This document shows positions 1-26,669 of a DNA stretch of 26,669 bases, one piece after another. The notes beneath the pieces were generated by a model. That model had not been told where the DNA came from and made no database searches. It was given only the letters and a program-made list of their open reading frames with translations. Source of the DNA: Oscillospiraceae bacterium (GTDB lineage Bacteria; Bacillota; Clostridia; Oscillospirales; Acutalibacteraceae); contig CADAVL010000010.1 of NCBI GenBank assembly GCA_902791335.1, forward strand, positions 1 through 26,669, read 5' to 3'. A program made the translations under genes and the position numbers. Within the stretch, counting starts at the first letter, position 1. Every line of letters begins with the position of its first letter.

Positions 1-815
1 CCGGTAATGGCTTTTGGATTGAATGCTCCTGCCACGATTTCCACAAAAGCATCCGGGATTTTGGTAAGATTCATTAAAATCAGCAGAACCGCAAAGATAA
101 AATAGGTGATCGCCATAAACGGCACCACAATTTCAGAAACCTTTGCAATACGCTTAATACCGCCCAACACGACCAACGCCACGAAAGCGGTAACCAGTAA
201 GCCGCCGATCACAACCGACCAGGTGTAGCTGCACTCGCCGATGGTAAAGGCAACGTGCGCTTTATCGCCGTCGAAGAAGCCTTCCACCGCGGTGGTGATA
301 CCGTTAATCTGGGTGAGTGTACCGATACCCAAAAGACCGGCCAGCACGCCGAACAGCGCAAAAAGCTTGCCGAGCCATCTGAAGTTTTTGCCGAGACCTT
401 TTTCTATGTAAAAGAACGGGCCGCCGAGGAAGTGGCCTTTGCCGTCGTTTTCACGGTATTTTACCGCCAAAAGACCTTCGGCGTATTTGGTTGCCATGCC
501 GAAAAATGCGGCAACGAGCATCCAGAAGAGCGCGCCGGGGCCGCCGGCACAGATCGCCGTGGCCACACCCACGATGTTACCGGTACCGATGGTGGCCGAA
601 AGCGCCGTGCAAAGCGCGCCGAAGCTTGTAACCTCGCCCTCGCCGCCTTCTTCATTTTTTACCATGAATTTCAGTGCTTTGCCAAGATGCAGCACCTGCA
701 CAAGACCGGTGCGACAGGTAAGATAGATGCCGGTGCCGAGAATGAGAATGATCATAAACCAGCCCCAGACGTATCCGTCTACCTTCTCAATGATTTGGTT
801 GATTTGTTCGAGCAT
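1..815 (-). CDS. Alanine/glycine:cation symporter (AGCS family), N-terminal ~271 aa; the 3' part runs off the window start
   Basis: Reverse-strand translation from ATG (revcomp of 813-815) reads MLEQINQIIEKVDGYVWGWFMIILILGTGIYLTCRTGLVQ...GALCTALSATIGTGNIVGVATAI...GPFFYIEKGLGK, the hallmark AGCS N-terminus. An RBS-like GAAAGGAA lies upstream. The ORF is absent from the supplied track because no stop falls inside the window. Confidence 0.85.
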   Translation of the reverse strand, partial: MLEQINQIIEKVDGYVWGWFMIILILGTGIYLTCRTGLVQVLHLGKALKFMVKNEEGGEGEVTSFGALCTALSATIGTGNIVGVATAICAGGPGALFWMLVAAFFGMATKYAEGLLAVKYRENDGKGHFLGGPFFYIEKGLGKNFRWLGKLFALFGVLAGLLGIGTLTQINGITTAVEGFFDGDKAHVAFTIGECSYTWSVVIGGLLVTAFVALVVLGGIKRIAKVSEIVVPFMAITYFIFAVLLILMNLTKIPDAFVEIVAGAFNPKAIT

Positions 816-837
816 TTTTTTGGGTTCATTCCTTTCA

Positions 838-882
838 AAATAAATAAAGCCGGGTTTTAAGCGCCGGGGCTTAAAACACGAC
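838..882 (-). terminator. Riboswitch expression-platform terminator. On the minus strand it reads GTTTTAAGCCCCGGCGCTTAAAAC followed by CCGGCTTTATTTATTTT.
   Basis: A 9-bp stem (GTTTTAAGC/GCTTAAAAC) followed by a U-rich tract. It sits between the glycine aptamer and the symporter start codon. Confidence 0.55.
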
Positions 883-914
883 TTCCCTGAGAAAGAACCG
901 ACAAGCAAATTGTA

Positions 915-1052
915 ACTTGCTCTGTCCTTTTGCCTGAGAGATTGGCAAGCAAAAATGCGTTGCCGTACACCTTCGGCGCCCTTAAAGATCAACTAAGGTT
1001 TCGGCGATCGTTTGCCGATATCGGTTGATCGGGGGACTCTCCAGAGAACCGT
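915..1052 (-). promoter_or_regulatory. Glycine riboswitch aptamer (Rfam glycine family) in the leader of the AGCS symporter gene
   Basis: The minus strand shows the conserved blocks in order: CTCTGGAGAG (revcomp of 1037-1046), GGCGCCGAAGG..GGCAA (revcomp of ~965-990), and CTCTCAGGCAAAAGGACAGAG (revcomp of 920-940). These match the remembered glycine-aptamer consensus. A terminator follows. Confidence 0.7.
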
Positions 1053-1071
1053 CTTTTAAAAAACGACAAAA

Positions 1072-1102
1072 ACAATATACCACAATTTATGCGTCTTGAC
1101 AA
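1072..1102 (-). promoter_or_regulatory. Sigma-A-like promoter for the riboswitch and symporter transcript. Minus strand reads TTGTCA-N17-TATATT.
   Basis: Minus strand reads aaactaTTGTCAagacgcataaattgtggTATATTgtttttgtcg. It overlaps the opposite-strand TTGACA box. Confidence 0.4.
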
Positions 1103-1141
1103 TAGTTTATGTCGAAATTTTTAATAAATTATGAATTTGTA

Positions 1142-1170
1142 TTGACTGCACCCCTTGTCTGCCTTATTAT
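1142..1170 (+). promoter_or_regulatory. Sigma-A-like promoter (TTGACT-N17-TATTAT) upstream of the UPF0126 gene
   Basis: TTGACT at 1142-1147, 17-nt spacer, TATTAT at 1165-1170. The flanks are AT-rich. Confidence 0.4.
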
Positions 1171-1269
1171 ATAATCGTATATAAAAGATTTACTTAAAAT
1201 ATTAAACCGAGCGGTCGGCGGGTTTCGCGACCTGTTTCGGCGAATATGAAACAAGGGGCGTAATTTCGC

Positions 1270-1926
1270 ATGGAATTTTTGGAACTGCTGCTCAAATGGG
1301 TGGAAATTCTCGGCACGGCGGCGTTTGCGGCGTCGGGCGCTATGGTGGCGATCGAGCGCGGCACCGACCTTTTCGGCGTGCTGTTTTTAGGCATTGTCAC
1401 GGCGCTTGGCGGCGGCACGCTGCGCGATATTCTTTTGGGCGAATTTCCGCCGAGAATGTTTTACAGCTATTCGTATCTTTGCATTGCCGCCGCAACGGCG
1501 CTGATCGTTTTTATTGCGGCCGGTGCGCTCAGCAAAAAGTATCACGAAAAATACGATCTTATCAATAAAATCTGCAATTATTTTGACGCACTGGGTCTGG
1601 CGGTCTTCTCGGTCACCGGCGTGACCTACGCCATTCGTGCAGGCTTTTTTGACAATCCCTTTTTGTGCGTGTTTTTAGGGATGACTACAGGAATCGGCGG
1701 CGGTGTACTTCGGGATATGATGACCGGTGCCGTGCCGTTTGTGCTGAAAAAACGCATTTATGCTGTGGCCGCCATTGTCGGCAGTTTGCTTTACTGGGTG
1801 CTGCTGCGCGTTTCGCTGTCTCAGTTTTCGTCCATGGGTATTTCGGTGGCGGTGGTCTTTCTCATTCGGGTGCTTGCCACACAATTTTGCTGGGATCTTC
1901 CCAAGATTGAGGAGCATACATCATGA
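1270..1926 (+). CDS. UPF0126 / 'glycine transporter' domain (TRIC-like) integral membrane protein, 218 aa
   Basis: Two internal repeats, each with a Gly-rich GGG(T/V)LRD motif (ALGGGTLRDILLG and GIGGGVLRDMMTG), in a hydrophobic protein. This is typical of the PF03458 family. RBS AAGGGG precedes the start. Confidence 0.75.
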   Translation: MEFLELLLKWVEILGTAAFAASGAMVAIERGTDLFGVLFLGIVTALGGGTLRDILLGEFPPRMFYSYSYLCIAAATALIVFIAAGALSKKYHEKYDLINKICNYFDALGLAVFSVTGVTYAIRAGFFDNPFLCVFLGMTTGIGGGVLRDMMTGAVPFVLKKRIYAVAAIVGSLLYWVLLRVSLSQFSSMGISVAVVFLIRVLATQFCWDLPKIEEHTS

Positions 1927-2435
1927 AGATTCTTCGTTCCAATCGGCGCACGTTGGTGGTGGAGATCACAAAAAATGCAGAAACCTTAGTGCGCGCACCC
2001 TATTTTGTTTCGGACGCCGAGATTGAAAGCTTTTTAAAAAGCCGCCGCGCGTGGATCGAAAAGCACACAAAAGCCATGGAAGAAAGGCTCCGAAAATACC
2101 CCGAACCCGACGAACGGGAAGTAAAGCGGCTTTTGAAACTGGCAAAGGAAACCCTGCCGAAGCTGACGCAAAAATACGCCGAGATGATGGGTGTTTCTTA
2201 TAAAAGCGTAAAGATCACCCACGCGAAAACACGCTTTGGCAGCTGTTCTAAAGCGGGCTCCATTTGCTATTCGCTTTATCTGATGCGATACCCGATGCCG
2301 GCCATAGAATACGTGGTGGTGCACGAGCTTTGCCACCTGCGGCATTTTAATCACAGCGCGGCGTTTTACCGCGAGATTGAAAAATATCTGCCGGACTACA
2401 AAATCAGAAAAGCGCTCCTTTCAGGAAAAGATTGA
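1923..2435 (+). CDS. M48-family / YgjP-like (DUF45) zinc metallopeptidase, 170 aa
   Basis: HEXXH motif (VVHELCHLRHFNHS) near the C-terminus and a YgjP-like N-terminus (RSNRRTLVVEI). The start overlaps the upstream stop (ATGA). RBS GAGGAG precedes it. Confidence 0.75.
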   Translation: MKILRSNRRTLVVEITKNAETLVRAPYFVSDAEIESFLKSRRAWIEKHTKAMEERLRKYPEPDEREVKRLLKLAKETLPKLTQKYAEMMGVSYKSVKITHAKTRFGSCSKAGSICYSLYLMRYPMPAIEYVVVHELCHLRHFNHSAAFYREIEKYLPDYKIRKALLSGKD

Positions 2436-2483
2436 GCCAACGGCTTTGCTAAAATCAAAAAAATTTAAAGGAAGAAAAAATTT

Positions 2484-3983
2484 ATGAGAACCAACGGAAT
2501 TCTGTTACCGATATTTTCGCTTTCGTCGCCCTACGGCATCGGCACGCTCGGCAAGGAGGCTTTTGATTTTATCGACTTTTTAAAGGAAGCAGGCTGCAGC
2601 TATTGGCAGATCCTGCCGGTCGGCCCCACCGGCTTCGGCGATTCGCCCTATCAGTCGCCGTCGGCCTTTGCCGGCAACCCTTATTTTATTGATCTCAGGA
2701 TTTTGTGCCGCGAGGGTTGGCTGCAAGAGCAAGCGCTGCAAAGCATAGATTTCGGCAAAGACCCCCATAAAGTCGATTACGAAAAGCTTTATTTAAACCG
2801 CTTTGAAGTTTTGCGTGTTGGTGCCGATCGTTTTTTAGAAAACGCTCAGGAAAACACGCTTTCGGATTTTGAAAATTTTTGCGAAGAAAACAGCTTCTGG
2901 CTTGACAGCTATGCACTGTTCAGCGCACTGCACGACCGCTATCACTGCGCGTTTTACGACTGGCCAAAGGAATACCGCACCCGCGAAAAGGAGGCACTAA
3001 AGCGCGCCGAAGCGGAGCTTTCTTCGGATATTGCCTTTTATAAAATTTTGCAGTATTGGTTCTTTTCTCAGTGGCAGACGCTTCACGACTACGCCAAAAA
3101 GGCAGGCGTCGGCTTCATCGGCGACATGCCGATCTATGTGGCGCCCGACAGCGCCGATGTGTGGGCGCACCCGGAAATTTTTCTGCTCGATGAAAACGGT
3201 CGTCCGTCGTCCGTGGCCGGTTGCCCGCCCGACGCATTTTCGGCCGACGGTCAGCTGTGGGGCAATCCGCTTTATGACTGGTCGGCCTTAAAGGAAACCG
3301 ATTACGCCTGGTGGTGCGAAAGACTAAAGTTTGCAGGAAAACTTTACGACGTTGTACGCATTGATCATTTCAGAGCGTTCGACGCTTATTTCAGCATTCC
3401 GACAGGGGAGAAGACCGCCAAAAACGGTGTATGGAAGCAAGGCCCCGGCGAGGAATTCTTCCAAAGTGTGCATCAAAAGATCGGGAAACTTCACATTATC
3501 GCCGAGGATTTAGGACAGATCACCGATTCGGTTCGCGCACTGCTCAAAAGCGTCGGCTATCCCGGCATGGCAGTGCTGGAATTCGCTTTTGATCCTAACG
3601 GCGACAGCCGATATTTGCCGCACAATATTGAGAAAAACAGCGTGGTCTATACCGGCACGCACGACAATGACACCATCGAGGGGTATTTAAAAAATGCACC
3701 CAAAAGTGAGCGCCGCTTTTGCATAGATTATCTGCGTTTGAGCGCAAACGAGGGCTATAACTGGGGCATGATGCGCGCGGCCATGGCCACGGCGGCCGAC
3801 ACCTGTATTTTGCAAATGCAGGATTTTATGGGACTTTCCGAGGGCGCGCGAATCAACACCCCCGGCACGTCCGAGGGAAATTGGCAGTGGCGCATGGAGG
3901 GCAGTTGTATCAATTCCTGGCTTGCAGGCATTATCCGCCAAAACACGGCGCTTTACCGCAGACTCGGCAATCAAAAAGCTTAA
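2484..3983 (+). CDS. malQ: 4-alpha-glucanotransferase (amylomaltase, GH77)
   Basis: N-terminus GILLPIFSLSSPYGIGTLGKEAFDFIDFL...WQILPVGPT...GDSPYQSPSAFAGNPYFIDL is the classic MalQ signature. It is 499 aa with RBS AAAGGAAG. Confidence 0.9.
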   Translation: MRTNGILLPIFSLSSPYGIGTLGKEAFDFIDFLKEAGCSYWQILPVGPTGFGDSPYQSPSAFAGNPYFIDLRILCREGWLQEQALQSIDFGKDPHKVDYEKLYLNRFEVLRVGADRFLENAQENTLSDFENFCEENSFWLDSYALFSALHDRYHCAFYDWPKEYRTREKEALKRAEAELSSDIAFYKILQYWFFSQWQTLHDYAKKAGVGFIGDMPIYVAPDSADVWAHPEIFLLDENGRPSSVAGCPPDAFSADGQLWGNPLYDWSALKETDYAWWCERLKFAGKLYDVVRIDHFRAFDAYFSIPTGEKTAKNGVWKQGPGEEFFQSVHQKIGKLHIIAEDLGQITDSVRALLKSVGYPGMAVLEFAFDPNGDSRYLPHNIEKNSVVYTGTHDNDTIEGYLKNAPKSERRFCIDYLRLSANEGYNWGMMRAAMATAADTCILQMQDFMGLSEGARINTPGTSEGNWQWRMEGSCINSWLAGIIRQNTALYRRLGNQKA

Positions 3984-4206
3984 AATTCGGTGTTTTCAAT
4001 CGTTTTATGCATTTTGCACAAGATGTTGACCTAATTTTTAGGCAGGATTTTTGGGCGTTTTGGTTGCCGTTTTCAGATAAAACTGATAAAATGAACCTGG
4101 CCGGAAATTTTCAAATGTCAGGCGTGACGGGTTCTTCGTCTCGTTTTTCTAACCGGCCGACGTGCCAAAGCCCGTTTTTTGTGAGCGGCGGCAAAAATTT
4201 TTAAAA

Positions 4207-4236
4207 AGCATTCTTCAATAGGCAGGAGAAGAATGC
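4207..4236. promoter_or_regulatory. Perfect 9-bp inverted repeat, GCATTCTTC-N11-GAAGAATGC, about 100 bp upstream of the glycoside-hydrolase-like gene
   Basis: No U-tract follows, so an operator is more likely than a terminator. It lies between malQ and the downstream large gene. Confidence 0.3.
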
Positions 4237-4339
4237 CTGGGAGTATTGATATTTAAAGGGGCAGTTTATATTCGGTGGAACAATAAAAATAAAGCACCGA
4301 CGAGTGGCTTCCTTTAAATATAGAAAGAGAGTGTGTATC

Positions 4340-7300
4340 ATGATGAAAACAGGAGAAGTGTTTAAAAACCCACCGCAAATTTACCGCGGCACGGATTTTT
4401 GGATGCTCAACGACGAGCTGACCGACGATGAGATTCGCTTTCAGGTAAAGGAATTCGCCGATAAGGGCGTGGGTTCCTTTATTGCGAGAACCTATGTCGG
4501 CCTTCGGACCGACTATCCCGGCCCGAAGTGGAAACACCAGATCCGTGTGATGCTGGAGGAAGCCACCAAATATGGCTTAAAGGTTACCTTGCAGGCCAAA
4601 AGAATGCCCGGCGGCGTGAAGGATCTGCCGAAAAAGTACGTTTTGGGCGCTTTGGAGTGTTTGACGTACAAAGAGCTGAACGATAAGAATTACCGCTATC
4701 GCGGCGCATTTTCCAAAACGCTTTCGCGCTACAATGAATATTATATTGTAAAGCACACCACAGGCGACCCCGAGAAGGCCGGCGGTACGCTGAATATGTA
4801 CAGCGAGGAAGCCTGCGAATATTACGTCAACGAATGCTACGGCGATATGTGGGAGGAATTCCGCCCGTATTACGGCAACACGGTGTTCACTATGTGGGTG
4901 GACGAACCGAACTACAGCGACGAGACCCTGCCCTGGCCGGACAATCTGCCGGACGTTTTTAAAAAGCGCTGGGGATACGATATTTCGGCAAAAACCTACT
5001 TGCTGTTCTTTAATGTTGAAAATTACAAAGAGGTGCGTTATCACTACCGCGTCACTTTGCAGAAAATGATGGAGGAAGCCTACTTTACCCACATTCGCGA
5101 CTGGTGTCAGAAAAACAGGGTCAGCTTCAGCGGTCATTTGATGAACGAGGACGGCCTGCTTTCGCAGATTCTTCATGCCGGCGCGGTCATGCCTTATTAT
5201 AAATACTTTGACATTCCCGGTATTGACATTTTGGAGGCGGATATGCCCTGGCGCTACGGTGCGATCAAGGAGCCGCACCCGCGGGAGGATCTCGGCCGCG
5301 ACGAGCATACCGGCGAATATTACACCCCGATGTCCACGCTGGGGCAGTATACCACGCCGCTCCAGTGTACCTCTGCGGCGCATCAGGCTGGCAAGGAGCA
5401 CATGCTGTGCGAAATGTACGGCGTTACCACGAACAATTTTACTTTGCGCGATCAGCGGCGTATGTTCGATCACTTTGCAGCACTGGGCATTAATCACCGC
5501 TGTGTGCACGCCTATTTTTACAATCTGCACGGCCGCGCCAAGCGTGCATTTCCGGCGCAGATCAACTATTATCAGCCGTATTGGGAAAAATATCGCCCCA
5601 TGACGGACTATGTTGCAAGAGTCAGCTGGTTTATCAGCTGCGGCAAGCCGGTGCGCGATGTGCTGCTGATTCACCCGTTGGAAACGGCTTATATGCTGTT
5701 TGAAGGCATTAAAAACGGCGTGGAAAAGAACGATCTGCTCGACGATTACGACCGTCGCTATTTCCACCTGATTCGTGCGCTTTGCGGCATGCAGTGTCAG
5801 TTTGAATACGGCGACGAAGCCACCATCGGCGACTGGGGCAAGGTACAGGACGGTCGCTTCTCGGTGGGTGAGATGTCTTATAAGACCGTGGTCTTGCCGT
5901 ATCTTGACGTGATTCGCAAATCAACGCTCCAAAAGCTGTCGGAATATAGAAAGAAAGGCGGCAAGGTTTATATTCTCGGCACGCTGCCCACAAGACTGGA
6001 CGGCTGCGAGGACAAAAATCTTGCGCAGAAGCTTTTGGATATGGGCTGTATTTTCTGCGAACACCGCAAGGAGCTTTTGGATCTGTTAGTTTCCGAAAAC
6101 ACCGATTTTTCGCTTTCCTGCACGTCGGATATTACGCCGATTCTTGTAAACCACCGCGCTGACGAACATACGGATTATTTCTTTTTGATGAACGACGACT
6201 GCACCGACGATCGAGAGCTTACGCTTACACTGAAAGGTGAAAGAAGCCTGTTCCTTTATGACGCTTTTACCGCCGAGGTCACCCCCTACAGCGGAGAATA
6301 TAAAAACGGTGAAACGGTGTTCACGGTCAAATTAGAGGCCGGTTCCAGTAAGATGATCCAAGCGCAAAAAGCGGCGTTTCAGCAGATAGAAAAGCCCTCC
6401 GGAGAATACCGTGTCCGCGCGGTTTCCGACGATTGGGCGCTTAAAAGAAACGATCCCAATGTCATGCTTTTGGAATTCTGCCGATACAAAAGGGAAGAAT
6501 GGAGCGATTTTACAGAAAAATCCTATCCTGCAATTACCATCGGCGAAATGCTGGAGCGCGAGGAGTATTCCGGCAAGATCACGCTGCAATTTGAATTTTG
6601 CGCGAAGCAGGCGGTAAAACCGCGCCTTGTGGTGGAGGACGCTGCGCTTTCGGAAATCACCTTCAACGGCAAACCGGTCAATAACCGTCCGCTGGGTCAT
6701 TATGTGGCGCACGCGTTTGAGATTTTGGAGCTGCCGGAGGCTTGTAAAGTCGGCAAAAACACGGTGGAGATTACCCGACAGTTCTTCCCCAAGGCCAAAA
6801 TGAGTGGGCTTGACAGCGACCAGACCTGCGTGGATCTCGAATCTATTTATCTGATCGGCGATTTCGGCGTATTTTCCCGTCCGGAGCCTGCGGTCAACGG
6901 CACGCTGCGCTACAGCCGCTATTTTGCACTGGATCGCGAAACGCCGAAGGCCGGCAAGGATATCACCAAAGAGGGCTATCCTTTTTACACCGGTACAATG
7001 TCCTTTATAAAGGATGTGGAAGTTTCCGAAAAGGACCTGAGAAGTGCCAAAGTTCTCTTCCACTTTGAGGAATTCAACGGTTGTGTGGCCGAGGTATTTG
7101 TCAATGAGCAGTCCGCCGGCTGTGTGTTCTGGGCGCCTTATGAAATGGACTTGAAACCTTTCTTGAAGCCCGGTGCCAACCGCGTGCGCGTGGAGGTCAC
7201 CAATTGCCTTCGGAACCTTTTAGGTCCGTATCACCGCGTAGCCGGTGAGATCGGCAACCTTTGGGGCGGATACGACGCGCCGAACCTGCCATGGAGCGGC

Positions 7301-7420
7301 AACCGTCCCGACGATCCGGAGTGGTACGAACACCGCGAATTTGATACAAGGGTCTGGACGGACGACTATTTTCTTTTACCGTTCGGCTTCGGCAAGGCAG
7401 AGCTGCGGTTCTATGAATAA
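4340..7420 (+). CDS. Large (~1026 aa) putative glycoside hydrolase with C-terminal galactose-binding-like beta-sandwich domains; family not resolved
   Basis: The N-terminus (FKNPPQIYRGTDFWMLNDELTDDEIRFQVKEFADKGVGSFIARTY) resembles uncharacterised TIM-barrel glycosidase families. A candidate catalytic region (TMWVDEPNYSD) is present. The C-terminus (FHFEEFNGCVAEVFVNEQSAG...ANRVRVEVTNCLRNLLGP) looks like the sugar-binding jelly-roll of GH2-like enzymes. I chose ATGATG at 4340 as the start because the track's 4304 start is a GTG with no RBS. Confidence 0.55.
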   Translation: MMKTGEVFKNPPQIYRGTDFWMLNDELTDDEIRFQVKEFADKGVGSFIARTYVGLRTDYPGPKWKHQIRVMLEEATKYGLKVTLQAKRMPGGVKDLPKKYVLGALECLTYKELNDKNYRYRGAFSKTLSRYNEYYIVKHTTGDPEKAGGTLNMYSEEACEYYVNECYGDMWEEFRPYYGNTVFTMWVDEPNYSDETLPWPDNLPDVFKKRWGYDISAKTYLLFFNVENYKEVRYHYRVTLQKMMEEAYFTHIRDWCQKNRVSFSGHLMNEDGLLSQILHAGAVMPYYKYFDIPGIDILEADMPWRYGAIKEPHPREDLGRDEHTGEYYTPMSTLGQYTTPLQCTSAAHQAGKEHMLCEMYGVTTNNFTLRDQRRMFDHFAALGINHRCVHAYFYNLHGRAKRAFPAQINYYQPYWEKYRPMTDYVARVSWFISCGKPVRDVLLIHPLETAYMLFEGIKNGVEKNDLLDDYDRRYFHLIRALCGMQCQFEYGDEATIGDWGKVQDGRFSVGEMSYKTVVLPYLDVIRKSTLQKLSEYRKKGGKVYILGTLPTRLDGCEDKNLAQKLLDMGCIFCEHRKELLDLLVSENTDFSLSCTSDITPILVNHRADEHTDYFFLMNDDCTDDRELTLTLKGERSLFLYDAFTAEVTPYSGEYKNGETVFTVKLEAGSSKMIQAQKAAFQQIEKPSGEYRVRAVSDDWALKRNDPNVMLLEFCRYKREEWSDFTEKSYPAITIGEMLEREEYSGKITLQFEFCAKQAVKPRLVVEDAALSEITFNGKPVNNRPLGHYVAHAFEILELPEACKVGKNTVEITRQFFPKAKMSGLDSDQTCVDLESIYLIGDFGVFSRPEPAVNGTLRYSRYFALDRETPKAGKDITKEGYPFYTGTMSFIKDVEVSEKDLRSAKVLFHFEEFNGCVAEVFVNEQSAGCVFWAPYEMDLKPFLKPGANRVRVEVTNCLRNLLGPYHRVAGEIGNLWGGYDAPNLPWSGNRPDDPEWYEHREFDTRVWTDDYFLLPFGFGKAELRFYE

Positions 7421-7495
7421 CTGCGGACGTTCCGCTCCTAAATAGCAGTTTTGTCTGCTTGCGCGCTTTGCAGACAATTGACTTTAATTTCTGAT

Positions 7496-7548
7496 CACAG
7501 CGCGGCCAGGCAACGGTGCGTTTCCTCCGGCCGCGCTGTGGTTTTCTT
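7496..7548 (+). terminator. Intrinsic terminator: 12-bp stem CACAGCGCGGCC/GGCCGCGCTGTG followed by GTTTTCTT
   Basis: Perfect stem at 7496-7507 and 7529-7540, with a U-tract at 7541-7548. It sits downstream of the large gene. Confidence 0.65.
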
Positions 7549-7598
7549 GAATTTCTTTAAAATTTATATAATCCTGAAATGATACGGTGAGTTCCTTG

Positions 7599-8906
7599 AT
7601 GCTTTTTTATGAAATTTTGTTTTCGGCTCTTTGCGCTGTTCAGTCAAACGTCGGCCTGTGGCTTTTTAAGGCGCCTTTTTGGAATTGGTTCCTCTTTGCG
7701 GCGTGCCTTGTTTTTTTAAATCTTCTGCCGTTCCTTCTTTCAAAAAATATCCATTCGGGACGCCTGCGTGTCTGCCGTCACGGCGTTTTTTGCCTGCGCG
7801 GATTTTTGTGGTCGCTGCCCGTCGGCGTGGTTTACCACATTGCGCTTTTCGTGCGCGGTAAGAATATTAAAACGGTGCTTTCAAGCGCGCTGGTGCTCGC
7901 AATCGTAGAATTCACCCTGTTTTGGAACGGCATGATATCGGTGTATTTATCCTCGGTGCAGCTGGGAATTCACCACCGCGCGGTGGGCTTTTTGTTGGGG
8001 CTTGTACCGGTTTTCAATCTTTTTATGCTCGTTCGCATCATTCGCATTGTAGACCGCGAGGTTCGGTTTGAAGAACAAAAGAACCGGTTAAACGAGCAGC
8101 GCCGCAATGAAAGGATCTGCACCACACGCTACCCGATTTTGCTGGTACACGGCGTCTTTTTCCGCGATTTTAAATTTCCGCCTTATTGGGGTCGGATTCC
8201 CTCGGAGCTTCAAAAGAACGGCGCGCAGGTGTTCTTTGGGGAACACAGCTCCGCACTGTCTGTTGCGGATAGTGGGGAGGAGCTTTGCAAACGTATTGAG
8301 GCTATCTGTCGCGATGTAAAATGCGAAAAGGTCAATGTGATCGCCCATTCAAAGGGCGGCCTTGATATACGCGCCGCGGCCGCGCTTTGCCCTCAAAAAA
8401 TTGCGTCGATCACCACAATCAATACACCGCACCGCGGCTGTCAGTTTGCGGATTATTTATTGAAAAAAGTGCCGCCCTCGGTGCAGGAGGGCATTGCGAA
8501 AGCCTACAATGCCGCCGCGCTGAAACTTGGCGATCCGGCACCCGATTTTCTTTCGTCGGTGCGCGATCTTACCGCAAAAAATACCGCAGAATTCGGGGCT
8601 TTGCACCCACTGCCGCAGGGCGTCTTTTGCAGGAGCGTGGGATCGGTGCTGAAAATCCCTGCCGGCGGCAAATTTCCGCTGAATTTCACTTACCGACTGG
8701 CAAAGCATTTTGACGGCGCAAACGACGGCCTGGTAGCTGTTTCCTCCTTTTCGTGGGGCGAAGATTTTAAGCTTTTAACGCCTGTCGGCCGCCGCGGTAT
8801 TTCGCACGGTGATGTGATTGACCTGAACCGTGAAAATATTGAGGGCTTTGATGTCCGCGAATTTTATGTAGCGCTTGTAAGCGACCTTAAAAACCGCGGA
8901 TTTTAA
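7599..8906 (+). CDS. Membrane-anchored alpha/beta-hydrolase. It has an N-terminal domain of ~5 TM helices and a C-terminal triacylglycerol-lipase-like domain.
   Basis: YPILLVHGVFF (oxyanion region) and AHSKGG (GXSXG nucleophile motif, as in Bacillus LipA-type lipases) follow ~170 aa of hydrophobic helices. RBS GGTGAG precedes ATG 7599, and GTG 7587 is an alternative start. A TTGAAT...TATAAT promoter lies at 7547-7575. Confidence 0.7.
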   Translation: MLFYEILFSALCAVQSNVGLWLFKAPFWNWFLFAACLVFLNLLPFLLSKNIHSGRLRVCRHGVFCLRGFLWSLPVGVVYHIALFVRGKNIKTVLSSALVLAIVEFTLFWNGMISVYLSSVQLGIHHRAVGFLLGLVPVFNLFMLVRIIRIVDREVRFEEQKNRLNEQRRNERICTTRYPILLVHGVFFRDFKFPPYWGRIPSELQKNGAQVFFGEHSSALSVADSGEELCKRIEAICRDVKCEKVNVIAHSKGGLDIRAAAALCPQKIASITTINTPHRGCQFADYLLKKVPPSVQEGIAKAYNAAALKLGDPAPDFLSSVRDLTAKNTAEFGALHPLPQGVFCRSVGSVLKIPAGGKFPLNFTYRLAKHFDGANDGLVAVSSFSWGEDFKLLTPVGRRGISHGDVIDLNRENIEGFDVREFYVALVSDLKNRGF

Positions 8907-8999
8907 AGGCGTTTTATTTGGCGCGCGGATATTCTGCGCTTTTGAACAAAACGGTTGTCGGCGCCAGGAGGTATAAAGTTCTGAAAGCTTAAAAAATGC

Positions 9000-9028
9000 T
9001 TGACAATCGGCTTTCTGTGGTTTATAAT
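9000..9028 (+). promoter_or_regulatory. Strong sigma-A promoter TTGACA-N17-TATAAT driving the T-box leader
   Basis: TTGACA at 9000-9005, TATAAT at 9023-9028. Confidence 0.6.
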
Positions 9029-9039
9029 GATGTCAGCGC

Positions 9040-9425
9040 CAAAGATGGTACAGTGACTGCACGCATTTTTTTGCCGCAGTGCGACTGTTTCGGCGTTTTT
9101 ACAATTTCATTTTAAAAGCGATGACGAAGACGGAACCGAATTACAGCGTTCTACAGAGAGCCGGAGCAGGTGGAAACCGGCGGACGACATTCAGCGTTCC
9201 CATCACTTCCGAGCTGAAGTTCCAAAAAACCGCGCCGATCCACCCGAAGAACAGATTCTTTGTTTTATTGTCGGCGGTCGAGTAGGGGCTTTCGTGCAGG
9301 CTACGTTAGTGCATAGGGCTTATTAGAGCCTAAAGTGGCGCGTTTTTCGCGCAATTTGAGTGGTACCGCGGGTATTGTTGAATCAACAGGGCTCGCCTCA
9401 AAGCAATTTGAGGCGAGCCTTTTTA
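9040..9425 (+). promoter_or_regulatory. T-box riboswitch leader with terminator, upstream of brnQ
   Basis: Canonical T-box sequence AATTTGAGTGGTACCGCGG at ~9351-9371. The Stem I distal motifs AGAGAG...GGTGGAAA sit at ~9154-9175. The terminator GGGCTCGCCTCAAA/TTTGAGGCGAGCC (9389-9419) is followed by TTTTT. A candidate specifier AUC-A (9202-9205) would mean Ile. Confidence 0.65.
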
Positions 9426-9534
9426 AATTTTCAAAAAAGCTCCTCGCCGATTTTCTGGCGGCAGGCCGTCTTCGGTCCGTCGACGGTATTTTTGCTGCAA
9501 AAACCAATCAACAAAAAAGAGGAGAAATGAAAAA

Positions 9535-10878
9535 ATGAAGCTAAGCAAAAGAAACATGACCGTGGTAAGTTTTATGTTGTTTTCCCTGTTCTTCGGTGCA
9601 GGCAACCTGATCTTTCCGCCGTTTTTGGGACAAAATGCCGGTAGTCATACACCGGCGGCTATGGCCGGGTTTTTAATCACCGCCGTGGTTTTACCGGTGT
9701 TGGGCGTTGTGGTCGTTGCGCAGTTTGACGGACTTGACAAGCTCAGTCAGAACGTCGGCCCGAAATTTTCGCTGGTGTTCACCGTTTTGATTTATCTTTC
9801 CATTGGCCCGGGGCTTGGCATTCCACGCGCCGCGTCGGTACCGTTTGAAATGGCGGTAGCGCCGTATCTTCCAAAAAACGCCAATCCATCCGTATTTATG
9901 GCGCTCTATTCGCTTGTTTTCTTCAGCGTCGCCGTGTGGCTTTGCTTAAATCCCGGAAAGCTGGTCAACCGTATTGGTCGGGTATTGACGCCCACGCTTT
10001 TGGTGCTGCTTTTGTTTTTGTTTGTAAGCTTTTTATTCCGCGGTGTGGTCAGTATTAAACCGGCCGAGGAAGCGTATGCGGCAGCCCCATTTTTAAAGGG
10101 CTTTTCAGAGGGCTACAACACCATGGATACCATTGCCGCGTTGAATTTTGGGCTCGTGATCGCCACCACGTTGGGTTCTTTCGGCCCGAATGATAAAAAG
10201 GAAAAGGTAAAGTACACGGTATCGGCCGGGTTGTTTGCAGGCGGTATTCTTGCCGCCATTTACTTAATGCTGTCCTTTATGGGTATGTGCAGCTCCGGCA
10301 CCTATGAAATTCAGGAAAACGGCGCGTGGACGCTTCGCTGCATTGTTTTTGAGATCTTCGGTGCGCCGGGGGCTTGGCTGTTGGCCGCCATCTTTACCCT
10401 TGCCTGTCTTACTACCTGCGTAGGGCTTATTAATTCAATCTCGCAATTCTTTTCGACCCTTTTTAAAAAGGTATCTTACAAAGCGTGGGTGTTTATCATC
10501 ACCGGATTTTCGTTTCTGGTCTGCAACCTTGGGCTGAACGCTATTTTGAGTATCTCGATTCCCGTGCTGAACGCGATTTATCCGGCGGCGATCGTTTTGA
10601 TCCTTTTGGGGCTTTTCAATCGGTTTTTTCGAAACAACCGCGTGGTTTATCCGCTTGTGGTGGCGGTGACCGCTGTTGAAAGCGTTGTTTATGCTTTGGA
10701 GGGCGCAAAAGTACCGCTGGAATTTTTATACCGCGCAATGCGCCGCCTGCCGCTTTATGGCCTCGGATTCGGCTGGGTGCCGGTGGCACTGGCGACACTC
10801 GCGGTAAGTCTTTTGCTCGGCCTTTTCTTTCAAAAAAACCGAGCGCGGCAAAGTAGGCGAGAGGCCGCCGCGGTTTGA
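9535..10878 (+). CDS. brnQ: Branched-chain amino acid transport system II carrier (LIVCS family)
   Basis: MKLSKRNMTVVSFMLFSLFFGAGNLIFPPFLGQNAG is the BrnQ signature N-terminus. It is a 447-aa polytopic membrane protein with RBS AGAGGAG. Confidence 0.9.
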   Translation: MKLSKRNMTVVSFMLFSLFFGAGNLIFPPFLGQNAGSHTPAAMAGFLITAVVLPVLGVVVVAQFDGLDKLSQNVGPKFSLVFTVLIYLSIGPGLGIPRAASVPFEMAVAPYLPKNANPSVFMALYSLVFFSVAVWLCLNPGKLVNRIGRVLTPTLLVLLLFLFVSFLFRGVVSIKPAEEAYAAAPFLKGFSEGYNTMDTIAALNFGLVIATTLGSFGPNDKKEKVKYTVSAGLFAGGILAAIYLMLSFMGMCSSGTYEIQENGAWTLRCIVFEIFGAPGAWLLAAIFTLACLTTCVGLINSISQFFSTLFKKVSYKAWVFIITGFSFLVCNLGLNAILSISIPVLNAIYPAAIVLILLGLFNRFFRNNRVVYPLVVAVTAVESVVYALEGAKVPLEFLYRAMRRLPLYGLGFGWVPVALATLAVSLLLGLFFQKNRARQSRREAAAV

Positions 10879-11123
10879 AAATTTCAGCTTTTACCGCGGA
10901 GCGGCTTTTGAGATTTATCACCGCGATCTTTGGGCGTCCGTTCGGCTGACAAGATTCGAACGATACAAGCGTTTTTTGATTGCTTGTGCGCACGATTTTT
11001 GATGTTTGCAAACAAACCGAATGCGCCATAAAATCGGCAGTTTTATGGAACGGTTGGACGGCCTTTTTCGGCTTTATCGCCACCTTTTTCCCTAAAAGCG
11101 GTAGTCCCCCTGTCGTCAGCGAA

Positions 11124-11477
11124 TCATTTTGTCAGCCGGAAGCTTTCGTCCAGCAGCATTTTTATAAGCTTCGTTTCGGCCGAGCCGTCCAGCGCCACGG
11201 TGAGCCAGTGCTCCTTATTCATGTGATACGCCTTAAAAACGCCGACCTCATTTAAAAGCGAACCCAGGATCGCCGGTTCGCATTTCAGATTCATAATATC
11301 CATGGCACCGTCGTCCGAAAGCCCCAGTCGGCCTTTTTGAACGGTCATGCAAAGCGCGAACCACTTTTTATTTTCTTTGTGCCGAAACACCGCCGACCGC
11401 CCGTCCTTTTTGAAAGGATAGTCCGGCTTTACACCGTATTGTTTCAGTATGTAATCAAAGACTTCATTGCAGCTCAT
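11124..11477 (-). CDS. MmcQ/YjbR-family DNA-binding protein (~117 aa)
   Basis: SCNEVFDYILKQYGVKPDYPFKKDGRSAVFRHKENKKWFALCM...EHWLTVALDGS is typical of the family. I moved the start to the internal ATG at 11477, which has RBS GAAAGGAAG. The track start at 11507 has none. Confidence 0.7.
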   Translation of the reverse strand: MSCNEVFDYILKQYGVKPDYPFKKDGRSAVFRHKENKKWFALCMTVQKGRLGLSDDGAMDIMNLKCEPAILGSLLNEVGVFKAYHMNKEHWLTVALDGSAETKLIKMLLDESFRLTK

Positions 11478-11567
11478 TTTCGTTCTTCCTTTCGACACGG
11501 CCGACATCTAAAAATTTTCTGTCTTTTCTTTGCATATTTGTTCACCCTTATTTTTTATAAAACATTT

Positions 11568-11614
11568 GTAGGGAACTTTTTATGGTGTTAGTGTACCATA
11601 AAGTTCCCTACATT
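11568..11614. terminator. Long imperfect hairpin TGTAGGGAACTTT..AAAGTTCCCTACA with U-rich flanks on both sides
   Basis: 13-bp outer stem with a nested TATGGT/ACCATA stem. On the minus strand it is followed by TGTTTTAT, so it is the likely terminator of the SPFH gene. Confidence 0.5.
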
Positions 11615-11670
11615 TCAACAATTGTGATTTTTCTCTGTATCAAATCGCCCCGGCGTCTTTGATCGGCTGT

Positions 11671-12774
11671 TTATTGCTGCCCCTTTAAAATACCGGTGAG
11701 CTGGCTCAAAACATCGGTGTTACCATTTAAATTGATGTTGCCGATATTGTCGCAGATGCGCTCAATGTATTCCAACTCCTTCAAACGATAAAGCGTTTTG
11801 TTTTCGTCCATTAATTTTGCGGTGTTCAATAAAGAACGGGTAGAGGCAACCTCCTCGCGGCGCGTGATCACGTTGGCCTGCGCGCGCTTTTCGGCCACCA
11901 GCACAGTGTTCATGATCTCGCGGATCTCACCGGGCAGAATAATATCCTTTACCCCTGCATCGGTAATTTCCACATAAAGCGCCTTTTCTTTCTCTTTGAG
12001 CTTTTGAAACACAAAATCCGACAGCTGGGATTTATTCATAAGAATTTCGTCCAGTTTGGCATTGCCCACGTATTCGCGCAATGCCAGCTGCGCTGCAATG
12101 TGCACCTGCTCCAAAAAATCGTCGATTTCCATGAAACATTTCACATAATCCGTCACGCGGTAATTGCAAACAAAATTGATCCGAATGGCAACCTTATCCT
12201 GCGTCAGGATTTCCTGACCGGTGATATTCATTCGTGTAAGCCTTGTATCCACAAAACCAACGGTGATCTTCGTGCCGTTATTCCAAAAATAATAAGTGCC
12301 GGCGTCAAGAATTTTTATGAATTTTTGATTAAAATAAAGCCGCGCTTTTCTGAATTGTGCAACCTCGATCTTTGTGTAAAAGTCGGTAGGAATTTCTGAA
12401 AAGATATATTCCGGCACGTCGTCCGACACTTCCGGAGACGAAATATCCAGAATTTTAAATGTGTGCTCCCGGGCGTCTGTCCAGAATGCGTATTTGCCGC
12501 GCGGCAGAATTGACGCAAAGCGGCCGTCCACAAAGTGCAGCGCCAGCTGGCAGTCGGCAACCTCAGTGACCGTTACATTCTGCGCAATTTCGGGATCGCG
12601 CAGCAAAACGTCCAGTGAGCAGCGCTCGGTGGAGATCGCCTCACCGGTATTCTGCACCTCGATTTCTTTTGCAAAGGAAGAACGGTATTTCCCGGGTCGG
12701 AGCATTTTTATGTATCTGCCGTTTTTAAAAAGTAAGCCTCTCTGATTTTCGTTGATAATAACTTTTTTCATCAT
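11671..12774 (-). CDS. SPFH/Band-7 (stomatin/flotillin-like) domain protein without an N-terminal TM segment, 367 aa
   Basis: INENQRGLLFKNGRY at the N-terminus and a C-terminal SPFH core (RINFVCNYRVTDYVK...AEKRAQANVITRREEVA). RBS GGAGGG precedes ATGATG. Confidence 0.75.
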   Translation of the reverse strand: MMKKVIINENQRGLLFKNGRYIKMLRPGKYRSSFAKEIEVQNTGEAISTERCSLDVLLRDPEIAQNVTVTEVADCQLALHFVDGRFASILPRGKYAFWTDAREHTFKILDISSPEVSDDVPEYIFSEIPTDFYTKIEVAQFRKARLYFNQKFIKILDAGTYYFWNNGTKITVGFVDTRLTRMNITGQEILTQDKVAIRINFVCNYRVTDYVKCFMEIDDFLEQVHIAAQLALREYVGNAKLDEILMNKSQLSDFVFQKLKEKEKALYVEITDAGVKDIILPGEIREIMNTVLVAEKRAQANVITRREEVASTRSLLNTAKLMDENKTLYRLKELEYIERICDNIGNINLNGNTDVLSQLTGILKGQQ

Positions 12775-13029
12775 CTTTTACCCTCCATAAAGAATTCTCC
12801 TCTGCAATCGCTCATGCGTTTTTTGCGGTCAAAAATTTAAGTGATTCGATCCTCTCGGCGGAAAGCGAGCTTTTGGCCGGGAGGCTTTATCACGGTATCC
12901 GTTTTTGAACAGGGCAAAAAGCGCATTGCCGAACGAAAAAAGGAAACGGTCCCTTTTTTTCTTCAGCCGAGCGATTGCAGCCTCAAATCCTGATTCTGGT
13001 GCCGCGCGTTTTGTCTTCGCGCGAGCTCG

Positions 13030-13095
13030 ATGTTTTGCCGGAGTCGAACCGGCGGTGACCAACCCTGAAAGGGTCAAATCGGGAGTTGAACCCGC
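13030..13095 (-). other. tRNA-like 3' fragments: two T-arm-like elements, the second being GCCGGTTCGACTCCGGC followed by an acceptor-like AAAACATC. No complete cloverleaf was found.
   Basis: Minus strand reads gagcGGGTTCAACTCCCGatttgaccctttcagggttggtcaccGCCGGTTCGACTCCGGCaaaacatc. The GGTTCGAnTCC box is the T-loop consensus. No matching 5' acceptor strand lies within ~100 nt. Confidence 0.35.
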
Positions 13096-13125
13096 TCTGT
13101 AAAAGCTTTAAAAAGCTTTTACAGA
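13096..13125. repeat. Perfect 30-bp palindrome TCTGTAAAAGCTTT-AA-AAAGCTTTTACAGA, directly abutting the tRNA-like fragment
   Basis: 14-bp arms with a 2-bp centre. No U-tract follows on either strand, so it is more likely a protein-binding or recombination site than a terminator. Confidence 0.6.
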
Positions 13126-13304
13126 CTACCTGAAACTGTGTCAAGCGATTCTTTCGGCATACACGTTGGCAGCGCCTTGTGCACCGCAGTGAATTTTTTA
13201 AAACACCCGCTCGAAGGAACCTTGACGCGTATATTTTACCGTAAGAATTTTCCAATATCACGGAAAAAAAGCTGCGAGAACGCGAATGCTTTCAACAAAA
13301 TACT

Positions 13305-13336
13305 TAAAAAGCCGCAAATTTTTTCAGTCTGCGGCA
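13305..13336 (-). terminator. Intrinsic terminator of the WYL operon. Minus strand reads GCCGCAGACTGAAAAAATTTGCGGC then TTTTT.
   Basis: GCCGCA/TGCGGC stem plus a U-tract on the minus strand, ~110 nt downstream of the WYL gene stop. Confidence 0.5.
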
Positions 13337-13446
13337 ATCTCAAAAAAATGTCGGTTCGCGCTTTCGGCCGAAAACAGAAAAGAGTTGCAAACTTTCCAGG
13401 CTGTCGAGAAAATCAAAGAAAAAGCTGCGAGCGCTATATCAAGCGT

Positions 13447-14349
13447 TCACAGCTTTTGTTGCCTTTTTAAGCGGTCGATGATAAGATTTCGGAATTCCGG
13501 CGGTTCGGTCACCTCCACCATGGGACCAAAACTCAAAATTCGGATCACCAGCTCCGTTTCATCGAATTTGTTATATTTTATAAAAAGGGAATATTTCTTT
13601 TCGCCGATCTTTTCCACCCGCTTTTCAAAGTGTGCAAAATGGAGCAGCGTTCGCTCCAGTGCGTTGCGGTCGTCATACACCAGCAAGGTTACGGTTTCTT
13701 TGGATTCTATCGGGTTTGGCGCGGCCGGTATTTCGGCGGCGTCGCATTTGTCGCACGAGAGAATGCGCGCAAGATTGATAATGCTGCCGCAACGGCGGTC
13801 GGTGCCGATCAGGCGGAACTTATCGTCCTTTTCGGAGTATTCAAGGCTCTTTGGCGCCACCGTCATCGAAACGGTGCGACCCGAACGGTTCACCGCCCGA
13901 ATTTTCAAAAGTCGGTTTTGGGAGAGCGCGGACAGAATCGTTCTGAAATTTTTGATGTAAGCTTCATCGCAAAACGGGTCACCGTCGCTGTATTGGTCGT
14001 AGATGCAGTAATCCTCCATAGTAAACAGCGGCTCTACGTCCCGAAGCGCCTCAAAATCCACGTCGAAAAGCTTTACCTTTGGGTCTTGTGAGATCGCCTT
14101 TAACCATTGCTTTTGTACCGTCGAAAGCGGCATGGTCGGCGTATGTTTCAGCGGCGTTGTAAGGTTTTTATGCATAAGTTGCCATTTTTCGCTTTTCAGC
14201 GCCGGCAGAATGGTCAAAACACTTTCCGAAAAAGCGTTTTCAAGCACGATCTTTTCCAAAATCCTTTCGTTGCGGCGGCCCGAGAGCAGGCTTTCAATAA
14301 TTTTTGCCACCGTGTGATAGTAAGCGGAGTAAATCTCGTTGAATATCAT
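13447..14349 (-). CDS. WYL-domain transcriptional regulator (HTH-WYL-WCX architecture), 300 aa
   Basis: WYL-like core LKIRAVNRSGRTVSMTVAPKSLEYSEKDDKFRLIGTDRRCGSIINLARILS. WCX-like C-terminus VTLLVYDDRNALERTLLHFAHFEKRV...LVIRILSFGPMVEVTEPPEFRNLIIDRL. It overlaps the upstream gene by 4 bp. Confidence 0.7.
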   Translation of the reverse strand: MIFNEIYSAYYHTVAKIIESLLSGRRNERILEKIVLENAFSESVLTILPALKSEKWQLMHKNLTTPLKHTPTMPLSTVQKQWLKAISQDPKVKLFDVDFEALRDVEPLFTMEDYCIYDQYSDGDPFCDEAYIKNFRTILSALSQNRLLKIRAVNRSGRTVSMTVAPKSLEYSEKDDKFRLIGTDRRCGSIINLARILSCDKCDAAEIPAAPNPIESKETVTLLVYDDRNALERTLLHFAHFEKRVEKIGEKKYSLFIKYNKFDETELVIRILSFGPMVEVTEPPEFRNLIIDRLKRQQKL

Positions 14350-15614
14350 GTTTCCGCCTCCTCAATGCCATATAAACGATACATTCTTTTAAGATCGTCT
14401 TCAAACCGTTTTTGAACCGCTTTGTTGGAAAAGCGCAACGACGTAATCCTGCAAATAAAGGTTCTGACCCACGGGGTGATCTCGCCCGAATCATAAACGT
14501 CGGCAGAAAACCGATAGGTGTTCTCGTCAAGCTTTTTCACCGTGCCCACGCGTTTTTCGCGCTCCAGGCGGTTTACAATGTATTGCTCGTTTTTTTGCAC
14601 TTTGACCGTAAATTCAACGTGCTCGGTGCGCTTGCCTTTTTCGCCGCATTTTCCGCCGTATTTTCCTGCGGTAACACCCCACATTTTCTTTTTCATTTCG
14701 GAAAGTGTTGCCCTCAGCACGTCAAAATTTGGCGCAGGTTCTTCCAATTTTACATCCAAAAGATAATCGACCCGAAAGGACTTGATCGCATTAAGCTGAG
14801 GGCAGTAAGCCATCAGGTGCTGGCGCCCGTTTTGCACGCTTAAAAAGATTCTTAATGGAACCACCCGATTTTTTCGCAGCTCACTATTGTGACGGCTGAG
14901 ATTCAAAAACGAAACAAAGCGCTTTTGGTGCATTGCATCAAAAAGGGTAGCTAGAATATCGCTGTCAATGGCGGACGTGATATAGTGGTGTTTAAAGCTG
15001 AAACAATCTGCCGAAGTTTTTTCCTGTTGATCCAGCAAAAATGAGCCGATCACGCCGCAGGGCGCTGTTTCGGAAAAGAAATTCAGAACGTCGGTTGAAA
15101 GGGAAACAGACGGGTCGTTTGCCCTGCGGTAAAGCAGCTTTTTGCCGGACTTTTCGGCCGTGATCAACCCAAGCGAAATATATTCCTGCAGCTTTTTCCG
15201 AACGGTCGATTCGTCAAAGAGCATCGGTTTTCGGAACTTCGCCAAATAGCCGTCGATCTTTTCCAAAATCTCTGTCAGCGGCAAAGAAACGTCGGGCGAA
15301 AAAAGAAGATCCAGCAAAATAAAATGCAGGGTAATATCCTTATCGGTAAAGCTTTTGGATTTCAGCGCCTTAAAAAACGGATTGTGCGCGCACGCGCGGC
15401 TGTCTACCGAGAGAAACACGTTTTTGCCCTCAGGCGTGCGGACGTAGCCCATATAATTGCCAAGCCAGCTTTCAATCCTGCGGCGCTCGTCGTCATAGGA
15501 ACGGGCGCTTTTTTTGTTGTATTCGTCCCGACTTTTAAAGCCGTAAACATAAAATTCGCGCATATAGCTCCGAATTTTTTCAAAATTCTTGATCAGCTCA
15601 TTGTAAGACGACAC
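14346..15614 (-). CDS. WYL-domain regulator with an extended N-terminus (~100 aa extension, then wHTH, WYL, WCX), 422 aa
   Basis: wHTH-like LTEILEKIDGYLAKFRKPMLFDESTVRKKLQEYISLGLI. WYL core VVPLRIFLSVQNGRQHLMAYCPQLNAIKSFRVDYLLDV. WCX-like YRFSADVYDSGEITPWVRTFICRITSL. GTG start with RBS AAAGGAGGG. Confidence 0.65.
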   Translation of the reverse strand: MSSYNELIKNFEKIRSYMREFYVYGFKSRDEYNKKSARSYDDERRRIESWLGNYMGYVRTPEGKNVFLSVDSRACAHNPFFKALKSKSFTDKDITLHFILLDLLFSPDVSLPLTEILEKIDGYLAKFRKPMLFDESTVRKKLQEYISLGLITAEKSGKKLLYRRANDPSVSLSTDVLNFFSETAPCGVIGSFLLDQQEKTSADCFSFKHHYITSAIDSDILATLFDAMHQKRFVSFLNLSRHNSELRKNRVVPLRIFLSVQNGRQHLMAYCPQLNAIKSFRVDYLLDVKLEEPAPNFDVLRATLSEMKKKMWGVTAGKYGGKCGEKGKRTEHVEFTVKVQKNEQYIVNRLEREKRVGTVKKLDENTYRFSADVYDSGEITPWVRTFICRITSLRFSNKAVQKRFEDDLKRMYRLYGIEEAET

Positions 15615-15826
15615 CGCGCTTTCCCTCCTTTTTGGCCCTGATTTTCGCCGCGTTTGCGTTTATATGGCACCCCTTGGTGGCAGTTTTCAACATTTTTTGA
15701 CACAGTTATATTTTATATCCTCATCAAGAAAAAATCAAGCCGCCCGACACTCAAAATTCGTGCCGTGCGGCTTTCAGCTGACGGGCGAACCCGTCACACA
15801 AAAATTTTAAATTAATCCAACGGCTT

Positions 15827-15990
15827 CATTGTCGGGATTCGGACAGAAGCCGGGAATTATCAAGGATTATCAAGCATTTACGAGCATTTTCCAAAAATAA
15901 AACCGCACAAACAAGGTCGTATCAAGAATTATCAAGAATTCCGACATGCGTATGTTGGTGTAACTTTTGGTGTAAGTGTAACCTTGATAG
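15827..15990 (+). repeat. Repeat copy A (~165 bp), about 90% identical to 25093-25270, carrying at least 5 TATCAAG-like iteron motifs
   Basis: Copy A reads ...GGGAATTATCAAGGATTATCAAGCATTTACGAGCATTTTCCAAAAATAAAACCGCACAAACAAGGTCGTATCAAGAATTATCAAGAATTCC...GGTGTAACTTTTGGTGTAAGTGTAACCTTGATAG. It aligns colinearly with copy B. Confidence 0.8.
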
Positions 15991-16098
15991 GAAGGTAGTT
16001 GCAGAGATAGTAAGTGACGAAACCTGCACAAGACAAGCCGTACTGCTCATATCGGGCAATATCAGGTGCCTTGCCCGTAGGGGGGGTAGAACTGTCTG

Positions 16099-16280
16099 CT
16101 AATTGGAAGGTGTAAAAGAACACACAAGACAGTAATCCCATTCAGCAAGCAGTTTCCTGTCCGTTGTGGCTAAATCATTGTATCCTGCAAGAACCGCCCT
16201 GTCCGTACAAACCGGGCATACTGTTCCTTTTACACGAACATTGATATTTCTTTCTTAGGCTTTGCAGCAGCTTTTGCCAT
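16099..16280 (-). pseudogene. Frameshifted N-terminal remnant of a DUF4379 zinc-ribbon-repeat protein, paralogous to 25355-26599
   Basis: RBS GGAGGT plus ATG gives MAKAAAKPKKEISMFV, then a stop. A +1 frame continues as NVRVKGTVCPVCTDRAVLAGYNDLATTDRKLLAEWDY. That matches the repeat unit of the intact paralog (VKGTSCPVCAERQVLRGHNDLATTDYMLCKEWDY). Confidence 0.55.
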
Positions 16281-16616
16281 TTGTATTACCTCCACATTCT
16301 ATTAGCTACTCGAATACAAGGTCGAATACAAGTATATCCTATCATTATAAGTGTCCAATAAAACGGACTTATGATTCGTCTTCGGGAAGAACATCCATAA
16401 AGATCAGCTGATTCTGGTATACTGCCGCAGCGGTAATCGGAGTAAGCAGGCATCTAAAAAAATGGTGAAATTGGGCTACACCAATATCATTGAGATCGGT
16501 GGAATTAATAGTTGGCCCGGTGAAACAGTCACCGGCGATAAGTGATAAAATCACAGAACAAGGAATGACTACCGGATATAATAAAGCTATAAAAAAGAAA
16601 ACAGGAGGACTTAAAT

Positions 16617-16922
16617 ATGTCTGCTATCAGTGTTAATAAAAATAATTTCAATCAAGAGGTTTTGAACTCGGACAAGCCCGTCCTGATGGATTTCTGGGCT
16701 CCCTGGTGTGGTCCTTGCCGCATGGTAGTTCCTCTGGTAGAGGAGATTGCCAAGGAGCGCTCCGATATCAAGGTTGTTAAAATTAATGTGGATGAGGAAC
16801 AGGAACTGGCTATGCAGTTCGGTGTGATGAGCATACCCACTCTGGTGGTTATGAAGAACGGAAAGATTGTCAATCAAGTCACCGGTGCCAGACCTAAGGC
16901 TCAGATTCTCGCCATGCTGTAA
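16617..16922 (+). CDS. trxA: Thioredoxin
   Basis: WAPWCGPCR active site, 101 aa, RBS AGGAGG. Confidence 0.9.
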
Positions 16923-16934
16923 GGAGGTGCAATG

Positions 16935-17255
16935 ATGAGCTTCTTCGATTTCCTGAAAGGCCCTGACATCAATCAGGGTGTCAAAGAGTATAGCGCCACG
17001 GATAGCGCAGTCCTGCTGGATGTTCGCACCCCCGACGAATACCGGCAGGGGCATATCCCCGGCAGTAAAAATGTTCCTTTGCAGTCCATTAGCAAAGTGG
17101 CCGGCATGATTGACAATAAATCTACCCCCATTTTTGTTCATTGTCTCAGCGGTGCAAGAAGCCGTCAGGCAACTGCTATTTTGCAGCAAATGGGTTATAC
17201 TAACGTGAAAAACATAGGCGGAATTTCCGCTTATACAGGAAAGGTAGAACGATAA
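16935..17255 (+). CDS. Single-domain rhodanese (sulfurtransferase)
   Basis: Active-site loop VHCLSGARS. ~106 aa. RBS AAGGAGG. ATG at 16932 or 16935. Confidence 0.85.
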   Translation: MSFFDFLKGPDINQGVKEYSATDSAVLLDVRTPDEYRQGHIPGSKNVPLQSISKVAGMIDNKSTPIFVHCLSGARSRQATAILQQMGYTNVKNIGGISAYTGKVER

Positions 17256-17256
17256 T

Positions 17257-18947
17257 ATGAAAGTTGTCATTGTAGGCGGTGTGGCAGGCGGTGCTACCGC
17301 TGCCGCCCGTATTCGCAGACTGAATGAGCAGGCAGAAATCGTAGTGTTTGAGCGGTCGGGATATATCTCCTATGCCAACTGTGGTCTGCCGTACTATATC
17401 GGTGATGTGATTACCGATCCCGAAGAACTGACCCTACAAACACCGGAAAGCTTCTTCTCCCGGTTCCTTGTAAACATGAAGGTGCGCCATGAGGTCACGG
17501 CTATCCATCCCGAAAAAAAGAAGTTACCGTGAAAAATCTGGAAACCGGTGAGGAGTTCGAGGAGAGCTATGACAAGCTGATTCTCTCTCCCGGAGCCAAG
17601 CCTACCCAGCCCCGGCTTCCCGGTATAGGAATCGGCAAGCTATTTACGTTGCGTACTGTGGAGGACACCTTCCGCATCAAAGACTACATTAACAAAAACC
17701 ATCCTAAATCCGCTGTACTGGCAGGCGGTGGCTTCATTGGATTGGAGCTGGCAGAGAACCTGCGAGAGTTGGGGATGGATGTCACCATTGTCCAGCGTCC
17801 AAAACAGCTTATGAATCCCTTTGATGCCGATATGGCTTCTTTCATCCATAATGAAATGCGTAGGGCTGGTGTAAAGCTGGCACTTGGTCATACCGTAGAA
17901 GGGTTTGAGGAAAGGGACGGCGGCGTGGATGTGCTGCTGAAAGAAGAACAGCCTCTCCATGCAGATATGGTAATCCTGGCCATTGGTGTTTCTCCCGAAA
18001 CCACCCTTGCAAAGGATGCCGGGTTGGAGCTGGGCATTAAAGGAAGTATTGTGGTCAATGACCGAATGGAAACCTCCATTTCCGACATCTATGCCGTGGG
18101 CGATGCGGTGCAGGTGAAGCACTTCGTCACCGGGAAGGATGCTCTGATCTCTTTGGCTGGCCCTGCCAATAAACAGGGACGAATCGCTGCGGACAACATC
18201 TGTGGCGGAGACAGCCATTATACCGGCTCCCAAGGCAGCAGTGTCATCAAGATCTTCGGCATGACTGCCGCTACTACCGGCGTAAATGAGACCAACGCCA
18301 GAAAAACAGGGCTGGATGTTGATACGGTTATCCTGTCGCCCATGAGCCATGCAGGTTACTACCCCGGCGGGAAAGTCATGACAATGAAGGTGGTCTTTGA
18401 AAAGGCGACTTATCGCCTGCTGGGTGCGCAGATCGTAGGCTATGAAGGTGTGGATAAGCGCATTGATGTGCTGGCCACCGCTATCCGGGCCGGAATGAAA
18501 GCCACGGAACTGAAGGATCTGGATCTGGCCTACGCACCGCCTTATTCTTCTGCGAAAGATCCGGTAAATATGGCTGGCTTTATGGTTGAGAATATCGCAA
18601 ACGGTGTTCTGAAACAATGGCATCTGGAAGATGCAGATCGCCTTCCTCGTGACGGAAGCGTAACTCTGTTGGACACCCGCACTGTGAAAGAATTCGCACA
18701 CGGACACATTGACGGCTTCTTTAACATCCCGGTGGACGAGCTGCGGGAGCGGCTGGGTGAGCTGGACAAGCGTAAGCCTGTCTACGTCATCTGTCAGAGC
18801 GGTCTGCGCAGCTACATTGCCTGTCGTATCCTGGCCGGAAACGGCTTTGACTGCTATAACTTCTCCGGCGGCTTTCGGTTCTATGATGCTGTGACCAATG
18901 ATCGCTGTCTCATTGAATCGGCTACGGCCTGCGGAATGGACAAATAA
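17257..18947 (+). CDS. cdr: CoA-disulfide / CoA-persulfide reductase with C-terminal rhodanese domain (CoADR-RHD). It is interrupted by a -1 frameshift in an A7 run at 17513-17519. This is either a pseudogene or a sequencing error.
   Basis: ORF 17257-17532 carries the FAD motif VVIVGGVAGGATAAARI and the redox Cys (SYANCGLPY). ORF 17529-18947 continues the pyridine-nucleotide-disulfide oxidoreductase fold and ends with a rhodanese domain (VYVICQSGLRS). Adding one A in the run restores IHPEKKEVTVKNLETGEEF. The combined length of ~563 aa is the expected size. Confidence 0.85.
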
Positions 18948-18949
18948 AC

Positions 18950-18997
18950 ATCCGCCGCATCTCTCCAACAATTTTGGTAGAGATGCGGCGGATTTTC
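18950..18997. terminator. Bidirectional intrinsic terminator with a 15-bp perfect stem, ATCCGCCGCATCTCT/AGAGATGCGGCGGAT
   Basis: The stem is followed by TTTCATCC on the plus strand. It lies between the convergent CoADR and ZIP genes. Confidence 0.7.
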
Positions 18998-19040
18998 ATC
19001 CTCTGACTGCAGCAAACATTTCAAACATCTTAATCACACT

Positions 19041-19796
19041 TTACCCCAAAAAGAAATTACTGACCAGCATCACACAGAATCCGGCCAGGAGCGCATAGGT
19101 TGCTCCGGTCTCGCTGCCGTGGGCATGGGTTTCGGGAATCATTTCATCACTGATGACATAGAGCATGGTTCCTCCCGCAAAGGCCAGAGCAAAGGGGAGA
19201 ATGGCCGAAGCAATGCTTACGGCCCAATATCCCAGAAGCGTACCGACGACTTCGATCAGCCCGGTCACCATGGCGCAGACAAAGGTTTTTACCGGGGATA
19301 CGCCTGCTGCCAGCATGGGCGCAATGATCACCATGCCTTCGGGGATGTTCTGCAGGGCGATACCGCAGGCGATCATCATCGCCTGCGCCGTGTCTTCACT
19401 TCCAAAGCTGACACCGGCGGCAATCCCCTCCGGCAGGTTATGGATCGCGATGGCTGTGACAAACAGCAATACCTTGTCAAGGTTGGCGCTGCGGTGTGTT
19501 TCCGTATCGGTTCCCACCAGCCTATGCAGGTGGGGAACCAGCTTATCAATGAGATTCAGGCACACCGCCCCAGTAAAGATCCCGATGATGGAAATGAGGA
19601 TCCCATGGGTTCCGCCATAATTGAGAGATGGCAGAATAAGTCCCAGTACAGCCGCAGACAGCATAACACCTGCCGCAAAGGACAGCACTATGTCGGAGAA
19701 TTTGTGGGAGATCTTCCGAAAGACAAAGCCAATGAGACTTCCAAAAATGGTCGCGCCCCCCACGCCGAGGGCGGTAAGCAATACGATTTTCATCAT
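19041..19796 (-). CDS. zupT: ZIP-family divalent metal (Zn/Fe) transporter, ZupT-like
   Basis: MMKIVLLTALGVGGATIFGSLIGFVF resembles the ZupT N-terminus. HNLPEGIAAGVSFG and ALQNIPEGMVI are the signature metal-binding helices. I set the start at ATGATG (19796/19793) rather than the track's upstream GTG. Confidence 0.8.
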   Translation of the reverse strand: MMKIVLLTALGVGGATIFGSLIGFVFRKISHKFSDIVLSFAAGVMLSAAVLGLILPSLNYGGTHGILISIIGIFTGAVCLNLIDKLVPHLHRLVGTDTETHRSANLDKVLLFVTAIAIHNLPEGIAAGVSFGSEDTAQAMMIACGIALQNIPEGMVIIAPMLAAGVSPVKTFVCAMVTGLIEVVGTLLGYWAVSIASAILPFALAFAGGTMLYVISDEMIPETHAHGSETGATYALLAGFCVMLVSNFFLG

Positions 19797-19812
19797 CAAC
19801 GATACAGGTCTT

Positions 19813-20472
19813 CTATTTATCAGAAAGTTCCTGCAATCTCCTTTCTTCACAAATCTCCACGATGCCCCGCGCCAGCTTCACCATACCCTCGTTCTGGAAA
19901 TAGCGAAGCATTCGGGTAACTACCTCACGGGCGGTGCCCATGTGGCCCGCAATGGTTTCATGGGTAATCTTGAGGGTGTTTGTTTCCTCTATGCTGCATT
20001 CCTCCAGCAGAAATTCTGCCAGCCTTTTATCAAAGCTTTTCCACATTATCTGCTCCATGAGCCACATAACCTCAGAAAAACGGGTAGCCATAATTTCGTT
20101 GGTAAAATTAGCTACCACAGCAGACTCTTTCATTAAGCGACCATAAGTGTCAGCAGAAATAACCCACATCGTGGTATCCTTCTGCGCCTCAATGGTGATC
20201 TCAAACTGAATGCTGTTCATCATACAGGAGGCGGAAAACAGGCAAATATCCCGATCAAACAAACGATAGAGGCTAATCTCCCGTCCTTCATCGGAAAGAA
20301 GATAGGCACGAAGCTGTCCGCTTTTTACCAGCAGAAGACCGGTACACTCCACAGTTCCGTTGTGAATCACAGTCCCCTTGTCCACTTTTCGTAAAACTGC
20401 ATTTTGCTCCAAAATCTGCTGCTGGGTCGGTGTCAGTTTGTTCCAAATTGGAAAATAGGATGAAAAATCCAT
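19813..20472 (-). CDS. Crp/Fnr-family transcriptional regulator (219 aa): cNMP-binding-like domain plus C-terminal HTH
   Basis: HTH region TLKITHETIAGHMGTAREVVTRMLRYFQNEGMV with an N-terminal beta-barrel. RBS AAGGAGG is followed 7 nt later by ATG at 20472. The rest of the 517-aa track ORF is antisense to the DUF134-NifX gene. Confidence 0.85.
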   Translation of the reverse strand: MDFSSYFPIWNKLTPTQQQILEQNAVLRKVDKGTVIHNGTVECTGLLLVKSGQLRAYLLSDEGREISLYRLFDRDICLFSASCMMNSIQFEITIEAQKDTTMWVISADTYGRLMKESAVVANFTNEIMATRFSEVMWLMEQIMWKSFDKRLAEFLLEECSIEETNTLKITHETIAGHMGTAREVVTRMLRYFQNEGMVKLARGIVEICEERRLQELSDK

Positions 20473-20516
20473 GGATACACCTCCTTGAATACACATAGTA
20501 TAAAATAATTTATGGC

Positions 20517-20565
20517 ATCTGTCAATAATTTCGTTGACATATAGGAAATGGAGATGTATAATGGT
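20517..20565. promoter_or_regulatory. Divergent back-to-back promoters. Plus strand: TTGACA-N17-TATAAT (20533-20561). Minus strand: TTGACA-N17-TATACT.
   Basis: The two -35 hexamers form TGTCAA-N8-TTGACA. They drive the Crp/Fnr gene leftward and the DUF134 gene rightward. Confidence 0.5.
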
Positions 20566-20607
20566 CATATAAATGACATATGCCGTAAATAATATGGTGG
20601 TGAATCT

Positions 20608-21378
20608 ATGCCAAGACCGAGAAAATGCAGAAAAGTTTGTTGTTTGCCGGATAATGATGGTTTTGTTCCGGTTCGTGGCGGCGAGGAACTGACTCCCATT
20701 GTCCTGAATGTGGATGAGTATGAATCCATTCGCCTGATTGACCGTGAAGGTTTTTCTCAGGAGCAATGCGGAGAATATATGCGTATTGCCAGAACAACGG
20801 TTCAGCAGATTTATGCAGCTGCCCGCAAAAAACTGGCCGATGCGCTGGTTGAGGGACTTCCTCTGCGAATCGAGGGAGGGGATTTTACACTCTGCAGCGG
20901 AAACAGCGCAGCCTACGGGTGCAGAAATTGCTATCAGCAAAAAATCCATCCGATGCACGAAAAACCGAAAGGAGATCATATTATGAGAATTGCAGTCACT
21001 TATGAAAACGGAGAAATCTTTCAGCACTTCGGTCACACCGAACAGTTTAAACTCTACGATGTGGAAGATGGAAAAATCATTTCGTCTGAGGTTGTGGATG
21101 CTGGCGGCAGCGGACATGGTGCACTGGCAGGCGTCCTGCGTGCACTGAAGGTGGATGCCCTGATCTGCGGCGGTATTGGCGGCGGTGCCCAGATGGCACT
21201 GAGCGATGTGGGTATCCGGCTTTATGGTGGTGTTTCCGGCAACGCTGATGCAGCAGCAGAAGCACTGGCAGCAGGCGAGCTGGACTTCAACCCCAATGTC
21301 CGGTGTGATCATCACGACCACCATGGGGAAGGTCACTCTTGCGGTTTTCACGGCTGCGGCCATCACTCCTGCGACTGA
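20608..21378 (+). CDS. Fusion of a DUF134 (UPF0251) putative DNA-binding domain with a NifX/NifB-like (dinitrogenase FeMo-cofactor family) domain, plus a C-terminal His/Cys-rich tail. 256 aa.
   Basis: MPRPRKCRKVCCLPDNDGFVP is the DUF134 signature. MRIAVTYENGEIFQHFGHTEQFKLYDV...ALICGGIGGGAQMAL is the NifX-like fold. The tail is CDHHDHHGEGHSCGFHGCGHHSCD. An internal AAAGGAGA-N7-ATG sits at the domain junction (~20975-20992). Confidence 0.75.
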   Translation: MPRPRKCRKVCCLPDNDGFVPVRGGEELTPIVLNVDEYESIRLIDREGFSQEQCGEYMRIARTTVQQIYAAARKKLADALVEGLPLRIEGGDFTLCSGNSAAYGCRNCYQQKIHPMHEKPKGDHIMRIAVTYENGEIFQHFGHTEQFKLYDVEDGKIISSEVVDAGGSGHGALAGVLRALKVDALICGGIGGGAQMALSDVGIRLYGGVSGNADAAAEALAAGELDFNPNVRCDHHDHHGEGHSCGFHGCGHHSCD

Positions 21379-21460
21379 AATAGGTGATTAAGTCACGGAA
21401 TATGTGTCGTGATTTGATAAAATATAGTTAAAGGAGGCGGTAAAACCTAAGTAATAAATC

Positions 21461-21489
21461 TTGATAAATTCACAGAATTGTGATATAAT
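21461..21489 (+). promoter_or_regulatory. Promoter TTGATA-N17-TATAAT whose spacer holds the palindrome TCACA-GAAT-TGTGA
   Basis: TTGATA 21461-21466, TCACA 21470-21474, TGTGA 21479-21483, TATAAT 21484-21489. The operator-like 5-4-5 palindrome overlaps the core promoter of the hydrogenase-rubrerythrin gene. Confidence 0.45.
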
Positions 21490-21556
21490 TATTGTGTATA
21501 AACTGGCAAACAAAAACAATTTCAGAATAAACAATTAAGAATAAAGGAGAAATGAA

Positions 21557-23620
21557 ATGGCAGAGCATTTACCACTATCTGTTCGGGTGCCGATTGAAGC
21601 GGATAACCCAAGTATTTGCCGCAAAGAAGAGCTTTGCATCAAGTGCGGACAATGCCGTGAGGTCTGCACGAATGAAATCGGTGTTCACGGTACATATTCC
21701 TTCGAGCAAACCGAAGGAAAGGCGATCTGTATCCACTGCGGACAGTGTGCAAACGTCTGTCCTACCGCAAGCATTACCGAGGTCTACGAATACCCGGACG
21801 TGAAGGCGGCTATCGCAGATCCCGATAAGATCGTTATCGTCAGCACGTCCCCCTCTGTGCGCGTTGCTCTCGGTGAAGAGTTTGGAATGGCGAAAGGAAG
21901 CTTCGTGCAGGGTAAAATGATCGCCCTTATGCGTGCTCTCGGTGCCGATTACGTCCTGGATACCAACTTTGCCGCAGACCTAACCATCGTTGAGGAAGCA
22001 AGCGAGCTTGTTCGTCGCATTACGACAGGAGATAAGCCCCTGCCTCAGTTTACAAGCTGCTGCCCTGCGTGGGTGAAGTTTGCTGAAACCTACTATCCCG
22101 AAATGCTCCCGCACGTATCAACTGCCAAGAGCCCCATCGGTATGCAAGGCCCCACTATTAAGACCTACTTCGCCCAGAAGATGGGTATTGATCCGAAGAA
22201 GATCGTTAACGTAGCACTTACCCCCTGTACTGCGAAGAAATTCGAGATCCGACGCGAGGAAATGAACGCCGCAGGCAAGAAGCTCGGTATCCCCGAAATG
22301 CGCGATATGGACTACGTTGTTACAACTCGCGAGCTTGCTCTTTGGGCAAAGGAAGCAAAGATCGACTTTGCTTCGCTTGAGGATAGCGATTACGACCGCT
22401 TTATGGGTGAAGCATCGGGTGCAGGCGTGATCTTCGGTAATACCGGAGGTGTTATGGAGGCAGCGCTTCGTACTGCATACTCCTATATCACGGGTGAGAT
22501 CCCCCCGGGCGCACTTCTTGACCTTAAGCCCGTTCGCGGATATGAGGGCATCAGAGAAGCAAGCCTTGACGTCAAGGGAACCACTGTAAACGTAGCTGTT
22601 GTTTATGGTACAGCCAACGCTCGCAAGCTCATCGAACTAATCAAGAGTGGCGAGAAGAACTACCACTTCGTTGAGGTGATGACCTGTCCCGGCGGATGCA
22701 TCGGCGGTGGCGGTCAGCCCCGTGATTTTGCGGCAGATGCTAATGCAAGCCGTAAGGCAAGAATCGAGAGCCTTTACAAGAGAGATGCCTCTTTGACTCT
22801 TCGTTCGAGCCACGAAAACCCTGAGATAAAGGAGCTTTACGAGGAATTTTACGGCAAACCGCTCAGTGAGCTTGCGGAAGAAATGCTCCATACTATGTAC
22901 ACTGATCGCTCAAGCGACATCAATAAAGAAATTATAAAAGGAGAAACAAAGAAAATGGAAAAATGGAAATGCACAGTCTGCGGTTACATTCACGAAGGCC
23001 CTATGACACCTGATTTTAAGTGCCCCATCTGCAAGCAGCCTGCCAACAAGTTTGTGAAGATTGAGGATGCTGCGGCTCCTGCAAAGAATCCCTATGCAGG
23101 TACCAAAACCGAGAAAAATCTGTGGGAAGCCTTTGCTGGTGAGAGTCAGGCCCGGAACAAGTACACCTACTTCGCCTCCGTCGCCAAGAAAGCCGGCTAC
23201 GAGCAGATCGCCGCGCTGTTCCTGCATACTGCACAGAACGAGATGGAGCACGCCAAGCTGTGGTTCAAAGCTCTGGGCGAGCTGGGTGATACTGCCGAGA
23301 ACCTGCTCCATGCTGCTGAAGGTGAGAACGCCGAGTGGACAGATATGTATGACCGCATGGCTCGTGAAGCTGATGAGGAGGGATTCCATGATCTGGCTGA
23401 ACAGTTCCGTGGCGTAGCTGCCATTGAGAAGATGCACGAGGAGCGCTACCGCAAGCTTTTGAGCAACGTGGAGGCTATGCAGGTGTTTGAGAAGAGCGGC
23501 GTTACCATCTGGGAGTGCCGTAACTGCGGACATATCGTAGTAGGAACCAAGGCTCCTGATATCTGCCCTGTCTGCAAACATCCTCAGGCATTCTTCGAAG
23601 TGCGTGCGGAAAACTATTGA
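21557..23620 (+). CDS. hydA: [FeFe]-hydrogenase catalytic subunit fused to rubredoxin, rubrerythrin and a C-terminal rubredoxin-like domain. 687 aa.
   Basis: Two ferredoxin-like Cys motifs ([23 protein letters not shown]). H-cluster motifs are [17 protein letters not shown] and [16 protein letters not shown]. Rubredoxin CTVCGY...CPICKQP follows, then rubrerythrin diiron helices ([11 protein letters not shown]...NEMEHAKLW...[11 protein letters not shown]...IEKMHEERY), then C-terminal CRNCGH...CPVCKHP. RBS AAAGGAGA. Confidence 0.85.
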
Positions 23621-23639
23621 TAAAACGGAGGAAATTAAA

Positions 23640-24017
23640 ATGAGTGCAAAGTTTTATATCTGCCGTCATTGCGGCAATCTGGTTGGTATGATTCACGACG
23701 CAGGTGTTCCCATGATGTGTTGTGGTCAGAAAATGGAGACTCTTGAGCCTAACACCGTAGAAGCCAGCGGCGAAAAGCATCTGCCTGCTGTTACTGTTGA
23801 AGATGGTGCAATCCATGTCAATGTGGGTTCTGTAGATCATCCTATGCTTCCGGAGCATTTCATCGAGTGGATCTATGTCCAGACCGAAAACGGTGGTCAG
23901 CGTAAGGTTTTGAAGCCCGGTGACGAACCCCATGTCACCTTCTTCCTGGGAGACGATAAAGCAGCAGCTGTCTATGCTTATTGCAATCTCCACGGCTTGT
24001 GGAAAACTGAAATTTAA
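23640..24017 (+). CDS. dfx: Desulfoferrodoxin (2Fe superoxide reductase)
   Basis: N-terminal desulforedoxin-like CRHCGN...MCCGQ. C-terminal SOR ligands EKHLP...H...CNLHGLW. RBS GGAGG is followed 8 nt later by ATG at 23640 (the track start at 23604 has no RBS). Confidence 0.85.
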   Translation: MSAKFYICRHCGNLVGMIHDAGVPMMCCGQKMETLEPNTVEASGEKHLPAVTVEDGAIHVNVGSVDHPMLPEHFIEWIYVQTENGGQRKVLKPGDEPHVTFFLGDDKAAAVYAYCNLHGLWKTEI

Positions 24018-24034
24018 CATGGAGGTTCTTGTAA

Positions 24035-24544
24035 ATGAACGAAAAAGTACATGCGCTTATCAATCAACAGATAAATAAGGAATTCTATTCCGCATACCTT
24101 TATCTCAATTTTTCAAACTATTTCGAGGAAGTCGGGCTTGACGGCTTTGCCAACTGGTATAAAATTCAGGCTCAGGAAGAGCGTGACCACGCCATGCTTT
24201 TCTATCAGTACCTGCAAAACGAAAACCAGAAGGTAACGCTTGAAGCCATTGACAAGCCTAATCTGAATGCAGCTTGCCATATGGATGTTTTGAAGGCGGG
24301 TCTTGAGCACGAAAAATATGTAACCTCGCTGATTAATGATATCTATAGTGAGGCTTACGAAGCAAGGGATTTCCGTACCATGCAGTTCCTCGATTGGTTT
24401 GTGAAAGAACAAGGTGAAGAAGAAACCAATGCAAATAATTTGATTTCCAAAATGGAACTCTTTGGCTCCGATCCCAAAAGCTTGTATATGCTCAATCAGG
24501 AATTGGCAGCACGAATTTACTCTGCTCCTTCTTTGGTTCTTTAA
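24035..24544 (+). CDS. ftn: Bacterial non-haem ferritin
   Basis: LINQQINKEFYSAYLYLNFSNYF...QAQEERDHAMLFYQYL ferroxidase-centre helices. 169 aa. RBS GGAGG. Confidence 0.9.
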   Translation: MNEKVHALINQQINKEFYSAYLYLNFSNYFEEVGLDGFANWYKIQAQEERDHAMLFYQYLQNENQKVTLEAIDKPNLNAACHMDVLKAGLEHEKYVTSLINDIYSEAYEARDFRTMQFLDWFVKEQGEEETNANNLISKMELFGSDPKSLYMLNQELAARIYSAPSLVL

Positions 24545-24582
24545 TCACTATAGCCTATAGATGATGGAAGTATAAAAGGCAG

Positions 24583-24619
24583 TATGCCGCCTGTCGGTTT
24601 TCCGGCAGGCGTTTTTTTA
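24583..24619 (+). terminator. Intrinsic terminator after ferritin: GCCGCCTGTCGG/CCGGCAGGC stem followed by GTTTTTTT
   Basis: Stem at 24585-24594 and 24602-24610 with one mismatch. U-tract at 24611-24618. Confidence 0.6.
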
Positions 24620-24692
24620 CAGAGGATGCCTATGATTTAAGATAATGCCAGCTTTATCTATTTACATCGCATAGATGAAGTAGAACTGAACA

Positions 24693-24935
24693 TTGAGGAT
24701 AAGGCAGCAATATATCCGTTATAATAAAAAGCAAAACAGTTACTCGTGGGAATATCAACCCAAAGGATATATGGAGTTACCCGCCAAAATCAAATGGGTC
24801 AAAGAACAGGGATTATGGCAACAGGTTCGTAAATATTATTTATACAAGAAGAACACAAACGATAACCCTAATAAACATTCAAGAACAATCTTTGCAGAAA
24901 CCATTCACGAAATATGGCAGAAGAATAAAGATTAA
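24693..24935 (+). CDS. Hypothetical Lys/Tyr-rich small ORF (80 aa) between two terminators. The coding status is doubtful.
   Basis: Open frame only. The start is non-ATG (TTG) and RBS support is weak. An internal ATG (MELPAKIKW) is preceded by AAAGGA with short spacing. I could not recognise a domain. Confidence 0.2.
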   Translation: MRIRQQYIRYNKKQNSYSWEYQPKGYMELPAKIKWVKEQGLWQQVRKYYLYKKNTNDNPNKHSRTIFAETIHEIWQKNKD

Positions 24936-24939
24936 AAAA

Positions 24940-24967
24940 GCAGGTATCAAATTACTTTGATACCTGC
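24940..24967. terminator. 12-bp perfect hairpin GCAGGTATCAAA-TTAC-TTTGATACCTGC. A U6 tract follows on the minus strand.
   Basis: On the minus strand it would terminate transcripts that read from the DUF4379 gene (25355-26599) through repeat copy B. Confidence 0.6.
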
Positions 24968-25092
24968 TAAAACTTTAATAAGTTCTCATATTGTGTCAGG
25001 ATAATTTCTGAAGCCGTGGGTAAATCGTGGGTAAAATGCCTTTTTTGACACTTTCAAAACCACGAAAACCCGCATAAATAAAGGGTTTTATT

Positions 25093-25270
25093 AGTCCAAC
25101 GATTTCATTGTGGGGATTCGGGCAGAAACCGGGAATTATCGGGAATTATCAAGCATTTACGGGCATTTTACAAAAATAAAACCACACGAACAAGGTCGTA
25201 TCGAGAATTATCAAGAATTCTGTAATGAGTATGTTGGTGTAACTTTTGGTGTAAGGTGTAACCTTGATAC
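25093..25270 (+). repeat. Repeat copy B (~170 bp), about 90% identical to 15827-15990, with the same TATCAAG-like motif array
   Basis: Reads ...GGGAATTATCGGGAATTATCAAGCATTTACGGGCATTTTACAAAAATAAAACCACACGAACAAGGTCGTATCGAGAATTATCAAGAATTCTG...GGTGTAACTTTTGGTGTAAGGTGTAACCTTGATAC. Confidence 0.8.
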
Positions 25271-25354
25271 ATTGAATTGCCCACCAAAGAAACGCATCTC
25301 TTTTATTTGGCATATAAGCATTATACACCAAAAGTCCGAGAAAATCAAGTGATG

Positions 25355-26599
25355 TCACTGTTGTGTAATATCTTTCCATTTGAAAAAAGCCTTTTTGCAT
25401 TTCTCAATATCTTCTTGACTGTTTGAAAGGATATATATGTTTTTCTTTTGAAATATCTTTTTGATTTTATCCGCAAGTTCATAGTGATTTTTTGCTGAAA
25501 CCTCAAAATATGATATTCCGTTCATTTTACATAAGTGCTCTTTAACCGCCCTTTCATTTTCGTTTCCCGACCTTTTATCTATGCGCTCAATAACAGAAAA
25601 CATATCAGGGATATATGTTTCCACCGGCAGTCCGATTATATTATCGTCAAATGTGACTACTCTCATATTATACTGTTTTGCATATAACGAAACCAAAAGC
25701 TGAACAAGCAAGCTGTCAAATTCAGATTCGCAAACCGAGCAGGTTTTGCCTTCGTGAGTTCGCTCACATATTTTTGCATTCCAACTGTGGCCGTACCTGC
25801 ATAACCACCACGCACGATTATGTGAATTTCTCGAAATCTCGGTTGGTGACACTTTGTTTTTTTCGTAGTCCCATTCCTTACATAGCATATAATCTGTCGT
25901 GGCTAAATCATTATGTCCTCTCAATACTTGTCGTTCAGCGCAAACCGGACAAGAAGTCCCTTTTACACGGGCACTGATTACAGACTTCCACTCATTGCCA
26001 CACGCCTTACACTTCCACCAAACATTCTTCGTGGACTTTGCATTAACCTGATCAGGGGAAAGAGGAAAGTTATGTTCAGACCATTCTTCTGCAATCGTAG
26101 GATGCGTGGTGGCAAGATCATTAAATCCTTTTAGTAATTTAATACCGCTGCAATAAGGGCATTGACTGCCTCCGGCTCTCGTAGATATCAAAGTGTACCA
26201 TTCATGTCCGAGACTGCATTTCCACCAAACTTTTTTATTCTTAAATGCCGTAACCATATTCGGGTACAATGGATAATTTCGCTCCGACCATTCTGCGGCA
26301 AGCTTTGGAAATCGTGAAGCAAGATCGTTAAATCCGGGCAGAACAATGTTGTGTAAGCAATAAGGACAGCCTGTGCCATTCACTCGGCTCTTTACTTCCG
26401 CCGCCCATTCGTGACCGCACTTTCCGTGCCATAATACTTTCTTATGTGATCCGGCAGAAAGCTCTGTTGGTTTTATTTTATTCTTCGACGACCATTCCTC
26501 TGCTAACGAGGGATGTGTCGTATTTAGATCGTTGACTCCTGCTATGACTCTTGCGCCGGAGCATATAGGACATATCGCAATCGTTTTGCAGTTCGACAC
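25355..26599 (-). CDS. Multi-repeat zinc-ribbon (DUF4379-like) protein. It has four tandem ~55-aa treble-clef repeats and a C-terminal ~120-aa domain of unknown (possibly nuclease-like) fold. 414 aa.
   Basis: Repeating unit NDLATTHPxxAEEWSxxNxxxPxxVxxxSxKKVWWKCxxGHEWxxxISxRxxGxxCPYC. GTG start with RBS AAGGAGG. The region looks, by eye, low in GC relative to the first half of the window. Confidence 0.75.
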   Translation of the reverse strand: MSNCKTIAICPICSGARVIAGVNDLNTTHPSLAEEWSSKNKIKPTELSAGSHKKVLWHGKCGHEWAAEVKSRVNGTGCPYCLHNIVLPGFNDLASRFPKLAAEWSERNYPLYPNMVTAFKNKKVWWKCSLGHEWYTLISTRAGGSQCPYCSGIKLLKGFNDLATTHPTIAEEWSEHNFPLSPDQVNAKSTKNVWWKCKACGNEWKSVISARVKGTSCPVCAERQVLRGHNDLATTDYMLCKEWDYEKNKVSPTEISRNSHNRAWWLCRYGHSWNAKICERTHEGKTCSVCESEFDSLLVQLLVSLYAKQYNMRVVTFDDNIIGLPVETYIPDMFSVIERIDKRSGNENERAVKEHLCKMNGISYFEVSAKNHYELADKIKKIFQKKNIYILSNSQEDIEKCKKAFFKWKDITQQ

Positions 26600-26669
26600 T
26601 TTGTGCGTCCTCCTTTCGTAAAATTCATAGCCATCGCAGTATGGCTATGTACTTGACCGGCTCATTTCC

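Follow-up and report, generated by a model that had tools for sequence, protein, structure and literature searches.

Two adjacent genes that encode WYL-domain proteins raise the question of what such a pair controls. The genes are on the minus strand of the window, which is the whole stretch of 26,669 nucleotides of Oscillospiraceae DNA that was analysed. The original prediction described them as a PafBC-like tandem that might govern a DNA-damage regulon or a phage-defence island, and considered their target unknown. PafBC is the actinobacterial heterodimeric WYL activator of the DNA-damage response. RtcR, a CARF-AAA+-HTH protein, is the sigma54 activator of the rtcBA or rsr-yrlBA-rtcBA RNA repair operon. 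RtcB repair operons are widespread, and to our knowledge their regulation is understood for the RtcR/sigma54 type only.

Results

Pairing of the two genes

The window was compared with 80 genome loci of 17 kb each and at least 120 metagenome stretches, and the hosts were Clostridia MAGs. The two genes, called A and B here, and their domains are as follows.

14346..15614, minus strand: ORF A, the larger WYL subunit, 422 aa (ORF list, Pfam, AF2, Foldseek)
15345-15614, minus strand: family-specific N-terminal domain of A, aa 1-90 (conservation, AF2)
15120-15344, minus strand: predicted winged HTH of A, aa 91-165 (AF2 secondary structure)
14736-14963, minus strand: WYL barrel of A, aa 218-293 (Pfam, AF2)
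14373-14624, minus strand: WCX of A, aa 331-414 (AF2)
13447..14349, minus strand: ORF B, the smaller WYL subunit, 300 aa (ORF list, Pfam, PADLOC, AF2, Foldseek)
aa 1-55 of B, minus strand: wingless three-helix N-terminal bundle, followed by a linker (AF2)
13747-13965, minus strand: WYL barrel of B, aa 129-201 (PADLOC, AF2)
13453-13701, minus strand: WCX of B, aa 217-299 (Pfam, AF2)

The two reading frames are placed as originally described, with an overlap of 4 bp in which the end of A (GAA ACA TGA) and the start of B (ATG ATA TTC) have the ATGA at 14346-14349 in common. The ribosome-binding site of B, GAGGAGG, is located within the 3′ end of A. B followed A in 77 of the 77 informative loci, which are those with room downstream, and this answers the question, raised with the original prediction, of whether orthologs always pair; the cargo that follows them is the RNA-repair cassette described below. 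The A/B junctions overlapped in 148 of 152 cases (by 4 nt in 123 of 152), and there are natural A-B fusion proteins, 756-855 aa long, whose alignments to the whole of B reach E ~1e-55. The strict co-occurrence, the 4-nt overlap, the fusions and the fact that PafBC-RNAP is the best structural match for both proteins indicate that the pair almost certainly works as a single unit, and the same observations uphold the PafBC-like tandem. The gene pairing, the overlap and the fusion proteins suggest that this unit would be a heteromer. When A was compared with B by hhalign, weak similarity was observed in the WCX/C-terminal half (E 0.0016) and between the wHTH of A and the N-terminus of B (E 0.02), and a common ancestry of the two proteins is plausible.

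Domain structure of A and B

WYL and WCX features, as in HTH-WYL-WCX proteins, are present in both A and B. In A, the Pfam WYL family PF13280 matched aa 220-289 at E=6e-9, which is over the gathering score, and it matched 29 of 29 members of the A family; on the PADLOC WYL model A scored 1.1e-15. The Pfam WCX match was weak in the window protein (0.22), and 26 of 29 family members matched at E up to 1, the best at 7e-4. In B, WCX PF25583 was over gathering (E=1.6e-5), while the WYL match was weak with Pfam (0.087) and strong with the PADLOC WYL model (8.6e-11). The domain searches proposed earlier as a check thus agree that these are WYL proteins, with PF13280 in A, the PADLOC model in B and Foldseek matches to WYL regulators.

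The AF2 model of B had a pLDDT of 84, with a value of ~90 in the barrel at aa 148-201, and the overall confidence of the A model was low (pLDDT 60). The confidence was also low for the N-terminal region of A. The top Foldseek matches of the A model were PafBC-RNAP (9fnd), DriD, BrxR, CapW and WYL1, and those of the B model were PafBC-RNAP and DriD on top and also BrxR, CapW and WYL1, with E values from 1e-9 to 1e-6 over the two proteins. Both models align to full-length PafBC and DriD.

The predicted winged helix of A (aa 91-165) has the element order H-S-H-H-S-S with a pLDDT of 75-89 in the AF2 model, and weak PaaX-like Pfam matches were found in 21 of 29 A family members. This wHTH is not N-terminal because ~90 aa stand before it. 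The N-terminal bundle of B has no wing and a hydrophobic third helix, and it aligns weakly to the wHTH of A (E ~0.02). The claim that both proteins are wHTH-WYL-WCX therefore holds for the WYL-WCX part of both; a wHTH is predicted in A, and a winged HTH could not be demonstrated in B.

The extra N-terminal region that had been ascribed to A is real. The start M-S-S-Y and a GGAGG ribosome-binding site are kept in 74 loci, and the first ~90-100 aa are the best-conserved region of the protein (0.85 compared with 0.67-0.74 in the other domains). This high conservation fits an invariant DNA target. The domain has no relative in Pfam or the PDB; Pfam searches with 29 diverse N-domain sequences returned scattered single-member noise only, and sequence-profile searches of the PDB with A, B and the N-domain of A gave no match (for the A and B profiles at E up to 1, PafBC included). 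The region had not been recognised in the original prediction either, and the profile and Pfam searches led to the same outcome. NCBIfam contains no family for A or B, and no CARF or AAA+ match was found in either protein with Pfam and NCBIfam.

The downstream RNA-repair cassette

The following features are located downstream of the pair.

12976..13231, minus strand: structured leader ncRNA of the cassette (covariation, conservation, literature match)
13134-13231, minus strand: 5′ domain of the leader RNA (RNAalifold)
13080-13094, minus strand: T-arm-like hairpin 1, CGGG-TTCAACT-CCCG (T-loop motif)
13038-13052, minus strand: T-arm-like hairpin 2, CCGG-TTCGACT-CCGG (T-loop motif)
11671..12774, minus strand: SPFH/Band-7 protein, 367 aa, no obvious transmembrane segment, first protein gene of the cassette (Pfam Band_7 3.8e-27)
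11124..11507, minus strand: MmcQ/YjbR-family protein, 127 aa, at the position of RtcB in relatives (Pfam YjbR 1.1e-20)

The leader RNA is kept in position and structure across 35 SPFH-type loci, and RNAalifold showed compensatory changes in 6 of 18 pairs of the 5′ domain and in 11 of 15 pairs of the T-arm domain. ARAGORN found no tRNA in the window, and the Rfam searches, at gathering and at E up to 10, gave nothing meaningful in 12700-13500; with the Rfam tRNA model, scores of 30-73 bits were obtained for the leader genes of DUF2828-type loci. The element agrees with the published description of the 'band-7-associated tRNA-like' RNA, a predicted b7a-tRNA found beside Band-7 and RtcB (Burroughs and Aravind 2016, as summarised in bioRxiv 10.1101/312249). 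The original prediction had a candidate for a tRNA-like att scar here. A tRNA-like element with T-arm-like hairpins does exist, and the tRNA/att-scar reading was rejected because the element belongs to a covarying leader RNA that keeps its position and structure in ~35 species.

In relatives, the cassette consists of the tRNA-like RNA or RNAs, an SPFH protein or a DUF2828 Ro-like protein, RtcB and at times RlaP, in this order (RtcB 3e-58; DUF2828 together with DUF7788; RlaP 4e-88). SPFH is downstream of the pair in 40 of the 80 genome loci (52-76% identity), mostly followed by RtcB, and 53 of 80 related loci contain RtcB. As far as its summary of the modules goes, bioRxiv 10.1101/312249 describes Band-7/b7a-tRNA/RtcB and Ro/TROVE/Y-RNA/RtcB modules into which this cassette fits with its SPFH, tRNA-like ncRNA, RtcB and RlaP, and the Ro-like vWA protein with tRNA-like genes is an alternative module there as it is here. 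The window copy differs from the described modules in having Band-7/SPFH and the tRNA-like ncRNA without RtcB. No RtcB (by tblastn), DUF2828 or RlaP was found in the window, RtcB was also absent from the 95%-identical relative, and the window cassette is reduced to the ncRNA, SPFH and YjbR. Reading frames after SPFH in other loci without RtcB look unrelated or spurious. YjbR, which had been described as DNA-damage-associated, is a lineage-specific neighbour and no conserved partner: apart from the 95%-identical relative L081, one locus of the 80 has it.

The sole conserved neighbours of the pair, in 80 genome loci and 120 metagenome stretches, are components of RNA repair. The rest of the window consists of ordinary metabolic genes, and PADLOC gave no match among the neighbours. 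A prophage or mobile origin was rejected, as only 1 relative was found in IMG/VR and the window neighbours are metabolic. The conserved context is an RtcB-centred RNA-repair cassette, and it supports neither the DNA-damage regulon nor the phage-defence island that had been proposed for the pair.

The promoter box between the pair and the cassette

The region between B and the leader RNA contains the following features.

13414..13454, minus strand: terminator-like hairpin including the stop codon of B, AGCTGTGAACGC / AGCGCTCGCAGCT, then a T-rich run (read from sequence)
13259..13277, minus strand: near-invariant 19-bp box TCGCAGCTTTTTTTCCGTG, candidate operator or activator site of A-B, at ~-51 to -33 of the cassette promoter (conservation)
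13256-13261, minus strand: weak -35-like GTGATA (promoter scan)
13233..13238, minus strand: TAAAAT, the -10 hexamer of the cassette promoter, with a spacing of 20 bp to the box upstream (promoter scan)

The window contains one exact match to the box, with 0.04 expected by chance. An exact 17-mer of the box was found in 66 of the 80 genome loci, nearly always as a single copy (two in L029) and always on the strand of A-B. An independent metagenome scan with the 19-mer resulted in more than 120 matches; B ends ~20 nt upstream in 87 of 106, and the box is followed by SPFH, DUF2828 or RtcB in 53 of 58. In 165 of 187 promoters, 20 nt separate the box from the -10, and the cassette promoter is without a good -35. 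The target of the pair is thus no longer without a candidate: this near-invariant box, a strong one, would link A-B to the cassette downstream.

The box usually starts ~20 nt past the B stop codon, and it is kept even where it is detached from that stop or where the left arm of the terminator is missing. The hairpin at 13414..13454 of the window is a degenerate copy of the hairpin that is joined to the promoter box in most relatives, in which AGCTGTGAACTT-N5-AGTTCGCAGCT-T7 abuts CCGTG. The A-B terminator has its T-run and right arm in the first half of the box, and this role, together with the C-terminal codons of B, could account for some of the box conservation. The possibility that the box is a mere terminator of A-B was rejected as a full explanation, as its core is invariant without the left arm or without an adjacent B.

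On this evidence, we consider it fairly probable that A and B together make up a heteromeric WYL-WCX transcription factor, similar to PafBC, which serves as a dedicated local regulator of the RNA-repair cassette just downstream. The pair is probably an activator. In promoters that lack a -35, the sites of DriD and PafBC take its position and keep a constant distance to the -10.

It is also conceivable, though rather unlikely, that A-B is a repressor of the CapW/BrxR type that binds at the same box, covers the -35/UP region of an extended -10 promoter with activity of its own, and is freed when its WYL domains bind nucleic-acid fragments. The -10 is near consensus (TAAAAT or TATAAT) in 119 of 187 promoters and carries a TG extension in 88 of 187, next to a 4/6 -35-like GTGAAA or GTGATA; about half of the promoters have a TG-extended, near-consensus -10 and may be active with no activator, a point in favour of repression. 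At most loci an 11-bp inverted repeat has the box as its right arm, and such a palindrome could be the operator of a dimer, but the core of the box is asymmetric and is kept without the left arm in many loci. CapW and BrxR, which have the same fold, are repressors, but they autoregulate from sites ahead of their own genes, whereas no such site is conserved ahead of A: no common motif was found in 74 upstream regions, and the box is present ahead of A in rare variants only (L117 and L180). The best structural matches of A-B are the activators PafBC and DriD, and their sites share the fixed-spacing geometry that overlaps the -35.

It is very improbable that the main role of A-B is other than transcriptional and that the pair serves the repair machinery as an RNA-binding accessory, much as the ssRNA binder WYL1 modulates Cas13d, with the box being a terminator-promoter unit read by a housekeeping or alternative sigma factor alone. 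WYL1 (6oaw) is among the fold matches, the WYL and WCX folds are typical of RNA binders, and B is without a convincing HTH, but in A a canonical winged helix is well predicted, with the pLDDT values given above, and is covered by the full-length alignments to DNA-bound DriD, PafBC and BrxR. Among the box-bearing cassettes, 19 of 106 (~18%) are without A-B directly upstream, some of them with unrelated genes at that place. This also counts against our main reading, since the pair need not be adjacent and another factor could be the reader of the box. An invariant 19-bp DNA box nevertheless needs a sequence-specific reader, and the location of the pair outside the cassette, ahead of the promoter and with a terminator between, is the layout of a regulator and not of an operon component.

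That A-B switches a defence island or, as a master regulator of the PafBC type, controls a LexA-independent DNA-damage regulon, with the SPFH/RtcB neighbourhood being incidental, is hardly credible: the tandem WYL pair with its PafBC-like fold, the nearby YjbR, the derivation of the PADLOC WYL models from CRISPR-associated proteins, and the induction of the Salmonella rtc operon in the SOS response that is mentioned in PMC9879122 would speak for it, but there are no conserved DNA-repair or defence genes near the pair and only RNA-repair components are conserved, YjbR is confined to one of the genome loci, kinship to PafB/PafC is absent at the sequence level, and the single copy of the box per 17-kb locus gives no sign of a dispersed regulon in the available sequence.

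Discussion

A-B, read as the local regulator of the cassette, can be compared with known regulators. As in PafBC, two tandem, diverged subunits of the HTH-WYL-WCX type almost certainly act as one unit, with natural single-chain fusions in some species, and the two HTH domains would have unequal roles. PafBC is the best Foldseek match of A and of B (PDB 6SJ9, 9FND), and both systems have an asymmetric DNA element at or near the -35 at a fixed distance to the -10. In contrast to this tandem two-subunit feature, orthology to PafB/PafC and a -26-motif regulon were not found. There is no detectable sequence homology, and the identity in structural alignments is 10-17%; the hosts are Clostridia and not Actinobacteria, and a Pup-proteasome context is missing. 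A has the additional conserved domain of ~90 aa, the HTH of B is wingless, the box is unrelated to the PafBC -26 motif, and the target would be one adjacent RNA-repair cassette instead of a dispersed DNA-repair regulon.

DriD shares the wHTH-linker-WYL-WCX fold (E ~1e-9), has a target site that overlaps the missing -35 at a constant distance to the -10, and is activated by single-stranded nucleic acid. It differs in that DriD of Caulobacter is a homodimer with an ssDNA ligand and a DNA-damage regulon, and has no extra N-terminal domain. CapW and BrxR have the fold in common with A-B and are likewise local regulators of one operon next to a conflict-related system, but they are homodimeric repressors on palindromic sites upstream of their own genes, and the CBASS, BREX or other defence neighbours that characterise them are absent around A-B.

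RtcR is similar in being a dedicated regulator whose gene lies beside an RtcB-centred operon, in which a Ro-like or scaffold protein and genes for Y-RNAs or tRNA-like RNAs are also found, and in having a sensor domain of a class that is predicted or shown to bind nucleic-acid fragments. The two differ in architecture, as A-B is heteromeric and WYL-WCX while RtcR is CARF-AAA+, and neither A nor B has the CARF, sigma54 AAA+ and HTH combination of the RtcR type; the promoter of the A-B cassette is of the sigma70 type with a -10, not of the sigma54 type. Because the pair is directly upstream of an invariant promoter box that drives an RNA-repair cassette, across hundreds of gut Clostridia, A-B probably corresponds, in Firmicutes, to the repair-operon regulator RtcR rather than to a DNA-damage or phage-defence switch. 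By analogy, it would be a functional analogue of RtcR in bacteria without the CARF-sigma54 regulator. According to the Aravind group, some CARF/WYL transcription factors regulate RNA repair pathways.

We infer the DNA binding of A-B, its ligand and the sign of its regulation, and propose the following course of events. The asymmetric box would be read by A with its winged helix, its strongly conserved N-terminal domain or both. B, with its degenerate HTH, would provide the second WYL-WCX half and possibly a contact to RNA polymerase. Damage-derived single-stranded nucleic acid may bind in the WYL/WCX groove and switch the complex on, with a cleaved tRNA or another RNA fragment as the likeliest ligand. 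Activation would then take place from the -35 position in the manner of PafBC and DriD.

RtcR senses damaged tRNA fragments, as described in PMC7790460. The ligands characterised to date for WYL domains in transcription factors are ssDNA (PafBC, DriD and CapW) or c-di-GMP, and none is RNA. It is a possible but doubtful extension of our proposal that a heteromeric WYL sensor evolved a second time, independently, in A-B, which would also be the first WYL transcription factor with damaged RNA as its physiological ligand, and in which a previously undescribed N-terminal domain that contacts DNA or RNAP reads an asymmetric promoter box. The candidate ligands would be tRNA halves or fragments with 2′,3′-cyclic phosphate ends, or the cassette's own tRNA-like RNA once cleaved. 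If this is true, A-B would be the Firmicute solution to the problem that is solved by RtcR in Proteobacteria, and could open the way to the function of the repair modules of the SPFH/tRNA-like and DUF2828/tRNA-like types, which are abundant in gut Clostridia.

Gut and rumen Clostridia carry the system in at least 440 species-level genomes, and it is compact and testable, with two small proteins, one 19-bp box and one promoter. It would offer a second natural heteromeric, sometimes fused WYL factor for comparison with PafBC, and in annotation, regulators with a predictable target may take the place of thousands of entries that read 'WYL domain-containing protein'. Its study could show how Gram-positive anaerobes turn on RNA repair, whether RNA damage is sensed by a WYL domain, and what role the SPFH and Ro-like modules play with their tRNA-like RNAs.

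Conservation of the WYL gene pair as a unit

Comparison of the window with its relatives shows what appears, from sequence, to be an obligate two-subunit WYL-WCX protein encoded upstream of a box promoter that would drive an RNA-repair cassette, with a terminator between them. The two subunits are encoded as follows:

14346-15614, minus strand: ORF A, the larger subunit, GTG start, 422 aa
13447-14349, minus strand: ORF B, the smaller subunit, ATG start, 300 aa

The tandem, overlapping WYL pair of the original prediction is real, since the 3′ end of A (...GAA ACA TGA) and the 5′ end of B (ATG ATA TTC) have the tetranucleotide ATGA in common, and both proteins gave domain matches. WYL was found in A (Pfam PF13280, 6e-9, aa 220-289) and WCX in B (PF25583, 1.6e-5), both above the gathering score; the reciprocal domains scored weakly, and a single PADLOC WYL model matched A at 1.1e-15 and B at 8.6e-11. 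Neither protein had a match in NCBIfam. The Shine-Dalgarno sequence of B, GAGGAGG, lies inside the 3′ end of A.

At 90% identity the A family comprises more than 7,000 clusters and the B family more than 6,200, from metagenome-assembled genomes of Oscillospiraceae, Acutalibacteraceae, Ruminococcus and other Clostridia, with "WYL domain-containing protein" as the best name of their members; a relative of A is encoded in 440 species-level GTDB genomes. The orthologs always pair: among 80 loci fetched, B directly followed A in all 77 with room downstream. The stop of A and the start of B overlapped by 4 nt in 123 of 152 loci and to some extent in 148. Four representative clusters (P0297, P0325, P0354 and P0357) are single-chain A-B fusions, 756-855 aa long, whose low-complexity linkers measure roughly 20-130 aa, and BLASTP comparison of two of them gave full-length A, an evolved linker and full-length B (E about 1e-55). 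Arthrobacter has a comparable natural PafB-PafC fusion. Together, the adjacency, overlaps and fusions are strong comparative evidence that A-B would form a heteromeric unit.

Predicted folds of A and B

The sequences of A and B are barely alignable with each other, and profiles of the two families matched no solved structure. The AlphaFold2 model of B (mean pLDDT 84) has three N-terminal helices (aa 2-52) without a beta-wing, the third of them hydrophobic, followed by a long linker, a WYL barrel (aa 148-201) and WCX (aa 217-299). The model of A (mean pLDDT 60 overall) contains a canonical winged helix (aa 91-165, pLDDT 75-89), a WYL barrel (aa 218-293) and WCX (aa 331-414), and its first 90 residues are poorly predicted as three helices and a beta-hairpin. 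Foldseek searches of the PDB returned the same list for both proteins, with RNA-polymerase-bound PafBC (9fnd) on top, followed by DriD, BrxR, CapW, PafBC 6sj9 and WYL1 (E 1e-9 to 1e-4). Of the wHTH-WYL-WCX architecture originally predicted for both proteins, WYL-WCX is borne out in both and a winged helix is predicted in A, but the HTH of B appears degenerate and wingless.

The extra N-terminal domain of A is genuine. Its start (M-S-S-Y) and ribosome binding site are kept in 74 loci, and no other part of A is as well conserved: its mean column conservation is 0.85, versus 0.67-0.74 for the other domains. An exhaustive search with aa 1-95 against 1.84 billion representatives gave 671 clusters; in the best 150 of these, the domain is at or near the N-terminus of proteins of about 400-420 aa or of truncated fragments. 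A diverse profile of the domain had no match in PDB or Pfam.

A promoter element downstream of B

Alignment of the spacers between B and the SPFH gene revealed a near-invariant element, AGTTCGCAGCTTTTTTTCCGTG-N20-TAAAAT. Its exact 17-mer, GCAGCTTTTTTTCCGTG, was found in 66 of 80 loci, on the same strand as A-B in every case, typically about 23 nt past the stop of B and almost always once per locus of about 17 kb (twice in locus L029). The window has one match at up to 3 mismatches, where 0.04 would be expected by chance:

13259-13277, minus strand: 19-bp promoter box

In most loci, the left part of the box also belongs to a hairpin, as its right arm and T-run, and the opposite arm includes the stop codon of B, so the box doubles as the A-B terminator. 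However, the core TCGCAGCTTTTTTTCCGTG is just as invariant in loci that lack the left arm or have B hundreds of bases away, such as the window, L034, L037, L038, L042, L054, L056, L078 and several metagenome contigs, which argues that the terminator role alone is insufficient to explain the conservation.

In 165 of 187 promoters, CCGTG and the -10 hexamer are separated by exactly 20 nt. With this fixed spacing, the box would span about -51 to -33 and overlap the expected -35 site, where the sequence (GTGAAA or GTGATA) is at best a 4-of-6 match. Of the 187 promoters, 119 have TAAAAT or TATAAT as the -10, and 88 carry a TG extension.

As an independent test, metagenome contigs were scanned for the exact 19-mer, which gave at least 120 stretches. 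Among the matches listed, a B homologue ended about 20 nt before the box in 87 of the 106 that extend 400 nt or more upstream, and SPFH, DUF2828 or RtcB followed in 53 of 58 with at least 2.5 kb downstream. The 19 exceptions among the 106 were variant layouts or had unrelated upstream genes, e.g. LeuRS-like. Among the variant layouts, the box precedes A itself in L117 and L180, suggestive of autoregulation of these operons, and in L092 the cargo is upstream of A. The original prediction left the target of the pair unknown; the box and its fixed promoter geometry now point to the downstream cassette as a strong candidate.

The RNA-repair cassette and its leader RNA

The survey of what follows the box gave RNA-repair components, in the order 0-4 tRNA-like genes, SPFH or a DUF2828+DUF7788 protein, RtcB and, in some loci, RlaP. 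The cytosolic SPFH protein named in the original prediction is a conserved neighbour, present in 40 of 80 loci with higher identity than A or B. Its alternative, in 28 loci, is a Ro/TROVE-like vWA protein of 490-500 aa (DUF2828+DUF7788), and some loci have both modules. The RtcB RNA ligase (402 aa; PF01139, 3e-58) was found in 53 loci, directly behind the box promoter in L077 and L079, and the RlaP nucleotidyltransferase (PF10127, 4e-88) in 6. A conserved ORF of about 150 aa with the motif ...IEYIGIYELNWL.DDNLLDCEGIIVAF... lies between DUF2828 and RtcB in L042, L051 and L055.

The tRNA-like genes of DUF2828-type loci have odd anticodons and Rfam tRNA-model scores of 30-73 bits. Between the box and DUF2828, the leaders of L005, L009, L010, L016, L042, L045, L051 and L055 hold arrays of one to four tRNA or tRNA-like genes, whose anticodons (aat, ata, aaa, tat, cga, tcg) are atypical of bacteria; the WYL-linked promoter apparently transcribes these arrays. 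In the window, ARAGORN and Rfam did not call the tRNA-like element, which contains:

13080-13094, minus strand: T-loop motif 1, CGGG-TTCAACT-CCCG
13038-13052, minus strand: T-loop motif 2, CCGG-TTCGACT-CCGG

Both motifs are within a leader RNA, about 250 nt long, kept in all SPFH-type loci. RNAalifold folded its 5′ domain into 18 pairs, 6 with compensatory changes (e.g. AU to GC in 13 of 32 sequences), and its T-arm domain into 15 pairs, 11 with compensatory changes, around an invariant 7-nt loop, TTCGAAT. A "band-7-associated tRNA" was predicted beside Band-7 and RtcB (Burroughs and Aravind 2016, as relayed in bioRxiv 10.1101/312249), and the leader fits that description. The conservation, covariation and this fit rule out the integration (att) scar once proposed for the T-loops, and indicate instead a putative functional non-coding RNA of the cassette.

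The window's version and its surroundings

The window's cassette is intact for the box, spacing, -10, leader RNA and the SPFH gene, with a typical box-SPFH distance of about 485 nt:

11671-12774, minus strand: SPFH gene (Band_7, 3.8e-27)

The gap between B and the box (13278-13446, minus strand) has about 150 extra nt, versus about 20 nt in most relatives, and includes a degenerate second hairpin copy with right arm and T-run AGCGCTCGCAGCTTTTTCTTTG (13414-13435). A YjbR/MmcQ gene, otherwise found in just 1 of 80 loci, follows SPFH in place of RtcB, and no RtcB, DUF2828 or RlaP was found in the whole 26.7-kb window. L081, the relative with 95% identity, shares the A-B-Band_7-YjbR layout and the long spacer; L035, L054, L076 and L078 likewise have SPFH but no RtcB.

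A defence-island setting was not borne out. No defence island or prophage context surrounds the pair in the window, the other genes of which are metabolic (glycoside hydrolases, a branched-chain amino-acid transporter, a ZIP transporter, thioredoxin/rhodanese/CoA-disulfide reductase and Fe-hydrogenase-rubrerythrin), and an IMG/VR search gave one relative only.

Other features were also observed. A glycine riboswitch aptamer at 912-1054 (minus strand; RF00504, 51.9 bits, E 3.8e-8) is the sole Rfam match at gathering score in the window. The CoA-disulfide-reductase-like gene (Pyr_redox_2 and a C-terminal rhodanese) is split into 17257-17532 and 17529-18947 (plus strand) at the A-run GAAAAAAAGAAG; the ORFs correspond to positions 1-85 and 89-278 of the Pfam model, and the split is a frameshift from sequencing error, pseudogene formation or slippage. 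The gap of 1 kb that precedes A includes part of a DUF4379 treble-clef zinc-finger repeat (16132-16275, minus strand), which is probably a gene remnant, being 58% identical to the repeats of an intact 414-aa DUF4379 gene at 25355-26599 (minus strand). A rhodanese-like fragment just upstream of the thioredoxin gene (16396-16524, plus strand) shares 44% identity with the rhodanese gene at 16932-17255, which hints that parts of the thioredoxin-rhodanese-reductase cluster were locally duplicated and have decayed. The stretch at 24000-26000, which holds the DUF4379 repeat gene, has low GC (0.35-0.38 versus about 0.50 elsewhere) and may have been acquired horizontally.

Proposed mechanism and significance

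The WYL-WCX modules of PafBC, DriD and CapW bind single-stranded nucleic acid and allosterically set the position of the HTH. PafBC reads a promoter motif with one HTH and contacts polymerase with the other, and the DriD site is over a missing -35 at a constant distance to -10. RtcR, the known rtc-operon regulator, is turned on by damaged tRNA fragments, according to PMC7790460. On these precedents, A-B is proposed to be the local regulator of the RNA-repair cassette, probably triggered by cleaved RNA. Activation from the -35 position would be its most likely mode of action. The winged helix of A, its exceptionally conserved N-terminal domain, or both, would recognize the box, which is asymmetric and invariant with fixed promoter geometry. 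B would complete the ligand groove with a second half and perhaps contact RNA polymerase. The main rival is that A-B is a repressor with the same partners, which is favored by the near-consensus, often TG-extended -10. A global, PafBC-like role in DNA damage is less likely, and so is a role as a non-transcriptional RNA chaperone of the WYL1 type, a protein also among the structural matches. A-B resembles PafBC as a heteromeric WYL factor, but has no sequence relationship to PafB or PafC, and box, hosts and regulon all differ.

As a proposed dedicated rtc regulator, A-B would be functionally similar to RtcR but lacks CARF, AAA+ and sigma54. A-B is therefore a member of neither PafBC nor RtcR; its place is in the broad HTH-WYL-WCX class, from which it departs in the extra N-terminal domain of A and the degenerate HTH of B. 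It has been stated in general terms that some CARF/WYL transcription factors control RNA-repair pathways (PMC9503650). No description of the paired family, fusions, box or promoter geometry was found in the literature searched, the scope of which did not extend to Burroughs and Aravind 2016. The A-B system is clean, abundant and directly testable, if not astonishing to a specialist, and it touches on the control of RtcB operons outside Proteobacteria and on whether RNA damage is sensed by WYL domains.

Follow-up and report, generated by a model that had tools for sequence, protein, structure and literature searches.

In Streptococcus, ICEs and decayed ICEs with tyrosine integrases are known to occupy the 3' end of lysS, flanked by repeats of 13-17 bp (Ambroset et al. 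2016, PMC4701971). Tandem accretion of elements and their decay to cis-mobilizable elements (CIMEs) have been described for the ICESt1/ICESt3 family (reviewed in PMC5704250). Here we analyze a window of 26,669 nucleotides, the whole stretch of DNA under study, in which two similar noncoding sequences bracket a segment of about 9 kb. These repeats are very probably att arms of lysS-targeting integrative elements that stand stacked in tandem in the window. Stacked integrative elements are a known kind of structure and not a new mechanism.

The element family resembles the Streptococcus lysS elements (PMC4701971) in the site-specific tyrosine integrase, in the target, which consists of the last conserved codons of lysyl-tRNA synthetase, in the short flanking direct repeat (14 bp here) and in the replacement of the gene end. 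By contrast, the hosts here are gut Clostridia (Oscillospiraceae-like), and their lysS carries an appended tRNA-binding domain, so that integration is internal and splits the gene; the arm beside the displaced domain has promoter-like sites and a start codon. As in the CIMEs of the ICESt1/ICESt3 family (PMC5704250), a resident element appears to have decayed to a unit with both att sites and without int and xis, with foreign genes captured between the att sites. Unlike in those, the two junctions of the window unit differ in their far-arm repeat motifs, and the array has no flanking target gene on its visible side. The relatives further share with Tn916 and lambda-type systems an integrase composed of an N-terminal arm-binding domain (PF02920) and a catalytic domain, an Xis (PF09035) encoded just upstream of int, and short direct repeats on both arms at about 50-170 bp from the core. 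Whereas Tn916 has low target specificity and variable coupling sequences, the elements described here use one fixed core; their motif sequences are seemingly unrelated to those of Tn916, as judged without side-by-side Tn916 site sequences.

The repeat pair and its relatives

A first-pass annotation of the window had reported direct repeats of ~165 bp, and both colinear, noncoding copies were recovered (15788/15820-15990 and 25067/25093-25270). The repeat is ~170 bp long, spanning 15820-15990 in copy A and 25093-25270 in copy B, and the homology of copy B with its relatives extends ~67 nt further rightward to 25337 and then into a DUF4379 gene. Pairwise alignment of the 160-nt core module gives 90.0% identity with a single 1-nt indel and a longest perfect run of 27 nt; the BLAST E-value of ~1e-64 places the similarity far beyond chance. 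Searches of gut genomes and metagenomes yielded 27 further copies of the module, 2 in genome loci and 25 in metagenome loci, with identities of 78-99%. Homology ends in all copies in or just past a 14-bp core, TCCCNACAATGAAR (minus strand), and the DNA beyond the core varies from locus to locus. The repeat recurs at many loci, in every case at the same core and next to variable DNA, which supports rather than refutes a boundary role.

The two copies have different nearest kin. The best identity to copies elsewhere is 99.4% for copy A and 95.6% for copy B, and there are 8 loci for A, and 13 for B, that lie nearer to it than its partner copy does. Each copy is therefore closer to copies from other genomes than to its partner, which indicates separate arrivals and not a local duplication of the repeat. 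DNA of module A, conserved at 99.4-99.7% identity, has a different left-hand partner in each of three settings, namely the window, L052/L055 and L029; L052/L055 are 99.7% identical to the window right of 15831 and unrelated left of it. The window arrangement recurs in three other samples and thus is not an assembly artefact.

Table 1. Features of the window from left to right (mini-frame, core and module coordinates are those of the whole window).
Feature	Position	Strand	Remarks
ATCAAG-N5-ATCAAG pair	15723..15739	+	far side of core A, arm of left-hand partner DNA
Junction mini-frame A, ATG AAG CCG TTG GAT TAA (MKPLD*)	15812..15829	-	compare attL of L048, ...LLFPTMKPIE*
Core A, TCCCGACAATGAAG, putative crossover region	15824..15837	-	homology among 29 copies ends here
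Module A (probable att arm)	15838..15989	-	proximal TATCAAG pair 15858-15874, distal pair 15920-15936; GTGTAA x3 15957-15981; inverted CCTTGATA 15982-15989
Promoter-like P2 of module A, TTGGAA-N17-GATAAT	15894-15866	-	
DUF4379 remnant (paralogue A)	16132..16294	-	RBS and ATG at ~16294; 48-codon fragment 16132-16275
Redox block	16337..24740	.	genes in text; Pfam profiles
54-aa ORF (MELPAKIKW...)	24771..24935	+	also in L029 beside the junction
Bidirectional terminator-like hairpin	24939-24968		after the 54-aa ORF
Tandem TTTACCCACG x2	25015..25035	-	far-side arm of core B; variant of far-arm TTACNCC repeats
Junction mini-frame B, ATG AAA TCG TTG GAC TAA (MKSLD*)	25091-25108	-	
Core B, TCCCCACAATGAAA	25103-25116	-	with mini-frame, 25091..25116
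Module B (probable att arm)	25117..25269	-	proximal pair 25137-25153, distal pair 25199-25215; GTGTAA x3 25236-25261; inverted CCTTGATA 25262-25269
Promoter-like P1, TTGATT-N17-TATAAT	25320..25348	-	10/12 matches; just downstream of DUF4379-B stop
Promoter-like P2 of module B, TTGTAA-N17-GATAAT	25173-25145	-	
DUF4379 gene B (treble-clef zinc-finger repeat)	25355..26599	-	Pfam; cargo slot beside arm

Target gene and recombinases of the related elements

The core coincides with the canonical 3' end of lysS, core A corresponding to the codons of ...(F/I)PTMK, and in these hosts lysS extends into an additional tRNA-binding domain at the C-terminus. P0011/L049 contains an unoccupied site (attB), where ...AIRDVLLFPTMKSLDGVNKK... 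reads across the core and the lysS-tRNA_bind frame is continuous across CCCGACAATGAAG. In the encoded protein, residues 1-113 match the end of the LysRS models (position 487/488), and a tRNA-binding domain of the MetG-C-like type is recognized at residues 124-264; the DNA downstream in L049 is identical to that of L041, L031 and L048. The last of these holds a complete 6-kb element, which has the 14-bp TCCCGACAATGAAG as a direct repeat at its lysS and tRNA_bind sides and in which the order is lysS, core, far arm, xis and int, cargo, module, core, tRNA_bind. Its lysS product (TIGR00499, 645.8 bits) reaches model position 494/496 and ends in FPTMKPIE*. The two cores of the window are likewise in direct orientation.

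At occupied sites the two sides of the core carry different reading frames. The ATG opens a tRNA_bind (PF01588) ORF in 10 loci (L029, L031, L032, L036, L037, L041, L043, L044, L047 and L048), and L052/L055 have the same ORF with a Leu codon replacing the ATG. Short tails of 5-8 codons and a stop are present in 15 other loci (L002, L003, L024-L028, L030, L033-L035, L038-L040 and L046). At least four further upstream sequences are joined at ...PTMKSLDG in other proteins, so that at least five different upstream sequences are seen at this junction, the window's module being one.

The annotation had seen no integrase in the window, and indeed no recombinase ORF is present in 1-26669; Xis is absent too. 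Integrase or excisionase genes are found in six relatives (L041, L042, L024, L048, L027 and L045). The integrases of L041 and L027 combine PF00589 with PF02920, the Tn916 integrase DNA-binding domain, the Xis of the same two loci belong to PF09035, and L002 carries DUF6462. In L041, L042 and L024, int is followed by DUF4379 and then by the module. The 12 kb examined showed no conjugation module, and the smallest member measures 6 kb.

We propose that each repeat is one att arm, or module, of site-specific integrative elements of gut Clostridia (Oscillospiraceae and relatives), namely the arm that would lie downstream of the xis-int-cargo genes and beside the tRNA-binding region split off from the target gene. 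The elements would use a Tn916-type heterobivalent tyrosine integrase and a Tn916-type Xis. Integration at the core would split the lysS-tRNA_bind fusion; the LysRS core would receive a few codons and a stop from the far arm, and the module would come to lie directly upstream of the displaced domain, which the promoter-like sites of the arm probably keep expressed.

The same junctions could be read in another way, with the repeat as the native promoter and 5' leader (which may be a riboswitch or T-box-like RNA) in front of a separate gene for a tRNA-binding protein, locally duplicated together with DUF4379, and the variable left DNA as elements inserted into the start of that gene. P1 and P2 do read towards the ATG that opens the tRNA_bind ORF in the 10 loci, the module is at least as conserved as the neighbouring coding DNA, and a DUF4379 fragment adjoins copy A too. 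At the unoccupied site, however, tRNA_bind continues in frame from lysS and lacks a module upstream, and in L048 the module lies inside an xis/int unit bounded by the 14-bp direct repeats; these two loci largely refute a native leader. Moreover, the module is up to 99% similar between loci whose abutting tRNA_bind genes share 72-86%, and RNAalifold yields only -22 kcal/mol over 215 nt, with 1 of 45 pairs compensatory. We thus regard a native leader as highly improbable. A structured T-box or riboswitch RNA was rejected on the same count of compensatory pairs, on a covariation term of -1.8 kcal/mol and on the lack of any Rfam match to the repeat reaching the gathering score.

More tentatively, the att-arm reading may extend to a guild of elements that, in a sizeable group of gut Clostridia, insert exactly at the seam between LysRS and the tRNA-binding domain and turn the fused enzyme into a split form of two genes, with an arm that has evolved outward promoters and kept the Met codon, so that the domain continues to be produced. 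If so, carriage of an element would rewire the build and regulation of an essential aminoacyl-tRNA synthetase, and cargo exchange would be concentrated in the slot adjoining the arm, as a hotspot (DUF4379, SLATT_4, and the oxidative-stress block in the decayed unit of the window).

Motif units of the arms

The module contains TTACACC and TATCAAG/GATAATTC repeats together with outward-facing promoter-like sites. Read on the minus strand, P1 comes first, and one CTTGATA unit (the inverted CCTTGATA) and then TTACACC in three units follow it; next are the 10-bp units of CTTGATAATT type, arranged as two pairs, then P2, with its -10 sitting in the proximal pair, and the Met codon of ...PTMK. P1 reads towards the core and is kept in most relatives, and is deleted from copy A. 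TATCAAG occurs 12 times in the window against 2.9 expected, a number reached in none of 100 shuffles, and 8 of the 12 copies fall in the two repeats; for GGTGTAA the count is 10 against 1.8 expected, 5 of them in the repeats.

Much of the earlier description of these units stands, with shifts in position and spacing. The inverted unit at the right edge of each repeat is where it had been placed, and there are two pairs of units per repeat, although they are spaced 10 bp from start to start (15858/15868, 15920/15930) and not 11. One unit of each pair is degenerate in copy B (TATCGGG at 25137, TATCGAG at 25199). The ATCAAG copies outside copy A are present with an 11-bp period (0.01 such pairs expected), but lie as given in Table 1 and not at 15712-15731; similarly, the tandem TCGAATACAAG x2 occupies 16310-16332 instead of 16309-16332. 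The three GGTGTAA/GTGTAA units of each repeat had been missed.

Similar units occur on the opposite arms. Tandem TTACACC is found on the far arms of L024, L034, L026 and L048, and GATAATT-type units on those of L024, L034 and L048. Tandem repeats analogous to the ATCAAG pair beyond core A lie 70-100 nt from the core on the far arms of other elements. On other far arms the tandem units are variants (TTACGCC, TTACGAC, TTTACCCACG) that keep the same spacing to the core. Probably the repeated units are bound by the arm-binding domain of the integrase and by Xis or host factors. The suggestion that they resemble iterons or recombinase arm-type sites thus survives in its second half: each repeat abuts a site-specific core and its motifs behave like arm-type or accessory sites. 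An iteron origin is rejected, as it calls for at least three iterons of ~17-22 bp next to rep, along with an AT-rich unwinding region or DnaA boxes, while the units here are paired and of 7-10 bp; no rep gene was found in the window or the related loci examined, and in relatives the arrays stand on att arms beside Tn916-type xis and int.

The TATCAAG/GATAATTC pairs might instead be operators of a transcription factor (e.g. winged-helix) that controls P2 and have no role in recombination, the integrase being served by the core and the TTACACC units only. In every copy the -10 of P2 falls within the proximal pair, a phasing of 10 bp is what dimers bound in tandem would need, and many far arms have TTACNCC-type repeats without GATAATT units. 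In L024, L034 and L048, however, the far arms have GATAATT-type units beside TTACACC and no equivalent promoter context, and we consider an exclusive operator role unlikely. The two roles do not preclude one another; the Xis of Tn916 binds att arms and also affects transcription.

Proposed junctions and cargo of the window

Under the att-arm interpretation, the window would comprise two element-element junctions in tandem, a product of site-specific accretion. At core B, module B with DUF4379-B would meet the far arm belonging to a second unit. That unit would extend leftwards from 25.1 kb, with module A as its other end at 15.8 kb, and would have lost xis and int; module A would be joined at core A to other DNA, with WYL regulator genes followed by ordinary chromosome. 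Mini-frame A would be the short tail and stop that the arm of the left-hand partner supplies to a truncated lysS. Between the direct cores there is no recombinase gene, and the right-hand neighbour ends at the contig edge with a parA fusion and not with int. This fusion, recognized through L026, consists of the first 10 codons of DUF4379-B and the DNA upstream, which are the 5' end of parA; the contig stops within it. The DUF4379-A remnant shows 58% identity to DUF4379-B (tblastn) and 98% DNA identity to the full-length paralogue of L026. No lysS or tRNA_bind sequence was found in the window, nor was a tRNA_bind gene found left of core A across at least 25 kb of ordinary chromosomal genes, which means that the array here is either rearranged or not at lysS. 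Judged from its layout, the segment at 15.8-25.1 kb looks like a decayed, cis-mobilizable remnant with redox cargo, which might still be mobile today.

The redox block encodes a 5'-truncated rhodanese, trx, a rhodanese, a frameshifted CoADR-rhodanese, ZIP, Crp, DUF134-NifX, HydA-rubrerythrin, desulfoferrodoxin and ferritin; the neighbouring 54-aa ORF has no family match. Elsewhere the trx block stands in unrelated contexts at ~96% identity, and the shared sequence begins at 16397, within the truncated rhodanese. The 8.4-kb block appears to be cargo inserted inside the decayed element, and its presence/absence polymorphism does not use the cores: it is present in L052/L055, and L029, 99.4% identical around copy A, lacks it and joins window position ~16336 to ~24741.

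The DNA between the two cores is acquired, in agreement with the first-pass annotation, which had also envisaged loss of the cassette by homologous recombination between the repeats. In its full form, this would make the repeats a local duplication bracketing a cassette, with TATCAAG iterons or recombination sites and RecA-dependent excision or duplication of the 9-kb block. The direct, colinear copies, the acquired DNA between them and the periodic arrays are all compatible with it. However, the identity of the copies and their longest perfect run are low, each has its nearer kin elsewhere, a rep gene and a set of three or more long iterons are lacking, and the sole block-less variant, L029, breaks inside the bracket and outside the repeats. 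No excised, deleted or junction (attP/attB) forms were present among the few contigs recovered. Such a cassette is accordingly very hard to reconcile with the data, and its gain or loss by recombination between the repeats finds no support in L029.

The shift in composition that had been noticed by eye across the repeats is confined to the junction regions, where GC content is low (0.43-0.48 at 11-16.5 kb and 0.35-0.42 at 24-26 kb). The redox block itself has much the same GC content (0.50-0.53) as the left half of the window (0.48-0.53).

Conserved module of the repeat pair

The direct repeat pair described in the first-pass annotation is real: self-comparison of the window yields a single long pair, and alignment of its well-conserved part (copies A and B) gives 90.0% identity over the 160-nt module proper, with one 1-nt indel. 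The window is nearly all of a 26,677-nt metagenome contig, and because three other samples independently assemble the same repeat arrangement, it is not an assembly artefact. TATCAAG occurs 12 times in the window against 2.9 expected, a count reached in 0 of 100 shuffles, and eight of the 12 occurrences lie inside the repeats; in copy B, each TATCAAG pair has one degenerate unit. The paired units are spaced by 10 bp, not by the ~11 bp previously claimed. GGTGTAA/GTGTAA, a second motif that the first-pass annotation lacks, is likewise enriched in the window (10 versus 1.8 expected), with three per copy. The same annotation likened these arrays to iterons, a reading that is not supported: no rep gene accompanies them, and their units are short and come in pairs. 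Neither repeat matches any Rfam family, in a search of the whole window or in sensitive searches on both repeats. A sub-threshold match to IS102 RNA (29.6 bits, gathering score 46, E = 0.004), covering the copy-B far arm (the arm across the core from the module) and core, is probably driven by hairpins.

Two species-representative genomes, one an Oscillospiraceae MAG and the other from an uncultured Clostridiales, contain a 22-mer taken from the repeat's right part, and a left-part pattern matches 25 metagenome contigs. True full-length copies are present in 27/27 loci, at 78-99% identity. No sequence similar to the repeat is found in IMG/VR, GenBank phages or PLSDB plasmids; an 18-mer scan of IMG/VR returned 20 matches, all of them chance matches of 18-22 nt. 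BLAST with copy B gives zero phage matches, and its sole plasmid match is to a 26-nt hairpin that lies outside the repeat. This hairpin, AAAACCCGCATAAATAAAGGGTTTTA, directly follows the copy-B junction stop codon and is matched perfectly in five Aeromonas, Pseudomonas and uncultured plasmids (E = 5e-3), probably as a chance match to terminator-like sequence.

Alignment of all copies reveals one module order on the minus strand: a promoter-like TTGATT-N17-TATAAT (P1) directly 3' of the upstream gene's stop codon, TATCAAG, three TTACACC, a CTTGATAATT/CTCGATA pair, a T-rich stretch, a promoter-like TTGNAA-N17-GATAAT (P2) whose -10 lies within the second CTTGATAATT/CCCGATAATT pair, and CCCGAATCCCNACA ATG AAR. 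In the window, the TATAAT of P1 lies at 25325-25320. Homology ends sharply within the module ATG or a few bases past it at every locus. Modules A and B each resemble copies from other genomes more than they resemble one another, which argues for separate arrivals and against in-place duplication.

Probable attachment arm and its target site

In ten loci the module ATG opens an ORF of ~156 aa with a tRNA_bind domain (PF01588). A protein search with this ORF returned many matches that reach further upstream, several of them reading ...GIDRxxMLLT..AIRDVLLFPTMKSLDGVNKK...; the first 113 residues of the latter match the C-terminal end of LysRS models (position 487/488), and the remainder matches a MetG-C-type tRNA-binding domain. 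The lysS of the hosts has an appended tRNA-binding domain, and the module stops at the seam between the two. The corresponding locus (L049, gene order dusB-greA-lysS) has the sequence CTGCTGTTCCCGACAATGAAGTCCTTAGAT across the core, no module, and downstream DNA identical to the post-module DNA of L041, L031 and L048, and therefore represents an unoccupied target.

Both junctions are present in the complete element L048. It follows lysS (TIGR00499, 645.8 bits, aligned to model position 494/496, ending ...LLFPTMKPIE*) and comprises an arm of ~400 nt, a Tn916-type xis, a 407-aa integrase gene, three more ORFs and the module, beyond which lies the tRNA_bind ORF; a 14-bp direct repeat, TCCCGACAATGAAG, is found at both ends. 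The repeat could alternatively be a native promoter or leader RNA, with its promoter-like sites ahead of a start codon. This is contradicted by both the unoccupied site and L048, and covariation support for a leader RNA is absent (compensatory pairs 1/45). The TATCAAG pairs are possibly transcriptional operators of P2, which is compatible with a recombination role.

The integrases of L041 and L027 combine PF00589 with PF02920, the Tn916 integrase arm-type DNA-binding domain, and the small genes upstream of them belong to the Tn916 Xis family (PF09035). L041, L042 and L024 share the order xis-int-DUF4379-module-core-tRNA_bind. Because of this gene order and the layout of L048, we take the module to be the att arm downstream of int, adjoining the part of the target that is displaced. 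Between int and arm lies a cargo slot that DUF4379 occupies in these loci and other genes occupy elsewhere (SLATT_4 in L025, a 289-aa protein in L048), suggesting a hotspot of cargo exchange. Across L025, L038, L041 and L048, the arm-side gene is DUF4379, SLATT_4 (a defence-associated 2TM effector domain), a decayed DUF4379 3' stub of varying length, or the 289-aa protein. SIR2 as the identity of the latter was dropped, Pfam giving no match. PADLOC, run on DUF4379, WYL, SPFH and the 289-aa protein, returned generic WYL matches only.

The far arm of L048 holds two TTACACC along with GATAATTC/TCAATAA units. The module-abutting far arms of L024, L034 and L026 contain two to four TTACACC at 70-100 nt from the core, and those of L024 and L034 additionally hold TTCATAATTC/TCGATAATT units. 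Variant tandem repeats occupy the same distance in other loci: three TTACGCC in L035, TTACGAC in L003, TTAAGCC/TTAAACC in L040, two TTGACAAC in L002, and those beside the two window copies (table). Such a two-arm layout would be expected of the arm-type and accessory sites of a heterobivalent tyrosine recombinase, and on sequence grounds the arm motifs are putative Int or Xis binding sites.

Among other database proteins, at least four further unrelated upstream sequences are joined exactly at ...PTMKSLDG. In uncultured gut Clostridia, the lysS-tRNA_bind seam thus seems to serve generally as a hotspot of integration. If the arm promoters are active, carriage of an element would alter the architecture of an essential synthetase. 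In Streptococcus, tyrosine-integrase ICEs integrate into the last 13-17 bp of lysS (PMC4701971), and tandem accretion with decay to cis-mobilizable units has been documented (PMC5704250). Integration at the lysS 3' end and tandem accretion are already known, whereas the host group, the integration at a fused lysS-tRNA_bind seam that splits the gene, and an arm beside the split-off domain with conserved promoter-like sites and a start codon are new.

Probable element-element junctions and the layout of the window

In both window copies and 15 other loci (L002, L003, L024-L028, L030, L033-L035, L038-L040, L046), three to seven codons lie between the ATG and a stop, as in MKPLD*, MKSLD* or MKPID*. 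At attL of L048, the far arm gives the truncated lysS its last few codons and stop (...FPTMKPIE*). Given this origin of the tail, a module with a short tail is a two-element junction, in which an arm is joined at the core to the next far arm. The xis and int of the next element directly follow the junction in L027 and L045, and a DUF6462 (Xis-like) gene follows it in L002. Left of the integrase in L027 and L045, beyond the abutting element's xis/int, lie what we take by eye to be peroxiredoxin-like and flavodiiron/rubredoxin-like proteins; if so, oxidative-stress cargo recurs at the same family of sites. Module A DNA, at 99.4-99.7% identity, meets three different partners at the core: WYL-regulator genes in the window, a tRNA_bind ORF reading ...IPTLKSLDADKK in L052 and L055, and another tRNA_bind ORF in L029. 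The window and L052 switch at 15830/15831, within the 14-bp core.

Features of the window, the main layout in minus-strand order, followed by other intervals
Feature	Position	Strand	Remarks
DUF4379-B ORF	25355-26599	-	414 aa, treble-clef zinc-finger repeat
Module B (well-conserved part of copy B)	25093-25270	-	
Core B	25103-25116	-	with MKSLD*
Far arm of B		-	TTTACCCACG x2, two hairpins
Small ORF			opposite strand
Redox block	16337-24740		
DUF4379-A remnant		-	48 codons, ribosome-binding site and ATG kept
Module A (well-conserved part of copy A)	~15820-15990	-	
Core A	15824-15837	-	with MKPLD*
Arm beyond core A			ATCAAG x2
Two WYL/WCX genes, SPFH, YjbR, then chromosomal genes			
Long direct pair	15788-15976 / 25067-25255		
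parA 5' end	26571-26669		last 99 nt of window
AAAACCCGCATAAATAAAGGGTTTTA hairpin	25066-25091		
IS102 RNA, sub-threshold	24927-25142	-	
trx-rhodanese-CoADR	16397-18940		
CoADR-rhodanese ORFs	17257-17532 / 17529-18947	+	91 aa / 472 aa
517-aa ORF	19813-21366	-	
DUF134-NifX	20608-21378	+	
TCGAATACAAG x2	16310-16332		12-bp period
PF03458 'glycine transporter' gene	1270-1926	+	
Glycine riboswitch RF00504	912-1054	-	51.9 bits
Na+/alanine-symporter-family gene	1-815	-	runs off left end

The odd repeat pair is explained as marking the limits of mobile elements stacked one on another. Between the two cores lies a unit with directly oriented att-like ends but no recombinase; it would fit what has been published on decayed, cis-mobilizable elements in tandem accretions (PMC5704250). 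The window lacks int, xis, lysS and tRNA_bind, and no tRNA or tmRNA gene that could be the target is found in it; annotation pipelines would miss these core, arm and cargo coordinates on a contig without integrase. Excised forms are not seen among the contigs recovered.

Leftward of core A come ~5 kb of genes with lower GC and then at least 25 kb of ordinary chromosome, as read from the contig together with a longer sister contig. No tRNA_bind occurs there, so the array is here rearranged or not at lysS. An element left of copy A followed by tRNA_bind was rejected, the further 10 kb leftward being ordinary chromosome. The WYL genes of the window show no homology to the WYL-WCX gene of the L041 element at E <= 1e-3. 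On the right side of the window, DUF4379-B starts with 10 codons (VSNCKTIAIC) that, together with the DNA upstream, are 100% identical to the parA 5' end of L026, indicating a parA'-DUF4379 fusion through a deletion. The contig breaks in this parA region, and an integrase just past its end was accordingly rejected.

The redox block

L029, a relative without the redox block, is 99.4% identical to the window over module A and the DUF4379-A remnant, a paralogue fragment, and joins position 16336 straight to 24741. This makes the 8.4-kb block an insertion (or, in L029, a deletion) with ends inside the bracket, not at the repeats. The first-pass annotation proposed that homologous recombination between the repeats would excise the cassette. 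This is not supported: perfect identity available to it extends over 27 nt only, and the sole natural deletion variant, L029, does not use the repeats. That earlier interpretation is partly supported: recombinase-type sites marking acquired DNA broadly stand, and iterons and homologous-recombination excision lack support. The left end of the block interrupts a rhodanese gene. The block has a GC content (0.50-0.53) like that of the left half of the window, whereas AT is higher in the junction regions. What moves as cargo here is a set of oxidative-stress genes (thioredoxin, CoA-disulfide reductase, hydrogenase-rubrerythrin, desulfoferrodoxin, ferritin).

Four nucleotides from the left junction of the block lies the TCGAATACAAG tandem, which may be an operator; in L029 the tandem falls into a divergent promoter region that separates the DUF4379-A remnant from a 54-aa ORF. 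The trx-rhodanese-CoADR part is ~96% identical in many unrelated contexts (loci L050-L057), beside IS110, integrase/AAA or SDR genes; in the assembly collection, ~18,500 indexed blocks contain the identical 101-aa thioredoxin. The trx-rhodanese-CoADR part seems to be a redox module that has spread very widely among gut Clostridia. The CoA-disulfide-reductase/rhodanese gene is frameshifted into two ORFs in the window and split also in L058, from another sample; the 99.7%-identical L052 and L055 and more distant relatives have a single ORF of 563-572 aa. The frameshift is real and lineage-specific, reflecting a pseudogene or recoding. The 517-aa ORF, annotated on the contig as a 512-aa gene, combines a ~219-aa Crp-family gene with a shadow extension across the real DUF134-NifX; in relatives the two are annotated as separate genes.

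Besides sub-threshold noise, the sole Rfam find in the window is the glycine riboswitch, upstream of the Na+/alanine-symporter-family gene and divergent from the PF03458 gene.

Follow-up and report, generated by a model that had tools for sequence, protein, structure and literature searches.

The DUF134–NifX-like fusion gene described here represents a real and very widespread gene family of gut Clostridia, and is not a local accident. We lean towards the reading that it encodes an autoregulated one-component regulator with a metal–sulfur sensor domain, and that two products are made from this nested gene. The window, that is, the whole analysed stretch of 26,669 nt from an Oscillospiraceae bacterium, contains the gene and its neighbours as listed in Table 1. 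Relatives of the fusion gene are found in at least 591 species-representative genomes, and the best 80 loci among these are all fused without interruption. Cultivable carriers include Eubacterium ramulus ATCC 29099 (L061), Blautia schinkii (L015) and Oscillibacter valericigenes (L046). At least 8000 homologs of the protein have been identified, the top 120 of them all sharing the same two-domain architecture, which is already present in databases (DUF134 plus Nitro_FeMo-Co) as "DUF134 domain-containing protein".

Table 1. Features of the fusion locus and its neighbours in window coordinates.
Feature	Position	Strand	Description
Divergent Crp/Fnr-family regulator gene	19813..20472	-	219 aa; Pfam HTH_Crp_2, cNMP_binding, Crp
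Left operator half-site TTGACAGATGCC	20514..20525	-	1 mismatch; also serves the divergent Crp promoter (20525-20497) as its -35 box
Fusion-gene promoter TTGACA-17-TATAAT	20534..20562	+	12/12; -35 box inside the right operator half-site TTGACATATagg
Third operator copy ATGACATATGCC	20573..20584	+	Flanked by the -10 box and the fusion-gene SD
SD of the annotated start GGTGGTGA	20596..20603	+	GGAGGTGA in close relatives
Full-length fusion CDS	20608..21378	+	256 aa, ATG start; DUF134, linker, NifX-like domain, His/Cys tail
DUF134 (PF02001)	20614..20889	+	Residues 3-94; three-helix HTH (residues 35-82) resembling sigma-70 region 4
Inter-domain linker	20896..20982	+	Residues 97-125; variable in length and sequence except for the last five codons
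Internal Shine-Dalgarno AAAGGAGA	20968..20975	+	Encoded by Lys121-Gly122-Asp123
Nested ORF from Met126	20983..21378	+	Predicted 131-aa NifX-like protein with His/Cys tail
Nitro_FeMo-Co (PF02579 / IPR003731)	21007..21270	+	Residues 134-221; structural domain ~126-232
His/Cys-rich C-terminal tail CDHHDHHGEGHSCGFHGCGHHSCD	21304..21375	+	Residues 233-256; starts with a C-D-H motif
[FeFe]-hydrogenase-rubredoxin-rubrerythrin gene	21557-23620		Downstream of the fusion gene

Both halves of the ORF score well above the Pfam cut-offs, with 67.2 bits against 27 for PF02001 (residues 3–94) and 70.6 bits against 26.3 for PF02579 (residues 134–221), and the statement of an earlier note that DUF134 and a NifX-like domain are combined in a single 256-aa ORF is thus confirmed. 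The NifX-like fold it had proposed for the C-terminal half is seen as well: the AlphaFold model (pLDDT 79.8) and structure matches assign to this domain a NifX/NafY-type alpha/beta fold, with a target-normalised TM of 0.85 to PH0822 (Foldseek), further fold matches to TM1816, the orange protein (ORP), NafY and NifX, and matches to PDB entries by sequence. Strand beta-1 of this domain begins with Met126, and the domain contains FQHFGHTE (residues 137–144) and Cys187. The NCBIfam equivalog models all score far below their cut-offs (NifX, 15.5 vs 112; NifB, 23.7 vs 344; MrpORP, 71.7 vs 450), and the MrpORP model covers the protein by its C-terminal domain only. In the linker, pLDDT is below 50 at residues 100–107 and 113–117 and numerous indels are seen in family alignments; the pTM of 0.51 makes the inter-domain geometry unreliable.

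The N-terminal half is a clear member of the DUF134/UPF0251 family (PF02001, COG1342) of predicted DNA-binding proteins, with which it shares the MxRPxKxR...P...F.P N-terminal motif and the HTH (helices 35–46, 51–58 and 62–82 in the AlphaFold model). The HTH superposes on the –35-binding domain of SigD (3vfz) with an rmsd of 0.6 A over 46 columns at an E-value of only 0.1 (Foldseek), and the Pfam scores for Sigma70_r4 (18.3 vs 24.1) and r4_2 (18.3 vs 25.7) are both sub-threshold. Other sigma regions are absent from the protein. The DUF134 cysteines (C7, C11, C96, C108) were considered as a family-wide Fe-S or Zn site and rejected, as C7 and C11 are replaced in members of 37–60% identity. The 24-residue tail, predicted to be disordered, consists of 8 His, 4 Cys, 3 Asp and 1 Glu among other residues, with no Arg or Lys; its character is kept across the family, Cys233 being present in at least 90% of the aligned sequences. 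This composition is consistent with the metal-binding role predicted for the tail in the earlier note.

A second translation signal lies exactly at the domain boundary, where AAAGGAGA is followed, after a 7-nt spacer, by the ATG of Met126 (20983–20985). The conservation of this SD–ATG pair is far beyond chance, because synonymous positions are conserved across 35 clusters of less than 75% amino-acid identity. GGA encodes the junction Gly in 79 of 80 loci, compared to 33% at other Gly codons, and the codon entropy of this column, 0.19 bit (median, 1.67), is the lowest among 47 conserved four-fold columns. The internal ATG is also retained in 79/80 loci, and the spacing from GGAG to the start is 8 nt in 79/79. 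Individual deviations are an ACG replacing the internal ATG (L056) and a stop codon directly after it (L073). The anti-SD duplex at the internal site has a median energy of –8.9 kcal/mol, all values being –8 or lower, which is comparable to the SD of the annotated start (median –9.9 kcal/mol), and a distant homolog of 45% identity retains AAAGGAGA-N7-ATG. An anti-SD energy scan over all codon positions gave no useful ranking, with neighbouring positions sharing one SD within the sliding window, and G-rich codon strings elsewhere, such as the conserved EGGD motif, are SD-like too; codon-level tests were used instead.

It is rather unlikely that only the full-length fusion is made and that the SD–ATG pair is either a relic of an ancestral two-gene operon or kept for other uses, e.g., a pause for folding of the N-terminal domain or a structural need for K-G-E/D...M. 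Such ancestral forms, split and translationally coupled, do exist, but a relic would be expected to decay synonymously, whereas GGA is fixed in 34 of the 35 diverged clusters with other Gly codons near saturation. K121, G122 and M126 are conserved as residues as well, yet the residue following the Gly is chemically variable (E/D/A/G) while the first base of its codon is G in 80/80 loci. SD-like strings such as the EGGD codons occur elsewhere in the CDS, but mRNA structure is minimal around the internal ATG compared to the rest of the CDS, as at a start site. The internal site is missing in some lineages, where it is dispensable; on the other hand, among the distant homologs examined, the two without Met126 also have no GGA-based SD, so that SD and ATG disappear together. 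At the level of nucleotide sequence, conservation beyond the needs of the protein, proper SD spacing and a start codon all agree with an internal start, which looks selected. The RBS that the earlier note had placed at the domain boundary, along with a possible separate product, is therefore well conserved, and probably also yields the second half as a separate protein.

In split versions, the DUF134 gene carries an SD near its 3' end and overlaps the second gene by ATGA, and free-standing NifX-like homologs (P0151, 72% identical; L081) start at a Met matching Met126. In-frame internal starts, at which an internal SD and ATG give a C-terminal isoform devoid of the N-terminal domain, are familiar in bacteria from E. 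coli infB, clpB and cheA and from the Tn5 transposase/inhibitor, where the short form without the DNA-binding region modulates the long one. In contrast to these cases, the predicted short product here corresponds to a complete protein that stands free in other genomes, which gives the gene the look of a two-gene operon that was fused with its second start kept. The two domains had been described in the earlier note as usually encoded by separate genes, which is only roughly true: a less biased metagenome sample yields 26 fused versus 44 DUF134-only ORFs, whereas the best 80 loci are all fused.

Upstream of the gene, we observe a conserved operator, whose layout relative to the promoters is kept across loci. 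The pair GGCATATGTCAA-N8-10-TTGACATATGCC overlaps –35 boxes in 73 of 79 upstream regions, and GACATATG is present in 73/79 of them, compared to 0.46 expected. In other species, the –35 box lies inside the right operator half-site, as here, in 65 of 73 forward sites, and the inverted half-sites are centred 22–23 bp apart. Relatives carry the perfect palindrome GGCATATGCC at the position of the third copy, and an identical three-site layout is found at the split-gene locus L082. The operator also precedes split DUF134 genes, and full or one-mismatch versions occur upstream of distant fusions without a Crp neighbour. Out of 127 operator instances in the metagenome scan, 51 are directly upstream of DUF134. 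For the recognition helix (residues 61–69) and the operator, one clear joint variant has been observed (L079, GGTATATACC with helix ISRSTVQ), which is too little for covariation analysis. Judged from the DNA alone, the conservation of the operator over the gene's own promoter and its co-occurrence with the DUF134 gene are the features expected of autoregulation. The operator and the associated regulon, absent from the earlier note, are the strongest functional clue at this locus.

In its best form, TTGAC-ATAT-GTCAA, the operator follows the 5-N4-5 pattern typical of Crp/Fnr-family sites, TTGAC-N4-GTCAA being the classic FNR/Dnr-type dyad. The operator might then be bound by the Crp/Fnr-family neighbour, or by a homolog elsewhere in the genome, instead of DUF134; the fusion would be a regulated target, e.g., a metal or cluster carrier, and its DUF134 part would have some other role. 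The divergent Crp gene, a conserved neighbour in 29 of 80 loci, shares the operator region with the fusion gene, and the motif precedes Crp genes in the metagenome scan too; but out of 88 promoter-like operator loci there, 68 have DUF134 and 15 have Crp, with Crp occurring alone at two loci, both of them 2.6-kb contigs. Moreover, the operator is found upstream of DUF134 genes with unrelated neighbours (L086–L089), and at L085 it is directly upstream of DUF134 although a Crp gene is one gene away. The site covers the –35 box and spacer, not the –41.5 position typical of Crp-type activation. With all this, we consider binding by a Crp/Fnr-family protein unlikely and retain DUF134 as the probable binder.

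In the metagenome scan the operator precedes genes for NifX-like, DUF5320, Mrp/NUBPL, MinD-ferredoxin (MinD-Fer4), ferredoxin and thioredoxin proteins, which points to a small candidate regulon of iron–sulfur and redox genes. A different protein, with an IssA-like Gly/Arg tail, is found behind the same operator at L205.

The neighbours of the gene are as the earlier note had them, with a divergent Crp/Fnr gene on one side and the hydrogenase gene downstream (Table 1), where desulfoferrodoxin and ferritin genes also lie. From this position it had been suggested that the fusion protein regulates the downstream hydrogenase–rubrerythrin operon, or serves it as a dedicated cofactor chaperone. The genes are indeed adjacent in the window, with no terminator predicted between them, but the comparative data already largely refute such a link, and we regard it as very improbable. 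The hydrogenase segment (21458–22935) is specific to the window: relatives otherwise 95–97% identical lack it and carry a plain rubredoxin–rubrerythrin gene in its place, the homology breaking exactly at the rubredoxin–rubrerythrin start codon. Moreover, the hydrogenase gene has its own promoter, and no operator was found upstream of the hydrogenase–rubrerythrin gene at two or fewer mismatches. Across species, genes for rubrerythrin, thioredoxin, disulfide reductases and Crp recur next to the fusion gene, but in 80 loci hydrogenases are not among the recurring neighbours. The more general idea of a metal- or cluster-sensing regulator is supported as a candidate reading. The system is located on an island that appears mobile between gut genera.

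The earlier note had also raised a lost stop codon, or a sequencing error, as the origin of the fusion; the former does not fit a conserved family of this size, and the latter, an erased stop or frameshift between two genes, is practically ruled out, as the same ORF runs uninterrupted through 80 of 81 independent genome loci and recurs among thousands of metagenome proteins, even though at least one homopolymer frameshift occurs elsewhere in the window (in a CoADR-like gene).

For the favoured reading, an autoregulated regulator with a nested second product, we propose the following scheme. The most likely target of DUF134, acting as a dimer through its possibly sigma-region-4-like HTH, is the palindrome GRCATATGYC (extended to TTATTGACATATGCC). 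Both promoters, the gene's own and the divergent one, have an operator copy across the –35 box, and a further copy follows the –10 box, so that binding would result in repression. The NifX-like domain together with the His/Cys tail would serve as the sensor, its ligand being, by analogy with relatives, a metal ion or a metal-sulfide species such as an iron–sulfur one. From the conserved internal SD and ATG, the NifX-like module with its tail would be translated alone, as the 131-aa protein that other genomes encode free-standing behind the same operator; the two products would have masses of about 28 and 14 kDa. On its own, this module may carry or buffer metals or clusters, or may act on the full-length protein by titrating its sensor domain.

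Region 4 of sigma-70 recognises the –35 box, and the operator contains the –35 consensus TTGACA; however, the operator reaches beyond this box (…TATGCC), and sites of the GGCATATGCC type have no TTGACA at all. The C-terminal domain shares its fold, with TM up to 0.85, with non-nitrogenase IPR003731 proteins (MrpORP Di-Nase, Orp8/ORP, IssA, TM1816/PH0822), but differs from them in its fusion to a DNA-binding domain. Known ligands of IPR003731 domains are [3Fe-4S], Mo-Cu-S, NifB-co/FeMo-co and thioferrate (PMC6345978; PMC5524996). In MrpORP the domain binds [3Fe-4S], and the HFGH and CDH motifs, part of the conserved CxHFGHCE and the C-terminal CDH, have been proposed as ligands (PMC6345978); the fusion protein has FQHFGHTE, with both His and without both Cys of this motif, and C233-D-H. 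It resembles IssA in combining a globular domain with a low-complexity tail, which is functional in IssA, but the IssA-clade tail is cationic and glycine-rich (PMC5524996), whereas that of the fusion protein is His/Cys-rich and acidic. ORP clusters have Mrp, MinD-Fer4 ATPases and ferredoxins as their genomic company, likewise here.

In outline, i.e., an HTH with a cluster or metal sensor, autoregulation and an Fe-S/redox regulon, the proposed system would be analogous to IscR, NsrR, RirA, FNR and OrpR. The domains are unrelated, being Rrf2, Crp or sigma-54 EBP in those proteins and a possibly sigma-4-like HTH with a NifX-like domain here. With OrpR, which belongs to the Desulfovibrio orp operons, there is an earlier example of ORP genes under redox and Fe-S control (PMC8359166). 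Our search of the literature on DUF134, UPF0251, PF02001, COG1342 and COG1433 returned passing mentions only and no functional study of DUF134; nor did we find the operator, the regulon or the internal start of DUF134 fusions described in it.

A wider possibility, put forward tentatively, is that DUF134 proteins are the missing regulators of an anaerobe-wide "ORP-like" set for Fe-S and metal-sulfide trafficking (NifX-like/IssA-like, DUF5320, Mrp/NUBPL, MinD-ferredoxin, ferredoxin, thioredoxin, rubrerythrin), in which a sigma-region-4-like HTH would act on a –35-centred operator, the NifX-like, cluster-sensing partner would be fused or separate, and in fused genes extra partner protein made from the conserved nested start would set the sensor-to-regulator ratio.

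Anaerobes, the dominant human-gut Clostridia among them, are rich in DUF134 and non-nitrogenase NifX-like (IPR003731) proteins, to which almost no function has been assigned. The analysis yields a testable system, comprising an operator, a candidate Fe-S/oxidative-stress regulon, a candidate sensor domain and the prediction of two products per ORF. If true, the proposed scheme would define a new family of metal- or cluster-responsive regulators and provide a clean natural example of a fused operon retaining its second translation start. The mobile-looking island that carries the system bears on how strict anaerobes handle oxygen and iron stress.

The fusion gene of DUF134 and a NifX-like domain is classified as a predicted one-component regulator gene with a probable internal start. 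Pfam search, as the earlier note on this DNA had asked, placed both DUF134 (PF02001, residues 3–94) and Nitro_FeMo-Co (PF02579, residues 134–221) well over gathering score in one ORF, bearing out the proposed architecture. The other features reported there are also present: AAAGGAGA-N7-ATG at the domain boundary, the His/Cys-rich tail (8 His and 4 Cys among the final 24 residues) and the gene neighborhood. One flank holds the divergent Crp/Fnr gene, a ZIP transporter and a CoA-disulfide-reductase-like gene; the opposite flank holds an [FeFe]-hydrogenase–rubredoxin–rubrerythrin gene, followed by desulfoferrodoxin and ferritin.

Features of the fusion gene and its surroundings in the window
Feature	Coordinates	Strand	Remark
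Crp/Fnr gene	19813–20472	–	divergent from the fusion gene
Left operator site	20514–20525		CATATG changed to CATCTG compared to close relatives, weakened by the point change
Fusion-gene promoter	20534–20562		perfect TTGACA-17-TATAAT
Third operator site	20573–20584		
Fusion ORF	20608–21378	+	256 aa
Internal SD AAAGGAGA	20968–20975	+	7 nt to ATG
Internal ATG	20983–20985	+	Met126
Orphan SD AAAGGAGG	21430–21437		in relatives, SD of a rubredoxin–rubrerythrin gene
New promoter	21461–21489		3′ of the orphan SD, hydrogenase fusion gene follows

An AlphaFold model from a 55-sequence alignment (mean pLDDT 79.8) is confident for two domains and shows disorder in the linker (residues 100–117) and the tail (residues 236–256), with beta-1 of the second domain beginning at Met126. 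The modeled C-terminal domain matches PH0822, TM1816, MJ0327, orange protein, NafY and NifX; together with PF02579, the matches to NifX, NafY and orange protein support the NifX-like fold proposed earlier. NCBIfam relates this half to the MrpORP C-terminal domain, but its scores are far under the cut-offs for NifX, NifB or MrpORP identity. Locally, the modeled N-terminal helix-turn-helix can be overlaid on M. tuberculosis SigD at its –35-binding region 4, in agreement with weak Sigma70_r4 matches (Pfam) in this half.

In this domain family, NifX, NafY and NifB bind nitrogenase cofactor precursors, Orp8 (orange protein) binds a Mo-Cu-sulfide cluster, and IssA stores thioferrate aided by its C-terminal tail (PMC6345978, PMC5524996). 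Given these precedents and the FQHFGHTE, Cys187 and C233-D-H motifs of the window protein, the last followed by the His/Cys tail, the most likely ligand would be a metal-sulfur cluster or a metal ion. The character of the tail, not its exact sequence, is kept down to 37% identity.

A word-indexed search yielded at least 8000 scored matches to the fusion protein, every one with E ≤ 1e-5; the best 120 of them all have the same two-domain architecture (about 256 aa), and their sources name them solely as “DUF134 domain-containing protein”. A relative occurs in at least 591 species-representative genomes, and the best 80 of these are without exception full-length fusions, found in Lachnospiraceae, Oscillospiraceae, Phascolarctobacterium and others. 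The 6570 relatives from an exhaustive search of representatives include free-standing DUF134 proteins, as well as free-standing NifX-like proteins starting precisely at the Met126-aligned residue and carrying the same type of tail. One NifX-like protein (P0151) is genuinely solitary, and two DUF134 genes (P0226, P0269) have an ATGA overlap with a downstream NifX-like gene. Of the DUF134 ORFs listed from metagenomes sampled around the motif, 26 are fused and 44 unfused. Therefore, the fusion is real and not unusual, and since both forms are common, the earlier view of the domains as usually separate holds only approximately. A sequencing error altering a stop between the domains, the origin that the note had allowed for, is excluded by the unbroken frame in 80 of 81 loci and the widespread relatives. 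A 158-aa homolog (P0264) with DUF134 joined straight to the His/Cys tail (“...LDYNPDVRCSHHEHEHG...”) and the NifX-like core deleted may have arisen by natural deletion or from misassembly.

Regions 16397–21457 and 22936–24700 of the window are 95–97% identical to loci of isolates and MAGs that belong to distinct genera (Candidatus Merdisoma, Fusibacillus, Oribacterium, as well as an Oscillospiraceae MAG), and the hydrogenase segment (21458–22935) is missing from these relatives. There, AAAGGAGG-N9-ATG begins a rubredoxin–rubrerythrin gene; in the window this ATG reads AAG and the homology stops at that point (21430–21457), marking a recombination breakpoint. The missing segment and the homology break show that the hydrogenase association is local and recent, not a family property, and argue against the suggested regulator or chaperone dedicated to the hydrogenase. 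The ORF at 21557–23620 (687 aa) combines a group-A [FeFe]-hydrogenase (two Fer4 domains, the large-subunit C-terminal domain and the small-subunit domain) with rubredoxin, rubrerythrin and rubredoxin-like domains, and the predicted enzyme might link the oxidation of H2 directly to the reduction of peroxide.

The nucleotide identity across genera suggests that an oxidative-stress island has recently moved horizontally among gut Clostridia. This island (about 8 kb, 16397–24700) comprises an unknown ORF, CoADR-rhodanese, ZIP, Crp, DUF134-NifX, rubrerythrin, desulfoferrodoxin and ferritin. Its CoA-disulfide-reductase/NADH-oxidase–rhodanese gene (approximately 17257–18947) has a 1-nt poly-A deletion near 17512–17520 compared to the related locus L001, which sets about 90 N-terminal codons in a different frame; the gene may be a pseudogene, or else the deletion an error of homopolymer sequencing. 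Two further dyads are candidate binding sites of another regulator: GTCACGGAATATGTGTCGTGAT (TCACG-N10-CGTGA, 21393–21414), which relatives keep in the gap from the fusion gene to the rubrerythrin SD, and TCACA-GAAT-TGTGA (21470–21483), within the hydrogenase promoter spacer.

The internal start was compared in 80 loci, where the junction follows the pattern [K/R/E]-G-[E/D/A/G]-x-x-M. The junction Gly is encoded by GGA in 79 loci and by GGG in the remaining one, compared to a GGA share of 33% at the other Gly positions of these genes; the codon after it begins with G in all 80 loci despite four different residues encoded, and the preceding one always ends with A or G. The entropy of the Gly codon, 0.19 bit, is the lowest among 47 conserved four-fold-degenerate columns (median 1.67, next-lowest 0.95), and GGA, RGGAG and ATG are kept in 34 of the 35 clusters below 75% identity into which the loci collapse. 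The median predicted energy of anti-SD pairing is –8.9 kcal/mol for the junction (–8 or better in all loci), compared to –9.9 at the annotated start and –3.7 at other in-frame internal ATGs. The mRNA structure is on average lowest in the 60–70 nt around the internal ATG (z ≤ +1.6, with a contribution of A-rich composition). A homolog with 45% identity retains AAAGGAGA-N7-ATG, and two distant homologs lacking Met at the junction also lack the GGA-based SD, one having GGC and the other no SD. Taken together, the codon bias, SD pairing, low structure and joint loss point to a functional ribosome-binding site kept by selection at the nucleotide level. There are two exceptions: in L056 ACG replaces the internal ATG with the SD intact, and in L073 an AGA to TGA change immediately after this ATG ends the DUF134 ORF (“...KGDNIM*”), leaving no obvious start for the NifX-like part. 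In the window, the annotated-start SD (20596–20603) is weakened by a point change compared to close relatives (GGAGGTGA to GGTGGTGA), so the internal SD is now the stronger of the two (–9.0 vs. –6.2 kcal/mol).

Upstream of the fusion gene, the 8-mer GACATATG (CATATGTC on the opposite strand) is found in 73 of 79 regions, compared to 0.46 expected by chance. The usual layout of this operator is GGCATATGTCAA-N8-10-TTATTGACATATGCCnTWAAT, with CATATG centers 22–23 bp apart; the right-hand TTGACA is the –35 box of the fusion-gene promoter (TAnnnT follows 16–18 nt on in 65 of 73 sites), and the left-hand copy serves the divergent promoter. The motif is present upstream of split DUF134 genes and, in a full or one-mismatch copy, of distant fusions without a Crp neighbor. 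No copy lies close to the solitary NifX-like gene in locus L081. In the most divergent fusion (L079, 57% identity), with recognition helix ISRSTVQ vs. ARTTVQ, the palindrome GGTATATACC stands in place of GGCATATGCC of the others, a single case that may be a co-evolved change of operator specificity.

Scanning of metagenomes for TTATTGACATATGCC gave at least 127 instances in at least 120 loci; among the matches listed, a DUF134 gene starts within 400 nt downstream at 51 of 127 instances. In a rival reading, suggested by the FNR-like dyad TTGAC-N4-GTCAA, a Crp/Fnr protein rather than DUF134 would be the binder, but co-occurrence agrees less well with it: among the listed loci with promoter-like motif context, DUF134 is found in 68 of 88 and Crp-like genes in 15, 13 of which also hold DUF134, the other two being 2.6-kb contigs. 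Without such context, the listed matches contain DUF134 in one of 32 loci and Crp in none. The divergent Crp gene neighbors the fusion gene in 29 of 80 loci. The simplest reading is DUF134 as the putative operator binder, which would repress both the promoter of the fusion gene itself and a small regulon of Fe-S and redox genes behind operator copies.

Among the matches listed in metagenomes, genes behind the motif encode free-standing NifX-like proteins (four with FQHFGHT and a His/Cys tail), DUF5320, Mrp/NUBPL and MinD-ferredoxin ATPases, ferredoxins, a radical-SAM protein, aldehyde dehydrogenase and Crp-like proteins; genome loci have extra copies upstream of thioredoxin, ferredoxin and an Mrp-fusion operon. 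Across species, the immediate neighbors of the fusion gene are enriched in rubredoxin–rubrerythrin, thioredoxin, disulfide oxidoreductases, AhpC, ferritin and desulfoferrodoxin. In metagenome loci L205, L093, L105, L151, L160, L167, L179 and L189, the operator precedes DUF5320 (MPRxDGTGPMG..., Gly/Arg-rich) and/or an IssA-like NifX protein whose long tail carries GRGMG repeats.

A literature search found no published function for DUF134. The DUF134–Nitro_FeMo-Co architecture is already in databases; the apparent novelty lies in the nested start, the operator and the regulon, all three directly testable. The operator ties DUF5320 and IssA-like NifX, both uncharacterized families, to the putative DUF134 regulon.

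Follow-up and report, generated by a model that had tools for sequence, protein, structure and literature searches.

The hydR, dfx and ftn genes in the window, the whole 26.7-kb stretch of DNA that was analysed, probably form a three-gene oxidative-stress operon that arose through one recombination, carries two promoters and encodes in HydR an enzyme that would use H2 to reduce H2O2 (Table 1). The original observation holds up, although most of it was known before. Because the enzyme class has already been characterized, the fusion alone is not news, and what is new at this locus is the recombinant origin, the island spread and the fixed operator to which the sequence comparisons point.

Table 1. 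Features of the predicted hydR-dfx-ftn operon and its surroundings (nucleotide positions in the window, except where HydR residues are given).
Feature	Position	Strand	Remarks
Two GTGAYNNNRTCAC copies	16520-16554	+	Exact at 16542-54, one mismatch at 16520-32; precede the trx-rhodanese-CoADR operon
CRP/FNR-family regulator	19813-20472	-	219 aa; Pfam cNMP_binding and HTH_Crp_2
DUF134-NifX/NifB-like fusion	20608-21378	+	DUF134 (HTH-like) fused to a FeMo-cofactor-binding domain; His/Cys-rich tail
Conserved operator GTGATTAAGTCAC, then GGAAT	21384-21396	+	Predicted; centred about -40/-41 of the predicted start of P1
P1 extended -10, TGATAAAAT	21415-21423	+	Predicted island promoter, upstream of P2
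Left recombination junction	21448-21449		CCTA/AGTAATAA; exactly at the rubredoxin gene ATG of other island loci
Promoter P2	21461-21489	+	Predicted; TTGATA-17-TATAAT, 11/12 matches, extended -10 TG; came in with the HydA module
Palindrome TCACA-N4-TGTGA, TCACAGAATTGTGA	21470-21483		Inside the P2 spacer
hydR	21557-23620	+	Single ORF, 687 aa
Fer4 x2	HydR residues 22-74		Pfam/NCBIfam
Fe_hyd_lg_C (PF02906)	HydR residues 91-385		318 bits
Fe_hyd_SSU	HydR residues 398-451		Pfam/NCBIfam
Rubredoxin-like	HydR residues about 467-501		Pfam/NCBIfam
Rubrerythrin (PF02915)	HydR residues 520-635		Above cutoff
RUBY_RBDX (PF21349)	HydR residues 652-681		Above cutoff
Right recombination junction	22945-22948		GGAGAAAC/AAAGAAAATGG; in the linker that precedes Rd1, near residue 464
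dfx	23640-24017	+	125 aa; desulfoferrodoxin (2Fe superoxide reductase) with two intact metal centres
ftn	24035-24544	+	169 aa; non-haem ferritin
Intrinsic terminator	24588-24618	+	Strong, closes the operon; hairpin 24588-24611, 10-bp stem with 8 GC pairs, T7 tail

When the 687-aa HydR was profiled against Pfam and NCBIfam, the large and small hydrogenase, rubredoxin and rubrerythrin domains that the original prediction had named for checking were all detected. They lie in one polypeptide, as had been proposed, in the order 2x[4Fe-4S], [FeFe]-hydrogenase H-domain, small-subunit-like domain, rubredoxin, rubrerythrin and rubredoxin. The NCBIfam models for [FeFe] hydrogenase group A (TIGR02512; 470.8 against a cutoff of 405.95) and rubrerythrin (NF045767; 267 against a cutoff of 200) are both exceeded. 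Regular-expression searches located the cysteines of the two [4Fe-4S] motifs in the N-terminal F-domain (C27/30/33/37 and C58/61/64/68), the H-cluster motifs L1 (TSCCPAW at 166), L2 (TPCTAKKFE at 222) and L3 (at 373) with the four Cys ligands intact, the ligands of both rubredoxins (Rd1, C472/475/489/492; Rd2, C654/657/670/673) and those of the di-iron site (E529, E562, H565, E590, E593, E624 and H627). HMMER alignments place the H-cluster motifs in register with those of solved hydrogenases, which agrees with the earlier reading of all three as intact. On its domains and motifs, HydR is a member of the known class of [FeFe]-hydrogenase-rubrerythrin fusions. No HydE, HydF or HydG maturase is encoded within the 26.7-kb window.

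The HydR class was predicted in 2007-2010, and its Rd-Rbr-Rd M2 sub-class, in the nomenclature of Meyer (2007) and Calusinska (2010), was screened by Land et al. (2019; PMC6984386). CperHydR (CPF_1076; UniProt A0A0H2YR94) of Clostridium perfringens is an H2-dependent H2O2 reductase with a complete H2-uptake bias and no H2 evolution (Taylor et al., JACS 2025, PMC11926857). The earlier statement that the coupled activity had not been shown biochemically is therefore outdated, and peroxide reduction driven by H2, as had been suggested, has since been demonstrated for a homologous enzyme. AlphaFold 3 modelling suggests that CperHydR is a homodimer, and the enzyme is O2-sensitive (PMC11926857), so that its physiological effectiveness is uncertain. 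The L2 motif of the window HydR is the same as that quoted for CperHydR (PMC11926857) and is CpII-like, with Thr for Met and Ala for Ser, a form associated with H2-uptake bias. It is exact in 23 of the 39 motif matches at fusion loci, most of the others being close variants, and Thr for Met is typical of the fusion family.

From homology to the C. perfringens enzyme, we infer that the window HydR also performs H2-dependent H2O2 reduction. H2 would be split at the H-cluster, and the electrons would reach the di-iron site by way of the two [4Fe-4S] clusters and the Fe(Cys)4 centres of the rubredoxins; there, H2O2 would be reduced to water without involvement of NAD(P)H. Judging from their families and intact ligands, Dfx would convert superoxide to H2O2, that is, to a substrate for HydR, and ferritin would store Fe2+ and thereby limit Fenton chemistry.

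Dfx exceeds the gathering scores of PF06397 and PF01880, and its score for the NCBIfam equivalog TIGR00320 (123.6) is under the cutoff of 146.9. It fits class I, with an N-terminal desulforedoxin-like Fe(Cys)4 centre I (C8/C11/C27/C28) and a C-terminal Fe(His)4Cys centre II containing E-K-H (E45-K46-H47, H67, H73, C115 and H118). Ftn matches PF00210 with 124 bits, NCBIfam equivalogs being under cutoff, and inspection identifies E16, E48/E49, H52, E93 and the Q126 region as ferroxidase-centre residues. The two ORFs follow the fusion as tightly as originally described: the dfx ATG, served by a GGAGG ribosome-binding site, lies 19 nt past the hydR stop, and ftn starts 17 nt past the dfx stop. A ribosome-binding site precedes each of the three genes, no convincing internal terminator was found inside hydR-dfx-ftn, and the short gaps and the one shared terminator agree with a single transcription unit. 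None of the 32 hydR loci of other species carries dfx or ftn. Judged by this comparison, the family as a whole does not link the hydrogenase fusion to these genes, and their association in the window is a by-product of the recombination, which joined a HydA module to an Rd-Rbr-dfx-ftn operon with a ferredoxin domain as its native electron input.

On its identity pattern, hydR of the window is a recombinant gene that was generated in a single event. Positions 21448-22947, comprising the promoter and the HydA part, are 98.7% identical to Allofournierella-type hydR; against locus L002, identity per 100 nt is 96-100% in this segment and 71-83% beyond it. Against the island locus L049, the parts of the window ending at 21457 and starting at 22936 are mostly 94-100% identical per 100 nt, with a few 100-nt stretches at 84-90%. 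Both flanks, of which Rd-Rbr-Rd, dfx and ftn are part, show 95-98% identity to an oxidative-stress island that several gut Clostridia families share. In the island loci, the place of HydA is taken by an Rd...Rd protein plus Fer4-Rd-Rbr-Rd. An Allofournierella-type promoter and HydA module would have displaced the island's rubredoxin gene, together with the N-terminal ferredoxin-domain part of the Fdx-Rd-Rbr gene. The junctions are identical in all recombinants, and these appear to have diverged under purifying selection, with dN/dS of 0.07-0.17 among them.

It is extremely improbable that the mosaic hydA/Rbr gene is a chimera of metagenome assembly. The window is a MEGAHIT metagenome contig and the identity breakpoints are sharp, but over 15 contigs, which come from separate studies and assemblers (MEGAHIT, scaffolded METAG assemblies and Logan), show the same junctions amid varied flanks, and the recombinant variants differ at synonymous sites, with dN/dS of about 0.1. 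In addition, the two parents are only 71-83% identical near the right junction, which is too low for a shared 141-mer. An assembly chimera was rejected on the grounds of these independent contigs and assemblers and the divergence under purifying selection; nor is the hydR ORF an artefact, because the same 687-aa gene is found with dfx and ftn, identical or near-identical, on contigs of independent samples and assemblers.

The island contains genes for trx, rhodanese, CoADR-like, ZIP, CRP/FNR, DUF134-NifX, Rbr, dfx and ftn. Its copies in several Clostridia families agree at about 95-98% identity, and in some contigs it is adjoined by integrase and relaxase genes. The flanks of the recombinant vary, with integrase/MobA in one contig (L087) and relaxase/serine recombinases in another (L083), and variants of the island or of the recombinant carry Rbr alone, Rbr and dfx, Rbr and ftn, or hydR without either. 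As these comparisons indicate, the oxidative-stress island spreads horizontally among gut anaerobes.

The operon probably has two promoters, the activator-dependent P1 of the island and the imported, near-consensus P2, because the recombination brought P2 with hydA beside P1. P1 has no -35 hexamer and therefore a predicted class II, activator-dependent architecture, and no terminator was found between it and hydR. It resembles class II CRP/FNR-type promoters in having a dyad close to their usual centre at -41.5, no -35, conservation and an adjacent regulator gene. The position of the operator is kept across diverged island loci, and in 20 contexts of about 36 sites TGnTAnnnT lies 18-19 nt downstream of the motif (20 nt in one), compared with a background of 0.6%. 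The CRP/FNR gene co-occurs with the motif in island loci, and its product is the candidate activator at the GTGAYNNNRTCAC sites; by sequence, the copies upstream of trx belong to the same predicted regulon as the hydR upstream site. The geometry of the predicted CRP/FNR site, 15 bp with N5, is atypical for that family. The DUF134-NifX gene is conserved directly upstream of Rd-Rbr operons in island loci. Nothing relevant was found in the literature on a CRP/FNR regulator of rubrerythrin operons. Control of the window operon by PerR was considered and rejected: the PerR box TTAGAATNATTCTAA, exact in 8 other hydR loci, has no match at three or fewer mismatches near the hydR operon, and no Fur-family gene occurs in the window.

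The operator-like palindrome that had been predicted in the P2 spacer is present, but its operator role did not hold up, since it is a single-copy element and poorly conserved. Although it is a perfect 5+5 inverted repeat sitting between the -35 and the -10, it is unlikely to be a genuine repressor operator for the operon. Its left arm with the upstream letters (TTGATAAATTCACAGAA) is loosely similar to GTGAYNNNRTCACrGAA, the consensus of the island operator, but with two mismatches and at the wrong distance to the -10 (7 nt versus 18-19), and its right arm TGTGA doubles as the source of the extended -10 TG. There is no second copy anywhere in the window, and in footprinting across hydR promoters conservation stops at near-identical ones: the palindrome is missing from every other hydR promoter and is mutated in one of two independent relatives (one arm is TCATA in L004). 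An inverted-repeat scan of 20400-21600, the crp/DUF134 divergent intergenic region included, returned weak imperfect repeats only. As a predicted regulatory site, GTGATTAAGTCAC is far better supported than the palindrome.

A tentative extension of the proposed function is that the rubredoxin centres of HydR may also reduce the co-encoded desulfoferrodoxin, which would make the cassette a full H2-fuelled path from superoxide through H2O2 to water. There is about an even chance that hydR, dfx and ftn are instead co-located stress cargo with no electron transfer between the proteins, HydR serving for H2O2 only and Dfx being reduced by a separate rubredoxin/NROR or another donor encoded elsewhere. 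Consistent with such an arrangement, dfx and ftn behave as optional cassettes, present or absent in various combinations among the island and recombinant variants; dfx arrived with the ferredoxin-type Rbr and not with hydR; and the recombination deleted the free-standing Rd...Rd protein of the island, the most obvious Dfx donor. What speaks for transfer to Dfx is that HydR contains two rubredoxin centres, rubredoxin being the established electron donor to 2Fe-SOR, and that the dfx-bearing recombinant persists under purifying selection. H2-driven rubredoxin reduction that feeds antioxidant enzymes also has a precedent of the [NiFe] type (PMC13333549).

It is quite improbable that, rather than serving cell-wide peroxide detoxification, the Rd-Rbr module mainly shields the fused hydrogenase from ROS or makes the protein an H2:O2 oxidoreductase like the reverse rubrerythrins. 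In favour of the latter function, rubrerythrin-type proteins of clostridia are known to reduce both O2 and H2O2. Shielding is compatible with the ROS sensitivity of H-clusters and with the finding that CperHydR is still O2-sensitive (PMC11926857). However, H2O2 turnover by CperHydR with H2 is catalytic and the enzyme evolves no H2 (PMC11926857), and thus has no productive hydrogenase activity needing protection. Moreover, the PerR-type operons to which hydR belongs in other species have an exact PerR box, as would fit a stress-response enzyme.

Because H2 is abundant in the gut, peroxide removal that spends H2 in place of NAD(P)H could help strict anaerobes to survive near the oxygenated mucosa. 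The recombinants and the island loci amount to a natural experiment, in which one Rd-Rbr-dfx-ftn operon is equipped with an electron-input module of the ferredoxin type in some loci and of the hydrogenase type in others, and oxidative-stress modules appear to move between gut Clostridia families at 95-98% nucleotide identity. If HydR does reduce Dfx, any HydEFG-bearing gut anaerobe would gain a complete NAD(P)H-independent detoxification path by way of a mobile cassette. The module swap would then show that rubrerythrin systems can exchange their electron-input modules in nature and that aerotolerance traits pass horizontally between members of gut microbiomes. The positionally fixed operator defines a testable regulon of trx/CoADR, Rbr/dfx/ftn and a thioredoxin-reductase-like gene.

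One of the closest known systems is the island type, in which Fer4-Rd-Rbr-Rd is accompanied by an upstream Rd...Rd protein, for example in Candidatus Merdisoma (L049, 6055-7835); island-type Fer4-Rd-Rbr-Rd also occurs in Blautia, Oliverpabstia, Faecalicatena, Mogibacterium and Oribacterium. The island type and the window have in common the upstream ZIP, CRP/FNR and DUF134-NifX genes, the operator and P1, the downstream dfx-ftn, and a Rd-Rbr-Rd module that is 98% identical at the amino-acid level. They differ in the electron input, which in the island type is a 2x[4Fe-4S] ferredoxin-like domain with a separate two-rubredoxin protein, presumably supplied by reduced ferredoxin or an NAD(P)H-linked system and not by H2, and in the window is a hydrogenase.

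An NROR-rubredoxin-desulfoferrodoxin/rubrerythrin chain performs detoxification in Clostridium acetobutylicum and Desulfovibrio. In Thermococcus onnurineus, FrhAGB reduces rubredoxin in an H2-dependent manner (PMC13333549). Both systems resemble the scheme proposed for the window in a rubredoxin-centred delivery of electrons to SOR and rubrerythrin and, in Thermococcus, in the H2 source, but they consist of separate proteins and depend on NAD(P)H or on a hydrogenase of the [NiFe] type, whereas a single polypeptide of the window unites hydrogenase, rubredoxins and peroxidase.

CperHydR and the window HydR are alike, by domain order and motifs, in their 2x[4Fe-4S], H-domain, Rd, Rbr and Rd, and also in their cofactor-binding motifs, the L2 TPCTAKKFE and the organization as a cytoplasmic single polypeptide. 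The window enzyme differs in lineage, having a gut Oscillospiraceae-type HydA; it is a recent recombinant, the Rd-Rbr-Rd half of which comes from a ferredoxin-fused rubrerythrin, and its gene, predicted to share a transcript with dfx and ftn, lies on an island that spreads horizontally. Finally, the perR-hydR operons at nine loci of other Oscillospiraceae and Lachnospiraceae resemble the window in placing the same fusion enzyme in an oxidative-stress regulatory setting, which there consists of a Fur-family PerR-like gene and an exact PerR box, and in the window of a predicted CRP/FNR-associated class II site instead.

The 687-aa product of hydR, an [FeFe]-hydrogenase-rubrerythrin fusion (HydA-Rd-Rbr-Rd), contains all of the predicted parts on one ORF. 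Pfam and NCBIfam place on it two 4Fe-4S motifs, an [FeFe]-hydrogenase large-subunit domain (residues 91-385, 318 bits), a small-subunit-like domain (398-451), a rubredoxin-like segment (about 467-501), rubrerythrin (520-635) and a rubrerythrin-type rubredoxin domain (652-681), and the curated cutoffs of TIGR02512 ([FeFe] hydrogenase group A) and NF045767 (rubrerythrin) are exceeded. The eight F-cluster cysteines, the H-cluster motifs L1 (TSCCPAW), L2 (TPCTAKKFE) and L3, the two Cys4 rubredoxin sites and the E/E-x-x-H di-iron ligands are all present, with the motifs in register with solved hydrogenases; no required cofactor site is impaired, and purifying selection acts on the gene. The desulfoferrodoxin (dfx) and ferritin (ftn) genes follow after gaps of 19 and 17 nt, each of the three genes has an RBS, and a GC-rich 10-bp hairpin with a T7 tail lies 3′ of ftn. 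The original prediction described the sequence accurately, and the three genes are probably co-transcribed.

Features of the hydR region and of the surrounding island in the window
Feature	Position	Strand	Remark
WYL-domain and WCX-like genes	13447-15614	-	directly left of island
Island	about 16132-24700		about 8.6 kb
DUF4379 gene fragment	16132-16246	-	treble-clef zinc-finger repeat; island left edge; copy of 115-bp repeat
Dyad, one mismatch	16520-16532		ahead of trx-rhodanese-CoADR operon
Dyad, exact	16542-16554		ahead of trx-rhodanese-CoADR operon
CoADR-like flavoprotein gene	17257-18947		frameshift near 17529-17532
CRP/FNR-family gene	19813-20472
517-aa ORF	19813-21366	-	antisense across entire DUF134-NifX gene
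DUF134-NifX gene	20608-21378
Dyad, exact	21384-21396		ahead of Rbr/hydR operon
P1 extended -10 (predicted)	21415-21423		upstream of left junction
Left junction	21448/9		CCTA/AGTAATAA; exactly at ATG of island rubredoxin gene
Promoter P2	21461-21489		TTGATA-17-TATAAT, extended -10 TG, near-consensus; encloses TCACAGAATTGTGA
hydR	21557-23620	+	687-aa ORF
Right junction	~22946		GGAGAAAC/AAAGAAAATGG; linker directly before Rd1
dfx	23640-24017		125-aa ORF; class I, both iron centres intact
ftn	24035-24544		169-aa ORF
Intact DUF4379 gene	25355-26599		right of island

Separate comparison of the HydA half (residues 1-455) and the Rd-Rbr half points to a recombinant origin. The HydA half is 98% identical to Allofournierella-type hydR loci (L001, L002, L004 and L040), whose Rd-Rbr half is just 82-84% identical to that of the window. 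The window Rd-Rbr half is close to genes at HydA-less loci of Fusibacillus, Faecalicatena, Candidatus Merdisoma, Blautia, Oliverpabstia and an Oscillospiraceae MAG (97-98% identity), and of Mogibacterium (96%) and Oribacterium (94%). Nucleotide identity to L002 is 96-100% per 100 nt across 21448-22947 and 71-83% beyond, and identity to HydA-less loci is 95-97% across 16397-21449 and 22948-24700. Both junctions are sharp; on the donor side, the left one starts just past the upstream terminator T-run of the Allofournierella-type locus, and therefore the HydA module came with its own promoter. In the HydA-less loci (L049), the stretch that separates DUF134-NifX from the Rd-Rbr module encodes a 209-aa protein with a rubredoxin domain at each end and the N-terminus of a 382-aa Fer4(2x[4Fe-4S])-linker-Rd-Rbr-Rd protein. 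An assembly artefact is ruled out by identical junctions on at least 15 contigs with differing samples, assemblers and flanks, and by differences between variants that are mostly synonymous (dN/dS 0.07-0.17). At a further hydR locus (L031, 6001-9213), a HydA gene fused to a divergent Rbr-like module (26% identity) directly precedes a Fer4-Rd-Rbr-Rd gene, an adjacency that could be the substrate for a window-like recombination.

The island encodes a thioredoxin, a rhodanese, a CoADR/NADH-oxidase-like flavoprotein that ends in a C-terminal rhodanese domain, a ZIP transporter, a CRP/FNR regulator, DUF134-NifX and an Rbr or hydR operon, and is 95-98% identical between isolates and MAGs of differing families. 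One comparison copy (L087) adjoins a tyrosine integrase, an excisionase-like HTH and a MobA/MobL relaxase, and is flanked on both sides by 115-bp direct repeats (3389-3503 and 12544-12658) that are 96% identical to the window copy; in another (L083), relaxase and serine recombinase genes follow hydR. The DUF4379 edge and the 115-bp repeats may be attachment-site remnants. WYL/WCX-type pairs, such as that beside the island, are often regulators tied to defence or mobile elements.

Within the island, the frameshift in the flavoprotein gene leaves ORFs of 91 and 472 aa; the split recurs in an independent sample (L093), L087 and L088 have an intact 564-aa gene, and the lesion is likely genuine, a pseudogene or frameshift of this lineage. 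The DUF134-NifX protein combines a sigma-70 region-4-like HTH (DUF134) with a NifX/NifB-type FeMo-cofactor-binding domain and a His/Cys-rich C-terminal tail (CDHHDHHGEGHSCGFHGCGHHSCD). Its gene keeps its place directly ahead of Rd-Rbr operons even where the loci are only 56-70% identical, and the protein may act as a regulator or chaperone that senses metal or clusters. The 517-aa antisense ORF, reported by a metagenome gene caller as a 512-aa CRP-like protein in L081 and L093, with DUF134-NifX omitted, is an annotation artefact; the real crp product has 219 aa.

The linkage of hydA with dfx and ftn, originally taken as meaningful, is not a family trait. In iterated HMM searches covering every six-frame ORF, neither dfx nor ftn turned up at any of 32 full-length hydR loci of other species, and their presence varies among island and recombinant variants, which include hydR alone (L082), hydR with ferritin (L085) or an AhpC-like gene (L083), and Rbr alone (L051, L052). 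Eleven island-type loci have dfx next to ferredoxin-type Rbr, and four have ftn there. The linkage is therefore inherited from the island, not a product of selection around the hydrogenase. The usual hydR partner in other species is a Fur-family, PerR-like regulator (9/32 loci; L006, L012, L014, L017, L021, L022, L023, L031 and L041), encoded about 400-1200 nt upstream of hydR; its best NCBIfam matches, below cutoff, are to PerR models. In eight loci this gene is preceded by a perfectly conserved PerR box, TTAGAATNATTCTAA, just downstream of the gene's -10, which implies a putative autoregulated perR-hydR peroxide-stress operon. The partner and box lend independent support to an oxidative-stress role of the HydR family; such a box is absent from the window.

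The palindrome in P2 was also proposed as an operator, a reading that the comparisons do not support. The window has just one copy of it. It is kept only by L002 and the recombinants, whose promoters are near-identical overall, has one arm substituted in L004 and is missing from every other hydR promoter; the extended -10 TG belongs to its right arm. A better candidate emerged from comparison of diverged island loci past the DUF134-NifX stop, namely a conserved dyad, GTGAY-N3-RTCAC, mostly followed by rGAA. Among 73 distinct orientation-scored contexts in the fetched loci (about 36 sites, the motif being palindromic), 20 have an extended -10 (TGnTAnnnT) beginning 18-19 nt downstream (one at 20 nt), against a background of 0.6%, and these lack a -35 hexamer. 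This spacing would centre the dyad at about -40/-41, as in class II activator architecture. The CRP/FNR-family protein is the obvious candidate regulator, although a 15-bp geometry is unusual for such proteins, and DUF134-NifX is the alternative candidate. Because P1 lies upstream of the left junction with no terminator between it and the hydR operon, two promoters in tandem, P1 and P2, most likely serve the window operon. With the same -10 spacing, GTGAYNNNRTCAC also precedes thioredoxin/thioredoxin-reductase-like and other genes downstream of the Rbr operon (L084 3348-3360, L090 3323-3335, L047 4980-4992, L049 10141-10153, L053 8491-8503, L055 2302-2314 and L066 4980-4992), and these sites suggest that the dyad may govern a broader redox regulon.

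The window protein is probably an H2-dependent H2O2 reductase, in which H2 would be oxidised at the H-cluster and H2O2 reduced at the di-iron site. Dfx would generate H2O2 for HydR to remove, and ferritin would limit Fenton chemistry. Rubredoxin is the established electron donor of Dfx. Direct reduction of Dfx by the HydR rubredoxin centres is speculative; rubredoxin reduction driven by H2 has a precedent (PMC13333549), and deletion of the island's free rubredoxin protein by the recombination counts against such transfer.

The feature is real, correctly read and a member of an enzyme class now characterised; the operon context, recombinant origin, mobility and predicted conserved operator are incremental additions, and the overall interest of the locus is modest. 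Genomes had led to the prediction of this class (Meyer, 2007; Calusinska, 2010; as cited in PMC11926857), and an expression screen of 2019 covered an Rd-Rbr-Rd sub-class (PMC6984386). Such fusions are very common, with more than 8000 database matches among those listed and 592 confirmed genomic stretches in GTDB species representatives. The coupled activity, originally regarded as unproven, was shown with the purified Clostridium perfringens representative, CperHydR, which couples H2 oxidation at the H-cluster to catalytic H2O2 reduction at the di-iron site (Taylor et al., 2025; PMC11926857). Given this purification and the abundance of the class, the central mechanistic idea is right but no longer novel. 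Essentially no H2 is evolved by CperHydR, a bias ascribed partly to its CpII-like L2 motif (PMC11926857). The Thr-for-Met variant of L2 is the predominant form among fusion homologues, and the L2 motifs of CperHydR and the window HydR are exactly alike.

Follow-up and report, generated by a model that had tools for sequence, protein, structure and literature searches.

A conserved tail beside a DUF4379 gene is very probably the attachment-site arm of lysS-inserting integrative elements in gut Clostridia

Introduction

The question raised by this locus is why a block of noncoding DNA should be conserved behind a zinc-ribbon gene in an uncultured gut bacterium. The window, that is the whole stretch of 26,669 nucleotides of Oscillospiraceae DNA that was analysed, contains two copies of a direct repeat of about 180 nt (copy A at 15811-15984 and copy B at 25090-25264, 89% identical), and both were correctly predicted to lie 3' of a DUF4379 gene or a piece of one, the gene being intact beside copy B and fragmentary beside copy A. 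The original prediction took the gene and its tail for a gene-plus-ncRNA unit, in which a structured RNA acts with the protein in the manner of TnpB and its omega RNA. The evidence assembled here argues instead that the tail is very probably the attP/attR right arm of Tn916-type tyrosine-integrase elements that insert in lysS in gut Oscillospiraceae/Clostridia, and not an RNA gene. Such lysS-inserting islands are most likely an already-known kind of element in a new host group.

The repeat and the gene beside it

The features around the two copies are as follows.

25355-26599, minus strand: gene for a 414-aa homing-endonuclease-like protein, with four DUF4379 zinc-ribbon modules and a predicted C-terminal Vsr/EDxHD-like PD-(D/E)xK fold
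25265-25354, minus strand: spacer, the putative outer right arm, holding an outward-facing promoter-like site
25116-25264, minus strand: repeat copy B, the putative inner part of the attP/attR right arm, from repeat comparison and alignment of the copies
25103-25115, minus strand: crossover identity segment O (CCCCACAATGAAA), identical to lysS codons ..PTMK..
16132-16246, minus strand: internal fragment of a type-2 DUF4379 gene beside copy A, with an ORF start and RBS at 16282
15837-15984, minus strand: repeat copy A, the putative right arm closing island E2, from repeat comparison
15824-15836, minus strand: crossover identity segment O (CCCGACAATGAAG), from O-site comparison

Aligned without gaps, copies A and B are 85% identical over 189 nt, and a comparison of 15811-15989 with 25090-25269 gives 89.4% over 180 nt with one gap. 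Copy B contains sub-repeats phased at 10-11 nt (TTACACC three times and GATAATTC three times, plus GTAAAATGCCC/GTAAATGCTT), and all five GATAATTC sites in the window fall inside copies A and B. The tail as a whole runs from a crossover site derived from lysS to the stop codon of the DUF4379 gene. A promoter scan of the spacer found a minus-strand site scoring 10/12 (-35 TTGATT at 25348-25343, -10 TATAAT at 25325-25320), and both hexamers are kept in about 20 copies, including that of L028, which has no DUF4379 gene.

A number of simpler identities for the repeat were considered and rejected. Long open frames in some copies suggested a coding sequence, but they are broken by in-frame stops in two loci (L002 and L003) and by a 1-nt indel in copy A. 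Neither terminal inverted repeats nor target duplications of the kind expected of a MITE or IS are present, the boundaries being O and the stop codon of the gene, and an operator for the neighbouring WYL regulators was discarded, since no gene lies downstream of copy B. With the tail as query, BLAST gave no match among phage records and only a 26-36-nt hairpin match, taken as chance, among plasmid records, while three pattern scans of viral contigs were likewise negative.

Further copies of the repeat, 27 in all, were found in other assemblies (gut metagenomes and MAGs), the repeat arms being 84-96% identical among copies. The expectation that tail and gene would recur together was borne out by this search: 17 of the 24 assessable loci keep a DUF4379 3' end, or some recognisable vestige of one, at a set distance of 93-96 nt from the repeat, or of 120 nt where certain copies are degenerate. 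All of the related sequences come from short-read assemblies, either metagenomes or MAGs, and since many of the contigs break at the repeat, individual junctions may be mis-joined there. The association exceeds chance, and because the stop codon stands only 93-96 nt from the repeat the gene and the tail travel and decay together. A complete gene accompanies just four of the 24 assessable copies, with two more running off the contig, and the tail occurs without any DUF4379 gene in L002, L003, L008, L010, L013 and L024.

The intact gene at 25355-26599 (minus strand) stood up to a Pfam run, which assigned PF14311 with four repeats (E 5.5e-61); it has a GTG start and a good RBS, and the protein of L004 has five such modules. 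Pfam gives DUF4379 alone for the protein, and PADLOC and NCBIfam searches with it returned nothing. AF2 modelling from a 45-sequence alignment (a shallow alignment gave a pLDDT of 42.7) predicts a Vsr/EDxHD-like PD-(D/E)xK nuclease fold for the C-terminal domain, in keeping with the earlier impression of a nuclease-like protein that is not TnpB. The window protein reads IPD..VIERIDK, and across the 45 homologs G44 alone is invariant, with Y27, P52, C78 and D118 near-invariant.

The fragment beside copy A had been read as the N-terminal remnant of a DUF4379 gene. That is not the case: 16132-16246 is 98% identical to an internal part (approximately aa 258-296) of a type-2 DUF4379 paralog, which is intact in L006, and matches aa 198-245 of the 414-aa protein with 58% aa identity. 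The remnant is indeed less like the intact gene than the repeats are like each other (71% over 87 nt against 89%), as had been pointed out, but this is because it derives from a different paralog and does not reflect relaxed constraint.

The crossover segment and its target

The repeat ends exactly at the 13-nt segment O, CCC[C/G]ACAATGAAR, which is an internal piece of lysS (codons ..PTMK..), and the only O sites in the window are at 15824-15836 and 25103-25115. In 10 of the 27 further copies (L009, L011, L012, L016, L017, L021, L023, L024, L027 and L028) the repeat is followed by O and then by a tRNA_bind ORF (PF01588, E 6.6e-24), homologs of which reveal that the native gene is a LysRS (PF00152) fused to tRNA_bind. 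The empty site is seen in L033, where greA-lysS::tRNA_bind-lytTR is uninterrupted; L034 is uninterrupted too, and supplies the attB sequence. The corresponding occupied site is L028, a complete single insertion. Its 6.1-kb insert separates the lysS core from the tRNA_bind part and has the same O sequence (TCCCGACAATGAAG) at either end, the order being lysS..FPTMKPIE-stop, O, left arm, xis-like gene, int, cargo, spacer plus repeat, O and the tRNA-binding domain.

These loci also bear on the idea that the repeat is by origin a cis-regulatory leader or promoter belonging to the tRNA-binding-domain gene, and that it has been copied to other places in the genome. The repeat does lie directly upstream of the tRNA_bind ORF in the 10 loci, with its promoter-like site conserved, but in the uninterrupted L033 and L034 this ORF forms the 3' portion of lysS, with LysRS coding sequence and not the repeat standing upstream of O; there is furthermore no Shine-Dalgarno sequence and no match to a T-box or any other Rfam family. 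We give this reading hardly any credence, and a T-box or other leader was itself rejected on the grounds that the empty sites show the region to be non-native. The orphaned tRNA-binding ORF has no Shine-Dalgarno sequence before its ATG, and an outward promoter may play no part in its expression.

If the tail is the right arm of an integrative element, the target would be lysS, which in these bacteria encodes a LysRS with a C-terminal Trbp111-like tRNA-binding domain and in which O (~13 nt) falls where the synthetase core ends. On insertion the left end would supply 2-6 codons, a stop and a terminator, allowing LysRS to terminate cleanly, whilst the right end, composed of spacer and repeat, would bring in the phased 10-11-nt direct repeats and a promoter-like site aimed at the orphaned tRNA-binding domain. 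An in-frame stop is found 3-7 codons past the ATG of O in every left-arm type (about 11 by the author's grouping, the attL of L028 included), and the attL of L028 has a terminator equivalent to that at 24939-24968 in the window. The outward promoter activity of the TTGATT/TATAAT site is presumed from its hexamers.

Islands in the window

The junctions in the window, and what lies between and beyond them, comprise the following features.

25091-25108, minus strand: mini-ORF MKSLD-stop, putative replacement LysRS C-terminal codons plus stop, at the left end of the next island
24969-25090, minus strand: putative left arm of the next island, E2, with tandem 11-mers (TTACCCACG twice) at 25014-25038
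24939-24968, minus strand: 13-bp stem followed by a U-run, forming the intrinsic terminator at the left end of E2
15985-24938, no single strand: E2 cargo, from Pfam, with no integrase and with O sites at the two ends only
15812-15829, minus strand: mini-ORF MKPLD-stop, start of the next module
15727-15773, minus strand: hairpin followed by a U-run, resembling a terminator, within the left arm of the module after copy A (fold -33.9 kcal/mol, z = -3.9)
13447-15614: WYL gene pair in the module following copy A

The left arm at 24969-25090 is 99% identical in L036-L042, where O follows a different right arm; the whole of 23500-25116 is 99% identical to these loci, and the identity stops inside O, at 25116. 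Copies A and B can be read as junctions at which a right arm meets O and O in turn meets the left arm of the following island, as would arise by accretion if successive elements stack at O. Copy B would close island 1, with the DUF4379 gene, which is the final gene ahead of the attachment-site arm and is probably no more than that, and copy A would close island 2, with the oxidative-stress genes. The terminator at 24939-24968 would, by prediction, halt transcription running out of lysS or through from the island before it.

Island E2 (15824-25115) is a 9.3-kb integrase-less oxidative-stress island and is CIME-like, having directly oriented att sites at its two ends and cargo genes only, with no recombination gene. 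By Pfam the cargo includes thioredoxin, rhodanese, a frameshifted CoA-disulfide reductase, ZIP, Crp, DUF134, an [FeFe]-hydrogenase-rubrerythrin fusion, desulfoferrodoxin and ferritin. Neither an integrase nor a lysS core nor a tRNA-binding domain gene was found in the window, and look-ups of its ferritin and WYL proteins did not reach the lysS end of the array; homologous contigs suggest that the array of this genome is anchored at lysS.

Integrases and arm motifs

The DUF4379 gene and its tail were proposed to be part of mobile DNA, and related loci agree, since Tn916-type tyrosine integrases adjoin the tail there. Integrases with PF00589 and PF02920 (the Tn916 arm-binding domain) adjoin the repeat in L021, L007/L025 and L028. 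The GATAATTC-like and TTACACC motifs of the right arm also stand in tandem on the left arms of L028, L004 and L014, and the remaining left arms have their own TTACNNC-type tandem repeats at a spacing of approximately 10-12 nt. The phased sub-repeats are accordingly described here as putative arm-type Int/Xis binding sites. The integrases beside the one conserved right arm are merely 47-55% identical to each other, which is unusual if the sub-repeats are integrase-specific.

Evidence for and against a structured RNA

Several observations are compatible with the proposed RNA. The minus-strand hairpin and U-run are real, a 13-bp hairpin being followed by T6 at 24939-24968, and the distance from gene to terminator was well judged at some 400 nt, the stop codon lying about 415 nt away. 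With a promoter-like site just past the stop and a strong terminator approximately 370 nt on, a transcript of that size is plausible, and the 420-nt stretch has an MFE z-score of -3.9, though this comes mostly from the terminator and left-arm hairpins. However, the covariance-style fold that had been called for was unfavourable: RNAalifold of 20 distinct copies gave a weak consensus of -18 kcal/mol with an essentially nil covariation term of -0.37, a comparison of limited power in copies just 84-96% identical. No Rfam family matched the tail at gathering score, and at E<=10 the only match was IS102, which was sub-threshold (29.6 bits against a cut-off of 46) and fell over the terminator and left arm, outside the conserved block. 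The conserved block itself stops at the lysS crossover site, and the 3' part of the supposed RNA, terminator included, varies between copies; the block is without the gene in at least six loci, and neither a RuvC/TnpB nor a HUH domain is present in the protein. An RNA-like 3' element in the style of an IS200/IS605 gene-plus-guide unit is therefore very unlikely.

A possible homing endonuclease

A further explanation is that the DUF4379-Vsr-like protein is a free-standing homing endonuclease inserting at the inner edge of the att arm, and that co-conversion of the flanks during repair spreads and homogenises the arm across elements that are otherwise unlike. It is compatible with the tail being an att arm, and would account for the conservation of the arm and for its frequent DUF4379 neighbour. 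The architecture is that of a recently described HEG group combining CapR/DUF4379-like repeats with an EDxHD/Vsr-like domain (PMC12350094), the gene is present or absent at a fixed position (window copy B against L003/L024, which part company about 15 nt from the stop codon), the scarcity of complete genes resembles an HEG decay cycle, and the arms remain alike despite adjacent integrases that are about 50% identical. Against this, the full-length copies in hand all share one upstream context (an integrase 3' end), the catalytic residues are just partly conserved in the 45-sequence alignment, and the arms could just as well have been homogenised by homologous recombination among tandem islands. 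On balance it is an outside chance. If it were true, the gene would be a selfish gene parasitising lysS-targeting integrative elements, and co-conversion tracts would explain a single ~270-nt arm at 84-96% identity among elements with such divergent integrases.

Relationship to known elements

The reading of the tail as an att arm is in line with several known systems. In the ICESt1/ICESt3 family accretion produces arrays and CIMEs (cis-mobilisable elements), in which tandem islands carry repeated att sites and some lack a recombinase. The 9.3-kb island between copies A and B is alike in lacking a recombinase, but no lysS anchor is seen for the putative array within the contig. Elements with Tn916/lambda-type attP arms share the PF02920 N-terminal domain and phased 10-11-bp repeats on both sides of a short core, whereas Tn916 has low target specificity and the present elements are site-specific, with binding to the repeats being putative.

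Streptococcal ICEs have been reported to use lysS as a target, with 13-17-bp direct repeats (PMC4701971). The ICEs and IMEs of the 3' part of streptococcal lysS (Ambroset et al. 2016, PMC4701971) resemble the present elements in target gene, in these lysS-derived direct repeats, in a tyrosine integrase by one end and in an insertion so designed as to leave the synthetase functional. They differ in host, being streptococcal rather than from gut Oscillospiraceae/Clostridia, and here the insertion splits off the C-terminal tRNA-binding domain of lysS. The elements seen here are also small (xis-like gene, int, ParA/ParB and cargo), with no conjugation module seen among them so far, and their arm, of about 270 nt, is unusually conserved.

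The I-Bth0305I EDxHD/Vsr-like and CapR/DUF4379 HEGs (PMC12350094) likewise have several zinc-ribbon modules of ~60 aa followed by a Vsr-like nuclease domain of ~100-130 aa, in a mobile-DNA context, but the gene in the window is free-standing beside an integrative-element att arm and not intron-borne. The likeness to IS200/IS605 TnpB-omega RNA is only superficial, a nuclease-like gene followed by conserved non-coding DNA; RuvC and HUH domains, an RNA structure signal and subterminal hairpin ends are missing here, and tyrosine integrases explain the mobility.

Implications

A candidate protein-plus-guide-RNA system can be struck off and replaced with a concrete and testable map. The junction between the LysRS core and the tRNA-binding domain of lysS is an integration hotspot in uncultured gut Clostridia, used by approximately eleven element left ends, with islands that stack in arrays. 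Because the site carries so many element ends and stacked islands, assemblies break at the repeat, and because of the islands gene callers report chimeric "tRNA-binding" proteins with odd N-termini. The 9-kb oxidative-stress gene set could move as an integrase-less island, and the recently recognised DUF4379/CapR-Vsr homing-endonuclease-like group gains a member with a definite genomic niche, beside att sites.

The repeat and its further copies

The window covers almost the full length of a single ENA gut-metagenome contig. A repeat scan of it yielded a direct repeat of 189 nt (15788-15976 and 25067-25255, 85% identical without gaps), and gapped alignment of its two copies, A and B, gave 89.4% identity over 180 nt. 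The features around them are as follows.

13447-15614, minus: WYL gene pair (422 aa with WYL; 300 aa with WCX), left of copy A
15773-15737: hairpin equivalent to that at 24968-24939, in the module after copy A
15811-15984: copy A, about 150 nt downstream of a DUF4379 fragment
16132-16246: the DUF4379 fragment, 115 nt
24968-24939, minus: 13-bp hairpin with U-run
25090-25264: copy B, 90 nt downstream (minus-strand sense) of the 414-aa ORF
25355-26599, minus: 414-aa ORF

Two loci (L002, an Oscillospiraceae MAG, and L003, an uncultured Clostridiales) emerged when species-representative genomes were scanned for an exact match to 23 nt of the repeat's right part, and a second pattern, from the left part, found 25 loci in human-gut metagenomes. 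All further loci were 84-96% identical to copy B, and many matches lay at contig ends, as is expected of a multi-copy repeat.

A probable integration site within lysS

At ten loci the repeat's left end holds the ATG of an ORF of 156-159 aa (MKPLD...), which is a tRNA-binding domain (PF01588, E 6.6e-24); longer database homologs consist of a class II lysyl-tRNA synthetase (LysRS), a linker and then a C-terminal tRNA_bind domain (PF00152 plus PF01588). The gene, lysS, is uninterrupted in L033, where it lies between greA and a LytTR regulator, and a second uninterrupted sequence was found in L034. The gut Clostridia of these two loci, and of the database proteins P0030 and P0038, have a LysRS with a C-terminal Trbp111/CsaA-like tRNA-binding domain. 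Junction alignment showed that the repeat, the native gene and all other junctions share only about 13 nt, CCC[C/G]AC[A/G]ATGAA[A/G] (segment O), with the codons P-T-M-K; upstream of O there are LysRS codons in the native gene, whereas the repeat has unrelated sequence. Integration at O leaves a LysRS of normal length and an orphan domain of 156-159 aa, and as no Shine-Dalgarno sequence precedes the ATG of the orphan ORF, it is doubtful whether the domain is expressed.

A complete single insertion is found in L028, with two identical O sites 6.1 kb apart. From lysS (...FPTMKPIE-stop) it passes into a left arm, where tandem TCTATA decamers and a terminator lie; ATAATTCC/GGATAATTC and GTTTACACC/ATTTACACC motifs come next, then genes for an excisionase-like protein and an integrase, then cargo, and lastly the spacer and repeat, followed by O and the tRNA-binding domain. 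Integrases with PF00589 and the Tn916 arm-binding N-terminal domain PF02920 also occur directly upstream of the DUF4379 gene in L021 and just past O in L007/L025, and in L022 and L004 there is ParA together with a ParB gene to which the 3' remnant of an integrase of this type is fused.

The repeat together with the 90-nt spacer most probably constitutes the right attP arm (attR after integration), a reading that fits the phased direct sub-repeats of 10-11 nt within the repeat (TTACACC three times, GATAATTC-like three times, and GTAAAATGCCC/GTAAATGCTT). The window has five GATAATTC sites, every one of them inside copy A or B, and the TTACACC and GATAATTC-like families are found again, in tandem, on the left arms of L028, L004 and L014. 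Other left arms have related tandem repeats of their own, spaced about 10-12 nt apart: TTACGCC in L015, TTAARCC in L020, TTACGAC in L003, TTACCCAC in the window after copy B and TTGACAAC in L002. Such variation would be the pattern expected of arm-type sites co-varying with the recombinases presumed to bind them. In every distinct left-arm type (about 11, by the authors' own grouping) a stop codon lies in frame 3-7 codons past the ATG of O, with a terminator after it where the sequence was read further (L028 and after copies A and B); these early stops and terminators are sensible only if the left ends are built to join lysS and finish LysRS cleanly. The spacer has a promoter-like site (TTGATT-17-TATAAT, 10/12 matches), conserved in about 20 copies and directed outward, towards the split-off tRNA-binding domain.

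Gene callers stretch the orphan ORF into the preceding right arm (P0001, P0021, P0028, P0075, P0096, P0112), and the extended ORFs have at least five unrelated N-termini, all ending in PTMK. Among L029-L032, a further integrase family (L029-L031) directly adjoins a longer 3' fragment of lysS. The unrelated right arms and this further integrase family indicate that several element families use lysS.

Probable stacked islands in the window

The window contains no lysS, no tRNA-binding domain and no integrase, and O occurs there only at 25103-25115 and 15824-15836, which argues that copies A and B are both island junctions. Each would read right arm, O, a few codons, stop and then the left arm of the next island, islands having probably accreted in tandem at a single att site. 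Other strains support this independently: the stretch 23500-25116 (ferritin, a small ORF, terminator, left arm and O) recurs at 99% identity in seven contigs of other samples, one of them of 2.5 Mb; in these the identity breaks inside O and a different right arm without a DUF4379 gene follows. The hairpin with its U6 run was correctly recognised in the original prediction, but rather than ending a long structured 3' tail it is the terminator of the next island's left end.

The 9.3-kb stretch between the O sites is an integrase-less, att-bounded island with oxidative-stress genes, namely those for thioredoxin, rhodanese, a frameshifted CoA-disulfide reductase, ZIP, Crp, DUF134, a hydrogenase-rubrerythrin fusion, desulfoferrodoxin and ferritin. 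Tandem accretion that includes recombinase-less islands is known from integrative elements of the ICESt1/ICESt3 kind. The WYL pair begins about 190 nt after copy A, an arrangement repeated in L043-L045, and only generic CRISPR-associated WYL models match it in PADLOC.

Several other observations were made in the window. The CoA-disulfide reductase-rhodanese gene (17257-18947, plus) is split into ORFs of 91 and 472 aa; it is a single gene of 563-571 aa in L035 and L038, and L043 shares the split, which points either to a true frameshift or to an assembly error common to both. A 517-aa "Crp" ORF (19813-21366, minus) overlaps a DUF134/NifB-like gene (20608-21378, plus) and is probably over-extended, since Crp has 219 aa in other contigs. 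From the hairpin at 25056-25091 (AAAACCC...GGGTTTT), 26-36 nt are 92-100% identical to non-coding parts of five mobilisable plasmids (Aeromonas, Pseudomonas, uncultured bacterium; E 8e-4 to 1e-2), probably by chance. A glycine riboswitch aptamer (912-1054, minus; RF00504, 51.9 bits) is unconnected with the repeat.

The DUF4379 gene as a passenger

That the repeat forms a tail behind DUF4379 genes, as first noticed from the two window copies, holds across further loci, and the refuting condition set beforehand, an absence of such pairs elsewhere, is thereby not borne out. Once all loci are oriented, several locus groups have the end of the DUF4379 gene at 93-96 nt from the repeat.

State of the DUF4379 gene beside the repeat (three further loci, where the contig ends there, were left out)
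Complete: L004, L011, L021, L022
Truncated by contig end: L017, L020
5' part gone, 3' end kept: L006, L007, L012, L015, L025
Degenerate traces: L018, L019, L026, L027
Reduced to the last 25-35 nt: L005, L028
Matching the copy A arrangement: L009
No DUF4379 sequence (six loci): L002, L003, L008, L010, L013, L024

In L005 the DUF4379 gene has given way to a SLATT_4 gene (SMODS/SLOG-associated 2TM effector; oriented 286-912, minus), separated from the repeat by about 40 nt, which may be a defence-type passenger in the same position. L006 has a second, type-2 DUF4379-nuclease gene of 463 aa (oriented 3618-5009, minus) about 270 nt after O, its product 58% identical to the 414-aa protein; as this gene opens the neighbouring island on its left, DUF4379 genes can lie to either side of an att junction.

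The 414-aa protein has four DUF4379 repeats (PF14311, E 5.5e-61) and no match in PADLOC or NCBIfam; its repeat region matches phage "HNH endonuclease" and "endonuclease" families in PHROGs. The C-terminal 135 aa had no Pfam or PDB sequence match and have 214 homologs in the representative library, with DUF4379 in 32 of the 45 sampled; their fold is read as Vsr/EDxHD-like, with weak agreement from Foldseek, and catalytic residues are kept only partly among the homologs. This architecture matches a recently described, large and previously unrecognised homing-endonuclease-like group that combines CapR/DUF4379-like repeats with an EDxHD/Vsr-like domain (PMC12350094) and, together with the PHROGs matches, upholds the early guess that the protein is nuclease-like. 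The gene is plausibly selfish. It keeps a fixed place at the arm's inner edge, shows presence/absence polymorphism and often decays, all of which would be compatible with homing and co-conversion, a route considered possible but improbable.

The fragment at 16132-16246 shares 58% amino acid identity with one of the internal repeat units in the 414-aa protein and matches the middle part of another DUF4379 paralog, intact in L006, at 98% identity, so that it is not the N-terminal remnant it had been taken for; it is a type-2 sequence, like the 463-aa gene. The gap between 75% coding and 90% non-coding identity, once put down to constraint or gene conversion, mainly reflects the comparison of two different paralogs.

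Is the tail an RNA?

The idea of a unit of gene plus non-coding RNA is unsupported. No Rfam family matched the tail at gathering score, and at E<=10 the sole notable match was IS102 (29.6 bits against a cut-off of 46), which covers the terminator and left arm and misses the conserved block. For 20 distinct copies (177 nt) RNAalifold gave a weak consensus of -18 kcal/mol with a covariation term of -0.37, high identity between copies limiting its power, and the favourable z-score of a 420-nt fold is owed largely to left-arm hairpins that are not conserved between copies. Read-out transcription that starts at the spacer promoter and stops at the terminator may well occur, but nothing suggests that its product serves the DUF4379 protein as a functional RNA partner.

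Relation to known elements

In streptococci, ICEs with tyrosine integrases integrate into the 3' part of lysS with repeats of 13-17 bp, so that lysS integration with short repeats is already known there (PMC4701971). What is new relative to the streptococcal elements is the host group, gut Clostridia, an insertion that splits a fusion of LysRS with a tRNA-binding domain, the number of different elements at the lysS site and the homing-endonuclease-like passenger beside the arm.
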